Assembly: GCA_038231275.1 (NCBI GenBank) | Contig: JBBRLQ010000029.1 | Span: 37,675 to 101,674 of the forward strand | DNA from: Polyangiales bacterium | GTDB lineage: Bacteria > Myxococcota_A > Polyangia > Polyangiales > Polyangiaceae | DNA: 64,000 nucleotides | Direction of reading: 5' to 3' | Shown here: one piece after another, positions 1 to 64,000 of the stretch | Position numbering within the stretch: the first letter of the stretch is position 1 | How the letters are laid out: the number at the start of each line of letters is the position of its first letter | Made by a program: the position numbers and the translations under genes | The notes under the pieces: model-generated | What the model was told of the DNA's origin: nothing | Databases searched by the model: none | What the model saw: only the letters and a program-made list of their open reading frames with translations

Positions 1-720
1 CGCGGGCGCCGCGAGGAGCGCGCGGTCCACGCCGGGAGGGACCGGCGTGAGGACGGTCACGGCGATGACCGACTCCTCGCGCGGCACGTCCCCCTCGCTC
101 TCCTCGCGTGGGATCGGGCGCGTCGTGATCCTCGGGAGCCGAAACGACTGAAGCGTCTCCCCGAGCTTGCCCGAGCGACCGGGCCGCTGCGGCAGCGCGC
201 CCTCGAAGACGGCGTAGAAGATCGTCGCCCCGCCACGCTCCTCACGGAAGAGGCCGTCGGCCTCGTAGAGGTGGAGCGCGAACATCAGGATGGCGTCGAC
301 GTCGGCGGTGCGCGTGCGAAGGGTGGCGATCTCGCCGAGAAGCAGCGCGTGGAGGCCGAGGCTCGTGAGCATGTTGCGGGCGGTGTCGACGCGCGGCGTC
401 GGGGGGAGCGCAGAGGGGTGCTGGCGCCACGCGAAGGTGAGCACGCCGTCCTCGCCGAGGCGGGCCATCTCCTCGACCCCGCCGCTGAACAGCGTGTCGT
501 CTCCGCAGCGGTACGCGATGCGCCCGGTGATCTCGTCGAACGCGAGGTGGTCGCATGTGGCGACGCGCGCCTCGTACGCCGCGAGGAGACGCTTCACATC
601 GGGCGCCACCTTCGCCGCGATCGTCATCATGCGCTCGTCGAGCGCAGGGGACCGCGCGCGCACCGTCGAGTCGGGCTCGTAGGCGAAATCCGGAGGGCCA
701 CTGACGCCCTTACCCCTCAT
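1..720 (-). CDS. Hypothetical protein, 3' end truncated by window edge (possibly DUF6882-like N-terminal domain)
   Basis: Manual translation from ATG at 720 (GAAGGA upstream): MRGKGVSGPPDFAYEPDS...LAFDEITGRIAYRCGDDTLFSGGVEEMARLGEDGVLTFAWRQ..., open to position 1; missing from ORF track because it has no stop inside the window. Confidence 0.7.
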   Translation of the reverse strand, partial: MRGKGVSGPPDFAYEPDSTVRARSPALDERMMTIAAKVAPDVKRLLAAYEARVATCDHLAFDEITGRIAYRCGDDTLFSGGVEEMARLGEDGVLTFAWRQHPSALPPTPRVDTARNMLTSLGLHALLLGEIATLRTRTADVDAILMFALHLYEADGLFREERGGATIFYAVFEGALPQRPGRSGKLGETLQSFRLPRITTRPIPREESEGDVPREESVIAVTVLTPVPPGVDRALLAAPA

Positions 721-858
721 GTCCTTCAGTAGTCCCCCGACGGCGGCGGGTTTCAAGTATTTCCTGCGAGAAGCGGCATTTGGACCACATTCGGCCACCC
801 TGGAGGGGCGCGGGGCGCGGGGTGCGCGTGGGCCGAGCGCTTGCCTGTCGGACGGCGC

Positions 859-1596
859 TCAGCCCATTCCGCCGGCCGCGCGGTCGATCACCCATGTGAT
901 CGCGCCGCGCACGTCGCGCACGAGGCGCGCGGGCGTCTCATTCTTGCTGCCCGACACCTGCCAGACGCGCTCGAGCGGTTCGTGCTTCGCCTTTCCGAGT
1001 GCCATCACCATGACGTGCCGCGCGGCCTCGATGACCGGCGCCGTCAGCGTGATGCGCGGCTCGAGGCCGGCGTGCGCGGGGACGGAGACGACGAGGCGAT
1101 CGGTGATCTCGACCTCCGGCCTGCCCGGAAACAGCGACGCGGTGTGCCCATCGTCGCCCACGCCGAGGACGATGAGATCGAACGCCGGCGGCGCCCCGGT
1201 GCGGACCGTCTTCCGGACGAGCGCTTCGTAGTCGCGCGCGGCCTGCTCGAGATCGCTCGCCTCGCCGTGCATGCGAAAGACGTGGTCGTCGGCGATCTTC
1301 GCCGGCTCGAGCAGCGCCTCGCGCACCATGCGGAAGTTCGAGCGATCGCTCGTCGGAGGTACCGCCCGCTCGTCGACGAAGAAGACGTCGACGCGCGACC
1401 AGTCGATCTTCGGATCTTTTGCGATCATCGCGTAGGCGGGGCGCGGCGTATTTCCCCCCGAGAGAGCGATCGCCGCGCGTCCGCGGGCGCTCACGGCGTC
1501 GCGGATCGATCGCGCCATTCGCGCGCCCGCCTCCTTGTACGCTTGCTCCGCGTCGGGCGTGGCGATCAGGATGCCAGGGACCACCTTCGTCGTCAT
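859..1596 (-). CDS. pgl: 6-phosphogluconolactonase
   Basis: ALSGGNTP, FFVDERAVP, LGVGDDGHTASLFPG, RITLT motifs; ATGA overlap with opcA stop. Confidence 0.95.
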   Translation of the reverse strand: MTTKVVPGILIATPDAEQAYKEAGARMARSIRDAVSARGRAAIALSGGNTPRPAYAMIAKDPKIDWSRVDVFFVDERAVPPTSDRSNFRMVREALLEPAKIADDHVFRMHGEASDLEQAARDYEALVRKTVRTGAPPAFDLIVLGVGDDGHTASLFPGRPEVEITDRLVVSVPAHAGLEPRITLTAPVIEAARHVMVMALGKAKHEPLERVWQVSGSKNETPARLVRDVRGAITWVIDRAAGGMG

Positions 1597-2744
1597 GTGC
1601 AGACCACCCCGTCTTCGAACACTTCTTCGGCGAACACGACCGACTCGGTGAGGGCAGGGTCCTCGGTCGGACGGTGCAGCGTGCGCTCGAGCACCATCGC
1701 TCCCTTGTTGGCGCTCAGGCGCACGCGCTGCTCGATCGTCTGCTTGCCGGCGACGTCGAGGCGCCAGACGAGGACGTCGGCGTCGGGGGTCGAGCCCGCG
1801 AGACCGCTCCCGAGCTCGCGCTCGATCGTGCCCTTCAACCGCACGCCGCCGGCCTCCGCTTCGATCGTGACGCCGGCCAGCGTCGTCGGCGCGACCTCGG
1901 CGGGCCGCTGCACGGTGCCGAGGTGCAGGCCAACGATGCCGCCGTCGGGGCGCTTGAAGCGGAGCGCGCCGCCGAGACGCGACGTCTTCCACCCGAGGCG
2001 CGTCGCCATCCACCCGAGCAAGAGAGCGCCCTCGGAACCCAGGCGCGTCCCTGGCTCCGAGGCCTGGCGCAAGCTGACGCGGGTCACGGCGTGCGCGTGG
2101 GGGCAGAGGCTCGTGTCGTCGAAGAAGCGCGCGCAGAGCTCCTGCCACGTGGTCAGGCGCGTCCACGCCAGATCCGCGATGTGGGGACGAGTCACGTCCT
2201 GCCGCGCCCAGCGCGCCAGGTGGAGGAGGCTCGTGAGCGACGTGTAGTCGGTGTCGAGGACGATGCGCTGCGCGTTCATGGCGAGCGAGAGGAACACCGG
2301 ATCGTCGACGTGCACGCGCCCCAACCACACGAGCGTCGTCGGGATTTCGGGGACGCAAAGCGCTTCGACGGCGCTGCCGACGCGGTCGCACACGCCGCCC
2401 AGCGCCACCAGGCGCACGCGCTCGGAGCAGACGATCTGCCCTGCCTCGCCTTTCACGCACACCGCGGTCGTGTCGGCCTCGAGGGCGTTGGCCTGCGCGT
2501 CGGGATCGAGCGCGACGATGATCGCCCGCGCGGGGATTCCGCGGGTCACGTCGTCGACCACGGGCGTGTAGAGCGCGGCGATCTCGCGCTCGCCGGCGAC
2601 GACGACGAGGTTCATGGTGCACGCGCGCGCCTTGGGCGCCTCGCTGGGGCTCGTGGGCGGCGACCAGATCTCGAGCAGCTCCTTCTCGATGCGGGTGAGG
2701 ACCGCGCTCGCCGGCGCCGGCGGCGAGATGCTCGTCGCGCTCAC
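1593..2744 (-). CDS. opcA: Glucose-6-phosphate dehydrogenase assembly protein OpcA
   Basis: RACTMNLVV, ICSERVRL, DLAWTRLTTWQEL motifs; GTGA overlap with zwf stop; lies between zwf and pgl. Confidence 0.88.
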   Translation of the reverse strand: MSATSISPPAPASAVLTRIEKELLEIWSPPTSPSEAPKARACTMNLVVVAGEREIAALYTPVVDDVTRGIPARAIIVALDPDAQANALEADTTAVCVKGEAGQIVCSERVRLVALGGVCDRVGSAVEALCVPEIPTTLVWLGRVHVDDPVFLSLAMNAQRIVLDTDYTSLTSLLHLARWARQDVTRPHIADLAWTRLTTWQELCARFFDDTSLCPHAHAVTRVSLRQASEPGTRLGSEGALLLGWMATRLGWKTSRLGGALRFKRPDGGIVGLHLGTVQRPAEVAPTTLAGVTIEAEAGGVRLKGTIERELGSGLAGSTPDADVLVWRLDVAGKQTIEQRVRLSANKGAMVLERTLHRPTEDPALTESVVFAEEVFEDGVVCT

Positions 2745-4282
2745 GGCTTCCTCCAGCGCCTGCCGTCGCGCGCGAGGAGATCGTCCGACTGCTCGGGGCC
2801 CCACGAGCCCGACGGGTACACGGGCGGCGGTGTGTTGCCCTCGCTCGCCCACGCGTCGAAGACGCGATCGATGTACTCCCACTGCTCTTCGACCTCGTCG
2901 CGCCGCGTGAAGAGCGTGGCCTCACCTCGCATCGAGTCCAGGAGCAGTCGCTCGTAGGCCTCGGGCGTGTTCGAGCCGAACGCCGAGCCGTAGCGAAAAT
3001 CCATCGAGACGTCGCGCAGGATGGTCTGCTGCCCCGGCTCCTTGCTGGTGAAGCGCAGCGCGATGCCCTCGTCGGGCTGGATGCGGAGCGTCAGCACGTT
3101 CGGCGTGATGCCGCCATCGGGCGCATGGAACAGGCTGTGCGGCACCTTCTTGAACTGCACGCTGATCTCGGTCACGCGCCTCGCGAGGCGCTTGCCGGCG
3201 CGGACGTAGAAGGGAACGCCGCCCCACCGCCAGTTCTCGATCTCGACCTTCATCGCGACGTACGTGTCGATGCACGAGAGGCGATCGACGTCGGGCTCTT
3301 CGCGGTACGCCGGCACCTCGTCGGCGCGGACGAAGCCGCGGCCGTACTGCCCGCGGATGACGTTCTGCGCCACCATCGAGCGCTCCATCGGGCGGAGCGA
3401 GCGCAGGACCTTCACCTTCTCGTCGCGCACCGCGTCGGCCGCGAGCGAGATGGGCGGCTCCATCGCCGTGAGGCAGAGCAGCTGCATCAGGTGGTTCTCG
3501 ACGATGTCCTTCGTGACGCCGGTCTGCTCGTAGAACTTGCCGCGCCCCTCGACGCCGATCTCTTCGGCGACGGTGATTTGAACGTGATCAACGTGCTCCC
3601 GGTTCCAGATCGGCTCCCATAGGCTGTTCGCGAAGCGGAAGACGAGGAGGTTCTGGACGGTCTCCTTGCCGAGGTAGTGGTCGATGCGGAAGACCTGGGA
3701 CTCGTGGAAGACGCCCGCGATCGTGTCGTTCAGCTCGCGCGCGCTCTCGAGGTCGTGGCCGAACGGCTTCTCGAAGACGACGCGCGACCACGGACCGGTC
3801 TTCGCGCCCGCGGCGGCCACGAGCTCGGCGCCCTTCAGCCCGTTGACGATGGTGCCGAACTCCGACGGCGGCACCGCGAAGTAAAAGAGGCGATTTCCCC
3901 GCGTGCCGCGCTCGCGATCCAGCTCGGCGAGGTGCTCCTTCAACTTGGTGTACGTCTGCGCGTCCTCGAAGGAGCCGGCGACATAGCTGACGCCGCGCTC
4001 GAAGTCCTTCCACACCGCCTCGTCGAGCGGCTTGCGGCGAGAGAACTTGGAGATCCCTTCGCGCATCTCGGCGCGGAATTGCTCGTGCGTCTTCTCGCGC
4101 CGCGCTTGCCCGACGACGGCGAATCCGCCGGGCAGAGCGCGGCTGACCGCGAGGTTGTAGAGTGCAGGCATCAGCTTGCGGCGGGTCAGGTCCCCCGACG
4201 CGCCGAAGATGACGACGGCGCACGCGTCGCCGGTCCGATCGTCCACGAGCCCCTTGCGGAGCGGATTCGCATTCGCCGTCAT
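2741..4282 (-). CDS. zwf: Glucose-6-phosphate 1-dehydrogenase
   Basis: GASGDL, EKPFG, RIDHYLGKE, RWGGVPFYVRAGK. Confidence 0.98.
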   Translation of the reverse strand: MTANANPLRKGLVDDRTGDACAVVIFGASGDLTRRKLMPALYNLAVSRALPGGFAVVGQARREKTHEQFRAEMREGISKFSRRKPLDEAVWKDFERGVSYVAGSFEDAQTYTKLKEHLAELDRERGTRGNRLFYFAVPPSEFGTIVNGLKGAELVAAAGAKTGPWSRVVFEKPFGHDLESARELNDTIAGVFHESQVFRIDHYLGKETVQNLLVFRFANSLWEPIWNREHVDHVQITVAEEIGVEGRGKFYEQTGVTKDIVENHLMQLLCLTAMEPPISLAADAVRDEKVKVLRSLRPMERSMVAQNVIRGQYGRGFVRADEVPAYREEPDVDRLSCIDTYVAMKVEIENWRWGGVPFYVRAGKRLARRVTEISVQFKKVPHSLFHAPDGGITPNVLTLRIQPDEGIALRFTSKEPGQQTILRDVSMDFRYGSAFGSNTPEAYERLLLDSMRGEATLFTRRDEVEEQWEYIDRVFDAWASEGNTPPPVYPSGSWGPEQSDDLLARDGRRWRKP

Positions 4283-4313
4283 TCGATTCGCTCTCCGATG
4301 CCTTGGATGCTCG

Positions 4314-5210
4314 TCAGGCTTTCTTCACGGCGTGACCGCCGAACTCGTTGCGGAGCGCGGCGAGCACACGCATTGCGAAGCTGTTGTCCTGGCGCGACGA
4401 GAAGCGCGCGAAGAGCGACGCCGCGATGGTCGGGACGGGGACCGCGTGCGCGATCGCCTCGTTCACCGTCCATCGACCCTCGCCGGAATCGTCGACGTAC
4501 GGCTTCAGATCCTTCAGCTCCGGATCGCGCTTGAACGCGTCCTCGGCGAGCTCGCAGAGCCAGGAGCGGACGACCGACCCGTGGTTCCACACGCCCGTGA
4601 CCTGGCGCAGGTCGTAGCCGAAGTCGGTCGCCTTCATGAGCTCGAAGCCCTCGGCGTACGCCTGCATCATCGCGTACTCGATCCCGTTGTGGACCATCTT
4701 GCAGAAGTGCCCGGCGCCGGCCTTGCCGAAGTAGCCCAAGCCGTCCTTCGGCGCGAGCGTGGTGAGCGCGGGGAGGCAAATCTCGTAGGCGCTCTTGTCG
4801 CCGCCGACCATGAGCGAGTAGCCGTTCTCGAGACCCCAGACGCCGCCGGACGTACCCGCGTCCAAAAAGCGAAGCTTCTTGGTCGCAAGCTCCGCGCTCC
4901 GTCGCTGCGAGTCGTGGAAGTTGGAGTTGCCGCCGTCGATGACGATGTCTCCCTCCTTCATCAGCTTCGCGAGCTCCTGGATCGTCGACTCCGTGGGGGT
5001 TCCCGACGGCACCATGACCCACACGGCGCGCGGGCCCTCCATCTTCGAGACGAGATCCGCGAGCGAGCTGGCGCCGGTGGCCCCGTCCTTGGACAAGCGC
5101 TCGACGGCCGCGGGGTCGCGGTCATAGGCGACGACCTTGTGCCCCCCGCCGAGGAGCCGCTTGACCATGTTCCCGCCCATCTTGCCAAGTCCAATGATCG
5201 CGATCTGCAT
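4314..5210 (-). CDS. gnd: Decarboxylating 6-phosphogluconate dehydrogenase (short GntZ/YqeC type)
   Basis: MQIAIIGLGKMG, DGGNSNF, DAGTSGGVWG, KMVHNGIEY, LRNEFGGH; purine-rich RBS upstream. Confidence 0.95.
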   Translation of the reverse strand: MQIAIIGLGKMGGNMVKRLLGGGHKVVAYDRDPAAVERLSKDGATGASSLADLVSKMEGPRAVWVMVPSGTPTESTIQELAKLMKEGDIVIDGGNSNFHDSQRRSAELATKKLRFLDAGTSGGVWGLENGYSLMVGGDKSAYEICLPALTTLAPKDGLGYFGKAGAGHFCKMVHNGIEYAMMQAYAEGFELMKATDFGYDLRQVTGVWNHGSVVRSWLCELAEDAFKRDPELKDLKPYVDDSGEGRWTVNEAIAHAVPVPTIAASLFARFSSRQDNSFAMRVLAALRNEFGGHAVKKA

Positions 5211-5617
5211 CGGCGTCCCTCTCTCTGTGAACTGTGTCTTCCGGTGTCTGCTCCGTGCGTTCACGCACCCCATGACGCGCGCGCCGCACGTGCCCATGGC
5301 GCTTTGGCCACGGGAAGGCGCGAGGATACACCCCTGCGGAGGCCGCGAAAGCCCCAACTCCGCGCGTCCGTCGCAACCACGCTGCCCGGAATCGCTCGCC
5401 AGTCTCGTGCGTTGGCGATGCTCATCCGCCGTCGTCACGTGCCCGTCACAGGACGCGCGAGACCTCGGCGTTTCCGATCGCGCGATGCCTCACGCCATTG
5501 GCCCGCACCTTGCCATGCGACACGTGGTGCTTACGTTTTGCATCACATCCGACTGAGTGGAGAAGGAAAGCCTGCCCAATGCGAGACCGCAATCAAACGT
5601 CTACTACCGGAGGAGCG

Positions 5618-5896
5618 ATGCAGTCCTCGCGACTGCTTGGCTTCGTGCAAGTGCACGTAGGGTCGCGGACCGTGGCGCTCCCCGTCCAGTCCGTCCCCTT
5701 CGCCACGAACGACGACGCCCGTGTGAACGAACGTAAAGACCCGGAAGGAAATCCGCAGGCTGGAGGTCTCTTCGAGGAGGGTGGCCAGTTCGGCATTCTC
5801 GTGGACGAAGACGCCTCGGACGCCGAAGTTCAAGCGCAAATCGTAAAAGCCTCCGAAGAGGCCGTGCGGCAGCTGTCGAAGCGCTACCTCAACTAG
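5618..5896 (+). CDS. Small hypothetical protein (92 aa)
   Basis: GGAGGAG RBS before ATG 5618; globular-looking sequence MQSSRLLGFVQVHVG... Confidence 0.65.
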   Translation: MQSSRLLGFVQVHVGSRTVALPVQSVPFATNDDARVNERKDPEGNPQAGGLFEEGGQFGILVDEDASDAEVQAQIVKASEEAVRQLSKRYLN

Positions 5897-5999
5897 ACAT
5901 CGAGCATCAGACGTTACGGAAGTGTTCAGACCACCATTTAACTGCAGAACCTTTTCCGCCCTCAATCGTTAGTAACCTCGAGAGGCATGAGAGCAGGCC

Positions 6000-6332
6000 A
6001 TGAACGACCACACCACGACCATGCATAGCGCCACCGATTCGCAGAAGCCCACCCAAGCCGTTTCGCAGGCCGTCTCGCATACCCAGGCCGCTCCGCCGGC
6101 AGGTGACGCGCAGACGGAGCCGCGGCCCAAGCAGCGCCGCGGGTTTGCCGCGATGGATCCGCGTCTTGTCGCGGAAATCGCGAGCAAGGGGGGCAAAGCG
6201 GCCCACGCCGCCGGCACCGCCCACGAGTTCACGGCCGACGAAGCTCGCGCCGCCGGTCGCAAGGGCGGCCTGGCCCCGCACACGCGCCGCCGTCCCGGCA
6301 GCCAGCCGCCCCAAGCGCCTCCGGCGACCTGA
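6000..6332 (+). CDS. KGG-repeat general stress protein (YciG/Con-10-like)
   Basis: RGFAAMDP..EIASKGG...HEFTADEARAAGRKGG. Confidence 0.9.
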   Translation: MNDHTTTMHSATDSQKPTQAVSQAVSHTQAAPPAGDAQTEPRPKQRRGFAAMDPRLVAEIASKGGKAAHAAGTAHEFTADEARAAGRKGGLAPHTRRRPGSQPPQAPPAT

Positions 6333-6358
6333 GCGGGGTTGATCCGGCAGGGTCGGGG

Positions 6359-6736
6359 TTGACCCCCGGCCCGAAAAAGGCGACCAATTCCTTCGTGGGC
6401 GCGTTTCCGCCGGTGCTTGTCGCGCACCCTCACGTGGAGGTGCGAGAAGATCTGCTCTCGGGCAGCCCCGTCGTTCGCGGGACGCGCATCCCCGTTCGCC
6501 GCCTATGGTCCTGGCATCGGCGGGGCATCACGGTAGAGACGTTGCTGAAGCGCTACCCGCAGCTCGGGCCGGCGCGGGTGCTCTGCGCGCTGGCCTTCGC
6601 CTACGACAATGAAGCGCTCATGGATGCCGATCTCGCGCGTGAACGTGCGCTGGTCGGCCCCGCCGCCGACGACATCCCGGGCGCGATGAAGCAAGAGAGC
6701 CTCTTCGACCCCGGCGCGAAGAAGCCAGGGACGTGA
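6359..6736 (+). CDS. DUF433 domain protein (HTH, antitoxin-like)
   Basis: LLSGSPVVRGTRIPV...GITVETLLKRYPQL...ALAFA signature; start uncertain. Confidence 0.85.
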   Translation: MTPGPKKATNSFVGAFPPVLVAHPHVEVREDLLSGSPVVRGTRIPVRRLWSWHRRGITVETLLKRYPQLGPARVLCALAFAYDNEALMDADLARERALVGPAADDIPGAMKQESLFDPGAKKPGT

Positions 6737-6789
6737 TCCAAAGCACGACGTGATCCAGATCACGAACGAAAGCGATCTTTGGCAGGCCG

Positions 6790-9021
6790 CTAGAAGACCG
6801 CCAGTGTGGTGCTCGGCGCGCCCGTCGACAGCGTCGGCGGAACGACGCCCTCGGCGTTCGACAAGAAGAGACCATAGAAGCGCTCGGTCCCGATCCTCTG
6901 CTGGACGACGAAGCGCTGCGTGTAGAGAAAGAGCGGCCGGTAGAACGCGAGGCCGAGCGCGGGCGTCGTCGAGACGAGCTTCTCGTTCGGGTCGACGAGC
7001 GTAGGCCAGATCGGCGGCCGCTTCACCACGCGCGAGCGAACGACGTAGCTCGCGTCGACCGCGAAGTAGTTCGTTCCCACGTACCAGAGCAAGGTCATCA
7101 CTTGTGGCGGGCCGTCCTCGACGCGAACGCCGAGGAGGTGCAGATCGTTCGAGTAGTCGCGCGGCACGCGATCGGTGAGCTGCGCTTCGATCGACTCGCG
7201 CAGCGCGGCCGCGCGGACGCCGTCGCCACGGAGGATCGCGGCGTTGTGGGCGATGCGCCGGTCCTCGAACGTCACAGGCTCTCCCTGCGGCGCGTTCGCG
7301 AGCTGACCGAGGTGGACCCGCCACTCCCAGGTCGCCCACGGATCGTCCTCGCCGGAGACGGTGCGGATCAGATCCGTCGCGAGGCCAAGACGCTCGGCGC
7401 CGACCGGAAGCCGCTCGTCGAGCCTCTTTGCGACGAGCGCGGCCCACGCCATGCTGCGATCGACGAACCAGAAGGGACCCATCGCGGTGATCGCGTACCG
7501 TGACGCGACGGTCCGCAAATCCGACGCCGAGAGCTTGCGGGCGTCGATGACGAGGAGACCCTCGTGCACGTCCTTGGGCGGAGGGTCCCACGGCTTGTCG
7601 ATGAAGGCGATCGGACGATCGGCGGCGTAGGCGACCGCGGGCGTGTAGATGACGCTCGCCGAGACCACCACGCTGGACGTGCGAGGTAGCGACGACGCAG
7701 CCCATTGTATCGCGAGGGCCTTGTCACGCTCGCTCTCCGTGGTTCGCCCTCCCTCGTCGAAGCGCCCCGCCGTGAGGCGCGCTTGCCAGAGGAGCGGCGC
7801 CGCGACGCGCGCCATCAGCGCGAGGGGGAGGAGGACGACGATCCCGACGACCAGCGCAGTCCCTTGCGTGGCGCGCTGCGCACGCGAAGCCTCCGTGCGC
7901 GCGATGGTCCGCTCCCTTGCCTTCAAGAGCGCGTCGGCGAGCGTCGCGGCGCCGAGCGCGATGCCGACACTGGCGACGTGCGGCCAGAAAATGTGCGTGT
8001 CCGCCCCTTGCTTGAAGACGAAATACTCGAACGCCGCCGCCGCCGCCCACGCCGGCAAGACGATCGCGAGCGGATCTCGTCGGAGGAGCCTGGACGTTGC
8101 GACGACGAGCCCCAGACCACCGGCCCACAGACCGATCGGCGTCAGCATCCAGTAGAGCCAGAGGAGTCGCCGCCCGCGGAGCACCTGCACGATCGGAGTT
8201 TCCACCCCGGTCGTGCGGTTGTTGTAGCTGTCGAGGAGATCCTGCATCCGTCCGAGCTTCGAGAAGAGCGCGACGTAAAAGAGGACGCTGCCGACCGTCA
8301 CGAACACCGTGAACGCGAACCACCGCGCGTGCGGCCGCTCTTTGATCCGTCCGAACCAGCGTCGCGGCAACACGTAGGCGCGCGCGAACGAGAAGACGAC
8401 GAACGACGCGACGAGGACCGCGCCGTCCCAGTCGATCTGCGTAACGAGGAGCGCGCCCGCGACCGAGAGCCACATCGGCCGCGCCTTCCACGTCTGCCAG
8501 AAGCGGATCGTACCGAGCGTGAACACCAGCCCGAAGAAGATCGTCGGCACCTCGAGGTTCCAGAAATTCGAGAACGCGAGGTCAATCGGCACGAGCACGA
8601 AGACGACGCTGGCGACGGACGAAGGGACCACACCGAAGAGCGTTCGCGCGACCCGATAGAGGAGCGGTGGCGTCATCGCGCTCACGAGCACCGCGGGGAG
8701 CCGCGTCGCGAGCCAGCCGTGGCCGACGATCTTGTAAAGGAGCGCCGAGATGATCGTTAGACCCCACGGGTGATGCGCGTAGGCGACCTCGGGGCCCGGC
8801 GTGGTCGGGTAGTAGTTGAAGACCGTGGTGAAGCTCTTCCACCGCGCCATCTCCTCGCCCCCGATCACGAACGAGGCTCCGGCGGCGTGATGGCCTGCGG
8901 CGAGGGGTGCGGTAATTTCCCACAATCCCACACACGCAAAGGTCACCCAGGCGACGACGGCCACCTGAAATGCGGTCCGCTCGACCGCCGCGGCGCTCGG
9001 GAGCTCGAACGATCGACTCAA
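6790..9021 (-). CDS. GT-C (ArnT/PMT-like, GT39/GT83) integral membrane glycosyltransferase
   Basis: Multiple TM helices; YAHHPWG, ATRLPAVL..LLY, NLEVPTIF pattern; TTG start at 9021 inferred. Confidence 0.75.
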   Translation of the reverse strand: MSRSFELPSAAAVERTAFQVAVVAWVTFACVGLWEITAPLAAGHHAAGASFVIGGEEMARWKSFTTVFNYYPTTPGPEVAYAHHPWGLTIISALLYKIVGHGWLATRLPAVLVSAMTPPLLYRVARTLFGVVPSSVASVVFVLVPIDLAFSNFWNLEVPTIFFGLVFTLGTIRFWQTWKARPMWLSVAGALLVTQIDWDGAVLVASFVVFSFARAYVLPRRWFGRIKERPHARWFAFTVFVTVGSVLFYVALFSKLGRMQDLLDSYNNRTTGVETPIVQVLRGRRLLWLYWMLTPIGLWAGGLGLVVATSRLLRRDPLAIVLPAWAAAAAFEYFVFKQGADTHIFWPHVASVGIALGAATLADALLKARERTIARTEASRAQRATQGTALVVGIVVLLPLALMARVAAPLLWQARLTAGRFDEGGRTTESERDKALAIQWAASSLPRTSSVVVSASVIYTPAVAYAADRPIAFIDKPWDPPPKDVHEGLLVIDARKLSASDLRTVASRYAITAMGPFWFVDRSMAWAALVAKRLDERLPVGAERLGLATDLIRTVSGEDDPWATWEWRVHLGQLANAPQGEPVTFEDRRIAHNAAILRGDGVRAAALRESIEAQLTDRVPRDYSNDLHLLGVRVEDGPPQVMTLLWYVGTNYFAVDASYVVRSRVVKRPPIWPTLVDPNEKLVSTTPALGLAFYRPLFLYTQRFVVQQRIGTERFYGLFLSNAEGVVPPTLSTGAPSTTLAVF

Positions 9022-9123
9022 AACGCGCCGGAGCGTATCGCGGAACTGCCGCCGAGAGAGATCGTTTGCCCGGGTGACCCGTCTTGAGGCGGACGGAGTA
9101 CCGTCGATGGTGGAGGCCACGTG

Positions 9124-9627
9124 ATGCACGCAGAGCGGCCGGACGGCGGCACGACGGGAGCGCGTGAGGAAGACGCGCTGCTCCAGGAGCACGGAGAGGC
9201 GATCGGCCGGGCGTGCATGGCCTGGCTGGGCGATCTGGCGGCGGCGCAGGCGGCGGTCGAGGAGATCGTGGTGATGGCGCTCGAGGGACAGGCGCAGCGC
9301 GGGACCGAGGGGACGACGCGCGGCTGGCTGTTCGGCATCGTTCAGCGCGTCTGCGCGCGGCGCGTCGAGTCGGCGGTCAACGTGACGAAGCCGCTGGGCG
9401 ACGATTTCGCGGACACGCAGCGCGCGCCGGGGACGGCCTTCGATAGAACGCGACGCGCGCTCGGGGAGCTGCCTCCCACCGAGCGTGACGCGACGATCCT
9501 CCGCTTCGTCGCCGGGCTCACTCTGGCGGACGCGGCGCAAGCGGCGCGCGTCGACGAACGAACGGCGCGCGAGCGCATCGGCAAGGGTCTCTCCAAGCTG
9601 CGGGCGCTGCTCGCGGGGGAAAAGTAG
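9124..9627 (+). CDS. ECF-type sigma factor (divergent region 2)
   Basis: RGWLFGIVQRVC (region 2) and LGELPPTERDATILRFVAGLTLADAA..ARERIGKGLSKLR (region 4); GGAGG RBS; immediately upstream of zinc-finger anti-sigma gene. Confidence 0.8.
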   Translation: MHAERPDGGTTGAREEDALLQEHGEAIGRACMAWLGDLAAAQAAVEEIVVMALEGQAQRGTEGTTRGWLFGIVQRVCARRVESAVNVTKPLGDDFADTQRAPGTAFDRTRRALGELPPTERDATILRFVAGLTLADAAQAARVDERTARERIGKGLSKLRALLAGEK

Positions 9628-9629
9628 TC

Positions 9630-12600
9630 ATGGGCTGCACGCGAATCGACGAAGATCTCCTCGGTGTTCTCGACGGCACCGCGCACCCCGACCTGATCGC
9701 CCACGTCGCCGAGTGCGACGCCTGCCGCGACGCCCGGCACGAGGCCGGCCGCATCGGGCGCGAGATCGCCCGCGCCGGATCGGACTACACGCCGCTCCCC
9801 GACGTCGCCCGACGCATCGAGGCCCGCCTCGGTGAGGCGCACGGACGCGAGAGCCACGCGCGCCTCCGCACCGTTACCAAGGCACCCGACGTCGTCATCA
9901 CGCCCGCCGCCGGTCCGGCGCGCACGCTCCACTGGAAATCCGCGATCCTCGGCTTCGCGGCGGTCCTCGGCATCTCCGCGGGCGTCACCGTCGGCGTGAA
10001 AGCGGCGGACTGGCAGAAGAGCCCTCGCGCCGCCGCGTCACGCGCGTGGCACGGCAAGGTTGGCAAGGTCACGCGCAGCGGCGCAGACAAGACCGGCGGG
10101 CTCACGGCGACGCTCCTGAACGGCAAGCAGGCGCCGCTCGTCGAAGGGGCAGAAATCAAGGCCGGCTGGCACGTCGTCACCGATCCCCGCACGCGCGCGC
10201 GCATCGATCTCGACGACGGCACGCAGATCATCCTCGATCGCGCGACCGATCTCGAGATCGGCCAGGCGCCGCGCACCGCGTCGCTGAAGGACGGATCGAT
10301 CATCGCCGACGTCGCCCACCTCGACGGCGCGCCGAGCGCCAAGCTGATCGTGCCCGTGGGCAGCGTGAACGTCCTCGGCACCAAGCTGACCGTCACGGCG
10401 ACCGACGATCGCGCGAGCGTCGAGGTCTTGCGCGGCGTCGTCGAGGTGACCGACACGGCCGGCGCCGTGGCGCAGGTGACCGCAGGCCAAGAGGCCCAGC
10501 TCGCCCGCGGCGCGCGCACCGACGTGACGCCCGCCAACGATCTCGCGCAGCGCGTGGCGTTCGAGGGCGAGCTCGGCAGCGGGCTCGGCCACAACGAGGA
10601 CACGGACGGCTCGGTGAGCGGCCTCGGCGAGCTCCGAGCGAAGAAGCCGGGCAGCACGACGGAGAAAGACCGCGCAGTTCGCCTGACCAGCCACTCGGCC
10701 AAAATCCGCGTCGTCGGCAACGTCGCGCGCACTGAGGTGGACGAAGTCTTCACGAACGACACCGACGACGTGCTCGAGGGCATCTACCGCTTCCCGCTGC
10801 CCCCCGGCGCGCAGATCGAGCGGCTCGCGCTGGAGGTCGACGGCAAGCTCCTCGACGGCGAGTTCGTCGACAAGGCCAAGGCCGCGGCGATTTGGCGCGG
10901 CGCGATCCAGAACGCTGCCCCGAAGGCGCCGCGCCCGCGCGAGGAGATCATCTGGGTGCCTGGCCCGTGGCACGATCCGGCGCTGCTCGAGTGGCAGCGC
11001 GGCGGACGCTTCGAGCTGCGGATCTTCCCGATCCCCAAGCACGGGTCGCGCCGCATCGTGATCGCGTACACCGAGACGGTCGCGCCGGTCGCCGGCGTGC
11101 GGCGGTACACGTATCCGCTGCCGCAGTCGACGGCGAGCGACATGAAGATCGACACCTTCGCGCTCGACGTCCAGGTGACGGGCGCCGACCCCAAGGCCGG
11201 CGTGAAGGTGCGAGGTTACGAGCTCGCGCGCTCACAAGGCGGCAGCGACAGCGCGCCCGGGACCGAGCGCTTCGCGCAGACGATGACCGGATTCACGCCG
11301 TCGGGCGATCTCACGCTCGAATACGCGCTGGCCGATCGGGCCACCGACGCCAGCGCCTACGGCTTCGCGGACGGCACCGCGAAGACGAAGGAAGACGGCT
11401 TCGTGGCCATCGCGCTGCGGCCCAAGCTCCCGAAGTGGGCGGACACGAGGCCGCGCGATCAGGTCATCGTCGTCGACTCCGGGCGCTCGATGTTCGGCGA
11501 GCGCTTCAAGCGCGCGCGGCAGCTCGCGGTTCAGGTGATCCAGGAGATGGACCGGCGCGATCGCGTCACGGTCCTCGCGTGCGACGTGACGTGCCGCGCG
11601 ATGCCGGGCGGCTTCAAGGCGCCGGGCTCGGGCGCCGCGCACGATGCGGATGCGTTCATGGCGGGCGTGACGCCGGACGGCGCGAGCGACGTCGTAGGCG
11701 CGGTGCGAGCGGCGGCCGCGTCGACGGGACACGACGCGGCGCGCGACCTTCGCGTGGTCCTCGTCTCCTCGGGGCTCGCGTCTGCGGGCTACCGGCGCGC
11801 CTCTGCGATCGCTCCCGAGGTCAGCGAGGCCCTGCCCGACGGCCGCGCCGAAGTCGTCACCGTGCCCATCGGTGCGGACGCCGATCTCGTCATGCTCGAG
11901 GAGATCGCGCGCGGGGGAGGCGGCGTGCTGGTGCCGTACCAGCCCGGCGAGCGGCTCGAGACCGCTGCGCTCGACGTCTTGAACGCCACGTACGGGACGA
12001 CGCTCCGCGACGTCACGCTGGAGCTCCCTGCGGGCCTCCACGACTCCGCGCCGACCCTGCTCGCGCCCATCCGCGCCGGAGAAGAGCGCATCGTGGTCGC
12101 GCGTGTGACCGGCGATCGGGTGCAAGGCGACGCGACCCTCAAGGGCAAGGTCGGCGGGGAGCCGTTCGAGGCGAAATACCCGCTCGACGTGCGCGTCGTA
12201 GGCGACGCGGGCAACGCGTTCGTGCCGCGCCTCTACGCAGCCGCCCGCATCGCCGACAAGGAGCGCGACGGCGGCGAGGGCGCTCGCGCGGAGCTCGTGA
12301 CCCTCTCGCGCCGCCACGCCGTTCCCAGCCGCTTCACGTCGCTCCTCGTGCTCGAGAGCGAGGCGATGTTCCAAGCGTTCGGGATCGACCGCGCCACGCG
12401 CGCACAGACATGGACCGGCGATCTGGCCGCGACCGGCACCGACGTCGCGACCCTCGCCCCCGCAACGCCGGCCGACGAGGCGCAGGCGCTGAACAGCGGC
12501 GGGCTTGGGCTCGGTCACGGTTACGGCGTCGGCGCAAGCAAAGGCGCGGGCGCAGGCGGCTCGGCACCTGCCGGCGATCTCTCGGATCCACTTCGTTCGG

Positions 12601-14072
12601 CGTCCGGCGCTCCCGCCACTCAACCCGCTCCGCCGCCGGCCCCGCCCGCCAGGCCAAAGCCGTCGAACAAGATCGACAACGCCGATCCGTTCGCGGCCGA
12701 AGACGCGCCGCGCGACAAGAAAGAGATCCCGCGCGCGATCACGGCGCCGACGGCGACCGCGAGCCCCGACTGGGCGGGTCGCAGGGCGATCCCTCGGCAG
12801 CGTGGCGGACAGTTCATGAAGCGCGTGTGGTTCCGCAAGGCGCAGATCTTCGCGGACGGCGCCCCGGCCGTCGCGGGAGACCGCCTCGCCGCCGCGCGTA
12901 CCGCCCTCCAGGCCGCGCCTGACGAGCGCGGACGCCACCGCGAGCTCGCGCGCCTCCTCGCCGTCAGCGGTCAGCTCGACGAGCTCTCCGATCTGCTCGC
13001 AAAATGGTCGACGCGCGATCCGCTCGACGCCGACGCCATCGCCGCGCGTGCCGACCTCACCGCCCGCCAAGGCGACCGCGAGGCCGCGCTGCGTATCCTG
13101 GGTGGCGCGCTCGCCGCCCCCGCGCTCTCGACGGCTGATGCCGCGACGTTGGCCGCAACTGTGGCCAGCGCGCACGAACGCGCAGGAAAGAGCGAGGCGT
13201 GCGCGTTCCGCATCGCCGCCGCCGAGCTCCGGCCGGCCGATCCGGACTCCGTCGCGCGCGCCGTGCTCTGCGAGCGCTCACGCGGCCGTGGCGCCGCCGC
13301 CGAACGCTGGCTCGCCGGCCTCAAGGACGACGCGACGCGGACGCTCGTGGCCGCTGCCGCCGCCAAGGTCGACGCCACCGCGACCAAGCCCGACACGGTC
13401 AACGGCGATTTCGTCGTGACCGCCACGTGGGACGGCGGCGCCGACGCGGACCTCGACGTTTCGATCCTCGACCCCAACGGGACCCGCGCCGCGTGGGCGA
13501 GCCGCGCCAAGGGCGTGCGCGTCGACGGCGCGACCAGCAAGACACGCGAGTCGTTGTCGCTCTCTTCGGGCGGCACCGGGCCGTTCGTCGTCGAGCTCGT
13601 CCGCGCGAGCGGCGGCACCGGCACGGTGAGCGGCTCCCTCGCGATCCGCGCGCTGGGCGTCACGCAGAACGTGCCGTTCACGATCCCTTCGGGCACGAGC
13701 CGCGTCCAGCTCGCCCGCGTCGACGTCCGCATGGACTCGAACCTGGTCCCGGTGGACGACGTCTCGAACGACGCCATCGTCGTCGGTGCGGCTCCCTTCG
13801 ATCGCGGCGGCGCGGCGCGTGTCCTCGCCGGCGCGGCCAGCTCCGCGCGCAGCTGCGTCGACGAAAACGGGCCCACGGGTCAGGGCAGGGCCCTCGTGAC
13901 GTTCTCACCCACGGGCTCCGTCACGCGCGTGTCGATCGACGCGCCGTTCGCCGGCACGCCGGTCGGCACCTGCGTCCTCGGGCGCTTCCGCTCGCTGCGC
14001 CTCGCCCCCTTCGCGGGCGGCGAGGTCACCGTCAGCAAGTCCTTCGTGATCGACGGCTTCCCGTCGCAGTAG
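9630..14072 (+). CDS. Giant anti-sigma fusion: ZAS zinc finger-TM-FecR-VIT-vWA-TPR-YfaP-like-TonB_C/AgmX-like
   Basis: HVAECDAC (HxxxCxxC); TM AILGFAAVLGISAGVTVGV; FecR-like RIDLDDGT..VLGTK..VEVLRGVVEV; VIT FTNDTDDVLEGIYRFPLPPGA; vWA VIVVDSGRSM; TWDGGADADLDVSILDPNG; C-terminal CVLGRFRSLRLAPF. Confidence 0.8.
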   Translation: MGCTRIDEDLLGVLDGTAHPDLIAHVAECDACRDARHEAGRIGREIARAGSDYTPLPDVARRIEARLGEAHGRESHARLRTVTKAPDVVITPAAGPARTLHWKSAILGFAAVLGISAGVTVGVKAADWQKSPRAAASRAWHGKVGKVTRSGADKTGGLTATLLNGKQAPLVEGAEIKAGWHVVTDPRTRARIDLDDGTQIILDRATDLEIGQAPRTASLKDGSIIADVAHLDGAPSAKLIVPVGSVNVLGTKLTVTATDDRASVEVLRGVVEVTDTAGAVAQVTAGQEAQLARGARTDVTPANDLAQRVAFEGELGSGLGHNEDTDGSVSGLGELRAKKPGSTTEKDRAVRLTSHSAKIRVVGNVARTEVDEVFTNDTDDVLEGIYRFPLPPGAQIERLALEVDGKLLDGEFVDKAKAAAIWRGAIQNAAPKAPRPREEIIWVPGPWHDPALLEWQRGGRFELRIFPIPKHGSRRIVIAYTETVAPVAGVRRYTYPLPQSTASDMKIDTFALDVQVTGADPKAGVKVRGYELARSQGGSDSAPGTERFAQTMTGFTPSGDLTLEYALADRATDASAYGFADGTAKTKEDGFVAIALRPKLPKWADTRPRDQVIVVDSGRSMFGERFKRARQLAVQVIQEMDRRDRVTVLACDVTCRAMPGGFKAPGSGAAHDADAFMAGVTPDGASDVVGAVRAAAASTGHDAARDLRVVLVSSGLASAGYRRASAIAPEVSEALPDGRAEVVTVPIGADADLVMLEEIARGGGGVLVPYQPGERLETAALDVLNATYGTTLRDVTLELPAGLHDSAPTLLAPIRAGEERIVVARVTGDRVQGDATLKGKVGGEPFEAKYPLDVRVVGDAGNAFVPRLYAAARIADKERDGGEGARAELVTLSRRHAVPSRFTSLLVLESEAMFQAFGIDRATRAQTWTGDLAATGTDVATLAPATPADEAQALNSGGLGLGHGYGVGASKGAGAGGSAPAGDLSDPLRSASGAPATQPAPPPAPPARPKPSNKIDNADPFAAEDAPRDKKEIPRAITAPTATASPDWAGRRAIPRQRGGQFMKRVWFRKAQIFADGAPAVAGDRLAAARTALQAAPDERGRHRELARLLAVSGQLDELSDLLAKWSTRDPLDADAIAARADLTARQGDREAALRILGGALAAPALSTADAATLAATVASAHERAGKSEACAFRIAAAELRPADPDSVARAVLCERSRGRGAAAERWLAGLKDDATRTLVAAAAAKVDATATKPDTVNGDFVVTATWDGGADADLDVSILDPNGTRAAWASRAKGVRVDGATSKTRESLSLSSGGTGPFVVELVRASGGTGTVSGSLAIRALGVTQNVPFTIPSGTSRVQLARVDVRMDSNLVPVDDVSNDAIVVGAAPFDRGGAARVLAGAASSARSCVDENGPTGQGRALVTFSPTGSVTRVSIDAPFAGTPVGTCVLGRFRSLRLAPFAGGEVTVSKSFVIDGFPSQ

Positions 14073-14084
14073 GTGCGCGCGGGA

Positions 14085-14504
14085 TCAGCCGAGCGCGCGG
14101 GCGAGGACGTCGAGCGCCTCGAGGACCCGCGCGCGCTCGGCGCGGGGCAGCTTCTCGAGCAGGAGCGAGAGCGCCTGGATGGCCTCGTCGTTCACTGTAT
14201 CGGCCGTGCGCTTTCCGCGCGGCGTGAGGCGAACGTCGGTCTGCCGGCCGTCGTCGGTGCCCTTCTTGCGCGTGATGAGGCCGGCGCGCTCGAGTCCCGA
14301 GAGGTTGCGGCTCGCCGTCGAGGGGTCGATCCCCAACATCACGGCGAGCGTCGAGGTCGACACCGCTCCGCGTTCGAGAATGAGCTGCAGGGTCTCCGCT
14401 TGCTGGGCGGTAACCTCACCCGCGCGGGCGCGCTCACGACTGATGCGCCCGAGGCCTCGGGCCACCGTCTGAACCGCGCGCGCGAACCTATCCGTGTCGG
14501 CCAT
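14085..14504 (-). CDS. MarR family transcriptional regulator
   Basis: LAVMLGIDPSTASRNLSGLERAGLITR..DGRQTDVRLTPRG. Confidence 0.93.
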   Translation of the reverse strand: MADTDRFARAVQTVARGLGRISRERARAGEVTAQQAETLQLILERGAVSTSTLAVMLGIDPSTASRNLSGLERAGLITRKKGTDDGRQTDVRLTPRGKRTADTVNDEAIQALSLLLEKLPRAERARVLEALDVLARALG

Positions 14505-14812
14505 GGGAGGGCCTGTACTCTACAACTTATGTCTCCGCGTCAAGCCCGCGCTTTCGTGCACCGCAAAAAAGTGAACGGTGAAGGGCGCTTGTGCGCGGCA
14601 AAAAAATCGAGCGATCGGCCCGCGAGCGACCGCGCGCCAACGTCGCCTGCAACGACCCACGCGCCAACCTTGACGGTCAGGGCGAAGAGCCGCACAGAAC
14701 GAAGCAGGATGAGGACGAATTCGCGGCACGCGGGGCGGCCTCGGCCGCGACTAGCCGTGCGAAAGCGCCTTTTCGAAACGGCCCCGATGTGTCAAAACGG
14801 GGCCGCACGGGA

Positions 14813-14840
14813 ATGAACGACTCGATGAACGACTCCATGA
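14813..14840 (+). repeat. 12-nt tandem repeat ATGAACGACTC(G/C) giving three in-frame ATGs
   Basis: atgaacgactcg atgaacgactcc atga. Confidence 0.8.
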
Positions 14841-15565
14841 GCCCGCGCGGGGGCACGGCGAACCGCGGCGGCGGGTTCTGGGCGATGCCCACCAAGCCGC
14901 CCAAGTCCGGCGGCACCTGCCGCATGTTCGAGAGCGATCTCGTCGAGCGCTTCTCGCGCATCCACCCGATCATGCCGTTCGTCGCGTGGGTGCCCGTCGC
15001 GTCCTTTGTCATTTTCCGGAGCGCGACGCGCCATGATCTGCCGTACCTCGGCGTCGCCGGCATGGTCGCGCTGGGCGTCCTCGCGTGGACGCTCGCGGAG
15101 TACGTGCTGCACCGCTACGTCTTTCACTGGATGAAGGACACGGCGGCCGGCCGGCGTATCCACTTCCTCCTGCACGGCGTCCACCACGACTTCCCGAACG
15201 ACGGCGATCGCCTGGTGATGCCGCTCGGCTTCAGCATCCCGCTGTCGGTCGTCTTCTATTCGCTCTTCTTCGCCGCGCTCGGAGGACTACGTCTCTCCGA
15301 GCCGTTCTTCGCCGGCTTCGTGCTCGGCTACCTGATGTACGACGGCACGCACTACGCGGTGCACCACTTCAAGCAGCGGACCCGCCTCGGCAAGTGGGTG
15401 AAGCGTCACCACATGCTGCACCACCACCTCGACCACGCCGGCGGCTTCGGCGTGTCGTCTCCGCTCTGGGACCTCGTGTTCCGCACGATGCCGCAGCCCA
15501 AGCGTCCTGTGCGCGCCCGAGCCGGCGGCGCGCGCGGCGCCAGCGAGAGCGCGAAGACGGGCTGA
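14813..15565 (+). CDS. Fatty acid hydroxylase / sterol desaturase family (FA2H/Scs7-like)
   Basis: His boxes EYVLHRYVFH, LHGVHH, HYAVHH, KRHHMLHH; RLVMP and FGVSSPLWD motifs; start uncertain. Confidence 0.88.
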   Translation: MNDSMNDSMSPRGGTANRGGGFWAMPTKPPKSGGTCRMFESDLVERFSRIHPIMPFVAWVPVASFVIFRSATRHDLPYLGVAGMVALGVLAWTLAEYVLHRYVFHWMKDTAAGRRIHFLLHGVHHDFPNDGDRLVMPLGFSIPLSVVFYSLFFAALGGLRLSEPFFAGFVLGYLMYDGTHYAVHHFKQRTRLGKWVKRHHMLHHHLDHAGGFGVSSPLWDLVFRTMPQPKRPVRARAGGARGASESAKTG

Positions 15566-15576
15566 GCTACTTCGAG

Positions 15577-15756
15577 CTACTTGGACTTGGCGATGGCGGC
15601 CTGCAGCGCCGGCATCGGGATGCGAGCGACCGTCATTTGGGAGGTCTGACCGTCGAGCGCCGCACCTGCGCGCGCACCCATGGCGAACGCGGAGAGGACG
15701 CCGACGACGGCGAGGGCGGTTACAGCGAGCGACCGACGGAGCTTCGTGCTGTGCAT
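15577..15756 (-). CDS. Small secreted peptide (59 aa)
   Basis: AGGAGG RBS; MHSTKLRRSLAVTALAVVGVLSAFAMGARA signal-peptide-like N-terminus. Confidence 0.65.
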   Translation of the reverse strand: MHSTKLRRSLAVTALAVVGVLSAFAMGARAGAALDGQTSQMTVARIPMPALQAAIAKSK

Positions 15757-16036
15757 CGAGGACCTCCTGGGTGTTGCTTGGGGGGGCCAGTCTGGGTGTG
15801 ATCTTCGTGTCGTGCCCAATCCCAACCATTGCAGAGTAACGCCGGGCCGGCGTCGAGGCAGGGCCAAAGTCAGGGTCGCACGTGCTTTTGTCCCACCTCT
15901 GAAACGGGCTGAAACCATTCGCGGTTTTCGGGAAACGGGTCTGATCCGAGTGTCAGCGTGTACGCAAAAGTTGCATCGTGCCCACCTCGCCCCACGCGGC
16001 CAGGCAGCCGCCGGCTCGGGGTGATAGCCTTCGGCC

Positions 16037-16489
16037 ATGTCTGGGCTGAACAAGGACGTGTTCGTGGCGCTCGCGGCCGTGGGGTGGGCAGACGGATCGC
16101 TCGACGCGGAGGAGGCTGACGCCATCGTGCGGGCCGCCGTCGACGAGGGGCTCGATCTGGCAGAGATCGGCGAGATCGAAACCGCGACCCGCGAGAAGAT
16201 CGATCTCGGCGTCGTCGATCGTTCCCAGATGACGAAAGGGGACCGCGTCTTCGTCTACGCCGTCGCGTGCTGGATCGCGGGCATCGACGCGAAGGTCACC
16301 GACGAGGAGACCGCGGCTCTCGCGAAGCTTGGCGAGCGCCTCGGCGTCCCCGAGCGACTGCGCGCGTACGCCGAGTCCGTGGCGCGCGAGGTGGCGGCCC
16401 TCCCGGACGGAGACCGGCCACATCGGTACGATCTGGCCAAGGTGCGGCGCCTCCTCGGCGAGCGTCTGGATCAAGCAAAGCAGGGCTGA
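16037..16489 (+). CDS. TerB-like tellurite-resistance family protein
   Basis: Two AxxxxADG/DA..EE helical half-motifs (AVGWADGSLDAEE; WIAGIDAKVTDEE...LG). Confidence 0.75.
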   Translation: MSGLNKDVFVALAAVGWADGSLDAEEADAIVRAAVDEGLDLAEIGEIETATREKIDLGVVDRSQMTKGDRVFVYAVACWIAGIDAKVTDEETAALAKLGERLGVPERLRAYAESVAREVAALPDGDRPHRYDLAKVRRLLGERLDQAKQG

Positions 16490-16568
16490 TCTTGACGCGG
16501 CAGCTGTTAGACTGCCGACCAGTTTGCCTAAACCCGGGACTGACCGAAGACGAGTGTGAGAGAGAGGA

Positions 16569-19500
16569 ATGTCCCAAGGGGATAAACCGCCCGAGTCGCG
16601 GAAGTCGATGCCGCCGAGCGAGATCGGATCGCTCCTGGCGAACCGCTACGAGGTCGTGCGCGAGCTCGGTCGTGGCGGCATGGGCATCGTGTACCTCTGC
16701 AAGGACATCGTCACCGGCGAGCGCGTCGCGCTGAAGCGCCTGCGCACGCCGGAAGAGGGCAAAGGCTCGCAGCGCGCGGAGGAGAGCTGGTGGTTCCACC
16801 AGGAGGCGCGCGCCGTCGCGTCGCTCGATCATCCGGCGATCGTTCGCGCTCGCGATTTCGGATCGCTCGCCGACGGCAGTCCGTACCTGGTGATGGACGC
16901 GCTGCCAGGGCGCAGCGTGCACGAGTGGATGCACACGACGACGATCCCGTGGTCCGTCGTCTGGGCCATGGTCGATCAGGTGCTCGCGGGGCTCGCGCAC
17001 GCGCACGCGCGGGGGATCATCCATGGAGATCTCAAGCCGTCGAACGTGATGCTCGATCTCGCGTCGACGGGACGCGGGCCGCGCGCGTACGTGCTCGATC
17101 TCGGGCTCGCGTGGTTGCGTCAGTCGCGGCACGATCCGCGGCTCGACGGCTCGCCCGAACCGGAGCTCGCGACGCACTCGGGCGCCGGCACCGTCGGGTG
17201 GGTCGCCCCGGAGCAGATCCGCAAGGCGGCGCCTCACGTCGGCCCGCCGACGGACATGTACGCGCTCGGCTGCATCGTGTACCGCGTGCTCACCGGCAAG
17301 GAGGTCTTCGAGGGCAACGCGCAGGAGGTCCTCCGCGCGCACAAGAGGACTCCCGTGCCGCCGCTTAAGCTCGCGGATGGCGTGCCGCCGGGCGTCGGGC
17401 CGTACGTGCAGAAGCTCCTCGCGAAGAAGCCGTGGCAGCGCTTCGAGCTCGCCGCCGACGCGCGACGCGCCTGGGGGCAGCTGCGACCGACCCACGCGCC
17501 CACGCTCGAAGAGACGATGGCCTCGACTCCGCTCCCGATGCCGGGCGTGCCGATGCCCGCGTCGTCGAGCCCGGCGATGGGTCGCGCCGTCGCGCAAGCG
17601 CGCTCGCTCGCGCCGGGGCTCCTCTCCATGCGCCCGTCGCCGACCATCGCTCGCGACTCCGAGCGTCGCGAGCTGATGAGCGTCGTCGACCAGATCAACA
17701 GCGGCGTGGGGCCGCCGCAGCGCATGATCGCGGTGCTCGGAGAGGCAGGCGTCGGCAAGAGCCACCTCGCCCAGTGGTTCTGCGAGCAGGTGCACGAGAC
17801 CGGTCGCATGTGGCCGCTCCGCGCGCGCTACGGCCGCATCCCGACGCCGCTCGACGGCGTGACCGGCGCGGTCAACAACTTCTTCGGCCTCCAAGGCGCC
17901 GACAGAGCCCTCGTGGAGCAGACCTTTCTCAATCGATGGGAGGTCGCCAAGGACGACGAGGACGGCCTCACGTGGGTCGCCGCGATCGCCGAGTGGCTTC
18001 GGCCCACGCCGCCGGGGACGGTGGCTCCGCTAGGCCCCACCGGGAAGCGCTTCGTCCTCGACACGGCCGAGCTCCGTCAGGTCGTCGTCCGAAAAATTTT
18101 GGAGCGCATCGCGCACGATCGGCCGGTGCTCATCTGGTTCGACGATCTGCACCTCGCGAGCCCCAACACGTTCGAGATGCTCGCGAGCCTGCGCCGCGAC
18201 GCGCCGCGCCTGCGCATCCTGATCCTCGCGACGGCGCGCAGCGAGGCGCTCGAGACCGATCTCGACGCCGCGCTGCGCATGGAGTCGACGCGCGCCGACT
18301 GGAACGGGCGCGTCCTCGAGATGAAACCGCTCTCGAGCGAAGAGACCGAAGCGCTCTTGCGCGCGACGCTGCCGCTCCATGACGACGCCGTGGTCGGCGC
18401 GACCGCGCAGTCGCGCGGCAACCCGCTCTTCGCGCTGCAGCTCCTTCACGCGTGGGCGGGTGGCGGCTACCTCACGCTCGACAAGGGGCGCTACCGCGTG
18501 CCCGACGAGGCACTGCAAGGACGCGCCATCACCACCTCGGAGCTGTGGGACGAGCGCCTGCGCGCAGTGCCGACCGATCTGCGCCTCGCGGCCTACGCCG
18601 CCGCGGCGCTGGGAGAGGACATTCGCGGCGTCGTCCTGAAGGCGCTGTGCGCGGCGCTCGGCCTGGACGCGCGCGACGCGATGGTCGCCCTGACACGCGC
18701 GCAGATCCTCCTCGCGAGCGGCAACGATCAGTTCCGCTGGGCGCACGCGCTCCTCCAAGAGCACCTGCTCGCGCGCGTCCACGAACGGAGCGACGCGCCG
18801 GCCGTCTTCCGCCTCGCCGCCAACGCGCTCGCGAAGCACCCCGCCGTCGGCTCGCGCCGCATCATGAAGCACCGCGTGACGAACCTGCTCAAGGCGGGCG
18901 ACGACGATCTGGCGGCGCAGCTCATGTTCCGGCACATCGATGGGTCGTGGCGGCGCGGTCGCGACACCGCAGCGACGCTGCGCGATCTCGAGCTCCTCGA
19001 CGGCCACGTCTCCGGCGCGGCCGCCGCCGAGTACTCGTACTGGCGCGCCGAAGCGATGCGCCACACCGGCCGCCTCGAGGAGGCGAAGGAGAACGCCGAG
19101 CTCGCGCGGAAGGCGTTCGAGCACAACGGCGATCGAACCCGGGAGGCGCAGGCGCTTCGGCTTCTCGGCCACCTGATGAGCGACGTGGGCCAGCCCGCGC
19201 AGGGGCGCGTCCTCGTCGAAAAGGCGCTCGGCCGGTTCGAGGAGATCGGCGACGAAGCCGGCCGCGCGCAGACGCTCGTCGTCCTCGGCGAGATCGACTA
19301 CTTGCTCGGCGAGCACTCGCGCGCGCGTCAGGTCCTCAACGACGCGCGCGCACGCTGCACCATCGTCGGCGACGCGCTCGGCCGCGCCCAGACGCAGATC
19401 CTCCTGGCGATGATCGAGACCGCCGTCGGCGGCTACCAGCGCGCGCGCAGCCTGCTGATGGAGGGCCGCGCCGAGTTCGACAGCATCGGCTACCGCCTCG

Positions 19501-20117
19501 GCATCGCGCAGTGCGACGTCGTGCTCGGCCACGCCGATCACCGCGCCGGCGAGATGGACGCGGCGAGGCAGCGCGCGCTCACCGCCCGCTCGGCCTTCCG
19601 CGAGCTCGTGAACCCTCGCGGTGAGGCGGCGTGCGAGCGTCTCCTCGGCATGATCGCCATCGACACCGGCGACTACGCGGCCGGCGAGGCGCACGCCCAG
19701 ATCGCGCGCAAGCTCTACGAGCGCCTCCAAGACCCTTGGGGCGATGTCGAGGCGCGCCTCCTCATCGCCCAGGTCGCGCTCGCGCGGGACGACGACGGCG
19801 CGCGCGAGATCCTCTCGGAGTGCGATCGCATCCAGCTCGACGAGGCGGAGCCCCGCCAGCACCGCCACCTGACCCTCGCGTGGCTCGCCCAGAAGGACTC
19901 GCGCTGGGGCGACGCGGCGGGCGAGATCGAGAAGGCGCGCGTGGCGTTCGGCGACCGGGCCCGCTGCGGCGATCACACCCCGCAGCTCCTCCAGCGCTTC
20001 GCGCGCATGGTCTGGCTCGGCCCCGCGCTGCCGAAGATCGACGCGTGGCTGGGGGTCATCGAGGGGGTGAACCCCGACACCCCCATTTCTTCGCAGTGGC
20101 CGCTCAGCAAAAGGTGA
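16569..20117 (+). CDS. Hanks Ser/Thr kinase-STAND-type P-loop ATPase-TPR protein
   Basis: LGRGGMGIVY, VALK, HGDLKPSN, DLG, APE; Walker A GEAGVGKS, Walker B LIWFDDLH, GNPLF; C-terminal TPR-like repeats. Confidence 0.92.
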   Translation: MSQGDKPPESRKSMPPSEIGSLLANRYEVVRELGRGGMGIVYLCKDIVTGERVALKRLRTPEEGKGSQRAEESWWFHQEARAVASLDHPAIVRARDFGSLADGSPYLVMDALPGRSVHEWMHTTTIPWSVVWAMVDQVLAGLAHAHARGIIHGDLKPSNVMLDLASTGRGPRAYVLDLGLAWLRQSRHDPRLDGSPEPELATHSGAGTVGWVAPEQIRKAAPHVGPPTDMYALGCIVYRVLTGKEVFEGNAQEVLRAHKRTPVPPLKLADGVPPGVGPYVQKLLAKKPWQRFELAADARRAWGQLRPTHAPTLEETMASTPLPMPGVPMPASSSPAMGRAVAQARSLAPGLLSMRPSPTIARDSERRELMSVVDQINSGVGPPQRMIAVLGEAGVGKSHLAQWFCEQVHETGRMWPLRARYGRIPTPLDGVTGAVNNFFGLQGADRALVEQTFLNRWEVAKDDEDGLTWVAAIAEWLRPTPPGTVAPLGPTGKRFVLDTAELRQVVVRKILERIAHDRPVLIWFDDLHLASPNTFEMLASLRRDAPRLRILILATARSEALETDLDAALRMESTRADWNGRVLEMKPLSSEETEALLRATLPLHDDAVVGATAQSRGNPLFALQLLHAWAGGGYLTLDKGRYRVPDEALQGRAITTSELWDERLRAVPTDLRLAAYAAAALGEDIRGVVLKALCAALGLDARDAMVALTRAQILLASGNDQFRWAHALLQEHLLARVHERSDAPAVFRLAANALAKHPAVGSRRIMKHRVTNLLKAGDDDLAAQLMFRHIDGSWRRGRDTAATLRDLELLDGHVSGAAAAEYSYWRAEAMRHTGRLEEAKENAELARKAFEHNGDRTREAQALRLLGHLMSDVGQPAQGRVLVEKALGRFEEIGDEAGRAQTLVVLGEIDYLLGEHSRARQVLNDARARCTIVGDALGRAQTQILLAMIETAVGGYQRARSLLMEGRAEFDSIGYRLGIAQCDVVLGHADHRAGEMDAARQRALTARSAFRELVNPRGEAACERLLGMIAIDTGDYAAGEAHAQIARKLYERLQDPWGDVEARLLIAQVALARDDDGAREILSECDRIQLDEAEPRQHRHLTLAWLAQKDSRWGDAAGEIEKARVAFGDRARCGDHTPQLLQRFARMVWLGPALPKIDAWLGVIEGVNPDTPISSQWPLSKR

Positions 20118-20134
20118 GGTAAATCCTCGCCCCC

Positions 20135-20320
20135 ATGACTACCCCGCAGGATTCGCCGAGGCGCAAGAAGCAGAAGATCCGTCGTGCCAACCAGCTCGCC
20201 AAGTGGCGCGAGAAGCAGGCGGTGTCGGGCAAGACGTCAGCGCCGAAGAAGGCCGCCACCGAGAAGAAGACCGAGAAGAAGACCGAGAAGAAGACCGAGA
20301 AGAAGGCCGCGAAGAAGTGA
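20135..20320 (+). CDS. Small basic Lys-rich protein (61 aa)
   Basis: ORF track; GTGA overlap with downstream thioesterase; (TEKK)4 repeat. Confidence 0.65.
   Translation: MTTPQDSPRRKKQKIRRANQLAKWREKQAVSGKTSAPKKAATEKKTEKKTEKKTEKKAAKK
20258..20305 (+). repeat. 12-nt tandem repeat ACCGAGAAGAAG x4 (TEKK)
   Basis: Seen directly in sequence. Confidence 0.9.
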
Positions 20321-20826
20321 GCGGAGAGCTGCAGCGCCCGGAGCGCGTGCAGAGCCTCCAGGAGCGCTACTCGCCGAAGGGGGAGTGCTTCGGGTGCGGG
20401 CCGGCGAACGTCAAGGGCCTCCGCATCCGCAGCCTCCCGCCCGCGAGCCCGGCCGAGGACGGATCTGGCGAGGTGACGTGCGAGTGGAAGGCCGAGCCCC
20501 ACCACCTCGCGTTTCCCGGGATGCTGAACGGCGGGATCTGCGGCGCGCTGCTCGACTGCCACTCGAACTGGACCGCCGCGTACCACCTGATGAAGCGCGC
20601 GGGGCTCGAGGCACCTCCGTGCACCGTGACGTCGGAGTTCGCGGTGAAGCTGAAGCGCCCAACGCCCATCGATGCGACGCTGCACCTGGCCGCGCACGTC
20701 GTGACGCTCGAGGGAGACCGCGCGACGGTGGAGGCGACGCTCACCGCGAACGGGAAGATCACCGCCACGTGCCGCGGGATCTTCGTCGCGGTCAAGGAAG
20801 GCCACCCGGCGTTCCACCGCTGGTAG
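20317..20826 (+). CDS. PaaI/hotdog-fold thioesterase
   Basis: CFGCGPANVKGL, GMLNGGICGALLDCHSNW, VKLKRPTP. Confidence 0.9.
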   Translation: MSGELQRPERVQSLQERYSPKGECFGCGPANVKGLRIRSLPPASPAEDGSGEVTCEWKAEPHHLAFPGMLNGGICGALLDCHSNWTAAYHLMKRAGLEAPPCTVTSEFAVKLKRPTPIDATLHLAAHVVTLEGDRATVEATLTANGKITATCRGIFVAVKEGHPAFHRW

Positions 20827-20851
20827 ATGCCGGATCTGCTACCGTCGATAG

Positions 20852-21826
20852 GTGGCGAGGAGCAGGCGTTTCTGGCTCGTATCGGCCGCGGTCGCCCTGT
20901 CCGTGGGGGACCTCGGCATGGTGGCGTGCTCTGGCGATTTACCGACGGCGACTCCCGTCGACGCGGCAGCCGACGCGCCTCCGCCCGACGACGCGGCAGC
21001 TCTCGACGCGGCGGACGAAGGCCGAGGACCAGGCGTCGACGCCGGCACGCTCGGAGCCGCATGCCGCGCGGACGCGGACTGCGCCGCGGGCCTCTCCTGC
21101 TGGTCCGCCGCGACCCAGGGCACATTCTGGCCGCAGCACTTCCCCGCGCTCGGAATGTGCACGGCGCACTGCTCGACCGATTCGGCCTGCAAGGCGCTTT
21201 CTCCGAGCGCAAAGTGCGATCCTTCGAGCCACGCGTGCTTCGAGGGCTGCACGTTCGGCGGCGCGTTGGGCACGTTCGACCCCGCCAAGTGTCACGGGCG
21301 CGCCGAGCTCGCGTGCAACCTCGGCAATCCTGCGCTTTGCGCGCCGAGCTGCAACGCAGACGAGGATTGCCCGAAGGGCGCCGGCTGCGAGGGGCTCCAG
21401 GGGACGTGCGGCGTGAACGTGGGGCCTAGCAACTTCGCGGCTGTCATCGGTCACAACGCCGACGCTGCCGCCGGCTGCGGCAGCGGCTTTGCGCTCAACG
21501 TGTTTCGGCCCGACGCGGGCCGCTTCATCTACTGCACGGCGGTGTGCACGGTCGGCGCGCCGCGCTCGTGCGGGTGGGATGGCAAGACGCTCCCCGCGCC
21601 GACGATGTGCGTTCCGGTGCCCGGGCACCCGGAGACGAGCGCCGGCGACCTCGGCGAGTGCGCGCGATTGTGCGAGTGTGACGCCGATTGCGACGGGCTC
21701 CTGTCGTGCGTCCCGCTCGATCCCGCGCTCGCCGCCAAGGCGGGGCACCGCGGGGCGTGCGCGGATGCCATCAAATTCCCCGATGCCGGGACCCTGGCGT
21801 GCGCGACCGACGCGGGCCCCGGCTGA
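20852..21826 (+). CDS. Cys-rich lipoprotein
   Basis: Signal ending MVAC, DAG-rich linker, numerous CxxDxDC repeats. Confidence 0.8.
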   Translation: MARSRRFWLVSAAVALSVGDLGMVACSGDLPTATPVDAAADAPPPDDAAALDAADEGRGPGVDAGTLGAACRADADCAAGLSCWSAATQGTFWPQHFPALGMCTAHCSTDSACKALSPSAKCDPSSHACFEGCTFGGALGTFDPAKCHGRAELACNLGNPALCAPSCNADEDCPKGAGCEGLQGTCGVNVGPSNFAAVIGHNADAAAGCGSGFALNVFRPDAGRFIYCTAVCTVGAPRSCGWDGKTLPAPTMCVPVPGHPETSAGDLGECARLCECDADCDGLLSCVPLDPALAAKAGHRGACADAIKFPDAGTLACATDAGPG

Positions 21827-21860
21827 GTGAAGCGAAGCGCAGCGGAGCGAAACGCTCCTG
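21823..21860 (+). repeat. REP-like element, partial copy 1
   Basis: CTGAGTGAAGCGAAGCGCAGCGGAGCGAAACGCTCCTG, includes TGA stop of 20852-21826. Confidence 0.85.
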
Positions 21861-21869
21861 CCTCGAGAA

Positions 21870-22727
21870 TCAGGACACCTTGACGTCGACCATCGCGCGG
21901 CTGACCTCGTCGAGCGACTCGTTGGTGCTCTCGACGTTCTTGAGCGCGGCGTCGTCGAGGCCGAGCTCGGCGGCGCGCACGGTGTCGACCGCGGTGTAGG
22001 CGCGCGAGAGCGCGGTGACGTGATCTCCGATCTTGGCGTCGACCATCTTGACGACGGCCTCGGCGGGCGACGGACCGCCCAGGAGCCGGACGGTGCGCGT
22101 GCGCTCGAGGCGAACGCGCGCCTCGGCGAGCCGGAGGAGCGCCTGCCAGGTCTTCTGCACGTGCTTCACCGACTCGCGATCGAGCGGGATGTCGCGCACG
22201 TTGCGTCGGAGCTCGGCGCCGTCGGCGAGCGCGCTCTTCGCGGGGTCGGGGAGGAGCGCGGCGGTGCCTGCGAGGGCGTGGGCGATCGGATCGTCCGCGT
22301 CGACGAGGAGGGGCAGCGCGACGAGGACGCCGGCGACCACGACCGCCACGAGGCGAACAGCGAGGGGAGCGAAGAGGTACGCGCTCGAGAGGCTCGCCGC
22401 CATCGCGCCTCCAAGGACCGCGGCTCCGACATGAATCAAACGAGCCGGCGCCGTGCGGACGCGCACGGTTCGTTCGGCAAACGCGAGGCCGACGAGGACG
22501 GCGCCGCCGACCATCGGCGACACGCTCCCGAGGACGGTCCCCGCGAAGGCGCCCGCCGCGCCGCCCGCGAGCGCGAGCGAGTGAAGCCCGCCGCTCGCCG
22601 CAACGGCGAGGAGCAGCGCGAGGGCGAGGAGGGCGAGCGAGCCGCCGACATGCCCGAGGCTGCCGATGTAGGGAGCGGCGCCGAACGCGCACGCCGCGGC
22701 GATGAGGACAGAGAGCTTGCGCATCAT
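21870..22727 (-). CDS. Membrane protein with C-terminal helical/coiled-coil domain
   Basis: Several hydrophobic helices followed by a charged helical tail; co-oriented with and 7 nt from the vWA gene. Confidence 0.75.
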   Translation of the reverse strand: MMRKLSVLIAAACAFGAAPYIGSLGHVGGSLALLALALLLAVAASGGLHSLALAGGAAGAFAGTVLGSVSPMVGGAVLVGLAFAERTVRVRTAPARLIHVGAAVLGGAMAASLSSAYLFAPLAVRLVAVVVAGVLVALPLLVDADDPIAHALAGTAALLPDPAKSALADGAELRRNVRDIPLDRESVKHVQKTWQALLRLAEARVRLERTRTVRLLGGPSPAEAVVKMVDAKIGDHVTALSRAYTAVDTVRAAELGLDDAALKNVESTNESLDEVSRAMVDVKVS

Positions 22728-22734
22728 GATCCCC

Positions 22735-24171
22735 TCACCACGCCACGCGGCCGAGGTTGTTGTTGTCTTCGGCGACGGCCTTCTTCGCGGCGATGTTTCC
22801 GGCCTGCGTCCCCGGCTTGGCCATCATCGGCCGCCGCGACTTGTACTCGGCGGATTGCTTGAAGATCGATGTCGCCATGGCCGGCGGCGCGACGGCAGCG
22901 GCGCGATCGAGATCCTTCTCGCTCTTGTCCATGAGCGTTTGCGCGCGGAGGGCGTCTCCCTTCGCGTAGGCCTCGGCGGCCTCGAGCTGGAGCTGCGACG
23001 CCTGCACGCTGGTGGCGCTGGCGAGGACGCGCCCGTCGCGCGCGCCGTTGACGTCGGCGAGATCGGTCACGCCCGCGAGCGCGAGATCCCCGAACCCGGC
23101 CTCGACCGGCGCGCCGCCGATGCGCGACCACGCCGCGTTGCCGCGAATGCGCTGCACGTCGGAGACCCCGATCGAAGCGTCGAGCTCGACGATGGCGCGG
23201 CGCTCGTCGCCGGCGAACATCGAGCCCATCCGAAGCGTGACGGTGTTGCCTGACGTCGACTGCACGTCGGCGCCGCTGGCGCGGACGAAGTGCACGCCCG
23301 GCGGGAGATCGAGGCGCACCGTGGCATTCTCGATCGTCGTCGTCGCCGTCTCCACGAGCTCACGCTTCAGGAAGCCTGCCAGCGCCGACGCGTCCTTGAC
23401 GAACGCGAAGTTTCCGTGACCCGAGCGGGCGACGCCGCCCATGTACCCCTCGTCGAAATCGAGGCCGATGCCCATCGACGACACGGTGATGCCGCGCTCG
23501 AAGGCGCCAGACGCCAGGCCCTCGGCCGCTTGCCGCGTGGAGTCGAGGCCGTCGCTGGCGAGCACGACGCGTCGAACGCGCGCGCGCGACGCCATGTCGA
23601 GCTGCGTGAGCGCCGCGGAGAGCCCGCGGGGGATCGCGGTGCCGCCCCCGGCGTGGATGCTCCGGATCTCGGAGATCAGCGTCTCGCGCACGGCGCCGAC
23701 GCGGGCGAGCGATTGAACGACCTCGGCCTCGTCGGCGTAGCGAATGAACGCGACCTCGTCGTCGTCGCGCATGTCGCGGACGAGGCGGACGGCGGCGTCT
23801 TTCGCCTCTTGGATCTTGTCGCCCTCCATCGAGCCCGACGTGTCGAGCACGATGGCCAGCGACAATGGCGCGCGCTCCACGCCCTGCGCGGCCGCGTCGG
23901 CAACGACACGGACCTCCGCGAACACCTGCGTGGGCGTCCCGCCGAGCACCTTGGCGTGGCTGAGGGCGACTTGACCATGCGCGCCAGGGCCAGCGAATTG
24001 CGCGAGGTTGTTCCCTTGGCCGAGCGGCACAGTGTGCACCACGAACGGTTGGCCGGGCGCCGCGCCCGCCGGAGCCCGGAAGAGAATGAGGCCGCCGGCG
24101 GCGAGGACGATGGCGCTCGCGGCGAGACCGCGGCGAATGCGGGGCGTGCGCAGCCAGGTGACGATGGACAT
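22735..24171 (-). CDS. vWA domain protein (YfbK-like), membrane anchored
   Basis: RAPLSLAIVLDTSGSM (intact MIDAS), GGGTAI, VVLASDG, GIGLDFDE; AGGAG RBS. Confidence 0.9.
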   Translation of the reverse strand: MSIVTWLRTPRIRRGLAASAIVLAAGGLILFRAPAGAAPGQPFVVHTVPLGQGNNLAQFAGPGAHGQVALSHAKVLGGTPTQVFAEVRVVADAAAQGVERAPLSLAIVLDTSGSMEGDKIQEAKDAAVRLVRDMRDDDEVAFIRYADEAEVVQSLARVGAVRETLISEIRSIHAGGGTAIPRGLSAALTQLDMASRARVRRVVLASDGLDSTRQAAEGLASGAFERGITVSSMGIGLDFDEGYMGGVARSGHGNFAFVKDASALAGFLKRELVETATTTIENATVRLDLPPGVHFVRASGADVQSTSGNTVTLRMGSMFAGDERRAIVELDASIGVSDVQRIRGNAAWSRIGGAPVEAGFGDLALAGVTDLADVNGARDGRVLASATSVQASQLQLEAAEAYAKGDALRAQTLMDKSEKDLDRAAAVAPPAMATSIFKQSAEYKSRRPMMAKPGTQAGNIAAKKAVAEDNNNLGRVAW

Positions 24172-24405
24172 GGAGGTCTCCTGTCGCCGGGGCAAAATGA
24201 GCGCCGGCGGTGAACGTTGGCGGGCGAAAGGCGCCGCTCCCCCGTCTCTACGCAGCAAAAGGACGAACGATCTGAATAACCGCCCCGGCGCGTGTACAGG
24301 GCCTCCGCGCACCGTGGCGCACCTTGGGCGAGAAACGTTTTCCCGCGACGCCGAGTTGAGAAGACTCCAGCGGGCTCCCGCGGTACCTTTATGCATCCGC
24401 GCGTG

Positions 24406-25101
24406 ATGCCCCGACCGTCACCTTTCCCGCCGCTCGAGCTCGACCTCGACGACATGTCGCCGTCCGGGCTTCGTCCGTCGCCTACCGTCGATGCCTCCGC
24501 CAAGGCGCCGGCCGACAAGCGGAATACCGCTCCGCCGGAGTTCGACCTCGAGACGTTCGCGAAGGAGGTCATGGCCGAGGGACTCGACGCGCCTGGCCAC
24601 CCCGGCGACCAGCCCGGCCTGCCGGATCCCCCGGAGAGCGAGGTCCGCGCGGTGAGCGACACCGCGAAGACCGGCCCGCCGCCCGCGACGTCGCTCTATC
24701 CCGAGAAGAGCGACAGCCAGCGGACCGCCCCCTCCATCCACGCCGAGCTCGACGACCTGCTCGCGAGCCGCGATCACCGCGCCGCGATCGTCGTCGCCGA
24801 GCAGATCCTCGCCGACGATCCCGACGACATCCGCGCCAAGGCCGGCGTTCAGCGCTGCCACGCCGCGCTCGAGGAGATGTACGTGCTACGCCTTGGCTCG
24901 CTCGAGGGCGTCCCGCGCGTCGCGATCACGCGCGAGGAGATCACCGGCCTCGCCCTCGACCACCGCTCCGGCTTTGTCTTCGCGCTCATCGACGGCATCT
25001 GCACCCTCGAGATGATCCTCGACATGGCGAGCATGCCGCGCCTCGACGCGCTCCGGGTCTTGCTCGAGCTCGTCCAGCAGGGCACCGTCGCCCTCGACTG
25101 A
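24406..25101 (+). CDS. Hypothetical protein with acidic disordered N-terminus and C-terminal winged-helix-like domain
   Basis: LDHRSGFVFALIDGICTLEMILDMASMPRLDALRVLLELVQQG. Confidence 0.75.
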   Translation: MPRPSPFPPLELDLDDMSPSGLRPSPTVDASAKAPADKRNTAPPEFDLETFAKEVMAEGLDAPGHPGDQPGLPDPPESEVRAVSDTAKTGPPPATSLYPEKSDSQRTAPSIHAELDDLLASRDHRAAIVVAEQILADDPDDIRAKAGVQRCHAALEEMYVLRLGSLEGVPRVAITREEITGLALDHRSGFVFALIDGICTLEMILDMASMPRLDALRVLLELVQQGTVALD

Positions 25102-25126
25102 TCGATCGGCGCGGTCGAAACGAGCC

Positions 25127-26113
25127 TCACGGATCCTTGGCCGGCGTCCGATCGTGATCGGTCACCGGGTTCTCGCGCTGCGCCGGCAACGTGTCCTTCA
25201 CGGGCTTCGCCGGCGGGCTCCCGGTACCCGGGCGCGGCGAGATGAGCACGCTGGCCGACGGCGCGGCGATGATGAGGTTCCCGTTCGCCCCCGCCTGCCG
25301 GTAGATCTCCGGCAGCTTCGTCTGCATGTCGTACTGGAGGTATTCGGGGTTCTTCTTGAGCGCCGCGCCGATCTTGTCGATGCGCGCCGCCACCACTTCG
25401 CCTTCCTTCTCGGCCAGGTCGCGCTTCATGGTCGCCGTCTGGATCTCCGCCGTCACGCGCTCGCGCTCGGCGATCGCTTTGTCCTTGAGCACCGCCTGCA
25501 CCGCCCGGTCCACGTTCGCCGCGTCCATCGCGTCGGGGAAGTCGAGGTTCGACAGGTTCACCTCGTACACCTTGATGATGTGCTTCTCGCGCGCGTTCAT
25601 GATCTCCTGGAACTCCTTGCGGATGCCGTTCAGGACCTCTTCGCGCTTCTCGTTCAAGTCGTTCGCGCGGTACGGCGAGACCACCTGGCGCACCGCCTCG
25701 CCCACCGCGGGACGGACGAGCCCGTTGTAGAGCCGCTCCGCGCTGATCGTGTTGCCCTTGTCGGGCGTGCCGCTGGCGAGAAGCTGCTCGACCGTCTTGT
25801 CGTCGCAGTCGGCCGAGAATCGCACGTAGATGTCGAGGCCGAACTGAACGCCGTCCTTCGTGAGCGCCGTCAGCGGCTCGCGCACCGTCAGCACCGAGCA
25901 GTCGACCATGAAGATCTCGTTGTAGGTCCCCGTGAAATAGGTGCCTGGTCCGAGCACGGGGCCGGTGAAGCCCTTGTCGCCCATGTAGAGGGCGAGCGCG
26001 CCGGTGCGGCTGAACATCCTCCCCTTGTGGGCCTGCGGCACGTCCATGCTGGCGCAGCCGAGGAAGGACGCGGAGAAACAGACCATCGAAAAGGCGAGGA
26101 TGGGGGTACGCAT
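25127..26113 (-). CDS. SPFH/Band 7 (prohibitin-like) lipoprotein
   Basis: FLGC lipobox; LGPGTY, ALTKDGVQFGLDIYVRF, LKKNPEYLQY. Confidence 0.85.
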   Translation of the reverse strand: MRTPILAFSMVCFSASFLGCASMDVPQAHKGRMFSRTGALALYMGDKGFTGPVLGPGTYFTGTYNEIFMVDCSVLTVREPLTALTKDGVQFGLDIYVRFSADCDDKTVEQLLASGTPDKGNTISAERLYNGLVRPAVGEAVRQVVSPYRANDLNEKREEVLNGIRKEFQEIMNAREKHIIKVYEVNLSNLDFPDAMDAANVDRAVQAVLKDKAIAERERVTAEIQTATMKRDLAEKEGEVVAARIDKIGAALKKNPEYLQYDMQTKLPEIYRQAGANGNLIIAAPSASVLISPRPGTGSPPAKPVKDTLPAQRENPVTDHDRTPAKDP

Positions 26114-26125
26114 GGGCTCCGCCCT

Positions 26126-26141
26126 AGCACTCGCCGTGCCG
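26126..26141 (-). promoter_or_regulatory. sigma54-like -24/-12 promoter of SPFH gene
   Basis: CGGCACGGCGAGTGCT (GG-N10-GC), 13 nt from ATG. Confidence 0.6.
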
Positions 26142-26202
26142 ACCGAAAATGCTAAGGTGCTCGCGTTTCGAAAGCAGACCAGAGGCTCGGGAGGCCATCT
26201 CA

Positions 26203-27375
26203 ATGGGCGACGCGATGTGGGCGCTTACGTACGACCGAAAGATGGACCCCTGGGGCAAGACCACCGGCCTCCGGAAGACCGAAGTGGAGAAGCCGGTCCT
26301 CGACGAGTCGCGCGACTACAAGGATAGCCAGAAGGTCCTCATCAAGACCCAGTTCGCGGGCTTCTGCGGCTCCGATCGCGGCATCTGGTTCCGCCGCGCG
26401 TTCGGCGAGATGATCGACAAGAGCCTCACGCGCGATCACAAGGATCGCCGCATCTGCGGGCACGAGATCTTCGGACAGATCGTGAGCGTCGGCTCGATGG
26501 CGGCGCGAGAGCACGGCTACCAACCGGGCGACATCGTCACGACCGAGAGCCACATCGTCTGTGGCAGCTGCTACCAGTGCCGCACCGGCGACAACCACGT
26601 CTGCGCCGACGACCTCATCATCGGCATCTCGACCGACGGCTGCTTCGCGGAATACGCCAAGCTCCCTGCGCACTCGCTGTGGCGCACCGACACGCGGCGC
26701 ATTCGCCCGGAGGTCGGCGCGCTCCAAGAGCCGTTCGGCAACGCCGTCCACGCATGCACGAAGGTGAACCTGCGCGGCAAGCGCGTCGCGATCCTCGGCT
26801 GCGGCACCATCGGCCTCTTCGCGGTCGCCGTCGCAAAGGCCCTCGGCGCCCGCAGCGTGATCGGCGTCGAGCCGATGCCGAACCACATCGAGATGGCCAA
26901 GGAGCTCGGCGCCGACCACGTCATCGCGCCGCGCAACATGGAGAACCAGACCTACGAGCACGATCCCGAGCTCGCGCGACAGGTCCGCGATCTCACCGAC
27001 GGCGTCGGCGTCGACGTGGCGCTCGAGATGAGCGGTCAGCCGTCCTCGGTCAACAACGCCATCGCCTGCGTGCGACGCGGCGGCGACGTCATCCTGTTCG
27101 GTCTGAAGAGCGGCGACCAGGTCATCGAGGATTTCGATCGCGTCATCGTCGACGGCATCTCGCTCCACTCCGTCGTCGGCCGCCGCATCTTCGAGACGTG
27201 GCACATCACGCGAAACCTCCTCGAGAGCCGCGATCCGAACATCCACGACAAGATCTGGGACGTCATCCTGAACAAGGGGCAGGGGACGATCACGCCGCTC
27301 ATGGAATTCGAGGCGCCGAAATTCGAGGAGATGATCAAGACGCACCCCAAGGTGGTGCTGAAGTTCCCGGAGTGA
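26203..27375 (+). CDS. tdh: L-threonine 3-dehydrogenase (Zn-dependent)
   Basis: [39 protein letters not shown]; adjacent to kbl. Confidence 0.85.
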
Positions 27376-27382
27376 CCGCCCC

Positions 27383-28573
27383 ATGTACGCGAAGGCACAA
27401 TCCATCTACGCGAAGGCCCTCCAGGAGATCCGCGACGCGGGCCTCGAGAAGAAGGAGCGGCGGATCCAGACGCCGCAGGGCGCGGAGATCGGCGTCAAGG
27501 AGAGCGATCGGCCGGTCCTCAACTTCTGCGCGAACAACTACCTCGGCCTCTCGTCGCACCCCGCCGTCGTGAAGGCGGCGAAGGACGCGATCGATCGCTG
27601 GGGCTTCGGCCTCTCGAGCGTGCGCTTCATCTGCGGCACGCAAGAGGCCCACAAGACGCTCGAGGCGAAGGTCGCCGCGTTCCTCGGCACCGAGGACACC
27701 ATCCTCTACTCGTCGTGCTTCGACGCGAACGGCGGCCTCTTCGAGACGCTGCTCGGCGAGGAGGACGCGATCATCTCCGACGCGCTCAACCACGCGTCGA
27801 TCATCGACGGCATCCGCCTCTGCAAAGCCGAGCGCCTCCGCTACGCGAACGGCGATCTCACAGAGCTCGAGAAGCACCTCCAGGCGACGCAGGGAAAGCG
27901 CCTGCGCATGATCGCGACCGACGGCGTGTTCTCGATGGACGGCTTCATCGCGAAGCTCGACGGAATCTGCGATCTGGCCGAGAAATACGACGCAATGGTC
28001 ATGGTCGACGACAGCCACGCGACCGGCTTCGTCGGCAAGACCGGGCGCGGCTCGATCGAGCACTGCGGCGTGATGGGGCGGGTCGACGTCATCACCTCGA
28101 CCCTCGGCAAGGCCCTCGGCGGCGCGGCCGGCGGCTTCACGACCGGGAAGAAGGAGATCGTCGAGCTGCTGCGCCAGCGATCACGGCCCTACCTCTTCTC
28201 CAACACGCTCGCGCCGTCGATCGTCGGCGCGTCGATCGCGGTGCTCGAGCTGCTCTCGTCGACCACGGAGCTCCGTGATCGCGTCGACGCCAACGCGAAG
28301 TCCTTTCGCGCGAAGATGACGGCGGCCGGATTCCAGATCAGAGAGGGCATCCACCCCATCGTCCCCATCATGCTCGGCGACGCACGCCTCGCGCAGGATC
28401 TCGCCGCCGCGATGCTCGAGGAGGGGATCTACGTCATCGGGTTCTCGTTCCCCGTCGTGCCGAAGGGGCAAGCGCGAATCCGCGTGCAGCTCTCCGCAGC
28501 CCACACGCCGGCGCAGGTGGACCGGGCCGTCGAAGCGTTCACGCGCGCGGGCAAAAAGCTCGGGGTCATCTGA
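27383..28573 (+). CDS. kbl: Glycine C-acetyltransferase (2-amino-3-ketobutyrate CoA ligase)
   Basis: [50 protein letters not shown]. Confidence 0.96.
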
Positions 28574-28577
28574 CCCG

Positions 28578-30104
28578 ATGCGCGCCGCTCGCCACGTCAG
28601 CGTCCTGACCCTGACCGCGTTGCTCGCGCTCGGCGTCGCGTGCAGCTCCAGCTCCTCGCCGCCCGGAGACACGCCGCAAGACGGCGGGCTCGACGCCCCG
28701 GCCGACGCGACCGTCGCGGACGCGTGCCCGGCCAAGGGATGTCGGCCGCCCGCTTCGTGCACCGACGGCGTCAAGAACGGGGGCGAGACCGACGTGGACT
28801 GCGGCGGCGCGACCTGTCCCAAGTGTGTGACTGGGAGCGCGTGCGCGATCGGCGCCGACTGCGCGTCCGGGCGGTGCGCCGGCAAAGTGTGCGACGTCAC
28901 GTCGTGTGGCGACGGCGTGAAGAACGGCGACGAGTCCGACGTCGACTGCGGCGGCAGCTGCGTCGCGCGGTGCACCTCCGGCCACGCGTGCGGCAAGCCC
29001 GAGGACTGTACGAGCCTCGTGTGCACGGTCGGCAAATGCTCCACCGCGACGTGCGCCGACGGCGTGCGCAACGGCGCCGAGAGCGACGTGGACTGCGGCG
29101 GTTCGTGCTCGGCGTGCGCACTCGGGAGCCTCTGCATCACCGGCACCGACTGCGTGAGCACGATTTGCGCGAACCGCTGCGTCGAGTGCGTGAAGGGCAC
29201 CGACTGTCCGAAGCGCGTCTGCGAGAAGAACGCGTGCGTCGGGTTGCCCGCGCCTCCACCGAGCTGCGCGGGCCTCGCCGCCACGTGCGGTACGGCGGCC
29301 GCGACCGACTGCTGCGACGCGCCGACCGTCACCGGCGGCACGTTCTTCCGCAGCTACGACGCGACGTACTTCATCGACAACACGCGCCCCGCGACGGTCG
29401 CCGACTTCGTGCTCGATCACTTCGAGACGACCGTGGGGCGCTACCGCAAGTACGTCGCCGCCTACCCCGGCAACCGCCCCGCGGCGGGCAGCGGCGCCAA
29501 CCCTTCGAACGTGGGCGACGTCGGCTGGGACGCGGCGTGGACGGCGAACCTGCCGGCGACGCAGGCGCAGCTCATGGTGAACCTCTCGCAAGCCTCGTGC
29601 GGCGGCTCCACGTGGACCGACGCGGCCGGCGCGAACGAGAACAAGCCGATCAACTGCCTCACCTGGTACGAAGCGCTCGCATTCTGCATCTGGGATCAGG
29701 GCCGCTTGCCGACCGAGGCCGAGTGGAACTACGCGGCGGCGGGCGGCACCGATCAGCGCATCTACCCATGGCCGAACAAGGCGCCCGAGATCGCGCCGAC
29801 CGACGCGCTCTATTCCCCCGCACCGATCGGCAACGTCGGCTCGCTCGTCGCGGGGACCGGAAAGTACGGCCAGCAAGATCTCGGCGGGAACGTGTGGGAG
29901 TGGGTTCAAGACGGCTACGCGACGCCATACGCCACGCCGTGCGTGAACTGCGCGAACCTCGGCGTGACCGCGCTGCGCGTCCTCCGGGGCGGCAGCGTGA
30001 ACCCTGCCGAGCCATCGACCGTGCTGCGCGCGGGCTACCGCGGCTCCGTCGATCCGGCGAACCGCTACTTCGATCAGGGCGTGCGCTGCGCGCGCGCGAA
30101 GTGA
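28578..30104 (+). CDS. Lipoprotein with Cys-rich repeats and FGE-sulfatase (SUMF1-like) domain
   Basis: GVAC lipobox; 3x CxDGV(K/R)NGxE(T/S)DVDCGG; RLPTEAEWNYAA, DLGGNVWEW, GVRCAR. Confidence 0.9.
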   Translation: MRAARHVSVLTLTALLALGVACSSSSSPPGDTPQDGGLDAPADATVADACPAKGCRPPASCTDGVKNGGETDVDCGGATCPKCVTGSACAIGADCASGRCAGKVCDVTSCGDGVKNGDESDVDCGGSCVARCTSGHACGKPEDCTSLVCTVGKCSTATCADGVRNGAESDVDCGGSCSACALGSLCITGTDCVSTICANRCVECVKGTDCPKRVCEKNACVGLPAPPPSCAGLAATCGTAAATDCCDAPTVTGGTFFRSYDATYFIDNTRPATVADFVLDHFETTVGRYRKYVAAYPGNRPAAGSGANPSNVGDVGWDAAWTANLPATQAQLMVNLSQASCGGSTWTDAAGANENKPINCLTWYEALAFCIWDQGRLPTEAEWNYAAAGGTDQRIYPWPNKAPEIAPTDALYSPAPIGNVGSLVAGTGKYGQQDLGGNVWEWVQDGYATPYATPCVNCANLGVTALRVLRGGSVNPAEPSTVLRAGYRGSVDPANRYFDQGVRCARAK

Positions 30105-30108
30105 TCCG

Positions 30109-31311
30109 TTACTCCGCGTTGATCCAGGTCGTCACGCCGTCGATGAAGGCTTGGGGAGTACAAAGCTGCACGCCGGCGTCGGTCGTCGTCTGCGCAGGAC
30201 ACACGTCGCGGACCGGGTGCGACGGATCGCCGCCGGCCTGACCGGTGGGCGTCTGGAGGAGCTGGCTCTTCGTCGGATCCTTGGGGAGGATGCGGTGCAG
30301 GACCTGCTGGCACGCCGCGGCGGGATCGGTGTCGAGGAGCGACAGGTCCATCGCCGACTTGCCCGCGGGACTACCGCCGGAGTGGCACGACTGGCACGTG
30401 TTGCCGCTCCCGAGATCGAGCTTGAACGAGGGGACGGCGCTCGCGGTGAACGCCGTGAGGTTCGCGCAGGACACGCCGGGTCCCGCGTCGTCGGGGAAGA
30501 CCGCATCGAAACGGTTGAAGACGATCTTGAGCTTGCCGGCGGGATCCCATTTCGTGAGGACCGAGGAGCCGCCGAAGAAGTCCACGGTCTGGCCGTTCGG
30601 GACGTCGAGGGTTCCCCCGAAGCCGGCGCTCGTGTCGGTGATGGTCGGCCCACTGGCCGGAACGATCACGTAGAACGGCGCCTCGAGGTGCAGCGCCTTG
30701 GGGAAGGGCGCCGTGATCTTCATGTTGAGGATCGTGAGGATCTTGCCGCTCGAGGTGGCGTCGAACGTGAGCTTCGTGCCCGCGAGGCCGCCCGCGAGCG
30801 CCGATAGATCGATCTCGTTGGCGCCGGTCTTCACGGGCACCGCGTCGGTCGCCGGAAGCTTCGCGCCGCGCGCGGCGACCTCCGCGACGACCCACTCGCG
30901 CACGCGATCGAAGAGCGACTTGGTGTCGATGAGCGCCGGCCCCTCGTGGACGACCTGCGTGACGAGCTTCGAGTCGAGCGGATCGTTGCTCGCAGGGATG
31001 TTCCCCGGATAGTCCTTGCACGACGTGTAGGCGTCGGGTCCGGCGAGCCACTTCGGCGCGTTCATGAACGTGCCGTTGACGTGGCACTGCCCGCCCGCGC
31101 CGCCGCACGTCGCGACGAGATCGGCCTCGAGCGCGTGGAACATCCCCGGCGGATCGGTGGGCGTGACGCTGCCCTCCACCGTCGCCGCGTCACCACCGTC
31201 GCCGCTAGGCCCGACGTTGTTCGTCGATTTCGAGCTGCACGCGGCCGCGGTCCCCAGCGCCGCGACGATCCCGAGCGCCACCGCGAAGGTGCGCGATACG
31301 ATAAGACTCAT
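30109..31311 (-). CDS. Lipoprotein, putative c-type cytochrome
   Basis: AAAC lipobox; CQSCH heme motif and atypical CGGAGGQCH. Confidence 0.7.
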   Translation of the reverse strand: MSLIVSRTFAVALGIVAALGTAAACSSKSTNNVGPSGDGGDAATVEGSVTPTDPPGMFHALEADLVATCGGAGGQCHVNGTFMNAPKWLAGPDAYTSCKDYPGNIPASNDPLDSKLVTQVVHEGPALIDTKSLFDRVREWVVAEVAARGAKLPATDAVPVKTGANEIDLSALAGGLAGTKLTFDATSSGKILTILNMKITAPFPKALHLEAPFYVIVPASGPTITDTSAGFGGTLDVPNGQTVDFFGGSSVLTKWDPAGKLKIVFNRFDAVFPDDAGPGVSCANLTAFTASAVPSFKLDLGSGNTCQSCHSGGSPAGKSAMDLSLLDTDPAAACQQVLHRILPKDPTKSQLLQTPTGQAGGDPSHPVRDVCPAQTTTDAGVQLCTPQAFIDGVTTWINAE

Positions 31312-31388
31312 CGAGCCAAAGAATACGATGGCCTCGAGGAGGGCGCGAGCGGCGTGCGCCGTTTTCTTCGTGATTCAGGCGCCGTTCA

Positions 31389-31458
31389 GGACCTGACCTG
31401 AACCGGTCAGGCATTTCCGTTCAGGAACGTTTCGCTCCGCTGCGCTCGTTTTACTCAG
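31389..31458 (-). repeat. REP-like element copy 2
   Basis: CCTGACC..CCGGTCAGGC + CAGGAACGTTTCGCTCCGCTGCGCTCGTTTTACTCAG. Confidence 0.85.
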
Positions 31459-31530
31459 GGCCCGACCGGAAAAACCGGTCAGGCCCTTCCGTCAGGAACG
31501 TTTCGCTCCGCTGCGCTTCGCTTTACTCAG
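31459..31530 (-). repeat. REP-like element copy 3 (tandem with copy 2)
   Basis: GACCGGAAAAACCGGTC hairpin + CAGGAACGTTTCGCTCCGCTGCGCTTCGCTTTACTCAG; includes stop of 31527-32204. Confidence 0.9.
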
Positions 31531-32204
31531 TGATGGCGCGCCGTCGCCGTCTTGACCGCGAACGAGGCCGAGCGGCTCGTACGATCCTCGCTCGGCGCGT
31601 CCAGCGTCTTCACGACGTGCGCCTTGTGGATCGCCGTCGCCGACGCCGTGGGATCTTCGGTCTCCGACGCCGACGCAACCGCCACGCGCACGAGCGCGAT
31701 CAAGCAGAGCCCCGCGCAACCGGCGACGATGCCCTTCACGTACTTCGTCAGGCGCGCGCGACGCATCGTGACGGCGGGCGTCAGCTTCGCGAGCGCGAGC
31801 GGATCGGGCGCGGGACCAAACGCGTCCCACGTGCCGATGCTCAGGAAGGATTTGCGCGGCGACGAGGCAGGCGCAGGCGGCAGCGACGCGACCGCCTCGA
31901 CCCTCGCGAGTGCAGGCGGCGGCGGAGGGGGAGGGGGAGCGACGACGATGGGAGCGACGACGACCGGCGCGACGACGACCGGCGCGACGACGACCGGCGC
32001 AGGGGCGGGAACGACGGGAGCGGCAATCGTAGGAGCCTCCACCTTCACGGCTTGCGGAGCCTTCGGCGGCGACGGCCGTGACGCGGGAGCCGGCGGAACC
32101 GCGGGCGCGGCGGCGGCCGGCCGGACCGACGGGGGCTTGGGCGCAGCGCTCGGGCGGGGCGGGGTCGGAATCTTTGCGGGCGAAGCGCTGGTCGGGTCGG
32201 CCAT
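31527..32204 (-). CDS. Pro/Ala/Val-rich single-TM hypothetical protein
   Basis: Low-complexity N-terminus with APVVV repeats; TM IVAGCAGLCLIALVRVAVA. Confidence 0.7.
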   Translation of the reverse strand: MADPTSASPAKIPTPPRPSAAPKPPSVRPAAAAPAVPPAPASRPSPPKAPQAVKVEAPTIAAPVVPAPAPVVVAPVVVAPVVVAPIVVAPPPPPPPPALARVEAVASLPPAPASSPRKSFLSIGTWDAFGPAPDPLALAKLTPAVTMRRARLTKYVKGIVAGCAGLCLIALVRVAVASASETEDPTASATAIHKAHVVKTLDAPSEDRTSRSASFAVKTATARHH

Positions 32205-32219
32205 GATGGAACATCCATC

Positions 32220-32235
32220 AGCAAGCACCGCGCCA
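32220..32235 (-). promoter_or_regulatory. sigma54-like -24/-12 promoter
   Basis: TGGCGCGGTGCTTGCT, near-consensus TGGCACG-N4-TTGCT. Confidence 0.7.
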
Positions 32236-32386
32236 GGGCACCTTCCGTCATCGCGGGACGTGTTGAGACGTGTTTTTTAGGTCTTGGCGGTCCGCTGGTA
32301 CCACTCGCTTCCACCGTCGCCGTCCACCCAGTGGATCGCGGTGAATCCATCCTGCGGGCAACCGCCCTCGGCTACTCTTTGCCACC

Positions 32387-33490
32387 ATGAGCGCGTCACC
32401 GTTCGCATTCGGGCCCAGCGCTGTGGTCTGCGTCGAGGGCAAGGAGCTCCTTGTCTACGATCCCGACGACGAGGCGCCGCTGTGGAAGAAGGCCCTCGCC
32501 GCGCCGATCGCGGCGGTCGCGGTCGCCGGCGATCACGTCCTCGCGCTCGACGCGCGAGGGACGCTCGTGCGCCTCGCCGTGGAGGGCGGCGCCGAAGAGG
32601 CGAAGGAGACGTTCATTGGTGAGCCGCGCGCGCTCGCAGCGCGGACCGCCGAGTCGTTCGCCGTCGCGCTCGAGGACGGCGTCGTCGTGGTGACCGGCGA
32701 GTCGCGCGTGACCCTGCCGATCGACGGTGCACGCGCGCTCGCGTTCTCTGCGAAGCTCCTCGCGATCGGCACCGAGGCGGGCGCGCTGCGGATCGTCGAC
32801 GGTCATACGACGGTCGCGGAGGCCGAGCTCGGCGCGCCGATTCGCGCGCTCGTTCGCCACCCCGCGGGGGTCTGGCTCGCCGCCGCGAAGGACACCGTGT
32901 TCGTGGTGAAGGACGACGGCGAGGCGACGCCGTTCACGCGGCCCACGGGCAAGTCACTCGCCGGGCTCGCGTGCGCGAAGGACGGCTCCCTCGTCGCGCT
33001 CCAGACCGACGCGCGCGTCGTCACCGTGGTCGCGTACCCGTCGAAGGAGACCGTCGGCACCGCGACCTACCCGGAGAGGGACGCCGCCGGCGTCGCGCTG
33101 ACCGACGACGGACGCTTCCTCTGGATCGGTATCGACAAGGGAGACGCGAACAAGATCGATCTCGACGAGCACGACGTCTACCGCACGGACCCGCACCCGG
33201 GCCGCGTGCGCGCCGCGTGGGTCCTGAAGGTGAAGATCGATCGCGCGGCGCGTGCCCGCGCGAAGGCGCACAAGGAGAGCGGCGCGACCAAGGCGGCCCC
33301 GAAGCCCGCCGCGCGCGCGACGACGACAGAGGCTCCCGCCGCGGCAGCGGTCGCGGAGGCGCCGATGATCCCGAGCGGACCACCCGAGCCCGAGATGCCG
33401 CCGAGCTCGGCCGCCGACAAGCGCGTCGTCCTCGGTGTCCTCTTCGCGGCGGCGGCGATCGGCATCCTCTCGCTCTTCGTCGGACGCTGA
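32387..33490 (+). CDS. Beta-propeller (WD40-like) protein with C-terminal TM anchor
   Basis: Repeated short beta blades (ARALAFS, IRALVRHP, LAGLAC); C-terminal hydrophobic helix. Confidence 0.7.
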   Translation: MSASPFAFGPSAVVCVEGKELLVYDPDDEAPLWKKALAAPIAAVAVAGDHVLALDARGTLVRLAVEGGAEEAKETFIGEPRALAARTAESFAVALEDGVVVVTGESRVTLPIDGARALAFSAKLLAIGTEAGALRIVDGHTTVAEAELGAPIRALVRHPAGVWLAAAKDTVFVVKDDGEATPFTRPTGKSLAGLACAKDGSLVALQTDARVVTVVAYPSKETVGTATYPERDAAGVALTDDGRFLWIGIDKGDANKIDLDEHDVYRTDPHPGRVRAAWVLKVKIDRAARARAKAHKESGATKAAPKPAARATTTEAPAAAAVAEAPMIPSGPPEPEMPPSSAADKRVVLGVLFAAAAIGILSLFVGR

Positions 33491-33541
33491 GTTTTTGGCC
33501 CTCCTACACTCACCTACATACGCTGTGCAGCGGAGGTTCCC

Positions 33542-33961
33542 ATGCGACCGACGCTGCTCCGCCACTTCCAGAGGCAGACCCTACGGCGCTGTGTGCGCGT
33601 CGAGTGCCAGATCGTACGCGAGCACGACTTCGCGCTGATCGGCACGAGCGCCATCGATCTCTCCGCGCGCGGGATGCTCGTCGAGACGAACGAGCGGGTG
33701 CTGACCGGTGAAGAGGTCATCGTCTCGTTCCGCTCGCCGCGTCGTCGCGCCTGGTACGACGCGCAGGCCACCGTGGCGCGCGTCATCCACGGCCGACGTC
33801 CGTACGACACCGGGCGCTTCCTCGGGATCCACTTCGACGTCTTCGACGAGGCGCAGGCCTGCGCGCTGCGCGCCGATTTGCGCGGGCTCCCGCCGCCATT
33901 CCCCAAGCGCGAGCTGCGCATCGACTACGCCGCGAGCGTTCGCAACTTCCTCACGCACTGA
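33542..33961 (+). CDS. PilZ domain protein
   Basis: RQTLRR (RxxxR) and DLSARG (DxSxxG); GGAGG RBS. Confidence 0.85.
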   Translation: MRPTLLRHFQRQTLRRCVRVECQIVREHDFALIGTSAIDLSARGMLVETNERVLTGEEVIVSFRSPRRRAWYDAQATVARVIHGRRPYDTGRFLGIHFDVFDEAQACALRADLRGLPPPFPKRELRIDYAASVRNFLTH

Positions 33962-33978
33962 CCTCGGAGAAGACCACG

Positions 33979-34410
33979 ATGGCCACCTTCGTCTACCGCA
34001 CCCGCCGCCAAGAGATCCGTCGCGCTCATGTCATGGAGTGCCACGTCGTGCGCGATCGCGACTTCCGTGAGGTCGGGGGGAGGGTGCTCGACCTGTCGCC
34101 CAACGGGATGCTCGTCGGCGTCGACGACGCGGTCCAAGTTGGAGAGACGGTCCTCGTCAGCTTCCGCGCGACGCCGCTCAACTTGTGGTTCGACACCGAC
34201 GCGACCGTCACGCGCCTGCTCCGCGGACGGCGGCCCGGAGATCCTTCGGGGATGGCGCTCGGGCTGGTGTTCACGTCGCTCGATCCGGTCGCGCGCCTCA
34301 TCCTGCGTGGATTTTTGCGTCACGTGCCGCCGCCGCTCCCGCGACGCGACCTGGTGATCGATTACGCGCGCACGGTGGGGAGAATCCTATCCATGCCCGC
34401 CGCCGCGTAG
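33979..34410 (+). CDS. PilZ domain protein (paralog)
   Basis: RQEIRR and DLSPNG; same layout as upstream gene. Confidence 0.85.
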   Translation: MATFVYRTRRQEIRRAHVMECHVVRDRDFREVGGRVLDLSPNGMLVGVDDAVQVGETVLVSFRATPLNLWFDTDATVTRLLRGRRPGDPSGMALGLVFTSLDPVARLILRGFLRHVPPPLPRRDLVIDYARTVGRILSMPAAA

Positions 34411-34466
34411 CGCGCGCGGCGTCACGTTCCCGGGTGATTTCGCGCGGGGTGGCCCGCGCCGGTCGA

Positions 34467-34482
34467 CGGCACGCCCGCTGCT
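34467..34482 (+). promoter_or_regulatory. sigma54-like -24/-12 promoter
   Basis: CGGCACGCCCGCTGCT, 17 nt before TTG start. Confidence 0.55.
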
Positions 34483-34498
34483 ACTGGAGATCCGGGTC

Positions 34499-35377
34499 TT
34501 GCGCCCGCTCCACCCGAGTTGGATTGTTCTCGCAGCGCCGTCTTTGGCGCTCGCCGTCGCATGCGGTGCCGCGACGCCGCAGGTCGAGCAAGAGGGGCCG
34601 CGCGTCACCGCCAACCTCGGCGCGAGCGGCGGCGCGAAGGACGGCGCGGGCGGCGGCAGCGGAGCGGGGAGCGGCCGCCTCGCGCGCGCCTCGTCGAGCC
34701 GCAAGACGCTCGACACCGGCTGCCCGTCGGAGATGGCGCCGATCGATCAACGCTCGGGCCGCTTCTGCATCGATCGCTGGGAGGCCGGCCTCGTCGACGT
34801 TCTCGGCGCCGGCGACGAACGCCCGCACTCTCCGTACTACCCCGTCGGCACCAGCGTCGTCCGCGCGGTGAGTCGACCGGGCGTATTTCCCCAAGGGTAC
34901 GTCAGCGCGGTCGAGGCGCAGCAGGCGTGCGTCCGCTCCGGCAAGCGATTGTGTCGCCCGTCGGAATGGCGCAAGGCCTGCCTCGGCCCCGACACGCTGG
35001 TCTACGGCTACGGGAGCCGCGCCGAGCCGCGCCGCTGCAACGATCACGGACGGAGCCCCATCCTCGCGACGTTCGGCCCGCAGGCGTTCGCGCCGAGCCG
35101 CCACGCGTGGGACTTCATGAACACGCCCTCGCTGAACCAGCTCGACGGCACGCTCGCGAAGACGGGCGATCACCCCGGCTGCACGAACGGCTACGGCGTC
35201 TACGACATGGTCGGCAACCTCCACGAGTGGGTCGCCGATCCGAAGGGCACGTTTTACGGCGGCTACTACCAGGACACGCGGCAGCACGGCGAGGGGTGCA
35301 CGTACACCACCGAGGCGCACGCGGCCTCGTACCACGACTACTCGACAGGCTTCCGCTGCTGCGCCGACACGCACTGA
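34499..35377 (+). CDS. FGE-sulfatase domain lipoprotein
   Basis: AVAC lipobox; FCIDRWE, GKRLCRPSEW, YDMVGNLHEW, GFRCCAD. Confidence 0.88.
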   Translation: MRPLHPSWIVLAAPSLALAVACGAATPQVEQEGPRVTANLGASGGAKDGAGGGSGAGSGRLARASSSRKTLDTGCPSEMAPIDQRSGRFCIDRWEAGLVDVLGAGDERPHSPYYPVGTSVVRAVSRPGVFPQGYVSAVEAQQACVRSGKRLCRPSEWRKACLGPDTLVYGYGSRAEPRRCNDHGRSPILATFGPQAFAPSRHAWDFMNTPSLNQLDGTLAKTGDHPGCTNGYGVYDMVGNLHEWVADPKGTFYGGYYQDTRQHGEGCTYTTEAHAASYHDYSTGFRCCADTH

Positions 35378-35449
35378 TGAGTGCAGCGAAGCGCAGCGGA
35401 GCGAAACGACTGCGGACGGAGAGGCCTGGCCGGCTGTTCCGGTCAGGCC
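35378..35449 (+). repeat. REP-like element copy 4
   Basis: TGAGTGCAGCGAAGCGCAGCGGAGCGAAACG...GGCCTGGCCGG..CCGGTCAGGCC directly after a TGA stop. Confidence 0.85.
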
Positions 35450-35470
35450 TCGAGTGGAGCGAAGGTCCGG

Positions 35471-36085
35471 TTAGTCCTTCGATTCGCCGTCGTTCTCGTT
35501 CTCGCTGTCGCAGCCGTCGACCTCGTTCGGCGCGTTGCGCTGTCCGACGGCCATCTCCTTCGTGGCGTCGGCGCGGTTGTCGGGAGTGTCCGCCTCGGGC
35601 GCTCCCTTGCCGCCGCCCACCGAGCCGTCGTCGCAGCTCGACGTCTCGTCGTCCTCGATCTCACCGTCGTGCTTGCCGCCGCTCGCGGAGGGCGCGCTGA
35701 CGACGAAGCCGCTGGAGGGCGCGTTCGGTATGTAGCGCACGGTGCCGAGCGCGACCTTGGCTCCCTTGCTCTTGATAGTGAACGTCGTGTCGAGCGCGCC
35801 GGTCGTACGCGGGAAGACCATCGGCACGTTCGCCTGACCCGCGAGCGTGACCTTGTACGCGTGCCCGTGAGGCAACGTCAGCGTGAACGTGCCGTCTGCG
35901 GAGATAGGCACCATGCGAGCGGCGCCAGTCTCGTCGACGGCGCGGACTTGCGTGGGGGCGTTCGGGAACGTCGACAGCGCCGCGCTTCCGCTCATCACGG
36001 TCTCGGCGGCAGGGTGCGACTTCGCCGCGCAGGCGGTGATCAACGAGACTGTGGCAAACACGGCGAGGGGAGTGACGTTTCGCAT
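35471..36085 (-). CDS. Lipoprotein with beta-sandwich domain and acidic tail
   Basis: LITAC lipobox; ADGTFTLTLP; D/E-rich C-terminus. Confidence 0.75.
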   Translation of the reverse strand: MRNVTPLAVFATVSLITACAAKSHPAAETVMSGSAALSTFPNAPTQVRAVDETGAARMVPISADGTFTLTLPHGHAYKVTLAGQANVPMVFPRTTGALDTTFTIKSKGAKVALGTVRYIPNAPSSGFVVSAPSASGGKHDGEIEDDETSSCDDGSVGGGKGAPEADTPDNRADATKEMAVGQRNAPNEVDGCDSENENDGESKD

Positions 36086-36183
36086 GCCCCTATGGTCGTG
36101 CCGGAGCACGCTCAGGTTACCGAAATCGCCGCCCCGGACTGGTCAAGATGCGTGCCGGCACCACGCTCTCGGCGCTTGGCGCT

Positions 36184-37506
36184 TCAACGCGCTGCATTGT
36201 CCGTAAAGAGCTCGCGGCCGATGACGTCCAATGGAGCGTCGCCGAAGGACGCCCACGCGTCCGCGCGATCGCGGACGTGCGCGGGGCCGTTCGCGAGGAG
36301 GAGCACGACAGTCGCCGCGCCGCCGATGGGGCCGACCGGGTGCGTCGCGGCCTCGCGGAGGACAAGGGCCTCGGCGGCCGGCTCGATGCGCGCGATGAGG
36401 GGACTTCGCGCACGCACCGTCGCAGGGTCGCGCTGATCGCCGTGCAGATCGACCGCCCAGGCGCCGGCGGTGACGAGATCGTGCAGCACGATCAAGCTGA
36501 CGAGCTCGGCGAGCTCCGACTCCGCCTCGCGCGCGCCGAACACCGCGGCGCACACCCACGCCCGCTCCGGTGGAGGCGCGAGCGCGCGCATGCTGCTCAT
36601 CGACGCGATCACCGGACACTCCGGGGCGCGCGCGACCTTCACGCCCGCCATGCGCCGCACCTCCTCGGCCCCCTCGGGCCCCAGCACGGCGAACGCCACG
36701 TCGAGCTGCGCGGCCAGGCGGCCTCGCGCTCCCGCGAACGCCGAGCGCAGCTTTGCCTCTCCGCTGACGACGCCGACGTGGACGCGCAAGGGACGTGCGA
36801 CGTCCTCCCACCCGCGAAGATCGAACGGCGCGACGCGGAGGACCGCGAGCTCTTCGTGCAGGCGCCGCGCCGCCGACTCCGCGCGGGGGGCCGGCGCGCG
36901 CTCGATCGCCTGCGCGAGATCGTCCAGCGCGTCCATGAGATCGTCCCGCTCCATCGCCGAGAGCGCGTTCGGCGCGAGCGCGCCCCTCACCTGATCAAGG
37001 CGCCACGCCACGAGCGACTCCGTCGTGCCGCGCTCGGTCGCGCTCTCGAGCGACGGCCAGCTCACTGCGAGCGCCCGCAGCAGATCGGCGGCCGACGCGG
37101 GGAGGCGCCGCTCCTGATCGAGCCGCGCCTCCTCCTCGTCGATCAGCCGAAGGAGGAGCTCCTGCTCGATCCGATGCTCGGTGAGGGGACCCGCGTTGGG
37201 CAGGAGATCCTTGGGGATCGCGCAGCGCTGCGCTTCGCCGAGCACGTCCTCGTGGCCGCGGCGGCGCATGTCGAAGAGGAACGGATCGGTGAACCGCCCG
37301 CGAACGCCCGTGCGTCGCGAGAACCGCCCGGCGATCCGCGCGTCGGTCCGCGCGAGCATCCCGAGGAGCACCGGCTCGGCCCTCCGGAACGCCCCCGCGT
37401 ACGACAACAGCCACTCGTCGATCGATGCGGCGGCGCGGGGCGGCTCCTTCGGCTGCGCGACGCACGCAGAGAGCACGGCCGCAATGAGGATGAGGTGAGC
37501 CCGCAC
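36184..37506 (-). CDS. Hypothetical helical lipoprotein
   Basis: GTG start, VRAHLILIAAVLSAC lipobox. Confidence 0.65.
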   Translation of the reverse strand: MRAHLILIAAVLSACVAQPKEPPRAAASIDEWLLSYAGAFRRAEPVLLGMLARTDARIAGRFSRRTGVRGRFTDPFLFDMRRRGHEDVLGEAQRCAIPKDLLPNAGPLTEHRIEQELLLRLIDEEEARLDQERRLPASAADLLRALAVSWPSLESATERGTTESLVAWRLDQVRGALAPNALSAMERDDLMDALDDLAQAIERAPAPRAESAARRLHEELAVLRVAPFDLRGWEDVARPLRVHVGVVSGEAKLRSAFAGARGRLAAQLDVAFAVLGPEGAEEVRRMAGVKVARAPECPVIASMSSMRALAPPPERAWVCAAVFGAREAESELAELVSLIVLHDLVTAGAWAVDLHGDQRDPATVRARSPLIARIEPAAEALVLREAATHPVGPIGGAATVVLLLANGPAHVRDRADAWASFGDAPLDVIGRELFTDNAAR

Positions 37507-37731
37507 GCGCCTTGGACAGAGGGTCGTGTGCGTTCTTGGGCCGCGCGCGTCGTTGCGCTCCGTCAACGTCTTGACGTCGCACTCCCCACCACCAAAATTC
37601 GTCCTTAGGTTTACTTGGAGCCTTTCGCGGGTGATGCTCATTACCGTAGGCAACACCAGTACCCGCGTACCTCCTTCAGCGTCCTCGCTTCAGCTTAGAG
37701 CGACCACGAACCTCGCGGAGGTGGGCACGCC

Positions 37732-39099
37732 ATGAAGCGTTCGGGAACGGCGGTACTGGGAGCGACAGTGACTCTGGGGGTGGCCGCGCTGGCGCTCTTC
37801 GGGTGCGCGCGAGGAAGTAACGCCGCCGGCTACGACTCCGCCGACGCGGGGACGTTCGCGTCCGACCCGACGTTCAACGGCCCTGCGGCGGTCAGCTGCA
37901 CCAACCTCCAGTGTCGCCAGCAGACGTGCGCCGGCAAGGCGAAGACGACGGTGAGCGGCACGGTCTACGATCCCGCGGGAAAGAGCCCGCTCTACAACGT
38001 CATCGTCTACGTCCCCAACGCGCCGCTCGAGCCCCAGGCTGTCGGCGCCACGTGCGCGCGCTGCGGCTCGGTCCTGTCGGGGCAGCCCATCGTCACGGCG
38101 CTCACCGACACGCACGGTCACTTCGTCCTCGAGAACGTGCCGGTCGGAGAGAACGTTCCGGTGGTCGTCCAGATCGGGAAATGGCGCCGCCAGGTCACGG
38201 TGCCCAACGTTCGCGCGTGCCAGGACAACGAGTACGGCGATCGCGAGACGTTCCGACTCCCGAAGAACCAGAAGGAAGGGGAGCTGCCCCGCATCGCGCT
38301 GTCGACCGGCTGCGATCCGATGGAGTGCCTCATCCGCAAGATCGGGATCGACGACGCCGAGTTCACGGCCGGCGACGGCAGCGGTCGCGTCCATCTCTAT
38401 CGCGGCACAGGCGGCGGCGGAGTCGAGGGCTCGACCTCGGCGTACGACTTCTGGACCGACGAAGCGAAGCTCTCCACGTACGACGTTGTCATCAACGCGT
38501 GCGAGTGCAAGCCGTACGCGCGCGGCCCCGGCGCCTACACGTCGATGCAGCACTTCCTCGACAAGGGCGGTCGCTTCTTCGGCTCGCACTATCACTACAA
38601 CTGGTTCACCGACGTCCCGAGCGAGACCAACGAAGCGGTCGAATGGACGCCGGGCGGAAAGTGCAACGCGGGGCCGAACCTCGTCGACGACACATTCCCG
38701 AAAGGCAAGGCGCTGGCGGAGTGGCTCATGGTGACGGGCGGCTCCACGAAGTACGGCGAAATCCCGCTCTCCTGCGCGCCCCTCGACGTCTCGCGCACCA
38801 AGAACAAGCTCGCAACCGGCTGGATCTTCGACAGCCCCACGCAATCGCCGAGCTACGTCTCGTTCAACACGCCGGTCGCCGCGGCCGATCCAAAGGACCA
38901 ATGCGGCCGCGTCGTCTTCGCGGATCTGCACGTGACGCAAGAAAACCACGGAGACCTCGCCGGCCTCACGTACCCCAACGGGTGCCTCTCGCCGGACCTG
39001 ACCGCGCAGGAGAAGGCGCTCGAGTTCATGTTCTTCGATCTGTCGTCGTGCGTCCTCGACGACAGCAAGGCCCCGACGGTCCCGCAGCCGGTGCGCTGA
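37732..39099 (+). CDS. Lipoprotein with carboxypeptidase-regulatory-like domain (myxobacterial family)
   Basis: LFGC lipobox; TTVSGTVYDPAG..PLYNVIVYVP, GKWRRQV, QEKALEFMFFDLSSC; GGAGG RBS. Confidence 0.85.
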   Translation: MKRSGTAVLGATVTLGVAALALFGCARGSNAAGYDSADAGTFASDPTFNGPAAVSCTNLQCRQQTCAGKAKTTVSGTVYDPAGKSPLYNVIVYVPNAPLEPQAVGATCARCGSVLSGQPIVTALTDTHGHFVLENVPVGENVPVVVQIGKWRRQVTVPNVRACQDNEYGDRETFRLPKNQKEGELPRIALSTGCDPMECLIRKIGIDDAEFTAGDGSGRVHLYRGTGGGGVEGSTSAYDFWTDEAKLSTYDVVINACECKPYARGPGAYTSMQHFLDKGGRFFGSHYHYNWFTDVPSETNEAVEWTPGGKCNAGPNLVDDTFPKGKALAEWLMVTGGSTKYGEIPLSCAPLDVSRTKNKLATGWIFDSPTQSPSYVSFNTPVAAADPKDQCGRVVFADLHVTQENHGDLAGLTYPNGCLSPDLTAQEKALEFMFFDLSSCVLDDSKAPTVPQPVR

Positions 39100-39115
39100 T
39101 CGCCGTGAGCGCGGG

Positions 39116-40039
39116 TCAGCTCGCGCCGAGCCGAGTCAGCCCGCGCACGACGCGCACGAGCCCGATCACGATCGCCCCCGTCGTCACGATGTAGCGCCCG
39201 CCGCCTCCTGACGACGCCGCCGAGTACGAGACGAGCGTGACGAGCAGGCCGCCGCCGAGCCACAGGCCGCCGATGACAAGATCGCGCTGCGCGGATGCGC
39301 GCGGCGTTGGCTCCGCGAGCGGAACTCCAATGCCCGCCCGGCGAACGCCGACCGCGTGCAGTCGGTAGAGGACGACGAGCATCACGGCCGAAAATCCCGC
39401 GTGCAAGAGCAGCGTGAAGATCCGATACGGGAGGGAGAACGGCCCATCCAGAAAGTACGCGCGCATCACTTCGAAGGGGAGCGCCCAGCGGACGAGAGGA
39501 ATGAGCGCCGAGAAGACGCGCATGGACACGTAGGCCGGCGTCATCCACGGGGCGACGATGCCCCCCTCGCCGCCGAGCCGGCGGAGCGCCAGCCAGAAGA
39601 CGAGATCGGTCGCGAAGGCGAGCCCCACGAGCCCTACCTCCACCACGAAGCCGAGGGGATCGTGCCCGTAGTGAAAGATCGACGGACCGCCGACGAGCGC
39701 GAGCCCCTGGAGCAGCGCGACGACGAGGCTCGCCACCGCCAGCCCTAGCGCGGTCCGCAAGAGCGAGTACGCGTCGAGACCCTTCTGGCCCCGCGCCATC
39801 GTCATGAGAAAGGCGACGCCGACGGCCTGGATCACGATCCACACCACCTCGGTCGCCTTGAACATCTCGTCGGCGAGCTGGCCGATCAGGCCGCTGGAGA
39901 ATTGGGCGACCGCGAAGACGATCGTGTAGAGCGCGAGATCCACGAGACCGAGAACGAAGAGCCCGAACGCGCCGGGCGCCGGTCGCGCGGGGGCTTCGAC
40001 GGCATCGGCCGCGCCGGTCGGAACCATCGGGGACGTCAT
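39116..40039 (-). CDS. Multi-pass membrane protein
   Basis: About 8 hydrophobic helices; C-terminal GGRYIVTTGAIVIG. Confidence 0.75.
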   Translation of the reverse strand: MTSPMVPTGAADAVEAPARPAPGAFGLFVLGLVDLALYTIVFAVAQFSSGLIGQLADEMFKATEVVWIVIQAVGVAFLMTMARGQKGLDAYSLLRTALGLAVASLVVALLQGLALVGGPSIFHYGHDPLGFVVEVGLVGLAFATDLVFWLALRRLGGEGGIVAPWMTPAYVSMRVFSALIPLVRWALPFEVMRAYFLDGPFSLPYRIFTLLLHAGFSAVMLVVLYRLHAVGVRRAGIGVPLAEPTPRASAQRDLVIGGLWLGGGLLVTLVSYSAASSGGGGRYIVTTGAIVIGLVRVVRGLTRLGAS

Positions 40040-40258
40040 CGCCGACCGAGGAAGGAACCAACGACGACGAACACGGGGTCGATGAGGTCACGCATGCCCC
40101 GGCACCTTGCCATGCGCTCTCGTTGCGGCGCCAGTGAGCCGGTAACTTCGGGGGGGCGTGTCTCCCGCGAGACGTGGCTCGAGAGTCTCACGGCAGCCGG
40201 TGCGCGGATCGCCCGGAGGTTCGTCACAAATTTCCGGCGACTAGGGATGATCAGGTAG

Positions 40259-41356
40259 GTGATCTGGGTGCGCCGTGCCTTCGTCGTCGGGTCCGCGGCC
40301 CTCGCCGCCGCCGCTCTCCTGGCGTGCCCGCGGCGCGGCGGAAGGATCCCTTCGCGCGCGGACGCCGACGCTGACGCCGCGGAGACCGCCACCCCACGCG
40401 ATGCGAGCGCGATCGACGTCGCGCCAATCGACGCCGGACCGCCGCCCATCGACGCCTCGGACGACGCGCGCGATCTCCACAAAGCCACGACCGCGGGCCT
40501 GCTCGATCTCCTTCCGTACGCCGCCGAAACCAAGTACATGGGCGCCGTCCTCGGCCCCGTCGTCGGCAAGATGAGCCAGGGAAACCCGGCGATCGCCCAG
40601 CACGCGGTCTCGAAGAAGGCGTGCCTCGAGGGCCTCCGCGACATCGTCATCCAGACGGGCGAGCAGCGGCGCATCTGCGGCGCCGACAACATGGTCCCCA
40701 TCTACAAGGGCGGCGACATCAGCAAGGCGAAGACGTGCATCGACGTCTTCGAGTTCCCGAATCAACCCTGCGAGCTCCCGTTCGTGTGGGTGCCGCCGTC
40801 GATGGCCGAGCGCGTGTGCGAGCTGGGCGGCAAGCGCCTCTGCGCGCAGGAGGAATGGAACCTCGCCTGCAAGGGAGATCCCGAGGGCGGCAAGGACAGC
40901 ATCTACGCGTACGGCGAAGATCTGGACATGACGATCTGCAACACCAACAAGCCTCACCCGATGGGCCCCGACGGCCGCAACTGGATCTGCTGGGTGAAGG
41001 ACGCGGAGACCGCGTTCAGGACGTGCGAGACCGACACCGAGCCGGCCGGGGCCTTCCCGCGGTGCCGCTCGCGCTTCGGCGTCTTCGATCAGCACGGCAA
41101 CGTCGCCGAGATCATGACCCGCAAGGCCGGCGACGTCGTCTACACACAACTGAAGGGGAGCGCGTTCTTCTACGTGGACGTCGCGCGCAAGCACAACGTC
41201 CCGCACCCCGCCGGCGCGCTACACGACACGTACCCCGATCACTGCAACTACGATCCGCGGTGGCACGTCGAGGTCCTCGGCGAGGCGCTCCACACGAACT
41301 ACCACCTCGGTTTTCGCTGCTGCAAAACCGTCACGGATGAGCGCAGGGATCGCTAG
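40259..41356 (+). CDS. FGE-sulfatase-like lipoprotein
   Basis: LLAC lipobox; CIDVFEFPN, GKRLCAQEEW, DQHGNVAE, GFRCCK. Confidence 0.85.
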   Translation: MIWVRRAFVVGSAALAAAALLACPRRGGRIPSRADADADAAETATPRDASAIDVAPIDAGPPPIDASDDARDLHKATTAGLLDLLPYAAETKYMGAVLGPVVGKMSQGNPAIAQHAVSKKACLEGLRDIVIQTGEQRRICGADNMVPIYKGGDISKAKTCIDVFEFPNQPCELPFVWVPPSMAERVCELGGKRLCAQEEWNLACKGDPEGGKDSIYAYGEDLDMTICNTNKPHPMGPDGRNWICWVKDAETAFRTCETDTEPAGAFPRCRSRFGVFDQHGNVAEIMTRKAGDVVYTQLKGSAFFYVDVARKHNVPHPAGALHDTYPDHCNYDPRWHVEVLGEALHTNYHLGFRCCKTVTDERRDR

Positions 41357-42260
41357 CGGGCGTCGCGGTCCCCGTCGTGGGCGCCGGGTTGCCGCTCCCC
41401 ATGGTGCCGCCGTGATCGCCGCCGCCGGAGGGAACCGGATCGGGTCCGGCGTCCGTCGCGCCGCCGCCGCCCGCGTCGTGCGAGCCGCCTGCGTCGTGCG
41501 CGCCGGCGTCCGCCACCGCGCCGCCGCCGTTGAACTTGACGAGATCGGCGAGCGTGCCGTTGAACTCGTCGACGTCCACGTTCCCGCTGATCCCCGAGAT
41601 CGATCCGGTCGACGAGCTCTGCCAGAACTTCCAGTGCGTCCAGTTCGACGGCATGGTGGGGCAGGTGACGCCATAGTTGGCGACCCATAGCGGGTACGCG
41701 GTGAAGCCTGTGCCGACGTTCCCGCTCATGAACGCGGCGGTGTAGATGATCGGCGTGCGACCGGTCTTCAGCTGGACGCGATCGAGCCACTTCTTCATGT
41801 TCGCTTGGATCGTGGCCGGCGCGACGCCGTCGGAGACCTCCATGTCCATCACCGGCGCCATGTCGCCGTCCTGGAGCGTGCCGAGCTTCGAGACCATCAG
41901 ATCGGCTTGCTGGATCGGATCCTCGCCCGGGCGGAAGAACTGGTAGGCGCCGCGGATGACGCCCGCGGCCTTCATGCCGGCCCAGTTCGTCGGGAACGTC
42001 GCGTCGACGTGGGTGAGGCCGTCCGAGACACGCGCGATGCCGAAGACGTTGCCCGCGGCCTTCACCTTCGACCAGCTCACGGTCCCCTGGTAGGTGGACA
42101 CGTCGACGCCCTTCACGACGGGTCCGGCGGCGCACACGCTGAGCGCTTGACCCGTCGACGAGCACGCCGATTCGGGGCTCCCCGAGGAGGAGCACCCGGC
42201 GATGGCAAAGAGCCCCGCCGCGAGCGACGTGACGACAGAGAGAGCGAGCGCGCGAGTCAT
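41331..42260 (-). CDS. GH25 lysozyme (Chalaropsis-type muramidase) lipoprotein
   Basis: GVDVSTYQG, GAYQFF, DME (DxE), WVANYG, FWQ, VDVD; IAGC lipobox. Confidence 0.92.
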   Translation of the reverse strand: MTRALALSVVTSLAAGLFAIAGCSSSGSPESACSSTGQALSVCAAGPVVKGVDVSTYQGTVSWSKVKAAGNVFGIARVSDGLTHVDATFPTNWAGMKAAGVIRGAYQFFRPGEDPIQQADLMVSKLGTLQDGDMAPVMDMEVSDGVAPATIQANMKKWLDRVQLKTGRTPIIYTAAFMSGNVGTGFTAYPLWVANYGVTCPTMPSNWTHWKFWQSSSTGSISGISGNVDVDEFNGTLADLVKFNGGGAVADAGAHDAGGSHDAGGGGATDAGPDPVPSGGGDHGGTMGSGNPAPTTGTATPASDPCAHP

Positions 42261-42271
42261 GCCCGCGCTTT

Positions 42272-42287
42272 AGCGAGAGCCGTGCCG
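42272..42287 (-). promoter_or_regulatory. sigma54-like -24/-12 promoter of GH25 gene
   Basis: CGGCACGGCTCTCGCT, 12 nt from ATG. Confidence 0.55.
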
Positions 42288-42352
42288 TCTCGACGGCGTC
42301 GTTCGCGCGTACGCCACGCGGAGTTTTGGCTGGCGCGGACGTTCTCCATCGC

Positions 42353-42401
42353 GAGGGCTCGCGAACCCTCTTCGCGAGCCCTCACGGCCTCGCGAAGAGG
42401 G
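42353..42401. repeat. Two overlapping perfect 13-bp inverted repeats
   Basis: GAGGGCTCGCGAA/TTCGCGAGCCCTC and CCCTCTTCGCGAG/CTCGCGAAGAGGG share the middle segment. Confidence 0.85.
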
Positions 42402-42437
42402 ACGATGGGACCGTGACCTACACGCGCGCCGCGTTCC

Positions 42438-43427
42438 TCACGTCTCTTCGTCGGGCACGCCGCCGCCCATGCGCGCGAGATCCTCTTGCCGGACCTTGTC
42501 CGTGTTGAACTTCGCCGCCTTGTCGCGCATCGTCTCGAGCACCTTCTCGGCGGGCGGCAAATCTCCTTGGATCCACCGGATCGGGTTGATGCGCGCCACC
42601 ACGAACGATCGCAGGTACGGGCTCGTGAGACCCTTCTCGCGGAGCTTCGCCACCGCCGCGACGACGTTCGTCTCCACTTCCAGCGTGAGCGTCGCGAGCT
42701 TCTCGCGCACCTTGATCGCCTTCGCGATGGGCTCGTCGCGGAACGAGTCGACGCGGCGGAGAACCGGATGGTACGCGCCTCCCGCGAAGCGCCCGTTCTG
42801 CTCGTAACAAACGCCGAGCGTCACGAGCGCCGGGTCCTCGAGGTAAAACGCGAAGCCGTTCTCGGCGCGCGAGCCGTCCTCGTCGAGGAGTCCGCGGTAG
42901 ATGCGAATGACCTCGGAGGCGCGCTCCTTCAGGTTGTGCGCCTTCTCGGTGTTGAGCGCGAGGATCTGCCACGCGACCTCGCGATCGGGCACGACGAGCG
43001 CGGTGATCGATTTCGCGCCGAGCCGTCGCATCGCCTCGAGGCGGTGACGGCCGTTCGGTGTCCAGAACGCGGACGTCGCCCCCTTCGGCGCAGTGATCGC
43101 GATGACCGGATCGAGGAAGCGCGCGGTCTTCTGGATCACCTCGGCGAGGCGCTTGTGGTGCGCGTCGGAGAGATCGCGCTGGAACGGCGTCGGCTCGATT
43201 GCGCCCACCGGCAGGATCGCGAGCCCGAGGGGGCGCCCTCCAAGCGGATCGACGTACGCGCCGACGAGCACGCCGCCCGCGCGCGTCACCGCCTCGCCGG
43301 TCTCGCCGAGATCGACGCCTCCTTCGGGCAAGCACGCGCGCGGATCGAGCCCCGCGGTATCGGCCTTCTGCTTCCTCGGGGTCCTGCGTTTCGGAGCGGC
43401 GCGGGTGGGCTTCTTAGCGGCGGCCAT
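42438..43427 (-). CDS. ParB/Srx-like N-terminal domain protein
   Basis: PTPFQRD, FLDPVI, NGRHRLEA (GxxRxxA), ALNTEK. Confidence 0.82.
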   Translation of the reverse strand: MAAAKKPTRAAPKRRTPRKQKADTAGLDPRACLPEGGVDLGETGEAVTRAGGVLVGAYVDPLGGRPLGLAILPVGAIEPTPFQRDLSDAHHKRLAEVIQKTARFLDPVIAITAPKGATSAFWTPNGRHRLEAMRRLGAKSITALVVPDREVAWQILALNTEKAHNLKERASEVIRIYRGLLDEDGSRAENGFAFYLEDPALVTLGVCYEQNGRFAGGAYHPVLRRVDSFRDEPIAKAIKVREKLATLTLEVETNVVAAVAKLREKGLTSPYLRSFVVARINPIRWIQGDLPPAEKVLETMRDKAAKFNTDKVRQEDLARMGGGVPDEET

Positions 43428-43503
43428 GGCGCGGAAATACCACGTTTCGTAGCTTTCTTGGCTGGAAGGAGGATATCCGCCTACATGGGAAGGGGAGGTC
43501 CCG

Positions 43504-44295
43504 ATGTTCGTCGCACCCGCCGCTGAGTTCCCCAACGACAACCCCGCGCTTCATCATGGCGCGATCTGGTCGAACCGCGAGCCCTGCGGCCCTCTCGAAA
43601 TGGAGGCGCGCGAGATCGAGGACGTCGTCGTCGCCGCGCTGACGGAGACCACGACCCCGCCGCAAGTGGCCCCGGCGCCCGAGCCGCCGCTCGTGGCGGA
43701 GGTGGCAGCGGAGCTGGCGTCGGAATCAGAGTCGGAGCCGGCGTCGGAACCGGAGTCCGAAGCCGAGCCAGAATCGGCGACGGAGATCGTGCTGGCGGTG
43801 GCCGTCGAGCGGGACGTGCCCGTTCCCCTGGAGAGCCTCATCGTCCTGTCCGCGGCGCCGCGCGACGAGATCGAGCCGCCGCTCGTCGACGAAGAGATCG
43901 TCGTCGAGGAGCTCGACTTCGATCTGTCCAATGTCCCGATCGAGACGAGCGCGCCGCCGTCGCTCCCGCAGATGCCGGAGCCTCCGCCGACGATCGAGGA
44001 GGATGCGTACGCGCACCTCGTGAACACGCTCGAGGCCGTCGCCGTCGCCGAAGGGGGAAGCGCCGAGGCGGTGACCGCGCTGCTCGAGGGGAGCGAGATG
44101 GAGACCGCGCGGGCGTGGCGCGCCGTCCTGCGGGGAGAGAACGACGACATCTCGACGTGCGGCGCCGCGATGCTCGACGAGTGGGCAGCAGCCGTTGTCG
44201 CAGGCGCGATTGGGGCGCCCAGCAGGGCAACGGCGCTTCGACGCGAGCTGCGATCCCGCGGCGTTTGCGCGTTCGGGCTCATCGAAGCCGCGTAA
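43504..44295 (+). CDS. Acidic hypothetical protein
   Basis: GGAGGT RBS; EPESE low-complexity middle; LDEWAA..RRELRSRGVCAFG C-terminus. Confidence 0.75.
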   Translation: MFVAPAAEFPNDNPALHHGAIWSNREPCGPLEMEAREIEDVVVAALTETTTPPQVAPAPEPPLVAEVAAELASESESEPASEPESEAEPESATEIVLAVAVERDVPVPLESLIVLSAAPRDEIEPPLVDEEIVVEELDFDLSNVPIETSAPPSLPQMPEPPPTIEEDAYAHLVNTLEAVAVAEGGSAEAVTALLEGSEMETARAWRAVLRGENDDISTCGAAMLDEWAAAVVAGAIGAPSRATALRRELRSRGVCAFGLIEAA

Positions 44296-44299
44296 GCGC

Positions 44300-45331
44300 T
44301 CACCAGTCGCAGATGGCGCTGCCCCACGTGAAGCCGCTGCCGAAGGCGACCATCGCCACCTTCATCCCGCGCTTCAACTTCCCATTCCGCTCCGACTCCG
44401 CGAGCAAGATCGGGATCGTCGCCGCCGTCGTGTTTCCGTAGCGCTGGATGTTGTGCACCACCTTGTCCTCTGGCAAGGACAGCTGCTGCGCGACGTACTG
44501 GTTGATCCGCATGTTCGCCTGGTGAAAGCAGAAGAGATCGATGTCCTTCAGCTCGAGCTGGAGCTCCCAGCACGCCTGCATCAGCGCGAGGCACATTTTT
44601 TCGACGGCGTGCTTGAACACGATCTTCCCGTCCATGTGCGCCCACGCGTTCTCCGGCGTGACCTGGCCGACGCCCTCCGCGTTCATCGGGATGAACGGGC
44701 GCTTCTTGATGTCCCAGACCTTTTGACAGAGGTTCAGACCGAAGCGCCCATCCGCGCCGAGCCACGCGCCTCGGATGCCGCGGTCCTCGTTCGTGCCGCT
44801 CACGACCACCGCGCCGGCCCCATCGCCGAACAGCGACGACACCGTGCGCCCGCGCGTCGAAAAATCGAGCGCCGCCGAGTGCGTCTCCGCGCCGACGAGG
44901 AGGACGTGCTTGAACTGGCCACTCATCACCATCGCGCGTGCCGTGGTGAGGCCGTAGAGGAAGCCCGAGCACTGGTTGCGGATGTCCATCGCCGGAACGA
45001 ACTTCGGCGAATCGCCGTCGCACAGCCCGAGCTTCTGCTGAAGGAAGACGCCGCTGCCGGGGAAGCAGTGGTCCGGGGAGAGGGTGGCAAACAGGATCAT
45101 GTCGAGATCCTTCTTGTCGATCCCCGCCGCCGCGATCGCGTCGATCGACGCCTGCACCGCGAGGTCCGACGACCCCACGCCTTCCTCCGCGAACCGCCGC
45201 GATTCGATGCCGGTCCGCTGGTGGATCCAATCGTGGGTCGTATCAATCCCGTACTGCGTCCGCAGGTCGTCGTTCGTCACGACCCGCGGCGGAACGTAGA
45301 AGCCGGTTCCCGAGATATAGGCGTTCTGCAC
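44300..45331 (-). CDS. fabH: 3-oxoacyl-ACP synthase III family
   Basis: RTGIESRR, NQCSGF, FGDGAGA, HQAN, GNTTAATIP, FGSGFTWG. Confidence 0.9.
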   Translation of the reverse strand: MQNAYISGTGFYVPPRVVTNDDLRTQYGIDTTHDWIHQRTGIESRRFAEEGVGSSDLAVQASIDAIAAAGIDKKDLDMILFATLSPDHCFPGSGVFLQQKLGLCDGDSPKFVPAMDIRNQCSGFLYGLTTARAMVMSGQFKHVLLVGAETHSAALDFSTRGRTVSSLFGDGAGAVVVSGTNEDRGIRGAWLGADGRFGLNLCQKVWDIKKRPFIPMNAEGVGQVTPENAWAHMDGKIVFKHAVEKMCLALMQACWELQLELKDIDLFCFHQANMRINQYVAQQLSLPEDKVVHNIQRYGNTTAATIPILLAESERNGKLKRGMKVAMVAFGSGFTWGSAICDW

Positions 45332-45516
45332 GACCAGAATCCTAATTCAACGCCCATCACAAAACTGTCACGATCGGCGTGTTTTCAGGCCCATCGTGAG
45401 ACGCGCGCTTCTCCGAAGGCGATTTCGGGGGCGCCTCGAGAGATTGCGCCGCTCGGCGCGCCGCGGGCCGAATCGCGCGTCACGTCGACGGCGCGCATGC
45501 GAAGCTCGCGCGCGTG

Positions 45517-46728
45517 ATGCGTTCCCGTTCCTTCTCCGTCGCCCTCGGGACCTCCATGGCCTTGATCGGCTGCGTACCGCCATCGACGCCCCCGTCGGGG
45601 TCGCTCGGACCCTCGCGAGTGCCCGGGTCCACCGTCGCGCGCGCGACCGACGCACCGCGACCTCATGCTGCGCCGGGCCGCGCGCCGCGTGCGCGCGATC
45701 TCGGCATCCCGTTCAGCGGGACGCCGGGGCCGCTTGGCGCCATCACCGACGTCGCCGGGGTCGAGGTAGGGCACCGCACGCTCATCGAGGGCGATCGCGT
45801 GCGCACAGGCGTGACCGCGATTTTTCCGCGGGGACGCGCGGCGGCGGAAGGCGTCTTCGCGGCGTGGGCGACGCTCAACGGCAACGGCGAGATGACCGGG
45901 ACGACGTTCATCGACGAGACGGGCTGGTTGGGTGGGCCTGTGCTCCTGACCGGCACCGAGAGCGTTGGTCTCGCACGCGACGCGGCGATCACGTGGATGT
46001 TGAAGCACTACAAAGAGAGGGAGGTGAGCCTCCTCCCCGTCGTCGGCGAGACGTGGGACGGATGGTTGAACGATCTGCCGGGCATGCACGTCCACGCCAC
46101 CGACGTCGTTGCGGCGCTCGATGCGGCCGCGCCAGGGCCCGTCGCGGAGGGGAGCGTGGGCGGCGGCACCGGCATGGTCTGCCACGGCTTCAAGGGCGGC
46201 ATCGGCACGACGTCACGGCGCGTGCACACCAAGGTCGGCGATTTCGTCGTCGGTGTGCTCGTGCAATGCAACTATGGTCGGCGATCGCAGCTCCGCATTG
46301 CCGGAGTGCCGATGGAGCCCGGCCTTACGGCGCCCCCCGACACCCGACCGAAGCCCGAACAGGGGTCCATCCTGGTCATCGTCGCGACGGACGCGCCGCT
46401 CCTCCCGATGCAGCTGAAGCGCCTCGCCAAGCGTGTTCCGTTGGGCATCGGGCGCATGGGGGGAATCGGCGGCATCGAGTCTGGCGATCTTTTCCTCGCG
46501 TTCTCGACCGCGAACCGAAACGCGGCGACGGATGAAGGGATCGCGACGATAAAGATGTTTCCCGATCCCGAAATCGACCCCCTGCTCGAGGCAACGATCG
46601 ACGGAACGGAGGAGGCGATCGTGAACGCGATGGTCGCCGCCGACCGAATGATCGGGATCGACGGACACACGGTCGAGCGCTTGCCGCACGACCGCGTGCG
46701 CGAGATCCTCCGCGCGCACGGACGTTGA
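45517..46728 (+). CDS. DmpA-like peptidase S58 (P1 family), lipoprotein
   Basis: AITDVAGVEVGH, GSVGGGTGM, FKGGIGT, QG/SI autoprocessing site, SGD; LIGC lipobox. Confidence 0.92.
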   Translation: MRSRSFSVALGTSMALIGCVPPSTPPSGSLGPSRVPGSTVARATDAPRPHAAPGRAPRARDLGIPFSGTPGPLGAITDVAGVEVGHRTLIEGDRVRTGVTAIFPRGRAAAEGVFAAWATLNGNGEMTGTTFIDETGWLGGPVLLTGTESVGLARDAAITWMLKHYKEREVSLLPVVGETWDGWLNDLPGMHVHATDVVAALDAAAPGPVAEGSVGGGTGMVCHGFKGGIGTTSRRVHTKVGDFVVGVLVQCNYGRRSQLRIAGVPMEPGLTAPPDTRPKPEQGSILVIVATDAPLLPMQLKRLAKRVPLGIGRMGGIGGIESGDLFLAFSTANRNAATDEGIATIKMFPDPEIDPLLEATIDGTEEAIVNAMVAADRMIGIDGHTVERLPHDRVREILRAHGR

Positions 46729-46788
46729 TGTCGCCGCGGAGGCTTTGGGCGAAGCCACGTCAATCGTGGCGGTAGAGACCGGCGGAGC

Positions 46789-47970
46789 TCAGTTCCTTCG
46801 GTACATCGTCATCACGCAAGCTCCCCCGAGGCCGAGGTTGTGCTGGAGCGCCACCTTGGCGTTCGGGACCTGGCGCTTGTCGGCGGTGCCGCGGAGCTGC
46901 CACACGAGCTCGGTGCATTGCGCGAGGCCGGTGGCGCCGAGCGGGTGACCCTTCGAGAGGAGTCCGCCCGACGGGTTCGTGACCCACTTGCCGCCGTACG
47001 TGTTCTGGCCTTCCCAGATGAACTTCTCCGCCTCGCCCTCGTTCGCGAGGCCGATCGCCTCGTACGTGAGGAGCTCGTTCGCGGTGAAGCAGTCGTGGAG
47101 CTCGATGACCTGCACGTCCTTCGGCCCGAGACCGGCCTCGTCGTACACCTTCTTCGCGCACTCCTTGGCCATGTCGTAGCCGACCATCTTGATCATGCTC
47201 TTCGGCTCGAACGACGACGGGTAGTCGGTCGTCATCGCCTGCGCCGCGATGTAGACGGGGTTCGCGATGCCGTGCTTCTTCGCGAAGTCGTCGGAGCAGA
47301 GGACCGCCGCCGCGGCGCCACACGTGGGCGGGCAGCACTGGTAGCGCGTGAGGGGATCGAAGACCTCCTCACTCGCCATGACCTCTTCGACCGACAAGAC
47401 CTGGTTGAAGATCGCGAACGGGTTGTTCGACGCGTGCTTCCTGGCCTTCTCGCTGATCTTCGCGAACGTCTCGCGCTTGGTGCCGTAGCGCCAGCGGTAC
47501 TCGCGCCCCGCGCCGCCGAACATCTGCGCCGCGCCGGGGGCCTGCGTGAAGCCCTGCACGTCGTTCATGACCATCGCGTGCTTCTCGAGCGGGTTCGCGC
47601 GGTCGCTGAATTTGCTGCCGAGCGCGCCCTTCTCCATCTTCTCGAAGCCGACGGCGATCGCGCACTCGACGATGCCGCCCTCGACCGCCTGCTTGGCGAG
47701 CATGAGCGCCGTCGAGCCGGTCGAGCAGTTGTTGTTCACGTTGAACACCGGGATGCCGGTGAGGCCGATCTCGTAGATGGCGCGCTGGCCGCAGGTCGAG
47801 TCGCCGTAGACGTACCCCGCGTACGCCTGCTGCACCTCGCCGTACGGGACCTTCGCGTCCTCGAGCGCGGCGCGTCCCGCCTTGCTCGCCATCTCGTGGT
47901 AGTCCTCGCTCGCGCCGGGCTTGGCGAACTTGGTCATCCCGACGCCGATCACGTTCACGTTGCGCTTCAT
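46789..47970 (-). CDS. SCPx-type thiolase (lipid-transfer protein)
   Basis: [41 protein letters not shown]. Confidence 0.93.
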
Positions 47971-48017
47971 GGTCGTTCTCCTGTTCCTGCGTGCGTGTTC
48001 GCGAGGGTCAGACGATG

Positions 48018-50993
48018 TCAGACGAGCTTGTTGAGGAAGGCGATCTTCTTCGCGAGCTGGACGTTGCCGTCGACGCGAATCTGACCGTGCATGAAGAGGT
48101 CCGTCTCCTTCGACGCGTCTTGAACGAGCGTCACGAAGGCGTCCTCTTCCTTGAACGTGAGGGTAGCCTCACGTTTGTCGTTCAGGCCTTCCGCGAAGCC
48201 GTTCGCGGAGACGCTGAACGCGTGGTCGCCGACCTTGAACTGCAAGGTCCCGCCGATCTCCTTCGCGAGACCGGCGTTCTTGGCGAGGCGATCCTTGAGC
48301 GCCGCGAGGATCTCGGGGACCTTCGATCCGGCGGCGGGGGCAGGGGAGGCGGAGGCCGACGCAGCCTTGGAGGGCTGCGCGGTGACCTTCATCGCCGCGG
48401 CCTTCGCCGCTTCCTTGTCGATGCTCTTCAGGAACTCGAGCTTCTGCGACGCCATGAGGTTGCCGCCGATCTTCAGCTTGCCGCCGAAGTAGAGCTTCTG
48501 CGGATCGGCCTTGCCGGCGCTCATGTCGAGGAAGTCGGCTTGCGTGAGCTCGAGGGTCGTGTCGGGCTTGTCGACCTTGCCCTCCTCGACTTTGCCCTTG
48601 CCGTTCTTCAAGTCGAGGATCCAGAAGCTCTCGGGGTTCGTGAGCTTCCACTGGTAGACCGTCGCGACCTTCGCGATCAGCTCGGGGTGCTTCTCGATGT
48701 GATCGCGCATTCCCGCGAAGACGTGGATCGGTTGGAAGTCTCCGAGCTCACCGGCACCGGCAGGCGCCGCCGCGGGGGTTGCGGAGGTCGATGCGCCGGC
48801 GGGCGCGGGCTTCACGTCCTTCAAGAAGTCGAGCTTCTGGGACGCCATGACGTCGCCCGTGATCTTCAGCTTGCCGCCAAAATACAGCTTCTGCGGGTTC
48901 GCTTGGCCGGTCGCCATCGCGAGCCAGTCGCTCTGCGAGAGCTCCAGCGTCGTGTCCGCCTTCGCTGCCGTTCCCTCGAAGACCTTGCCCTCTTTGAGGT
49001 CGACGACCCACTTGGCAGACGGATCGGTGATGTTGAACTGGAAGACCTTGCCGATCTTCGTCAGATCTTTATGCGTGTCGACGTGGCCCCGGATGGCGCC
49101 GAAGATCATCGCGATCGGATCGCCGCCGCCACCAGCGGACGCACCGGCGCTCGCAGACGGAGCCGCTGCCGACTTCTTCGCGGGCCGCGTCGGGATCTTC
49201 TCGTAGAGCTCGACGGCCGCGTTGCTGATCGCGTCCTTCTCTTTGCCCTCGACGCGGCAGCGGAAGATGACCTTGTTGCCTTCCTTCCACATCTCGGTCT
49301 TCAGCGTCTCGCCCGGGAAGACGGTGTCGGCGAAGCGCGCCTTGATGCTCTTGAAGAGGCGCGGATCGCCTTTGCAGAACGACTTGATGACGTGACGCGC
49401 GGCGATGCCGTACGAGCAGAGGCCGTGCAAAATCGGCTTTTGGAAGCCGAAATTCTTCGCGAAGCTCGGATCGGCGTGGAGCGGGTTCCAGTCGCCGGAG
49501 AGGCGGTAGAGGAGGGCTTGGTTCTCCGGGATCTTCTCGCTCATCACGGCGTCGGGCGCGCGCGTCGGCGGCACGTTGACGTCGGCGCTCGGGCCGCGCT
49601 CGCCGCCCCATCCGCCGGCGCCGCGAACGAACGTCGTGAGCTCGTTGTAGATGACCTCGTTGCCGTCCTCGTCGTACGAGGTCGACGACGTCACGACGAG
49701 GGCGTTCTTCCCCTTGTCGAAGATGTCCTTCACCTTCACCTTGTGGGTGAGCTTCGCGTGCGTCGGGAGCGGGTACTTCACCTCGGTGAACTGCTCACCG
49801 TGGAGGACGCGGTCGAAGCCGTAGTTGAGGCCGGGGATCGTCTTTCCTTCGCGCGCGTTCTTCATCATCACGTTGAGGATGGGGACGACGCCGAACGTCG
49901 GAAGCACCTTCATGCCCTCGCCGTGGAGCTCGTAGACGGTCTGGAGATCCGCGTCGTCGAGCGGATCGTGCGCGGCGCCGACGCCGAGCGCGTAGAGCGC
50001 CACGTCACGCTCGTCGTACGAAGATTCGACGGGGGGAGCTTCGTAGCCGAGCGCGAGATCGAGATCGATGAACTCGTTGCCGCCCTTGGTCTTGGCGGTC
50101 GAGAGGTTGCCGAGGATGGGCTGCATCGACGCCGTGATGTCGCTCGGGTGGGTCGTGTGCGCGAAGCCGGCAATTTTTCCCCAGCTCGCTTTCACTTGCT
50201 CGGGCGTGATCGCGCGCGAGATGCGGAACAGCTCGCCCTCGGCGCGCTCCCAGCGGAGCTTGCCCATGAAGCCGCCACCGACCTCGAACGTGCCGCCGTT
50301 CTCTTCGCACGACTCGTGACAGAGGTAGGCGACGAGCGGCGTGACGAACTCCGGCTTGAGCGCGGCGATGAGATCGGGCGGGAGCACCGTCTCGGTCATG
50401 CGCGAGCCGGCGATCGGGCCGATCGCGTTCGCGAAGACGTTCTTCTTCTTGCCCTCGATCGCCAGCGTCTGCATGAGGCCGACGAGCGCGAGCTTCGCGG
50501 CGGAGTAGTTGGCCTGGCCGAAGTTGCCGTAGATGCCGGCGGCGCTCGTCGTGAAGATGATGCGGCCGTAGCCCTTGTCGCGCATGTGATCCCACGCGGC
50601 CTTGGTGACCTTGTAGGCGCCGTTCAGGTGGACCTTCACGATGAGGTCCCAGTCCTGATCGGTCATCTTCTGGAACGACGTGTCGCGCAGGATGCCGGCG
50701 TTGTTGATGACGATGTCGACGCCACCGAAGGCGTCGAGCGCGGTCTTGACGATCTTGTCGCCGTCCTCGACCGAGTCGTAATTCGCGACGGCCTGTCCAC
50801 CGGCGGCTTTGATCTCCTCGACGACCTTGTCGGCCGCGGCGGACGATTTGCCCTCGCCCTTGAAGCCGCCGCCGAGATCGTTGACGACCACCTTGGCGCC
50901 GCGGCTGGCGAGAAAGAGGGCGTGCGAGCGGCCGAGCCCGTTGCCTGCACCGGTGACGATGGCGACACGGTTGTCGAAGCGCAAATCTGCCAT
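48018..50993 (-). CDS. Peroxisomal-type multifunctional enzyme 2: SDR dehydrogenase + hydratase 2 + three SCP2 domains
   Basis: [35 protein letters not shown]; two ..[15 protein letters not shown] repeats plus a third degenerate SCP2. Confidence 0.92.
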
Positions 50994-51140
50994 GGGACGT
51001 TCCTTGTTAGTGGACGTGCGCGCGCAACTCGTCGCGCCGTCGAAGGAACGTTTAGCATGCGAACTAATCGCAGGGTAGGAAAACTGAATGCCGAATGTTC
51101 TCGTTTGAGCTCGGCCCGTTAGCTCGAGTGCGCGCTCGTC

Positions 51141-52934
51141 CTAGCGATGGCCGCGGCGGCGTCGGGCGCGCAAGATCACGAGGGCCAGCGGGGACATGAG
51201 GAGGAGTGTCGCGGCGTCCGCAGCGCGCGCTGAAGGCGAAGGAGAAGCCGAGCAGCCGCCCGCGCTCGCCCCTGATCCGTCGGGCGGAGTATCGTTGCTG
51301 CCCGAGCTGCCGCTCGTGCCACCGCTACTGCCGCTGCTCGTTCCACCGCTACTGCCGCTCGTTCCACCGCTACTGCCGCTCGTTCCACCGCTGCTGCTCG
51401 CACCGGCGTCGCCCGCGGGCTTCGTCGGATCGATATCCATCAAGTAGACGGCGGCGCCGGCTCCTTTGACCAGCACGGGACGCGGACCGAGCGCCTCGGC
51501 TTCGGGAAGCGCGGCCAGCTTCGCGGCGGGCCACACCTGCGTCTTCGTGAGGTCGAAGTGCCACGCCGCCGCGGCCACGGGATCGGTGACGTGGCGCTTG
51601 GTCTGTCCGTCGATCCAGTAGACCGAGGGCGCGCCGTCGTCCCCCTTCGCGAGTACCGGCGCCGCCTCGATGGCGACGCCGTCCTTCAGCGTGCCGAGCG
51701 CCGCGTCGGTCACCGTCATCACGTCCTCGAACGAAGAGAACTTCCAGCCCGCGAACGTCGTCGGGTCCTTGATCCAGCGGCGCACGCCAGCGAGCGCGAG
51801 CGGCGCGCAGGTCATCGCCTTCGGACTTCCCGTGAGCTCGGCGTTGGTGCCGACGGCGTTGCTGTTGATTCCGTACGCGTGCACGGGGTGCGCCTTGCCG
51901 TCGAAGAGCGACAGCGGCGGCAGCTGAACGAAGCCGTGGTTGCACGAGCCGAGCGGTGTGCAGAGATCCTTGCGCGCGATACCCGCGTTCGTGGCGAGCG
52001 CGGGAACGCCGGGAGTGCCCGCGGGACCGCCGTAGTAGAGGTGCACGTCGATCGCGGCAGTCTTGGCGGTCGGGCTCTGCGACCAGCCGGCGATTCCGGT
52101 GCACGCGGCGCCGTCGAGCGCGCCGGCGGGCGGAGCGAACGGGCAGTTGACCGCCGGTCCCGCGCCCTTCGCGAGGACGCCGAGGTGGTTGTTCACGAGA
52201 CGGCCGCTCGTGATGATCTGGCCGCGCCCAGCGACGTACATCTGCGAAGAGCCGCCGCCGTCCTGGTTCGTCGCGACGTCGATCGGAGGCGCGCCGCCGG
52301 CCGCGACGCGCGCGACCATGTTGGCGACCATCTGGTTTCCGTCGAGCGACGCGTCGCTCGTGTAGACGTACAAGAAGCGGCGGTCGGCGCTCATGCCGAT
52401 GCCGGTGGGGCGGTGGGCGGTCGTGTTCGTGGGATCGCCGTCGTAGTTGGGGCCGCGCGATTTTCCGCCGACGATGAGGAAGTTGTGGCCGCCGACGATG
52501 TCGGTGACGAGCGACGCGGCCGCGGGCGTGACGCCACCGTTCTCCTGAAGATCGGCGACGAACTTTCCGAACGTCCAGTACGGGCGGTTCTCGCGGTTCT
52601 GCTCGGTCGCGGGCCAGTCTTGTCCGCCGCCGCGCGCGCGGCCGACGACGTAGCTCCAGCCAGGGAAGTCGAAGAAGTCGGCGTTCACCGCGATCTCGGC
52701 CCCGACGCCGGGCTTCTGCGCCCAGACCTCCGGCGTCGCCTCGCGCTCGGCGTACTGCGTCGCGCGCACGCTGACACCCGCCGCGCACAGGTCCACGATC
52801 GCCATCGCGTCGGAGCCGCCTTCGACGAGCGTGACGCCGTGGAACGGCGCCGTGTTGCCTGCCGCAGCGGAGACCGTCAGGGAGAGGAGGCCAAGGCCGA
52901 GGCCAAGCGAAAGAAGGGTCGTTCGCGAACGCAT
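51141..52934 (-). CDS. Exported phosphodiester glycosidase (NAGPA-like) protein with MYXO-CTERM-like tail
   Basis: AVNADFF, RPTGIG, NQDGGGSSQM; Gly/Ser linker, GGCS, TM helix and RRRR end. Confidence 0.8.
   Translation of the reverse strand: MRSRTTLLSLGLGLGLLSLTVSAAAGNTAPFHGVTLVEGGSDAMAIVDLCAAGVSVRATQYAEREATPEVWAQKPGVGAEIAVNADFFDFPGWSYVVGRARGGGQDWPATEQNRENRPYWTFGKFVADLQENGGVTPAAASLVTDIVGGHNFLIVGGKSRGPNYDGDPTNTTAHRPTGIGMSADRRFLYVYTSDASLDGNQMVANMVARVAAGGAPPIDVATNQDGGGSSQMYVAGRGQIITSGRLVNNHLGVLAKGAGPAVNCPFAPPAGALDGAACTGIAGWSQSPTAKTAAIDVHLYYGGPAGTPGVPALATNAGIARKDLCTPLGSCNHGFVQLPPLSLFDGKAHPVHAYGINSNAVGTNAELTGSPKAMTCAPLALAGVRRWIKDPTTFAGWKFSSFEDVMTVTDAALGTLKDGVAIEAAPVLAKGDDGAPSVYWIDGQTKRHVTDPVAAAAWHFDLTKTQVWPAAKLAALPEAEALGPRPVLVKGAGAAVYLMDIDPTKPAGDAGASSSGGTSGSSGGTSGSSGGTSSGSSGGTSGSSGSNDTPPDGSGASAGGCSASPSPSARAADAATLLLMSPLALVILRARRRRGHR
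51308..51398 (-). repeat. ~21-nt tandem repeat encoding (SSGGTSG)n linker
   Basis: GCCGCTCGTTCCACCGCTACT repeated ~4 times. Confidence 0.85.
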
Positions 52935-52946
52935 TCCGCCAGACTC

Positions 52947-52962
52947 AGCAAGGCACATGCCC
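52947..52962 (-). promoter_or_regulatory. sigma54-like -24/-12 promoter
   Basis: GGGCATGTGCCTTGCT, 13 nt from ATG. Confidence 0.6.
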
Positions 52963-53116
52963 ACTGGAATTTGCCCAATTCATCAATGCTTTTGCTGGAT
53001 CCGCGCCGATCCCTTCGCTCGCTCGCGCGCCTGGATCGCGACTTCTCGCGGGGTTCGGCGGTTCGGGGCAACCTGCCGCATTGCCATTGCGCACGCCGGC
53101 GTGCGATGCCCGCGTC

Positions 53117-54202
53117 ATGATCACGCGCGCGCTCTTCGCCTCGACGTCGTCCGCCCTGACCCTCTCACTCCTCGGCCTCGCGGCGTGCGGAGGCGCGCCC
53201 ACGCCGGAAGTGCCCAGCACGCCTGCGCCGCCGAGCACGATCGCGACACCGTCTGTCGACGCGGGCGCGGTCGCCGCACCCGCGCTGGCGAGCGGTCAAG
53301 CGCACGCGCTCCTCATTCTCGTCGCGAGCTGCTGGAACGGCGGCGTCTGGAGCGAAGGCGAGGGGGCCGACACGCCGGAGACACGTAAGGCGACGAGCGA
53401 GGCGCGGTGCCACGACGAGACGAAGCGCGCGCTCGGCGCCGACGAGAAGGAGAAGTACGAGCAGCTCCGCGCGTTGGAGGCGAACGCGGTCGAGGACGTC
53501 GGCAAGAAGATCGCCGAGCTCGCCAAGGGGGACGCGACGGACGCGCCGCGCAAGGACGCGCTGGGGAAGCTCCTGACGACGCTCGCGGCCGCGAAGAAGG
53601 AGGAGATGCTCGCACGACGCGCCGGTGAGCGCGTGAAGCGCGACCTCGCGAAGGAGCCGGAGAGGCTCACCGCCGACGAGGCCGCTGCGGTCGGTCCGCT
53701 CCGGGACACCTCGGCGCTCCTGCTGCTCCTGAAGCTCGACGTCGGCGATCTGTCGACCGAGGCGCACGCGCTGGGCCTTCTGAGCGCGATGGATCGCATG
53801 GCGATCGCGCGCGGTTTGCCGCGTCACCTCAAAGTTTACGCGGTCAGCGGCGCATTCAAGCTGGTCTTCAACGTCGACGCGCCGGTCGTCCCCGAGGATC
53901 TGAAGACGCCGCTCAAGCCCGGAACGTGGCTCGCGTACCTCACGGTCGCCGCCAAGGGCGCAGGGCACCCCGTGCCTGACACCGCCAAGACGCCGCTCGA
54001 GAAGGAGCCCATGGCGTGGGCGGGTGTCCTCGAGGGGCTGCACGATCAGCTCGGCGCCGACGCCGCGAAGCTCTCGGACGACTCGTCGCTCAAGGCCGTC
54101 GTGTCCAGCATCGCGAAGCGTCTCGAGCACGAGTACAACGACGAGCGCAACGCCCTGCGCAGCAAGGCCGCGGCGCCCGCGCCGGTCGCTCCGAAGAAGT
54201 AG
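53117..54202 (+). CDS. Hypothetical helical lipoprotein
   Basis: LAAC lipobox, Pro-rich linker, helical domain. Confidence 0.8.
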   Translation: MITRALFASTSSALTLSLLGLAACGGAPTPEVPSTPAPPSTIATPSVDAGAVAAPALASGQAHALLILVASCWNGGVWSEGEGADTPETRKATSEARCHDETKRALGADEKEKYEQLRALEANAVEDVGKKIAELAKGDATDAPRKDALGKLLTTLAAAKKEEMLARRAGERVKRDLAKEPERLTADEAAAVGPLRDTSALLLLLKLDVGDLSTEAHALGLLSAMDRMAIARGLPRHLKVYAVSGAFKLVFNVDAPVVPEDLKTPLKPGTWLAYLTVAAKGAGHPVPDTAKTPLEKEPMAWAGVLEGLHDQLGADAAKLSDDSSLKAVVSSIAKRLEHEYNDERNALRSKAAAPAPVAPKK

Positions 54203-54211
54203 CCGCTACCG

Positions 54212-54775
54212 CTATTTGCCGGCGAGGAGATCGTGCAGGCGCGGCGCGATGTCGTCCACCGCCACCGAGCCCTTCACGCCGCCTTCGATGTGCTTTCCGG
54301 TGCCGCGCCCGTCGGCGCCAGGGACGCCAAAGTACGGGATGAGGTGCGTGTTGTAGTTGGCGGTGACGAGGCGCTCGCCGTCGCGATCGGAGTCGTACTC
54401 GAGGAGCGTCAGGTTCGGGAACTCCTTGTCGAGCTCGCCGCGCGCCGCCGACGCGTGGAAGCGCTTGCAGGGCTCGCACCACGTCGCGCCGATGTAGACG
54501 AGGACCTTGCGGCCGTCCTTCGCCTCGCGTGCCATCGTCTCTTTGACCTGGACTGCGACGTCGCCGTCCACAGGCGCCGCGATCGTACGGAGCTGATCGG
54601 TGGGGGCGAGGACGCCGACGGGTTGATCCGGCGACGGGAGGGGCGTCGGCTTGGAGGGAGAAGGAGAGGCCTTCGCGGGGGCCGTATCGGGACGCGGCTC
54701 GTCCTTCTTGTCGCACGCGCCGCACAGGAGGATCGCCGCGAGCGCGGCGCATCCAAGAGATCTCCGGAGGATCAT
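54212..54775 (-). CDS. Thioredoxin-like lipoprotein
   Basis: CGAC lipobox; GATWCEPC; cis-Pro LIPYF. Confidence 0.85.
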   Translation of the reverse strand: MILRRSLGCAALAAILLCGACDKKDEPRPDTAPAKASPSPSKPTPLPSPDQPVGVLAPTDQLRTIAAPVDGDVAVQVKETMAREAKDGRKVLVYIGATWCEPCKRFHASAARGELDKEFPNLTLLEYDSDRDGERLVTANYNTHLIPYFGVPGADGRGTGKHIEGGVKGSVAVDDIAPRLHDLLAGK

Positions 54776-54802
54776 TCGGGCGTACAGTTTGCCACGTCCG
54801 CG

Positions 54803-55558
54803 ATGCTCGAACGGCTCGAAAATGTGTGGCTCGGACCGGCGCCGGAGGACGCGCCCACGCTCGTGCTGCTCCACGAGGGGCTCGGATGCGTCGCGATGTG
54901 GCGCGATTTCCCGGAGGCGCTCGCGGCCGCGACTGGGCTCGGTGCCCTCGTCTACAGCCGCTTCGGGTACGGCCACTCACCGCCCGCGACGCTGCCGCGG
55001 CCGCTCACCTACATGCACGAGGAGGCGCGCCTCCTGCCGCAGCTCTTGGACGACGCGAAGATCCGCGAGGCGATCCTCGTCGGGCACAGCGACGGCGGAT
55101 CGATCGCGCTGCTCCACGCGGCGACGCGCGATCCTCGGGTTCGGGGGCTCGCGCTCGAGGCGCCGCACGTGTTCTGCGAGGACGTATCGGTCGCGAGCAT
55201 CGCGGCGGCGAAGCGCGCGTTCGAGGGGGGCGATCTCCGGGCGCGCCTCGCGCGCTACCAAGGCGACAACGTGGACGTCGCGTTTCGCGGATGGAACGAC
55301 GCGTGGCTCGACCCAGGCTTTCGCGCGTGGAACCTCGAGGCGTGCTTGCCGGCGATCGACGTGCCGGTGCTTGTCGTCCAGGGTGCCGACGACGTCTACG
55401 GCACGCTCGCCCAGGTCGACGCCATCGAGCGCGGTCTGCGCGCGCCGTTCACGCGGTGCGTTCTGTCCGAGTGCGGCCACTCCCCGCACAAGGATCAGCG
55501 CGACAAGACCCTCGCCGCGATCGTAGGCCTCGCCCGCGCCGCGTTGAAAGGCGGTTGA
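54803..55558 (+). CDS. Alpha/beta hydrolase
   Basis: LLHEGLG, GHSDGG, QGADDVYG, CGHSPH. Confidence 0.92.
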   Translation: MLERLENVWLGPAPEDAPTLVLLHEGLGCVAMWRDFPEALAAATGLGALVYSRFGYGHSPPATLPRPLTYMHEEARLLPQLLDDAKIREAILVGHSDGGSIALLHAATRDPRVRGLALEAPHVFCEDVSVASIAAAKRAFEGGDLRARLARYQGDNVDVAFRGWNDAWLDPGFRAWNLEACLPAIDVPVLVVQGADDVYGTLAQVDAIERGLRAPFTRCVLSECGHSPHKDQRDKTLAAIVGLARAALKGG

Positions 55559-55563
55559 TTCAA

Positions 55564-55635
55564 GGCCTGACCAAGAAAGCCGGTCAGGCCTTTCCCTCAG
55601 GATCGTTCCGCTCGGCTGCGCTTCGCTTCACTCAG
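55564..55635 (-). repeat. REP-like element copy 5
   Basis: GGCCTGACC..CCGGTCAGGCC + CAGGATCGTTCCGCTCGGCTGCGCTTCGCTTCACTCAG; includes stop of 55632-56729. Confidence 0.85.
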
Positions 55636-56729
55636 CCCGCAGAGTTGTCGATCGTCTGCTTGACCGAGACCTTCTGCTGCATCGTTCGCGCGGGCGCGCC
55701 GCCGCCGGCCGCCTGGTTCACGTTGACGATCGTAGACGAGTCGAGCGATCCCTTGCCGGGCATGCGCTCGAGGCGAACCTTGATGTTGGCGGTCGTCGTC
55801 CCGTCGATGGCGATCGTCGTGCCCTTCGGCGCGCGCGGGTCGGCCATGGGGGACGGCGGCGCCTTGCGCTTCGTCGTGACGGTGATGGCGAGGCCGTCGG
55901 GCGTGACGTCCTTCAGCACATAGCTCGTGGTCGTGGTGACCGCGATGCCATCCTGGCGCTGCGTCCCGACCTCTTCCCAGCGCGCGCCCTTGCCGATCGC
56001 GTCGTCCGGAAGAACGACGAAGAGCCCATCGAGCGTCTGCTGCGCGAGGGCACCGAGCTCGGAGCGCGCGAGCTGCTCGTTGGCGAGCGCGAAGCCGCTC
56101 ACGGCCCCATGAGCGCTCAGAGTGAACCCGGCGGCCTGACCGCTCAGCATCTTGAACGCCTGCGCCATCTGCTTCGCCTGCGCCGGATCGACGTCGGGGC
56201 CGGGGACGATCTCGGCGCGGGCGATGGTGACCTTGATGGGAAAGCTCCCATCGACCTTGGCTTGCGGCGTCATCGCGAGGGTGAACACCATCGGCGGCTG
56301 CGACTGCGCCGGCTGCCCCGACATCTCCTGGCTCATGCGGAGGGTGACCGTCACGTTCTCGGTCTTGCCGGCCTTCAGCTCGTACTTGCGCGCGACACGC
56401 GGCTCCTCGCCGGGCTCGAGCACCTTCAGGTTCGCGTTGCCGGCGCTCGGCGTGGCGCCCGGATCGGCGCCCGATGCGGCAGGAGCGGCAGCGCCGTCGA
56501 GGGGGAGGGCGACGGGTCCGCCGTCACTGCGAATCTCCACCTTCGGCGTCGGATCGCTGCCGCCGGGGAAGAACCCGTTGACGACGAAGTCGCTCGGGAT
56601 CGGCTCGGGCGCGCGGGGGGCGTTGGTCGAGTCTTTCTTCGCCTCCTCTTTGCAACCGCCGGCGCCGAGGGCCACCGCGAAAGGGGAGAGCGCCAGGAGA
56701 AGGAGAAGTGGAAGCTGCTGGGGACGCAT
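55632..56729 (-). CDS. Hypothetical beta-rich lipoprotein
   Basis: AGGC lipobox; LPDDAIGKGARWE motif. Confidence 0.8.
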   Translation of the reverse strand: MRPQQLPLLLLLALSPFAVALGAGGCKEEAKKDSTNAPRAPEPIPSDFVVNGFFPGGSDPTPKVEIRSDGGPVALPLDGAAAPAASGADPGATPSAGNANLKVLEPGEEPRVARKYELKAGKTENVTVTLRMSQEMSGQPAQSQPPMVFTLAMTPQAKVDGSFPIKVTIARAEIVPGPDVDPAQAKQMAQAFKMLSGQAAGFTLSAHGAVSGFALANEQLARSELGALAQQTLDGLFVVLPDDAIGKGARWEEVGTQRQDGIAVTTTTSYVLKDVTPDGLAITVTTKRKAPPSPMADPRAPKGTTIAIDGTTTANIKVRLERMPGKGSLDSSTIVNVNQAAGGGAPARTMQQKVSVKQTIDNSAG

Positions 56730-56870
56730 CGCGCGACACGCTCGTATCCCCGCGTGCTCGCGTCAAGCGGAACGTCGGGCGTGTCGAGGGATGGATCCCA
56801 TTCGCCTACATCTGGTCCGGAGCCGATCCAAGAATGACAAAATAGCCAATGATTTTAGATGGCGCACATG

Positions 56871-56886
56871 TGGCACATCGTGTGCT
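56871..56886 (+). promoter_or_regulatory. sigma54-like -24/-12 promoter
   Basis: TGGCACATCGTGTGCT, 15 nt from ATG 56901; AT-rich tract upstream. Confidence 0.7.
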
Positions 56887-56900
56887 CTACCTTCCGGACG

Positions 56901-57329
56901 ATGGTCGCCTTCCCTCGCTCTTCCAAGACGCTCATCTTCGTCCGGCCCCGCGCCGAGGACGTGGATGACACGGTCACGCAGATCCTCCCGCCCGGAAAAA
57001 AGAGGTCCCCCCGGCCTGCGCCGAACACGCACCGGCCCCCCAAGGCGCGAACGAGCGCCGAGGGTGAGCTCCCGTCGATCATGGTGACGCAGGACTCGTG
57101 GGTTCCGCCGACGCCGACGCGGGTGATGCGACGCATGGACGCCACGGTCGTTCGCCGGCCGCGCCCGGCACGCGCGAGCGAGGCCCCCGCCGGCATGAAG
57201 GAAGTCTCCGCCCGACGCTACAACCTGACGCTGGCGTTCGTCGCGCTGGGCATCGGCCTCCTCTGCTTGTACCTCGCGCCGCTCTTGAGCCGGCTGATGG
57301 AGACCGCGTTCGTCGCATTGAACCGGTGA
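56901..57329 (+). CDS. Hypothetical protein with C-terminal TM helix
   Basis: Start placed after the sigma54 motif; TM LTLAFVALGIGLLCLYLAPLL. Confidence 0.6.
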   Translation: MVAFPRSSKTLIFVRPRAEDVDDTVTQILPPGKKRSPRPAPNTHRPPKARTSAEGELPSIMVTQDSWVPPTPTRVMRRMDATVVRRPRPARASEAPAGMKEVSARRYNLTLAFVALGIGLLCLYLAPLLSRLMETAFVALNR

Positions 57330-57342
57330 TACTCTCGGCTGC

Positions 57343-58071
57343 ATGAGGCGACTCCGCGGTCGCGCCGCCCTCGCGTGCGCGCTCTTCGTGCTCGTCGTGG
57401 GCTGTCGGAAAAAAGAGAAGAGGCCGCTCGAAATCGAGGCGGGTCCGCCGCAGGCTGAAGCGACCGCCGACGTCGACGCGAAGGAGACCGTCCAGGTCAT
57501 CGTGTCGGTCTACCCCGTCACGTGCGACGCGAGCGCGGCGGCGCGCGGATGGACGGCGTGCCGTGAGGCGAGCGGCGGCTATGGCAAGGTCTACTCCTGC
57601 GCGGAGAAGGCGCTCCGCGAGTCACGTGGGGCGCTGGCGAGCCTTCGTCCGTCGACCCCGCGCCACGCCGCGTGCGCCGACCAGGTCGACAAGGCCGCGG
57701 TCACGATGCTCAACACCACGCCGCAGTTCTTCTCGGACGTGACCACGTGGCTGCAGGAGAACCACGACGCGCTCGCGAAGGCGCTGGAGACGATGCCGCT
57801 CGGCGAGGCGTGCCGCGCGTCGAAGGATCTCTGCGCGCGCGAGCCGCACGACTACGACGACGTGTACAAGGCCATGCGGATGCACTCGCTCGACATGATC
57901 GAGTGCACGACGACGCTCTTCCGGTGCGGGCAGAAGGACGCGATGGATTGCTGGCTCGGCAACGTCGTGCCGCGCCTCGGCGTCGCGTGCGCAGGAACGG
58001 CGAACCGCACCGGCGCGACGCCCGACGATCTCCTCTACGTGCGCGAGACGGGCACGCCGATCGCGCGCTGA
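57343..58071 (+). CDS. Cys-rich lipoprotein
   Basis: VVGC lipobox; about 10 Cys in mature part. Confidence 0.75.
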   Translation: MRRLRGRAALACALFVLVVGCRKKEKRPLEIEAGPPQAEATADVDAKETVQVIVSVYPVTCDASAAARGWTACREASGGYGKVYSCAEKALRESRGALASLRPSTPRHAACADQVDKAAVTMLNTTPQFFSDVTTWLQENHDALAKALETMPLGEACRASKDLCAREPHDYDDVYKAMRMHSLDMIECTTTLFRCGQKDAMDCWLGNVVPRLGVACAGTANRTGATPDDLLYVRETGTPIAR

Positions 58072-58078
58072 CGCGGCA

Positions 58079-58861
58079 TCAGAAGGCGACGCCGGCGCCC
58101 GCCGTGAGCGCGCGCTCGCCGGCGAACGCCCACTCGACCGAGACGTCAATCGGAGCGAGCGCGAGGACCACGCCGAGCGCGGGTTGGTAGTGGAATTTGT
58201 CATTGCCGGTGAGCGCCTGGCCACGCTGTGTCCACAAGACCGGACCGCCGAAGATGCGGCCCGCGACGTACGGCGTCACGGGGCCGAAGGTCTTGCCGAG
58301 CGTCAGGCCGCCGCGCACGTCATAAGCGGTGAAGCGCGCGGACTCGCCACGCGGCGACGCCGTGCGCGCGGCCGATGCGCCGGCGCTGATGCTGCCGAGG
58401 ACGAACGGCCAGGCGCCCTTCTCGTCGACGAGCCGATGCGCGTACGCGCCAAAGAAGAGCCACCCGGGACCCATCGCGTGCGACTCGTCGGTGTCGAGGC
58501 TGCCGTCGGCGATGCCCCCCGCACCGAGCTGGGCGACGCCGCGCGCCCCGATCGGCATCTCGCCCGACACGACGACCGCGTGGCGCGAGAAGTCGGCTCT
58601 CACGCCACCATCGAACGCCAGGACCGTGCGCGCGTAGCTATAGGCGACCGCGACGCGCGCGATCGTCTTCGCGCCTCCGTGGCCTTCGTCACCGCCGCAC
58701 GTCGTCACTCCCGTCGGACCGACGGGCGGGGAGAGGCCTCAGGCGAACGCCTCGCGAGGCCGAGCGATCCCGAAGGCGAGGAGCGACGCGAACGACGCGA
58801 CGGCGAGGCGCGCGACGGAACGCGCCGGAGGGTTATGAGCTGCCAATGACCGTGAGTGCAT
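58079..58861 (-). CDS. Putative selenocysteine-containing outer-membrane beta-barrel protein (TGA 58739-58741 = Sec41)
   Basis: Signal peptide ...ASLLAFGIARPREAFA, in-frame TGA, then GLSPPVGPTGVTTC continuing into ORF 58079-58708; amphipathic strands and C-terminal ...AGAGVAF. Confidence 0.7.
58710..58726 (-). promoter_or_regulatory. Candidate bacterial SECIS hairpin
   Basis: mRNA CCCGUC-GGUCC-GACGGG starting 12 nt 3' of the UGA; GGUC at apex as in E. coli fdhF SECIS. Confidence 0.65.
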
Positions 58862-58942
58862 CGCGCGCAGGAGTCTAACACTCAGATATCGTTCAAAAAC
58901 ATTTCTTGTTGCACATTGTCGTACCTCGGACCACATTACCCC

Positions 58943-60361
58943 ATGTTCCGACGCGCCTTCCTCCACGCCCCCCTCCTCTTGATCCTGGGCCTCGCCGCCG
59001 CGTGCAGCGCCGCCACGGAAAACGCGTCGTCCGACGACTCCGATCTCACCGGCGGTGATACCGCGACGGTCGATCTCGCGACGCAGGCGACGACGTCGCT
59101 CTACGTGGCGATCAGCGCGAAGACCTCGTCGAAGGTGACCGACGCCCTGGTCGCGGCGGCTGCGCGCGGCGTGCCCACGCGCGCGATCGTCGTCGACGGG
59201 AGCTTCGACGCGACGTGGACGCTCCAGCAGCACCTTGAGTCGAGCGGCGTGAACGTCGACGTCCGCGCCGCCTCTCCGGCGCCGACGGTCCTCGCGATCG
59301 CGGACGGCACGGCACTCGTCGTGACCGGCAAGACGGTCAAGCGCGAGACCGCGAGCGCCGTGGTCAGCGGCTTCTCGAAGAAGTTCGACGACGCGCTCGG
59401 CGACGGCAGCGCGGCGCGCCCCGGCGCCTTCATCGCGGCGGAGACCGTGAAGGTCCTCCCGATGCCCGATTCCGGCGACGATCGTCTCGCCGAGCTCATG
59501 GCCACCGCGCAGCACTCGATCGACCTGTCGATTTACGAGCTGCAGGAGCGCCGAATGGTCCACGCGCTCCTCGACGCGGCCGCGCGCGGCGTCACCGTGC
59601 GCGTAATGCTCGAGCCTCGCACCGTCGGCGCCGCGAACTTCGATCCGGTCAGCAAGGAGCTCACCGCCGGCGGCGTGAAGGTCACCCCGACGCCGCCCGC
59701 CTTCGACACGCACCGTAACGTCGACCACGCGAAGTTCTGCATCCTGGACGACAAGGAGCTCCTCTACGGGACCGGCAACATGGTCAAGAGCAGCATCGGC
59801 AGCGTTAGCCTCGCGCCGTACCAGCTCCGCGATTTCTGGATCGAGGACGGGCGCAAGGCGAGCCTCACCGCCGCGCGCGCGCTCTTCGATGCGGATCTCG
59901 CGCGGAAGGACACGACCGGCATGGACATGAGCGGGTTCGTGCTCTCGCCCGACAACGCCGACGGCAAGATCACCGCGCTCGTCGACGGCGCCACCAAACG
60001 CCTCCTCGTCTACAACCAGTCGCTCAACGACGCGGATCTCATCGCGCGCCTCATCAAGGCGCAATCGCGCGGCGTCGACGTGCACGTGCTCCTCGGTTAC
60101 CAGCCGGGCTTCGGCGGCGCGCCACCCGCAAACGACGACACGATCAACAAGCTGAAGGCCGGCGGCGTGAAGGCCGCGTACCTCAAGGCGCACTACCTCC
60201 ATGCCAAGGCGATCGTCGCCGACGACAAGGTGTACCTCGGCTCGCAGAACTTCACGAACGGTGGCCTTCGCGCCAACCGCGAGCTCGGCGAGATTTTTGA
60301 CGACGCCACGCTCGTGAAGACGGTCGTGACGACGTTCCAGAAGGACGAGTCCGCGCAGTAG
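58943..60361 (+). CDS. Phospholipase D superfamily lipoprotein
   Basis: HAKFCILD and HAKAIVAD HKD motifs, GSQN..NRE; AAAC lipobox; extra degenerate N-terminal PLD-like domain. Confidence 0.9.
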   Translation: MFRRAFLHAPLLLILGLAAACSAATENASSDDSDLTGGDTATVDLATQATTSLYVAISAKTSSKVTDALVAAAARGVPTRAIVVDGSFDATWTLQQHLESSGVNVDVRAASPAPTVLAIADGTALVVTGKTVKRETASAVVSGFSKKFDDALGDGSAARPGAFIAAETVKVLPMPDSGDDRLAELMATAQHSIDLSIYELQERRMVHALLDAAARGVTVRVMLEPRTVGAANFDPVSKELTAGGVKVTPTPPAFDTHRNVDHAKFCILDDKELLYGTGNMVKSSIGSVSLAPYQLRDFWIEDGRKASLTAARALFDADLARKDTTGMDMSGFVLSPDNADGKITALVDGATKRLLVYNQSLNDADLIARLIKAQSRGVDVHVLLGYQPGFGGAPPANDDTINKLKAGGVKAAYLKAHYLHAKAIVADDKVYLGSQNFTNGGLRANRELGEIFDDATLVKTVVTTFQKDESAQ

Positions 60362-60393
60362 CTCCTCGCCGCGCGCGGCCGTATCCTTCTCGG

Positions 60394-61656
60394 ATGGCGG
60401 TCACGCGGCGCAAGGTCCTCCTCTATACGCTCGGCGGCGTGACGGCGGCGGCGGGAGGCGTCTTCGGCTACGAGCGATGGAAGCGCCGGCGCGGCGCGTC
60501 GTTCGTGGGCGCCGAGACGCCGGGCCTCGTCGTGAAGGGCGCGCACGTCGAGACGCGACGGCGGCTGGGGCGCACCGGCCTCGAAATCGGCGTCGTGGGC
60601 ATCGGCGCGGGCGGCCTCATGGGGCCCGATCCGATCCGGCGCGCCGTCGATCTCGGCATGAACTACATCGACACGTCGACCTGCTACGGCGGCAGCGAGG
60701 CGGTCATCGGCCGCGCGCTCCGCGAGTCGCCGGGCCTGCGCGACAAGCTCGTCATCGCGACCAAGTGGGACCCCGGTCCCAAGACGCCGAAGGAGCGCAT
60801 GCTCGAGTCGCTCGATCAGAGCCTCAAGCGCATGGGCACCGACGTGATCGACGTCATGCAGGTGCACTGGCTCGGCGGCGGCCACGTCGAGCACGACGAC
60901 GGCTACGTGCGTCTGGACAACCCCGAGGTGTACGAGGCGATGGAGATCGCCAAGGCGAAGGGCAAGGTCCGCTTCTTCGGCGCGACCTCGCACGACGCCG
61001 CGCGCGCGAAGATCCTCTCCTACGCGATCGACAAGGGGAAGTTCGACATGCTCCTCGTGAAGATGAACGTGCTCGACCACGAATCGGCCGGCATCCCCGC
61101 GCTCTTGGCGAAGGCCAAGGAGAAGGACGTCGGCGTCGTCGTGATGAAGTCGCAGCCGGGCGGCGGCGCGATCCCCAAGGGCTACGAGCAGTCGAAGTGG
61201 AACATCTACCAGTCGAACCTGCGCTGGGCGCTGGAGCACGACGTCGCGTGCGTGGTGCAGTCGCTCATAGGGACCGACGAGGCCTCGCAGGATCTCGCGG
61301 CCTCAGCGACGCAAGACCGCTTCGGGATGAACGACGCGAAGCTCCTCGAGACCTACGCGGAGGCGCTGAGCCCGGACTACTGCCGGAGCTGCGGCGCGTG
61401 CGAAGAGGCGTGCCCGGACGGCGTGCGCGTCGGCTCGGTCCTCCAGTTCGCGATGTACGCCAAGCAATACGGCTGGCCGGCGCGCGCGAAGGAGCACTAC
61501 GCGGCGCTGCCCGCCCACGAGCGCGGGAGCGACGCGTGCGGATCGTGTGGCATCTGCACGAGCGCGTGCCCCTATGGGGTCGACGCCGAGGGGAGGGTGG
61601 TCGAGGCAAAGCGGCTCCTGGGCGGTCATTTGAGGCGCGAGCCATCAAGCAGTTGA
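60394..61656 (+). CDS. Aldo/keto reductase with twin-arginine-like leader and C-terminal 2x[4Fe-4S] domain
   Basis: TRRKVL; RRLGRTGL, YIDTSTCY, ATKW; CRSCGACEEACP and CGSCGICTSACP. Confidence 0.9.
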   Translation: MAVTRRKVLLYTLGGVTAAAGGVFGYERWKRRRGASFVGAETPGLVVKGAHVETRRRLGRTGLEIGVVGIGAGGLMGPDPIRRAVDLGMNYIDTSTCYGGSEAVIGRALRESPGLRDKLVIATKWDPGPKTPKERMLESLDQSLKRMGTDVIDVMQVHWLGGGHVEHDDGYVRLDNPEVYEAMEIAKAKGKVRFFGATSHDAARAKILSYAIDKGKFDMLLVKMNVLDHESAGIPALLAKAKEKDVGVVVMKSQPGGGAIPKGYEQSKWNIYQSNLRWALEHDVACVVQSLIGTDEASQDLAASATQDRFGMNDAKLLETYAEALSPDYCRSCGACEEACPDGVRVGSVLQFAMYAKQYGWPARAKEHYAALPAHERGSDACGSCGICTSACPYGVDAEGRVVEAKRLLGGHLRREPSSS

Positions 61657-61687
61657 CCCCCACAGGTTGCTTTCCTAGCGTGGGGAC

Positions 61688-62215
61688 GTGACTCGCCCCG
61701 AACGCCCCACGGCCGACGCCTCCACGCCCGATCTCGAGAGCCTCGACGCCGCGTGGGAGGAGGACAAGGCAGGCGCGGGCGCAGACGAAGGCGCAGGCGG
61801 CGACGACGACGCGGGGACCGACGACGTCGACGAGGGATGGGAGACCGTCCCCGATCCGCAAGGTGGCCCGCCGCAGCGAAGGCGCGTCTCCCCGAAAGAG
61901 CGCGCGCGGCGCAAGCGAGAGAAGCAGCGCGTGAAGTCGGACCACGCGGCGAGCAAACAAAAGGGCAAGCAGGCGCGCAGCTCCCGACCGGACCGGCCCG
62001 CGCGCGAAGACCGCGGCGACGACACGTCGACCGACGACGCCGCGCCCGCGAGCGAGCGAGCCGCGCGCCCAGCACGTGCGACGCCGCCGAGCCGCGCCAA
62101 GGCGACCGCCGCGAAAGAAGCGAAGAAGAAGCGCGACCTGCGAACCGTGGCGATGATCGCGGTCGCGGCGGTCGTGGCGACCGTGGCGCTCTACTTCATG
62201 ATGACGAGCCGCTGA
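61688..62215 (+). CDS. Hypothetical protein, acidic/basic disordered with C-terminal TM
   Basis: ORF track; -10-like TAGCGT 6 nt before GTG; TM VAMIAVAAVVATVALYFMM. Confidence 0.7.
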   Translation: MTRPERPTADASTPDLESLDAAWEEDKAGAGADEGAGGDDDAGTDDVDEGWETVPDPQGGPPQRRRVSPKERARRKREKQRVKSDHAASKQKGKQARSSRPDRPAREDRGDDTSTDDAAPASERAARPARATPPSRAKATAAKEAKKKRDLRTVAMIAVAAVVATVALYFMMTSR

Positions 62216-62395
62216 ATGCGGGGGGAACGTGGCGAGAGCGGCGCCCATGTGGGGCGGTGGAGCCGCTTTCTTGGGTTGGCGAATGCGCTCAAGGGAGAAT
62301 GCGATCGACCGTTCCGTACGAACGGCGAAGGCAGGACCCCCGATGACCGCGATTTCGATGCGACTCGATGCTCCGTTCTGGGCGATGGTGGTTGC

Positions 62396-64000
62396 GTGCG
62401 CGCTTACGACCAGCTGCCTCGCGATGTTCGCCGTGGCCGCGCACGCGGTGGGCCTCGTCGGCTAGCGAGGCTCGTTTCGTTCGTTTCGCTCGGCGTGCTT
62501 GGCGCGTGCGAGCCGAAGACCATCGCGCCGGCTCCCGCCGTGGCCGACGCCGGCGAGATCGCAATCGCGCCTCCACCGGCTCCGTCGTCGTCGTCGCGTG
62601 AGGACGCGAGCGCACTGCCGGCGCCGGTTGCGTCCGTCGCGCCCGTCGATCTGGACGCCATCCTTCGCGCAGCGCCCGCGGTCGAGCGCCTCACGGGGAA
62701 CATCCTCACCGCGGGTCGCGCCATGGAGACCCTCGCGGAGCTGACGTTCGCGCATCCCTCTCGCGTGACGGGGACGAAGGGGCACGAAGAGGCGGCGGCG
62801 TGGGCGGTCGAGGCGTTCAAGAAGGCCGGCGTCGCGAACGCGCGCGTCGAGGCGTTCACCATGGCGCACGGTTGGGAGCGGCGACCGGCGCGCGCCAAGC
62901 TCGTCGCGCCGGCCGAGCGGACGCTGCACGTAGCGCCTGCCGCGTGGTTCCCACCGACTCCTGAAGAAGGCATTCGCGCCGAGGTCGCGCACCCCGTCGA
63001 CCTCACGGTGGACGCCGTGAAGAAATCGGCCGCGCGCCTCAAGGGAAAGATCGTCCTGCTCGACGCGGCGAACAAAACGAAGGCGTGGGCGAAGTCGCTC
63101 GACGCGCTCCGCGAAGCCGGCGTCCTCGCCCTTCTCAACGCACAGAAAGCGCCCGATCAGGCGCTGTTCGCCCACGGCGCGTGGTACCTCCCGAACTTCG
63201 TCGGGACGCTGCCGATGGTCGATCTGGGCGACGAAGACGCCAAGCTGCTCGTCCGGCTCCTCGAGAAGGGCCCGGTGACCGTGGAAGTGACGAGCACGAG
63301 CCCGCTCACCGGCGCCGTCCAAGTGCCGAACGTCCTCGCCGAGATCCGCGGACGCGAGCTCCCCGACGAGTGGGTCCTCCTCGGCGCGCACCTCGACGCG
63401 TGGGACTACGGCGAAGGCGCGCAGGACGACGGCACCGGCGTGGCCGAGGTGATCGAGGCCGCGCGCGCGATCCAGGCGCTCGGCGTCGCGCCGCGTCGAT
63501 CGATCCGCTTCGCGCTCTTCGGCGGCGAAGAGCAGGGCGCCATCGGCTCACGCGCCTACGCCGACGCTCACGCGCGTGAGCTCGATCGCGCGGCGCTCGT
63601 CATCGTGACCGACAGCGGCGCCGGCGCGCCCAAGGGATTTTTCACGGGACGCGAAGATCTGTCGAAGCGGCTCGCGCCGATCTCCAAGCTCCTCGAGGGG
63701 ATGGGCGGCGGCGGTCTCGCGCCGACGTTCGACTGCGGGACCGACGCGTGCCCGTTCGCGCTGACAGGTGTGCCCGCGATCTGGCTCGACTGCGACGTGT
63801 CGAAGTATTGGGAGCTGCATCATCGCGCCGCCGACACGCTCGACAAGGTCGTCCCCGCGTACGTCGCCCAGGCCGCGGCAATCCTGGCCGTCACCGCCTG
63901 GACCGCCGCCGAGGTCCCCGAGCGCGTGGCCCCGCGCGCCACGCACGCGGACGTCGCCGAGCGCCTCAAGAAGGCCGAGCTCCTCGACGAGCTGACATTC
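62396..64000 (+). CDS. M28 family peptidase (carboxypeptidase Q-like) lipoprotein, 3' truncated
   Basis: Manual translation: ...LVSFVSLGVLGAC lipobox; LGAHLDAWD, GAQDDGTG, GEEQGAIGS, HHRAADT; open to window end; start inferred. Confidence 0.88.
   Translation, partial: MRAYDQLPRDVRRGRARGGPRRLARLVSFVSLGVLGACEPKTIAPAPAVADAGEIAIAPPPAPSSSSREDASALPAPVASVAPVDLDAILRAAPAVERLTGNILTAGRAMETLAELTFAHPSRVTGTKGHEEAAAWAVEAFKKAGVANARVEAFTMAHGWERRPARAKLVAPAERTLHVAPAAWFPPTPEEGIRAEVAHPVDLTVDAVKKSAARLKGKIVLLDAANKTKAWAKSLDALREAGVLALLNAQKAPDQALFAHGAWYLPNFVGTLPMVDLGDEDAKLLVRLLEKGPVTVEVTSTSPLTGAVQVPNVLAEIRGRELPDEWVLLGAHLDAWDYGEGAQDDGTGVAEVIEAARAIQALGVAPRRSIRFALFGGEEQGAIGSRAYADAHARELDRAALVIVTDSGAGAPKGFFTGREDLSKRLAPISKLLEGMGGGGLAPTFDCGTDACPFALTGVPAIWLDCDVSKYWELHHRAADTLDKVVPAYVAQAAAILAVTAWTAAEVPERVAPRATHADVAERLKKAELLDELTF

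Follow-up and report, generated by a model that had tools for sequence, protein, structure and literature searches.

A conserved hairpin behind an in-frame UGA codon as a probable bacterial SECIS element in a family of predicted outer-membrane beta-barrel selenoproteins from myxobacteria

The minus strand of the window, as we call the whole 64,000-nucleotide stretch of DNA analysed here, raises the question of whether a UGA codon is decoded there as selenocysteine (Sec) and whether the hairpin that follows it is the element responsible. When TGA is translated as U, a TGA lies in frame between an open reading frame of 40 codons that encodes a signal peptide and one of 219 codons that ends at position 58079. 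The complete gene (58079..58861, minus strand) runs from an ATG at 58861 to a stop TGA at 58081-58079 and would encode a selenoprotein precursor of 260 residues with the predicted Sec at codon 41 (58739..58741). Read directly from the minus strand, the TGA at 58741-58739 is followed by a spacer, GGCCUCUCCCCG (58738-58727), then by CCCGUC (58726-58721), GGUCC (58720-58716) and GACGGG (58715-58710), and finally by AGUG (58709-58706). The sequence-only reading that drew attention to this region had transcribed it as a 12-nt spacer followed by CCCGUC-GGUCC-GACGGG-AGUG, a transcript that is correct to the base. It can be refined in one respect: G58720 and C58716 can pair as well, which gives a 7-bp stem, CCCGUCG/CGACGGG, with a 3-nt loop, GUC. 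This is the structure chosen by both RNAfold and RNAalifold. The 5' arm of the putative SECIS element then lies at 58720..58726 and pairs with 58716-58710, the 3' arm at 58710..58716 and the apical loop GUC at 58717..58719, the loop and its closing G-C pair together forming the GGUCC apex. The 12 nt between UGA and stem (58727..58738) hold the codons Gly-Leu-Ser-Pro; all these features are on the minus strand.

In this one sequence the fold of the hairpin does not go beyond chance. The 21-nt hairpin alone had a folding energy of −11.9 kcal/mol (z −2.18), and 6 of 200 shuffled sequences were as good. Over the 36-nt range given by the sequence-only reading, z was −0.26 and 78 of 200 shuffles reached the observed value; the corresponding figures were 0.19 and 105 of 200 for a 56-nt context and 0.14 and 108 of 200 for a 161-nt context, and in both of these longer contexts the minimum-energy fold was another pairing. 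GC-rich stems are cheap here, since the G+C content of the source genome is 69%. With the single-sequence fold within chance, the case therefore rests on the comparison of homologs.

Homologs were collected by a first search in six frames, reading through stop codons, in 61 related genomes. They were present in 25 of these, 15 of the 25 with exactly one in-frame TGA. The 25 mature sequences constitute alignment A1, and its profile, run on 401 genomes sampled from the order, detected homologs in 113. From the 122 match rows 8 fragment rows were left out; among the other 114, 17 lay in genomes already covered, and the 97 added ones made up 122 loci with the first 25. One locus with a degenerate N-terminus (L142) was dropped, leaving 121 placed homologs with identities to the query down to about 30%. 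The codon after the signal peptide was TGA in 65 of them, a Cys codon in 55 (TGC in 43, TGT in 12) and a Ser codon (TCA) in one. At least four of the genomes hold both a TGA form and a Cys-form paralogue. A signal peptide upstream and a barrel downstream of this column were found in all homologs, as is proper to a Sec/Cys pair. On a protein tree calculated with the N-terminal 17 residues left out, the Sec/Cys/Ser states required 4 changes compared to a mean of 40.9 after shuffling. Of the Cys forms, 45 fell into one large clade and 8 into a second one, which is nested among Sec forms; two stood alone. Because of this kinship among the homologs, with only about 4 Sec/Cys changes on the tree, all genome counts given here overstate independence.

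These data bear directly on the simplest alternative, namely that the TGA is a true stop, due to a pseudogene or to an assembly or sequencing error, that translation starts at the GTG at 58708 and that the hairpin arose by chance. An open reading frame of 209 residues initiated by this GTG (58079-58708) does exist, and many of the family's database entries have this shortened form, with a start just past the UGA. Against this, the same TGA follows a signal peptide in frame in 65 forms from many genera and in 79 further records from named genomes, and a barrel devoid of a signal peptide would not be exportable. The comparative sequence data already contradict a true stop, to which we assign a vanishingly small probability.

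The hairpin follows the TGA codon closely. All 65 TGA forms had 6 or 7 of the 7 pairs (mean 6.78), always at 12 nt from the UGA, whereas the 55 Cys forms had a mean of 3.8 and a maximum of 6 pairs. Local folding energies were −14.9 kcal/mol for the TGA forms and −9.1 kcal/mol for the Cys forms. The helix was decayed in each group of Cys forms, including the Cys clades nested among Sec forms. The check that had been proposed along with the hairpin, retention in TGA homologs and decay in Cys homologs, therefore came out as predicted (65 of 65 as opposed to a mean of 3.8 of 7 pairs).

Alignment A2 was made of the 65 TGA forms, 61 of them distinct; it is ungapped and has a mean column identity of 77%. 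Within it 97.0% of the cells were paired and changes on both sides of a pair were found in 4 of the 7 pairs. None of 500 shuffled alignments matched the observed value on any of five measures, sliding the 3' arm lowered the pairing to only 30-53%, and RNAalifold, given no structure, arrived at this helix as well. Two silent positions, the third bases of Pro5 and Thr9, covaried as C-G, G-C, U-A and U.G, and the silent pair formed by Val6 and Pro8 changed to U-A in one sequence. Where amino acids changed, they did so as couples that preserved the pair, from V/T to I/M, to A/A or to G/P. In the loop, the first G was invariant (65/65), the U, which is the third base of the Gly7 codon GGT, was present in 62 of 65 sequences and replaced by G in the other 3, and the third base was C, G or U. 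Single folds had also suggested a mini-hairpin GCC-UGA-GGC around the stop codon; this candidate was rejected, the flanking third positions varying in A2 without compensation.

A conserved peptide, G-L-S-P-P-V-G-P-T-G, encoded in G+C-rich DNA might nevertheless yield such a hairpin as a by-product with no function of the RNA. In synonymous resampling, 5.7 of the 7 pairs arose from the peptide alone; the 8-member Cys clade, which keeps the similar peptide PPIGPNG, has 4-6 of 7 pairs, and the z values of the single sequence near 0 point the same way. The codons chosen do not fit a by-product. Gly7 was encoded by GGT in 62 of 65 sequences compared to 11.4% in the background, and never by GGC (0/65), which makes up 63.9% of the background. 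Val6 was GTC in 60 of 61 (background 52%), with GTG absent among the 61 although its background share is 41%, and Pro8 was CCG in 53 of 54 (background 44%). Third positions are hence fixed against codon usage, silent sites covary as C-G, G-C and U-A, amino acids are exchanged as pair-preserving couples, and the motif tracks TGA and selA, so that we give the by-product only a very slight chance. The fixed synonymous sites, the paired amino-acid changes and the loss of the peptide motif in most Cys forms instead bear out the earlier suggestion that the RNA has a part in shaping the PVGPTG peptide. Since the peptide alone accounts for 5.7 of 7 pairs, the constraints on protein and RNA are entangled and part of the helix comes for free. 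For the same reason, and because of the Cys clade with PPIGPNG, the conserved peptide may also matter in its own right.

We next consider the Sec machinery. In the source genome selB, selA and the tRNA-Sec gene are located within about 4 kb of each other on one contig (C13), and selD, which has no internal stop, is found elsewhere; the 64-kb window itself contains no tRNA gene. Among the 401 sampled genomes, 61 carried a TGA form, and selA was found in 56 of these; of the 47 that had Cys forms alone, it was found in none. The counts are not independent, as these genomes are kin. In the five remaining TGA-form genomes no selA was detected even at an E-value of 1e-3, and no SepSecS (TIGR03531) either. 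Four of these five had a tRNA-Sec above the Rfam cut-off and three a selB above cut-off; one of the five, which is 84% complete, had neither above cut-off.

A stable structure downstream of a stop codon can stimulate readthrough, and a near-cognate tRNA (Trp, Cys or Arg) might accordingly decode the UGA independently of Sec, or the hairpin might serve in pausing or attenuation at the signal-peptide junction. The five TGA-form genomes with no detectable selA would fit such a reading. It is opposed by the distribution of selA just given and by the tRNA-Sec in four of the five exceptions, by the alternative residue being Cys, which is the hallmark of Sec sites, and by the GGUC apex, which occupies the register of the SelB-binding loop of fdhF. 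We see a slight chance at most for Sec-independent readthrough or pausing. From the combination of the TGA/Cys pair, the covarying helix, the fixed silent sites and the co-occurrence with selA among homologs, the hairpin is very probably a genuine, functional bacterial SECIS (bSECIS) element.

How does this element compare with known ones? The bSECIS model of a 2026 review (PMC13188914) specifies, in the legend of its Fig. 2, a loop of 3-9 nt, a stem of 4-16 bp and a minimum free energy of at most −7.5 kcal/mol; it further states that a G is present at either the first or the second position of the loop, mostly with G or U after it (N1-G-[G/U]-N-N2), and that the distance from UGA to loop is 16-37 nt. 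The hairpin described here lies within each of these stated constraints with its 3-nt loop, its 7-bp stem, G followed by U and −11.9 kcal/mol, and with a UGA-to-loop distance of 19 nt (12 nt of spacer plus 7 of stem) in all 65 TGA forms. Relative to the consensus as stated in these parts of the review it shows no structural difference and is unusually uniform across the family.

As in E. coli fdhF, a UGA in frame within the coding region is followed immediately 3' by a stem-loop. The sequence-only reading had called the spacing canonical, and comparison with the annotated record of E. coli K-12 fdhF agrees: in both genes GGUC falls on nt 22-25 when the U of UGA is taken as nt 1. In the E. coli element the GGUC loop is 18 nt from the UGA, and the stem starts 11 nt after it as compared to 12 nt here. 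G23 and U24, which we take to be the bases contacted by E. coli SelB, are found in the same register here in 65 of 65 and 62 of 65 sequences, respectively. The two elements differ in that the helix here is a perfect, G+C-rich one of 7 bp (or of 6 bp with a 5-nt loop) and in that no conserved lower stem encloses the UGA; the host gene encodes a putative outer-membrane barrel rather than a formate dehydrogenase. The E. coli fdhF SECIS has a bulged U in its upper stem, which is required by E. coli SelB, whereas none of the 65 sequences has a bulge in the helix. Judged by these sequence features, the element would be functionally like the fdhF SECIS and belong to the general bSECIS class and not to the fdhF subtype. 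No Rfam family reached its gathering score in the window, and between 58650 and 58800 a search at E-values up to 10 gave only noise.

A covariance model of the element (R1) matched this gene alone in the source genome, with 61.4 bits, the next match having an E-value above 0.1; none of the six weak matches (E 0.10-1.0) had a TGA in a continuous reading frame. A plain scan of the same genome for TGA plus hairpin in open frames returned 726 matches, mostly noise, from which the true gene was absent after a GC3 filter.

Turning to the protein, the signal peptide (58742..58861, minus strand, 40 codons) ends in A-F-A just before the Sec codon. Position −1 was Ala in all 121 homologs and position −3 was Ala in 109, Gly in 6, Ser in 5 and Val in 1. 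Charged or bulky residues were frequent at position −2 (R 40, E 13, H 12, F 13), with R, E, H, K or D in 69 of 121. An uncharged run of at least 8 residues upstream of the cleavage site was present in 118 of 121. From its sequence, the site after A-F-A reads as an A-x-A site of signal peptidase I, which would make U (or C) residue 1 of the mature protein. A lipoprotein, in which the Cys or Sec at +1 would be lipidated, was considered as well and discarded on the residue pattern, since the lipobox is not respected by Ala at −3, a charged −2 and a polar c-region such as P-R-E-A-F-A.

A second conserved residue stands close to the predicted Sec. In the present gene a Cys codon (58697..58699) follows 14 residues past it and is nearly invariant in alignment A1. 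Throughout the family, a Cys occurs 11-15 residues past U in 65 of 65 Sec forms and 10-15 residues past C in 54 of 55 Cys forms. This Cys is the probable partner of Sec, and a selenylsulfide or a metal site formed by the two is a reasonable proposal from their conserved spacing.

The AlphaFold2 model obtained with alignment A1 (pLDDT 89.6, pTM 0.84) was all-beta with about 12 strands. Its first ~22 residues, which hold U1 and C15, were the only uncertain part. The barrel body comprises model residues ~29-220 (58082..58657, minus strand) and ends in Phe, and the C-terminal residue was F in 87 homologs. Foldseek returned outer-membrane barrels, namely the EstA and NalP translocators, FapF and OmpT/Pla. 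The gene thus combines a signal peptide, a closed antiparallel barrel in the model and a C-terminal aromatic residue, the features by which outer-membrane beta-barrels are recognised, and the mature protein of about 220 residues is predicted to be one. The best structural matches were the 12-stranded barrels of NalP, EstA and FapF (E ~3e-6 to 1e-5, TM ~0.53); the identity is 9-13% and neither a passenger domain nor a Pfam match is present, so that the resemblance is one of fold only. In NalP, EstA and FapF an N-terminal segment fills the pore. Scans of the protein against Pfam and NCBIfam gave no family at E-values up to 1. A Cys homolog in a protein atlas had neighbours there that were hypothetical, porin-like, OMP_b-brl or autotransporter-beta proteins.

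Selenoproteins of the barrel type have precedents. Table 1 of PMC13188914 contains GSU2204/MtrB-PioB (NF041027) and the FCYXU-type TonB-dependent receptor (NF049945), both predicted outer-membrane beta-barrel selenoproteins and hence of the same exported, membrane-embedded kind. The protein described here differs from them in that no sequence relationship was detectable (no NCBIfam match at E up to 1), in that its barrel is small (~220 residues, ~12 strands) and in that Sec would stand at the very start of the mature chain, not within an internal motif.

Taken together, the sequence of events that best accounts for the data would be as follows. While the UGA at codon 41 is being decoded, the stem-loop 12 nt downstream would present its GGUC apex, to which SelB carrying Sec-tRNA(Sec) presumably binds, so that the UGA would be read as selenocysteine and not as stop. 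Signal peptidase I would then cut after A-F-A and leave Sec as residue 1 of a mature protein of ~220 residues, which would form a barrel of ~12 strands in the outer membrane. Both Sec and the Cys 14 residues later would belong to a flexible segment at the N-terminus, and probably constitute a pair that is redox-active or binds metal.

The family is widespread. Its profile gave 519 cluster representatives at E-values up to 1e-3 in a library of 1.84 billion proteins, and the ten representatives that were looked up were unnamed or annotated as "hypothetical protein". At the DNA level, the pattern of TGA plus hairpin was found in genomes of at least 119 species. Of 80 pattern loci from named genomes 79 were family members; as they had been chosen by the hairpin itself, these 80 loci were kept out of the conservation statistics. 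Their records include Polyangiaceae, Polyangium, Byssovorax, Minicystis rosea and Enhygromyxa salina, and further Kofleriaceae, Haliangiales, and Myxococcaceae and Archangium MAGs. The near-invariant element is thus a simple and highly specific DNA signature of the family.

The family is absent from the 119 families in Table 1 of PMC13188914. Among the papers listed by a full-text search combining selenoproteins and myxobacteria, none had a selenoprotein term; one combining SECIS and outer-membrane beta-barrel found only two reviews, both of which cite the unrelated MtrB/PioB family, and no myxobacterial term occurs in the deep-Sep paper's main text or in four of its supplements. The selenoprotein family therefore appears to be undescribed, in the sense that it was not found in these literature searches. 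It would add one family to the approximately 119 known in prokaryotes. The phylum concerned, Myxococcota, is not covered by the selenoprotein literature searched, and Sec would stand at an unusual place, the first residue of a mature outer-membrane barrel. What annotation pipelines shorten or label "hypothetical" would become the gene of a full-length secreted selenoprotein.

In the bacterial family to which the window belongs, the TGA form was present in 49 of 58 selA-positive genomes. An FdhA-type match above cut-off with TGA was present in 9 of the same 58, with two candidates scored per genome, and the source genome had no FdhA above cut-off. The protein therefore tracks the Sec machinery much more closely than FdhA does, which makes the question of what sustains Sec decoding in these bacteria a testable one. 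A more speculative reading, which we regard as possible rather than probable, takes up several of these points at once. In this undescribed family with Sec1 on an exported barrel, the free alpha-amine and the selenol, with a Cys 11-15 residues on, might act as a redox or metal/chalcogen hook facing the periplasm or as a pore plug; and this family, rather than formate dehydrogenase, might be the main reason why many aerobic myxobacteria of the Polyangia type keep their Sec machinery.

The gene neighbourhood gave no functional clue. A Pfam scan of 27 flanking ORFs at 14 loci revealed no conserved gene partner beyond the same genus. Within the genus, a PLD-like gene recurs beside the locus. Cultured carriers of the family exist, among them Minicystis rosea DSM 24000, Enhygromyxa salina (SWB005 and SWB007) and several strains of Polyangium, including Polyangium jinanense SDU13.

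The window's own genome carries a compact Sec locus (G000:C13:6159-10057), in which selB (G000:C13:6159-7253) and the adjoining selA (G000:C13:7311-8618) both lie on the minus strand and the tRNA-Sec gene (G000:C13:9965-10057) is found about 1.3 kb upstream of selA. Searches for selA in five other genomes with the TGA form of the barrel protein (G301, G404, G077, G092 and G403) gave no match even at an E-value of 1e-3. In these genomes tRNA-Sec scored over the cut-off in four of the five and selB in three of the five. The missing selA is probably due to assembly gaps; an unrecognised Sec synthase is a less likely explanation. A search for SepSecS found none in the same five genomes. In a further genome, G370, selA appears to be broken in two (G370:C1:1316582-1317926): the first piece covers model positions 1-248, and the second, which contains an internal TGA, covers 246-453. 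Both the barrel gene in its TGA form and a TGA-containing FdhA are nevertheless present in this genome.

Two barrel paralogues were found in G390, L102 (G390:C422:22208-23193) and L069 (G390:C434:4129-5111), with the Sec codon being TGA in one and TCA (Ser) in the other. The TCA paralogue retains the PVGPTG peptide, and its hairpin keeps six of the seven pairs with a single C.C mismatch. It looks like a recent Sec-to-Ser change. Four genomes (G066, G077, G084 and G092) each contain a Sec form together with a Cys form from the PPIGPNG clade, so that a hairpin that is intact and one that has decayed can be compared naturally within one genome. After its second Cys, the large Cys clade (for example loci L029, L034, L040 and L057) has its own conserved motif, C-S-L-x-E-H-x-E-E, which is absent from the Sec forms, where C-x-G-D/E stands in its place. 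The two clades may therefore differ in their metal or redox environment, as judged from these motifs.

Many family representatives in the protein library, P0005, P0008 and P0009 among them, have their first residue at profile position 3, 13-15 or 26-30. Evidently the gene callers chose a new start downstream of the UGA, and the signal peptide and Sec are therefore missing from these database entries. The sole match of the TGA-plus-hairpin pattern outside the barrel family, L155 from an Amycolatopsis sp. record, was rejected as a chance match because its frame is short and has no signal peptide.

In the window, the barrel gene is flanked by a divergent plus-strand gene (58943-60361) for a secreted PLD-like protein with two HKD motifs (PLDc_2, 4e-39); between the two starts lie about 80 nt of A+T-rich sequence (58862-58942). 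Comparison of flanking ORFs with Pfam revealed this neighbour again only in the same-genus relative. Also on the plus strand, 60394-61656 encodes an aldo/keto reductase that has a Tat-like N-terminus and is fused at its C-terminal end to a 4Fe-4S dicluster domain.

Follow-up and report, generated by a model that had tools for sequence, protein, structure and literature searches.

A candidate myxobacterial family of outer-membrane selenoproteins with an in-frame UGA directly after the signal peptide

Extracytoplasmic selenoproteins include the described systems closest to the locus reported here. Among them are exported thiol:disulfide oxidoreductases with selenocysteine (Sec), namely DsbA-like and DsbG-like proteins, a thiol:disulfide interchange protein and the UGC-containing TlpA family (PMC13188914). 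These proteins have Cys homologs at the Sec position and a partner Cys, obtain Sec through UGA and a SECIS within the coding region, and hold a tight UxxC or UGC motif inside a thioredoxin fold. Outer-membrane barrels with predicted Sec have also been reported from computation alone, that is, the GSU2204/MtrB-PioB family (NF041027) and a TonB-dependent receptor with an FCYXU motif (NF049945) (PMC13188914, PMC12013277). Judged by the motif column of these reports only, where the receptor has CxxU and GSU2204 has no entry, Sec is not the mature N-terminus in either of them. As for Myxococcota, the phylum is hardly discussed in the selenoprotein literature, and we found no paper joining selenocysteine, selenoprotein and Myxococcota as terms.

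Here we describe a gene from a Polyangiales bacterium that resembles both kinds of protein and differs from both. It lies on the minus strand of a 64-kb stretch of DNA, the whole of which was analysed and is called the window below. Like the DsbA, DsbG and TlpA types, the encoded protein would be extracytoplasmic, with Cys homologs at the Sec position, a partner Cys and, as proposed here, Sec insertion through UGA and a coding-region SECIS. Unlike them, it would carry Sec as the first mature residue on a disordered arm, with the partner Cys 8-15 residues away and a barrel as its body, and no thioredoxin-type Pfam or NCBIfam match was found for the family. It shares with GSU2204 and the TonB-dependent receptor an outer-membrane beta-barrel and a Sec known from computation alone, but those families are much larger and have NCBIfam models of their own, none of which matches five members of the present family at E<=1. 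Overall, Pfam searches at E<=1 returned no family for the read-through protein or for its 209-aa ORF, NCBIfam at E<=1 returned none for the five members, and nothing similar is listed in the catalogue of 119 prokaryotic selenoprotein families (Table 1, PMC13188914). An earlier reading of the DNA, made from the sequence only, had not recognised the protein among the usual selenoprotein families; it most likely represents a previously uncatalogued candidate family of myxobacterial outer-membrane selenoproteins.

That sequence-only reading had proposed a selenoprotein with UGA right after the cleavage site of an outer-membrane barrel, and homologs, a downstream hairpin and the predicted fold now lend it support. 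We put a probability of about 0.8 on the view that the locus is one gene and not two ORFs, with UGA codon 41 decoded as Sec through a SECIS hairpin to give an exported barrel. We infer that insertion of Sec at this codon would be aided by a hairpin within the coding sequence, 16-32 nt past the UGA. A signal peptide of 40 residues would direct export and signal peptidase I would cut after A-F-A, so that the mature protein would begin with Sec. The mature chain would then consist of two parts, an acidic, Gly-rich arm of about 26 residues that contains the conserved Cys at +15 and, behind it, an outer-membrane beta-barrel of about 190 residues. If the barrel has the topology usual for its kind, the arm would reside in the periplasm.

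A coding frame bridged by TGA

The layout of the gene, in coordinates of the window, is as follows.

58861-58079, minus strand: whole read-through gene, ATG start, one frame bridged at the TGA
58742..58861, minus strand: signal peptide, codons 1-40 (ATG 58861-58859), ending in A-F-A, an AxA of signal peptidase I type
58739..58741, minus strand: in-frame TGA, proposed Sec codon, residue 41, mature position +1
58710..58726, minus strand: SECIS-like hairpin on the P-V-G-P-T-G codons, nt 16-32 with the U of UGA as nt 1
58697..58699, minus strand: codon of Cys55, the second cysteine (at +15 if the TGA codon is +1), putative resolving partner for Sec41
58661..58738, minus strand: flexible Gly/Asp/Glu-rich N-terminal arm, residues 42-67, low pLDDT
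58082..58660, minus strand: beta-barrel domain, residues 68-260, terminal Phe (AlphaFold2, DSSP, Foldseek)
58079..58081, minus strand: true stop TGA, the end point common to all aligned relatives
58872..58880, minus strand: TGTTAGACT, proposed extended -10 box (unsupported), 10 nt before the ATG

Most of this anatomy had been read directly from the DNA and is confirmed: a 40-codon signal peptide runs from ATG 58861 to A-F-A, the TGA at 58739-58741 follows at once with the same frame open behind it, the ORF track splits the gene (58079-58708) ahead of a terminal Phe, and the Cys at +15 is Cys55 (58699-58697). The signal peptide, judged from sequence statistics, has a hydrophobic core and ends in R-P-R-E-A-F-A, with a TTG at codon 6 as an alternative start within it. 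Beyond the TGA the frame reads G-L-S-P-P-V-G-P-T-G-V-T-T-C and continues to the stop at 58081-58079. Since TGA is read as a stop, gene callers routinely shorten the gene, and a mechanical ORF list contains only 58079-58708, a 209-aa frame with a GTG start. The extended -10 box of the sequence-only reading fared less well: TGTTAGACT is indeed present 10 nt before the ATG, at 58880-58872, but a promoter role is unsupported, with 0 sites in a sigma-70 promoter scan of 57950-59050 and no conservation of the element in the homologous locus L001.

DNA was compared across three sequences, namely the window and two homologous loci, L001 and L002, which were reached with the profile of an 11-sequence alignment and both belong to metagenome-assembled genomes (JANYHK01, CAYLJT01). 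Their proteins are approximately 85% (L001) and 49% (L002) identical to the window protein. Both loci have TGA at the identical column (L001 10031-10033; L002 223-225), directly preceded by AFA after a 27-codon signal peptide of its own sequence in L001 and by AYA after a 25-codon one, again of its own sequence, in L002. In all three loci the in-frame UGA has protein-coding conservation on either side, as signal-peptide character upstream and a conserved motif downstream. Downstream of the TGA, dN/dS is 0.22 against L001 and 0.36 against L002, by which measure this region is under purifying selection. A family HMM searched against the window, L001 and L002, each translated in six frames, returned only the three known genes.

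Protein sequences extend this comparison. A profile search at E<=1e-3 gave 505 representatives of 50% identity clusters, and 194 homolog sequences were inspected at the TGA column. In 39 full-length relatives the column is occupied by Cys within a signal peptide-AxA-Cys-Gly arrangement. Of the 194, 29 are called from a start codon 2-4 residues past the column, and in 43 the call begins no more than 6 residues from the second Cys, in both cases with no signal peptide. Judging from where these ORF calls begin, TGA probably stands at the column in about 70 other relatives. Homologs thus carry either TGA (2/2 loci with DNA) or Cys, with conservation on both sides, which is the pattern that the sequence-only reading had named as its test. 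Cys55 is nearly invariant, being present in at least 90% of the aligned rows. Ser occupies the TGA column in two representatives, P0101 and P0163, which would be a minor point against an indispensable Sec or Cys.

These data bear on two simpler accounts of the TGA. In the first, TGA is a real stop, and a 40-codon leader ORF is followed by a separate 209-aa protein starting at GTG 58708. The window ORF and most relatives are called in this manner in public collections, and the window shows no Sec machinery. On the other hand, this account would leave an outer-membrane barrel of 209 aa without any signal peptide, the most conserved N-terminal motif of the family is encoded in frame between TGA and GTG, 39 relatives run continuously through the column with Cys, and the short upstream ORF has signal-peptide character and ends exactly at AxA in three diverged loci. 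We regard a real stop as improbable. In the second account, codon 41 of a Cys gene has suffered a nonsense mutation or a miscalled base. TGA is one base away from TGC and TGT, and both comparison loci come from metagenome assemblies. Yet the same TGA recurs in three independent assemblies at the protein identities given above, the downstream dN/dS values argue against decay, and the ORF calls of dozens of further relatives begin just past the column, which makes a pseudogene or sequencing error extremely improbable. Decoding of the TGA as Sec is the reading that we retain. In its favour, TGA serves as the ordinary stop in most window genes, so the code is not reassigned.

A lipoprotein was considered for the Cys forms and rejected. 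A lipobox has Leu, Val or Ile at -3, a small uncharged residue at -2, and Gly, Ala or Ser at -1 before the Cys. Among 38 Cys forms, -1 is always Ala (38/38), -3 is Ala in 32, Ser in 3, Val in 2 and Gly in 1, and -2 includes Arg (8), His (4), Glu (3) and Asp (2) besides other residues. The c-region of these signal peptides contains charged residues, and AxA fits signal peptidase I instead of signal peptidase II.

The body of the protein is predicted with confidence as a closed antiparallel outer-membrane beta-barrel. Mean AlphaFold2 pLDDT is 79.5 for model 1 and 83.4 for model 2, and in model 2, built on a 95-sequence alignment, the barrel reaches about 95-98 per 10-residue block. DSSP assigns 12 strand elements, a provisional strand number. 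The arm has pLDDT below 50 (residues 6-61 in model 1, 14-59 in model 2), is undocked in both models and is predicted to be disordered. The window protein ends in Phe, and 24 aligned relatives end in Phe, Leu or Tyr. The best Foldseek matches are all outer-membrane barrels at probability 1.00 (NalP, 1uyn, E 1e-6; FapF; EstA; OpcA), in agreement with the barrel assignment made earlier from the sequence. Since an outer-membrane barrel requires a signal peptide, and one is present only upstream of the TGA, the fold itself supports read-through. A search of the ESM Atlas with a natural Cys homolog brought up nothing beyond Myxococcota clusters and generic look-alikes among outer-membrane barrels.

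The nearest structures are the 12-stranded translocators NalP, EstA, EspP and FapF and the 10-stranded OpcA, which are likewise small barrels (TM 0.44-0.50 by query) and some of which have an N-terminal segment associated with the pore. Identity to them is, however, 8-13%, and the arm of the candidate is predicted to be disordered and not a pore helix. Membership in an autotransporter or FapF-type translocator family was rejected, with no Pfam Autotransporter match, no passenger and a mature arm of only about 26 residues; the likeness is one of fold only.

A hairpin within the coding sequence

The sequence-only reading had expected a SECIS downstream of the TGA, and a hairpin that fits the published bacterial model is found there. 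In the window it has a perfect stem of 7 bp and an apical loop of G23-U24-C25 (58719-58717), a loop of 3 nt or, if the closing G-C pair opens, 5 nt, and its spacing is 19 nt with -11.9 kcal/mol in a 42-nt context. The equivalent hairpin of L002 has 4+5 bp with a G-G mismatch in the stem and -14.7 kcal/mol. The bSECIS model comprises a loop of 3-9 nt, a stem of 4-16 bp, G in the first two loop positions, a spacing of 16-37 nt and MFE <= -7.5 (PMC13188914), and the hairpins of all three loci fall within every one of these limits. The SECIS of E. coli fdhF spans nt 15-31, has a bulged U17 and places G23 and U24 in the apical loop (PMC8659212). The hairpin described here is similar in beginning about 11-12 nt past the UGA (nt 16-32) and in having G23 and U24 in the apical loop in the same register in all three loci, but differs in that the bulged U17 is absent and the stem of the window and L001 is perfect. 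The absence of U17 is not decisive, because SelB specificity differs between bacteria. The hairpin is a putative SECIS, to which SelB may bind.

Thermodynamics alone proves nothing in DNA of 69% GC, since the fold z-scores of 86-nt and 42-nt stretches (-0.79, -0.40, -0.01 and -1.56) were no better than shuffles. Hairpins of equal quality follow 21 of 1223 TGA triplets in the window (1.7%). The MFE structure of the 42-nt window stretch favours another hairpin, which is not conserved in L002. Rfam reported no SECIS or other family in the whole window at gathering scores, and two chance-level matches only (E 5.4 and 8.6) in 201 nt at E<=10.

The 15-nt core of the hairpin is invariant in 3/3 loci, and synonymous change is suppressed over it: the first 15 codons past the TGA show 0 nucleotide changes between the window and L001 although dS is 0.55, and none of 203 windows of 17 codons has fewer differences than the first one past the TGA, with 1 (median 9). 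At the gene-wide rate, 17 unchanged codons for the same amino acids would arise with P ~0.002 between the window and L001. The GGT codon in the loop is only mildly unusual and carries little weight: its share of Gly codons is 6.8% across 14 genes of the window, yet 6/38 in the candidate gene.

The peptide encoded by the hairpin is constrained as well. In 29 putative Sec forms it reads P (29/29), V (28/29), G (29/29), then P in 25, A in 2, T in 1 and S in 1, then T in 25 and A in 4, and finally G (29/29). This P-V-G-[PATS]-[TA]-G fits CCN-GUC-GGU-NCG-RCG-GGN, in which only changes that keep the stem occur, and the family would thus illustrate how a coding-region SECIS can constrain a peptide. 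PVGxxG is present in 28/29 putative Sec forms vs 0/39 Cys forms, whereas barrel divergence is alike in the two groups (median identity 0.36 and 0.38), and the invariant Val has been lost in the two Cys forms that branch within the Sec clade. In the tree, Sec-like and Cys forms mostly make up two deep clades. The raw Fisher test of the motif against a Sec-like start (3e-18) is for this reason descriptive only, and the association rests on just 3 independent contrasts between motif and form, of which 2-3 point in the same direction and 0 in the opposite one (sign test p 0.25-0.5).

The genes for Sec insertion were sought around the loci. Pfam revealed no selA, selB or selD and no other selenoprotein gene among the 38 ORFs of the 64-kb window, and likewise no Sec machinery or other selenoprotein genes in 10 ORFs of L002; neither tRNA-Sec nor any other tRNA was found in the window, and no tRNA in L001 or L002. 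These negatives are weak evidence, because they cover only 64 kb plus 31 kb, which says little for a large genome. A scan for other TGA-bridged coding frames is uninformative: at its thresholds the known site escaped it, and the 5 sites that it gave resemble antisense frames.

Selenium-independent programmed read-through, in which a near-cognate tRNA (Trp, Cys or Arg) would read UGA at low efficiency, perhaps with help from the hairpin, would also give a full-length barrel, here with no Sec. The machinery negative in the 64-kb window suits this account, and a conserved TGA with a downstream hairpin would equally suit a read-through stimulator. Against it stand the Cys at the column in 39 full-length relatives, which is the classic Sec/Cys pairing, and a hairpin whose spacing and G-U loop bases agree with the SelB-type model. 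Use of Sec is furthermore documented in another member of the phylum, a table of PMC1794560 giving 11 selenoproteins for Anaeromyxobacter dehalogenans. We consider such read-through unlikely, if slightly less so than a real stop, and continue with the Sec reading.

Possible roles of the Sec and Cys pair

If Sec is real, there is in our view an even chance that Sec1 and Cys15 (numbered in the mature chain) form a redox-active selenenylsulfide or selenol-thiol pair on a swinging arm, a wholly inferred function. The substrate of such an arm at the outer membrane would be a thiol, a chalcogen or a metal, and the pair may be recycled by a periplasmic TlpA-like reductase. In L002, one of the three loci, a gene for a TlpA-like CxxC lipoprotein lies 260 nt downstream on the same strand.

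Alternatively, Sec may be structural, as a selenenylsulfide or disulfide staple of a small N-terminal loop, or may belong to a pair of metal ligands. The short Sec/Cys linker (8-15 residues), which is rich in Gly, Ser and Pro in the Cys forms, the acidic and sometimes His-containing stretch after the second Cys, suited to cation binding, and the undocked arm of the models are consistent with this option. Catalogued selenoproteins, however, mostly use Sec in redox-active motifs (PMC13188914), retention of a costly Sec codon across a deep clade argues for reactivity, and the CxxC neighbour in L002 has a thioredoxin fold. We hold a structural or metal-binding Sec to be the less probable role, though one to be taken seriously, and prefer the redox-active pair.

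A still more tentative suggestion, and a rather doubtful one, is that this is the first natural family whose mature chain starts with Sec, acting with Cys+15 as a swinging-arm carrier or catalyst and opening a new extracytoplasmic selenium chemistry. Cleavage would in that case unmask a free alpha-amine beside the selenol on a periplasmic arm, and covalent Se-S, Se-Se or Se-metal intermediates with an outer-membrane substrate could form. The setting would be mostly aerobic soil Myxococcota, with Sec forms at least as frequent as Cys forms, and a peptide motif of six residues would have become fixed through the SECIS. SoxY, a soluble periplasmic sulfur carrier, is known as a 'swinging arm' with a terminal, Gly-flanked Cys at its C-terminus. 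It offers an analogy in working only, a reactive chalcogen residue at the tip of a flexible Gly-rich arm, with no homology expected.

If confirmed, the family would add a large group (the 505 cluster representatives above) to the bacterial selenoproteome and would place Sec at an undescribed site, the very N-terminus of a mature outer-membrane protein, where the role of a free N-terminal selenol at the periplasmic face of the outer membrane becomes testable. Most of the family is myxobacterial, and a signal peptide is absent from many or most of its ORF calls in public collections. One sequence, P0096 (485 aa), was considered as a fusion and rejected; its tail is of low complexity with no Pfam match, and it is probably a mis-call. 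For annotation, the lesson would be that public calls in the family mostly give barrels truncated at the N-terminus and devoid of a signal peptide; the NCBI call for the L002 locus, P0017 (source ncbi, 221 aa), is one such truncated example.

In-frame TGA behind a signal peptide

The sequence-only reading had proposed a selenoprotein gene split at a TGA codon, and the elements it described are all in place: an ATG, 40 codons ending A-F-A, the TGA, an open frame behind it, a Cys at +15 counted from the TGA codon (Cys55) and a C-terminal Phe.

Features of the candidate gene, read from the sequence
58861-58859, minus strand: start codon ATG
directly before the TGA, minus strand: signal peptide of 40 codons with a hydrophobic core and C-terminal R-P-R-E-A-F-A
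58741-58739, minus strand: in-frame TGA, proposed selenocysteine (Sec) codon
after the TGA, minus strand: frame G-L-S-P-P-V-G-P-T-G-V-T-T-C, open to the stop
58081-58079, minus strand: terminal stop TGA
58079-58708, minus strand: ORF of 209 aa with a GTG start, the sole entry for the gene in the mechanical ORF list

The window has a G+C content of 69.2%, and since TGA is the commonest stop among its genes, there is no sign of a reassigned code. Three same-frame, coding-like (GC3-high) pairs of adjoining stop-to-stop stretches also occur on the plus strand, separated by a single TGA (32345-33490 and 33491-33961; 61679-62215 and 62216-64000) or a single TAG (52835-54202 and 54203-55558); they are probably merely adjacent genes sharing a frame.

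A scan of genome contigs returned two homologous loci, L001 from a Myxococcales metagenome-assembled genome (85% amino-acid identity to the window over the post-TGA region) and L002 from a Polyangiaceae one (49%). Both have a GTG start in frame 5' of the TGA, and their signal peptides of 27 and 25 codons differ from that of the window, yet end AFA and AYA before the TGA. P0017, the public ORF call that matches the L002 gene (NCBI, 221 aa, on a contig of 13310 nt like that of L002), starts at a GTG two codons past the TGA. Downstream of this codon, dN/dS is 0.22 against L001 (dS 0.55) and 0.36 against L002, indicating purifying selection. For practical purposes this excludes a pseudogene and a sequencing error, and likewise a nonsense mutation confined to one strain.

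Cysteine and Sec-like forms of the family

A word-indexed protein search found 47 relatives, and a profile run against 1.84 billion cluster representatives matched 505 at E<=1e-3 (the best 150 of them listed) and 304 at E<=1e-30. No family member tested matched a Pfam or NCBIfam model. The N-termini of 194 homolog sequences were assigned, first with regular expressions and afterwards by eye, to approximate groups, defined relative to the alignment column of the TGA.

N-terminal groups among the 194 homologs
39, Cys forms: full length, with signal peptide and AxA-Cys-Gly, joined to a second Cys by a variable linker (8-15 residues, rich in Gly/Ser/Pro)
2, Ser variants (P0101, P0163): layout of the Cys forms with Ser replacing the first Cys
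29, putative Sec forms: called from ATG, GTG or TTG only 2-4 residues past the column, N-terminus x-x-P-V-G-P-T-G
43: starting at most 6 residues from the second Cys
81: later starts, a few of which (such as P0160 and P0139) resemble truncated Cys forms

The expectation that homologs would carry TGA or a Cys codon at this position was thus borne out, with TGA at exactly the aligned codon in both loci with DNA (L001 10031-10033, L002 223-225), Cys in the 39 full-length relatives, and conservation on both sides. Biologically, an outer-membrane barrel that lacks a signal peptide makes no sense, and no such peptide was found among the listed N-termini of the 81 late starters; such signal-less starts are exactly what a gene caller halted at an upstream stop codon would yield. 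Among the Ser variants, both of which are represented by protein alone, P0101 keeps PVGPTG and sits inside the TGA clade, and may reflect a TGA that recently changed to TCA, an inactive variant or an error. P0096 (485 aa) continues past the barrel for about 230 residues of low complexity, rich in Arg and Pro; given this composition and no Pfam match for the tail, the source record probably misses a stop or has a frame problem, and a fusion protein was rejected.

A maximum-likelihood tree of the barrel domain alone, built from 69 rows (the window together with 29 putative Sec, 37 Cys and 2 Ser forms, but neither P0096 nor P0122), separates clade A, where 28 Sec-like rows are joined by 2 Ser and 2 Cys rows, from clade B, with 35 Cys and 2 Sec-like rows, at a support of 96. 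Because the two types largely fall into separate deep clades, the Fisher value for motif against type is inflated. Phylogenetically independent contrasts number only three, with the motif in the expected direction in two or three and in the opposite direction in none, and a sign test on three contrasts cannot reach significance. The barrel has diverged equally in the two clades (median identity 0.36 and 0.38), yet the linker is fixed in the TGA clade only, which holds after phylogenetic correction. It likewise holds after correction that in the two Cys forms nested in the TGA clade, P0144 and P0183, the otherwise invariant Val is changed, as expected if a SECIS were no longer needed.

Candidate SECIS hairpin

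One candidate SECIS hairpin follows the TGA:
58726-58710, minus strand: perfect 7-bp stem with loop G23-U24-C25, nt 16-32 from the U of UGA

It agrees with the bacterial SECIS model on all four criteria (PMC13188914, Fig. 2 legend) and has an energy of -11.9 kcal/mol in both the window and L001. In L002 the loop is retained together with the upper 4 bp, followed by a G-G mismatch and five more pairs (-14.7 kcal/mol). G23 and U24 are in register with the bases conserved in the loop of the E. coli SECIS (PMC8659212), whose bulged U17 the window hairpin lacks. An equally good hairpin follows 21 of the 1223 TGA triplets in the window, the fold z-scores around it are unremarkable, the local minimum-energy fold in the window prefers another hairpin that is not conserved in L002, and Rfam has no match to the region. 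The hairpin alone is therefore not leaned on as proof of a SECIS.

Over the first 15 codons past the TGA the window and L001 share every nucleotide, and the first stretch of 17 codons differs once, the lowest value in 203 such stretches (median 9); at the gene-wide rate of 0.31, 17 unchanged same-amino-acid codons have P ~0.002. Across the 29 putative Sec forms, the hairpin peptide reads P (29), V (28; G 1), G (29), P (25; A 2, T 1, S 1), T (25; A 4) and G (29). The residues at the fourth position correspond exactly to the NCG codon family, which would change only loop base 25, and those at the fifth to ACG/GCG, which would pair A-U or G-U with U20; all three DNA sequences agree with this codon reading, which we infer for the other 26 forms, known as proteins. 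PVGxxG is present in 28 of the 29 putative Sec forms versus 0 of 39 Cys forms. The near-frozen peptide, the unchanged codons and this contrast raise the hairpin above chance.

Predicted exported barrel, gene neighbourhood and possible function

That the family forms outer-membrane barrels, as first suggested from the sequence, agrees with AlphaFold2 models (mean pLDDT 79.5 with 25 aligned sequences, 83.4 with 95), in which residues 68-260 form a barrel of 12 strand elements by DSSP at pLDDT ~95-98; the signal peptide and the arm to about residue 60 stay below 50 in both runs. Foldseek against the PDB returned the outer-membrane barrels NalP (E 1e-6, TM 0.47), FapF, EstA, EspP and OpcA, which at 8-13% identity share the fold class rather than the family. 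A search of the ESM Atlas with a natural Cys homolog (P0026) gave Myxococcota clusters and generic barrel look-alikes. Conserved polar barrel residues in the alignment (D181, R183, R202, D221, Q226, E243, E249) hint at a specific interior.

A lipobox before the Cys/Sec was rejected: in the Cys forms, Ala occupies -1 in 38 of 38 and -3 in 32 of 38, and -2 frequently carries a charge (Arg 8, His 4, Glu 3, Asp 2). This marks an AxA site for signal peptidase I, and Cys or Sec should therefore be the first residue of the mature chain. Taken together, we put a probability of roughly 80% on the UGA being read as Sec through a SelB-type SECIS, with the protein exported and cut after AFA to leave an outer-membrane barrel whose flexible arm, presumably periplasmic, carries the Sec at its N-terminus. 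If so, the odds are about even that Sec1 and Cys15 form a redox-active or carrier pair, the rivals being a structural staple or a metal site; a disordered arm, two Ser variants and a TlpA-like neighbour in one locus leave the odds at that level.

Neighbouring genes in the window and the two loci
58856-60361: PLD-like lipoprotein (Pfam), divergent from the barrel gene
window 57343-58071, plus strand: Cys-rich exported protein, lipoprotein-like signal, no Pfam match, convergent with the barrel gene
L001 10740-11501, minus strand: homolog of the Cys-rich protein at the same relative position, 76% identity
L002 1155-1712, plus strand: TlpA-like thioredoxin-fold lipoprotein with CxxC and a lipobox-type signal (AhpC/TSA 4e-23, Redoxin 4e-18)

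The barrel gene stands alone in the window, with its stop codon 7 nt from that of the convergent gene. The TlpA-like gene, 260 nt downstream of the L002 barrel gene on the same strand, is seen in one of three loci and is a possible redox partner, as a single-locus lead. Genes for Sec machinery, tRNA-Sec or further selenoproteins did not turn up in the window, L001 or L002, a sample too small to count; elsewhere in the phylum, Anaeromyxobacter dehalogenans is documented with 11 selenoproteins (PMC1794560). L002 1-85, directly 5' of the barrel gene, resembles the 3' portion of a tRNA gene whose variable arm is long; ARAGORN makes no call there, presumably because the contig end cuts it.

The decoding mechanism, UGA with a SECIS, is already known. 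The family appears to lie outside the usual selenoprotein families, as the sequence-only reading had supposed: the 119 families in Table 1 of a 2026 review are each tied to a domain model (PMC13188914), and none of these models matched five barrel-family members. Outer-membrane proteins are represented in that table only by the GSU2204/MtrB-PioB family and by a TonB-dependent receptor with an FCYXU motif. The main texts of BSepDB and deep-Sep (PMC12013277) mention neither outer membrane, barrel, signal peptide nor Myxococc-. No literature joining selenocysteine, selenoprotein and Myxococcota was found, and none on this family, judged by titles and opening lines of abstracts, among papers on selenoprotein, selenocysteine, outer membrane and beta-barrel. 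As far as main texts and Table 1 go, the family is unlisted; what appears new, within that coverage, is the protein family, Sec at a mature N-terminus and an apparent predominance of Sec over Cys in an outer-membrane barrel family.

Upstream, TGTTAGACT at 58880-58872 on the minus strand, 10 nt 5' of the ATG, had been taken for an extended -10 promoter. This found no support: a promoter scan of 57950-59050 gave no sigma-70-like site, and the box is not conserved in L001, whereas a block farther upstream is. About 55 intergenic nucleotides are nearly identical between the window (about 58885-58945) and L001 (about 9835-9890), with diverged sequence closer to the barrel gene start, and may be a regulatory or promoter region common to the divergent barrel/PLD-like pair. 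The window also encodes two FGE-sulfatase-domain proteins less than 6 kb apart (34358-35374 and 40259-41353, plus strand), a Ser/Thr kinase-AAA-TPR protein (16560-20114) and VWA/VIT proteins, genes typical of myxobacteria and in keeping with the taxonomy of the homolog loci.

Follow-up and report, generated by a model that had tools for sequence, protein, structure and literature searches.

The question raised by positions 58,079 to 58,861 of the window (that is, of the whole 64,000-nucleotide stretch of DNA that was analysed) is whether an in-frame TGA on the minus strand ends a gene or encodes a selenocysteine (Sec) within it. On that strand an ATG at 58861 opens 40 codons ending in REAFA, which are followed by TGA at 58741-58739 and then by 219 codons that begin GLSPPVGPTGVTTC and end GVAF, directly before a stop codon TGA at 58079-58081. 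An initial annotation of this DNA had proposed that the open reading frame list splits a single gene at this point, that the 40 codons ending in AFA stand directly before the TGA, and that a Cys follows at position +15 of the mature protein; rereading the sequence bears this out. The listed downstream piece opens at GTG 58708 and encodes 209 residues (MTTCGG...) without a signal peptide, and the sole Cys of the window protein is precursor residue 55, which corresponds to mature residue +15. The features of the gene, each with what it rests on, are as follows.

58079..58861, minus strand: complete gene for a predicted 260-residue precursor with one Sec; homologues continuous across the TGA
58742..58861, minus strand: signal peptide, codons 1-40, core about L19-I31, c-region ARPREAFA; hydropathy, signal peptidase I type
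58739..58741, minus strand: Sec codon UGA (codon 41), predicted mature residue 1; codon usage at 59 homologous loci and selA/selB co-occurrence
58658..58741, minus strand: Gly/Pro-rich N-terminal tail, mature residues 1-28, with Sec1 and Cys15; low model confidence
58710..58726, minus strand: bSECIS upper stem-loop, 7-bp stem, GUC loop at 58717-58719, encoding PVGPTG; covariation and loop codon GGT
58697..58699, minus strand: partner Cys, precursor residue 55 and mature residue 15; a single further Cys among mature residues 1-30 at the same 59 loci
58082..58657, minus strand: ten-stranded beta-barrel, mature residues 29-220, ending in Phe; AlphaFold and conservation
58872..58880, minus strand: possible extended -10 element, TGTTAGACT; an 81-bp gap between divergent genes, in which no full promoter was found

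A word-based search returned 47 related proteins and an exhaustive search 398 clusters at 50% identity; among the best 150 of these 398 clusters, which were examined, most relatives are 180-230 residues long and start just behind the TGA position. Only 41 of 195 aligned proteins extend at least 12 residues upstream of the Sec site, and in these the Sec column holds Cys (39 proteins, including P0001, read as C), Ala (one) or Ser (one). At the DNA level, 67 loci (L022-L088) were read: 30 plus 8 from a phylum sample of 401 genomes, 11 from a collection of species genomes and 18 from metagenomes. Three duplicates, two partial loci (L079 and L080) and three loci whose site codon encodes G, F or D (L047, L049 and L084) were set aside. 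The initial annotation had proposed to look among homologues for TGA or TGC/TGT at this codon behind an upstream signal peptide, and such homologues make up all 59 of the remaining distinct loci: directly after an AxA signal peptide, 49 have TGA and ten have TGC or TGT, and the next codon encodes Gly in every case. Trp at the Sec site was found at none of the loci read. In 20 further genomes, three of which repeat earlier loci, the TGA form occurs 12 times and the Cys form eight times.

Named records carrying the gene belong to the Myxococcota (Polyangiaceae, Kofleriaceae and others) and to the Krumholzibacteriota, where 9 of 101 genomes match, with TGA in all nine; one cultured species, Chondromyces apiculatus DSM 436, carries both the TGA form and selA. 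The family is patchy, matching 37 of the 401 genomes of the phylum sample though selA is present in 247 of them, and the gene is single-copy in the source genome. Plasmid and phage collections gave no match, and among 8000 candidates there were no longer or fused forms (504-2000 residues), which is weak evidence on that point. Elsewhere in the family, L121 (G503:C5:663378-663977 and upstream) has a Cys directly before the TGA (C-U), so that its signal peptide may be cut elsewhere or its tip may be CU.

The initial annotation had named a downstream SECIS as a requirement without locating one, and a suitable hairpin is in fact present at 58710-58726, its loop opening 19 nt after the UGA and its folding energy being -10.6 kcal/mol. 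In the bSECIS model given in Figure 2 of PMC13188914 the loop has 3-9 nt, the stem has 4-16 bp, the distance from the UGA is 16-37 nt, a G stands in the first two loop positions, and the minimum free energy (MFE) is at or below -7.5 kcal/mol; the window hairpin agrees with all four criteria of that figure. Over 41 distinct TGA sites, aligned without gaps, the stem is paired in 93.9% of cells, and in 24 cells both partners have changed; covariation scores 0.287, as compared with 0.130 in shuffled alignments (0 of 500 as high) and at most 0.119 for slid registers, related sequences inflating such scores. The loop Gly is encoded by GGT at 47 of the 49 TGA loci, as compared with 10% GGT among barrel Gly codons, and the Gly right after the UGA is GGT at only one of the 49. 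The pairing persists even where changes in the stem alter the encoded peptide (PVGPTG, PAGPAG, PGGPPA), and none of the ten Cys loci has this hairpin at the corresponding position. Two TGA loci have a damaged stem, namely L053 and L046 (G354:C6:74969-75493), the latter with an apparent frameshift near the C-terminus that reflects either decay or an assembly error. Folded alone, the 42-nt SECIS region is no more stable than shuffled versions of it (z -0.40), and the MFE structure predicted for it departs slightly from the hairpin shared by the family. The strict hairpin pattern follows 48 of the 169,804 TGA triplets of the genome and control triplets at the same rate; because the pattern is rare per site yet not specific to TGA, only conservation of the hairpin counts. 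The family is a clean natural experiment on SECIS constraint, in which the hairpin fixes the loop codon, shapes the peptide (PVGPTG or PGGPPA) and appears to decay after Sec-to-Cys changes.

The source genome (9.28 Mb, 69% GC, 94% complete) has the Sec machinery for which the initial annotation had proposed to search: selA and selB are adjacent on contig C13, a gene for tRNA-Sec (selC) lies about 1.3 kb from selA and scores 66.3 bits against a cut-off of 47, and selD is on contig C64. Across genomes the form of the site tracks this machinery, with selA and/or selB present in 44 of 44 TGA-form genomes (28/28, 12/12 and 4/4) and neither gene in any of 16 Cys-form genomes (0/7, 0/8 and 0/1), where four of the eight Cys-form genomes of the second set are only 59-83% complete and kin are not independent. 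Among the first 37 genomes, 28 of them TGA-form, selA is found in 27 of the latter and selB above its cut-off in 26, with one more just below it, and the two genomes with neither Sec nor Cys at the site have selA. The 20 newer genomes give a selA match in 12 of 12 TGA-form genomes (one in pieces) and selB in 10 of the 12.

The source genome has a second selenoprotein, which belongs to a known family: a membrane-anchored redoxin (G000:C49:29315-29674, minus strand) whose UxxC motif contains an in-frame TGA, again with a hairpin at a similar distance. A genome-wide selenoprotein scan yielded 43 candidates, none convincing, and also missed the window gene; no FdnG-type formate dehydrogenase scores above the cut-off in the source genome. 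On contig C12 of this genome (G000), a dense cluster of at least 16 tRNA genes lies at about 227400-229200.

A true stop codon, whether of a pseudogene, through a sequencing error or between two genes linked by re-initiation, would agree with the habit of gene callers of opening most homologues just behind the TGA. Nevertheless, the TGA persists together with the hairpin and the upstream signal peptide at 26-85% protein identity in two phyla, and the hairpin covariation, the site pattern over the 59 loci and the co-occurrence with selA/selB each contradict this reading, which has very little probability left. The initial annotation had allowed that the TGA might be a sequencing error or a strain-specific nonsense mutation; its recurrence at an identical position, in 49 of the 59 distinct loci and in nine of nine members from the second phylum, indicates that it is neither chance nor error. 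(The contig of the probable source run has no alternative letters over 58309-59300, a check that is not independent; the contigs of four DNA runs gave nothing beyond the source, and no RNA data set was listed as containing the sequence.) Judging from this comparative pattern, the TGA of the window gene is almost certainly read as selenocysteine: SelB and tRNA-Sec would decode UGA codon 41 by way of the hairpin 12-29 nt downstream.

A different role for the codon would be that of a selenium-dependent translation gate, the function of the barrel being independent of the residue inserted. The UGA lies directly behind a disposable signal peptide, so that failed readthrough yields no barrel, as a gate would have it. 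Genomes without Sec machinery nonetheless keep both a Cys at this site and the partner Cys (10/10 and 8/8), which implies selection on the residue itself and makes a mere gate very improbable.

What, then, becomes of this residue once the protein is exported? In the 59 loci, Ala occupies position -1 in 56 and position -3 in 55, with R, E, H or F at -2, and the last seven signal positions include a charged residue or Pro in every one; in a pattern test (h-region plus A-x-A) the signal reads as one cleavable by signal peptidase I. Bacterial lipoproteins, by comparison, carry the lipobox pattern [LVI][ASTVI][GAS]C, which occurs in none of the 59. The A-x-A context and the lack of a lipobox point to cleavage by signal peptidase I that leaves Sec first; such a cut of the exported precursor after A-F-A is highly likely and would make Sec residue 1, with a free alpha-amine. 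Lipidation of the +1 residue, giving a Sec- or Cys-anchored lipoprotein, has in its favor that in Cys forms a Cys comes right after a signal peptide with small residues before it; the missing lipobox, the charged residue or Pro in the c-region and the residues at -2 all speak against it, as does the fact that an integral barrel has no need of a lipid anchor, so that lipidation is exceedingly doubtful. As the predicted first mature residue, Sec would have to enter the chain while the protein is being exported, and signal peptidase would then expose it.

The residue appears to have a fixed companion. In every one of the 59 loci, mature residues 1-30 contain one partner Cys and no more, at +3 (UxC) in 16 loci and otherwise at +12 to +16, and the three loci where the Sec site holds G, F or D have no partner Cys either. 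That one partner is always kept, and that both residues are lost in these three, suggests that the two act as a pair. (One of the three, L084 at G305:C120:24633-25247, is the second family member of a genome in which the TGA form is present as well.) A quick IQ-TREE tree of 94 barrel sequences requires seven Sec/Cys changes, four of them forced by well-supported branches, and in it Cys forms that still have a PVGPT-like peptide adjoin Sec forms. This arrangement fits repeated Sec-to-Cys conversion; the tree is unrooted and 36 of its 91 branches are open, and hence it does not give the ancestral state. Lineages without Sec machinery would use a Cys-Cys pair in the same protein.

The pair would be attached to a barrel. 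AlphaFold gives a mean pLDDT of 84.6 for the precursor and of 92.7, with a pTM of 0.87, for the mature form, in which residues 29-220 are modelled as ten strands ending in Phe; this supports the outer-membrane beta-barrel with an aromatic terminal residue that the initial annotation had proposed. Hydropathy alternates along the barrel, many inward-facing positions are Gly, Ala or Ser, and a terminal F is present in 73% of aligned members. The best fold matches are pOmpT (7xw0; Z 14.8, rmsd 3.5, 193 residues aligned), OpcA (2vdf; Z 14.2, rmsd 3.5, 183 residues) and Dot/Icm porin I (9nh1; Z 13.9), which share the fold at rmsd 3.5-4.0 over 183-193 residues but only 8-11% of the sequence, and none of which is known to have a Sec/Cys tail. 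Foldseek matches include autotransporters, FapF and porins; nitrobindin-like soluble ten-stranded barrels also reach Z 10-12. In Pfam and NCBIfam scans, eight of 135 aligned members match OMP_b-brl weakly at E<=0.01 and five match Autotransporter weakly (best E 3e-6), in addition to single chance matches. That residues 29-220 form a ten-stranded barrel in the outer membrane is, on the strength of the model, very probable.

In mature numbering, D141, R143, R162, F164, G166, P167, W170, D181, H184, Q186, E203 and E209 are near-invariant. Outer-membrane barrels usually have both termini in the periplasm, and if this one does, then in the model these residues cluster towards the extracellular end of strands 6-10. 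Such a charged site invites the proposal that the barrel is an enzyme of acyl transfer or hydrolysis with the N-terminal Sec as its covalent nucleophile, which the Sec's own alpha-amine and the Asp/Arg/His/Glu site would activate, as in surface enzymes of OmpT-like fold. The near-invariance of D141, R143, R162, D181, H184 and E209, and the ten-stranded protease pOmpT as top fold match, are in keeping with it. Identity to pOmpT is nonetheless 10%, no omptin or other enzyme family appears among the Pfam matches of the 135 members at E<=0.01, and an obligatory second Cys would be more typical of a redox cycle. This proposal, ranked third among the readings of the residue's function, is improbable.

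The tail itself is modelled with low confidence, the pLDDT block means for mature residues 1-30 being 51, 64 and 86, with values below 50 for residues 1-5. In the fold searches, whose ranges report first and last aligned residues only, model residue 1 is aligned with Hbp 1096, NalP 801, EstA 320, AIDA-I 978 and EspP 1019, within segments that are presumably pore-filling linkers or helices; this is a weak hint that the tail may lie in the barrel lumen. With a little less than even confidence, the tail can be envisaged as entering the lumen towards the conserved Asp/Arg/His/Glu site; the many inward-facing Gly, Ala and Ser residues of the barrel speak for the same placement.

The best explanation overall, with about an even chance of being right, is that of a secreted selenoprotein with a Sec1/Cys15 redox pair on an outer-membrane barrel. 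Sec1 and the partner Cys would form a reversible selenenyl-sulfide (Se-S) pair in the flexible tail, whose redox chemistry at the outer membrane would be of the thiol type: the pair would react with an oxidant or with a disulfide as substrate, Cys15 would resolve the intermediate, and periplasmic thioredoxin-fold (TlpA/redoxin) proteins would re-reduce the pair. Taken as a whole, this cycle of pair, chemistry and re-reduction could equally well hold or fail. Among 126 automatically chosen neighbours (21 hand-added proteins of 147 being left out of the count), five are AhpC/TSA-redoxins (at L026, L028 twice, L053 and L061), where the 20 such genes of the 9.3-Mb source genome, with 8,000 genes assumed, would lead one to expect about 0.3. 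A second neighbour set contains no AhpC/TSA protein among 42 and one thioredoxin, so that the neighbourhood lends modest support to a redox role. There is no conserved operon among the loci, the largest neighbour cluster spanning four of them. Three neighbours are themselves selenoproteins whose genes have an in-frame TGA at a catalytic position: SelD with U (UxxK; L060:3198-4127), Prx with TxxU (L061:4537-4929 and upstream) and a UxxC redoxin (L062:4335-4574).

The main rival to the redox pair is metal binding, in which Sec1, through its selenolate and free alpha-amine, and the partner Cys would together bind a soft metal or a metalloid as a chelate (with Cu, Zn, Ni, Hg, As or Te), the barrel serving as a metal-gated channel or a surface sink. 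As a matter of general chemistry, an N-terminal Cys or Sec whose amine is free forms a chelate; 16 loci have a UxC tip, and scattered neighbours such as TerC (L025, L073), a cupredoxin (L069), TerB (L023) and SBP_bac_11 (L094) would suit such a role. Yet no mer, cop or ars operon context was found among 189 neighbours scanned, the partner spacing ranges from 2 to 15 residues, and the tail has no further conserved His, Cys or Met ligand, so that metal binding, while possible, is rather unlikely. At L094 (G410:C753) a Cys-form member lies between the SBP_bac_11 gene, encoding an ABC solute-binding protein, and permease and ATPase genes.

A bolder form of the redox reading is that the Sec1 tail threads the ten-stranded barrel to the charged site near its extracellular mouth, thereby serving as a selenium-based redox shuttle or catalyst that works across the outer membrane, that is, as a single-chain trans-outer-membrane selenol/thiol relay recharged by periplasmic thioredoxin-fold proteins. 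This is a speculative and rather doubtful proposal; were it true, signal peptidase would create the active site.

How does this protein compare with known systems? With the bacterial SelB/bSECIS selenoproteins of PMC13188914 (Fig. 2A) it shares an in-frame UGA, a hairpin with a G-first loop at 19 nt, Cys homologues and dependence on selA/selB; it differs in that its Sec is predicted to come first after signal cleavage and to sit on an outer-membrane barrel. The initial annotation did not recognise it among the usual selenoprotein families, in agreement with the 119-family table of PMC13188914, a 2026 review, where no entry matches by name or by model; the families of Haft and Tolstoy (2025) were compared as that table presents them. 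The only outer-membrane barrels in the table are the GSU2204 family (NF041027) and the FCYXU TonB-dependent receptor (NF049945). These are likewise selenoproteins with an outer-membrane barrel, whereas the window protein has about 220 residues and ten strands and is without a CXXCH or CxxU motif; neither model matches any of 135 members at E<=0.01 or any of 14 at E<=1.

COG4313/PF13557 channels (Pput2725, 4rl8), FapF and autotransporter beta-domains (Z 8.7-12.7), which are 12-stranded, are also barrels whose N-terminal segment lies within or at the pore. PF13557 matches none of 135 members at E<=0.01, its fold similarity being Z 8.7. The read-through protein had no match in Pfam or NCBIfam, and no family in either names the protein or its relatives; one PDB sequence search with family profiles found nothing at E<=1, and another gave a single chance match at E 0.45. 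BSepDB (PMC13326102), which searches for previously reported families only, has no barrel, porin or outer-membrane entry in its main text and the available part of its supplement, and the available portions of deep-Sep (PMC12013277) and of bioRxiv 10.1101/2022.07.06.499078 hold no description of the family. Nor does the rest of the literature searched, which takes in few subscription journals and whose supplements could bear on priority.

The selenoprotein family is real and apparently uncatalogued, combining a known decoding mechanism with a new architecture, namely a Sec predicted as first mature residue of a ten-stranded outer-membrane barrel together with an obligatory partner Cys. Because gene callers leave out the first 40-50 codons, and the signal peptide with them, the family is invisible to homology-based catalogues. 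Its recognition adds a selenoprotein family in two phyla, Myxococcota and Krumholzibacteriota, and with this unusual architecture the chemistry of selenium at the cell surface can be tested directly, one of the carriers being in culture.

Upstream of the gene, the initial annotation had placed an extended -10 box; its sequence does stand exactly 10 nt before the ATG, but the promoter is unproven, since a sigma-70 scan of 57900-59200 found none (its single terminator-like match lies inside the gene). In 6 of 59 loci the upstream DNA contains a TGnTAnnnT pattern, which none of 59 coding controls does. GC3 is 0.53 in codons 1-15 and 0.92 in codons 16-40, the low value making TTG 58846 a possible alternative start. 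The neighbours in the window are a protein without a Pfam match and a PLD-like lipoprotein. The former, encoded by a convergent gene (57343-58071, plus strand), is Cys-rich and lipoprotein-like and is kept in L052, the closest relative. The latter is encoded by a divergent gene (58943-60361, plus strand) with PLD-like (PLDc_2) domains, which is syntenic only with L052 and whose start is likely ATG 58943 rather than the listed GTG 58856.
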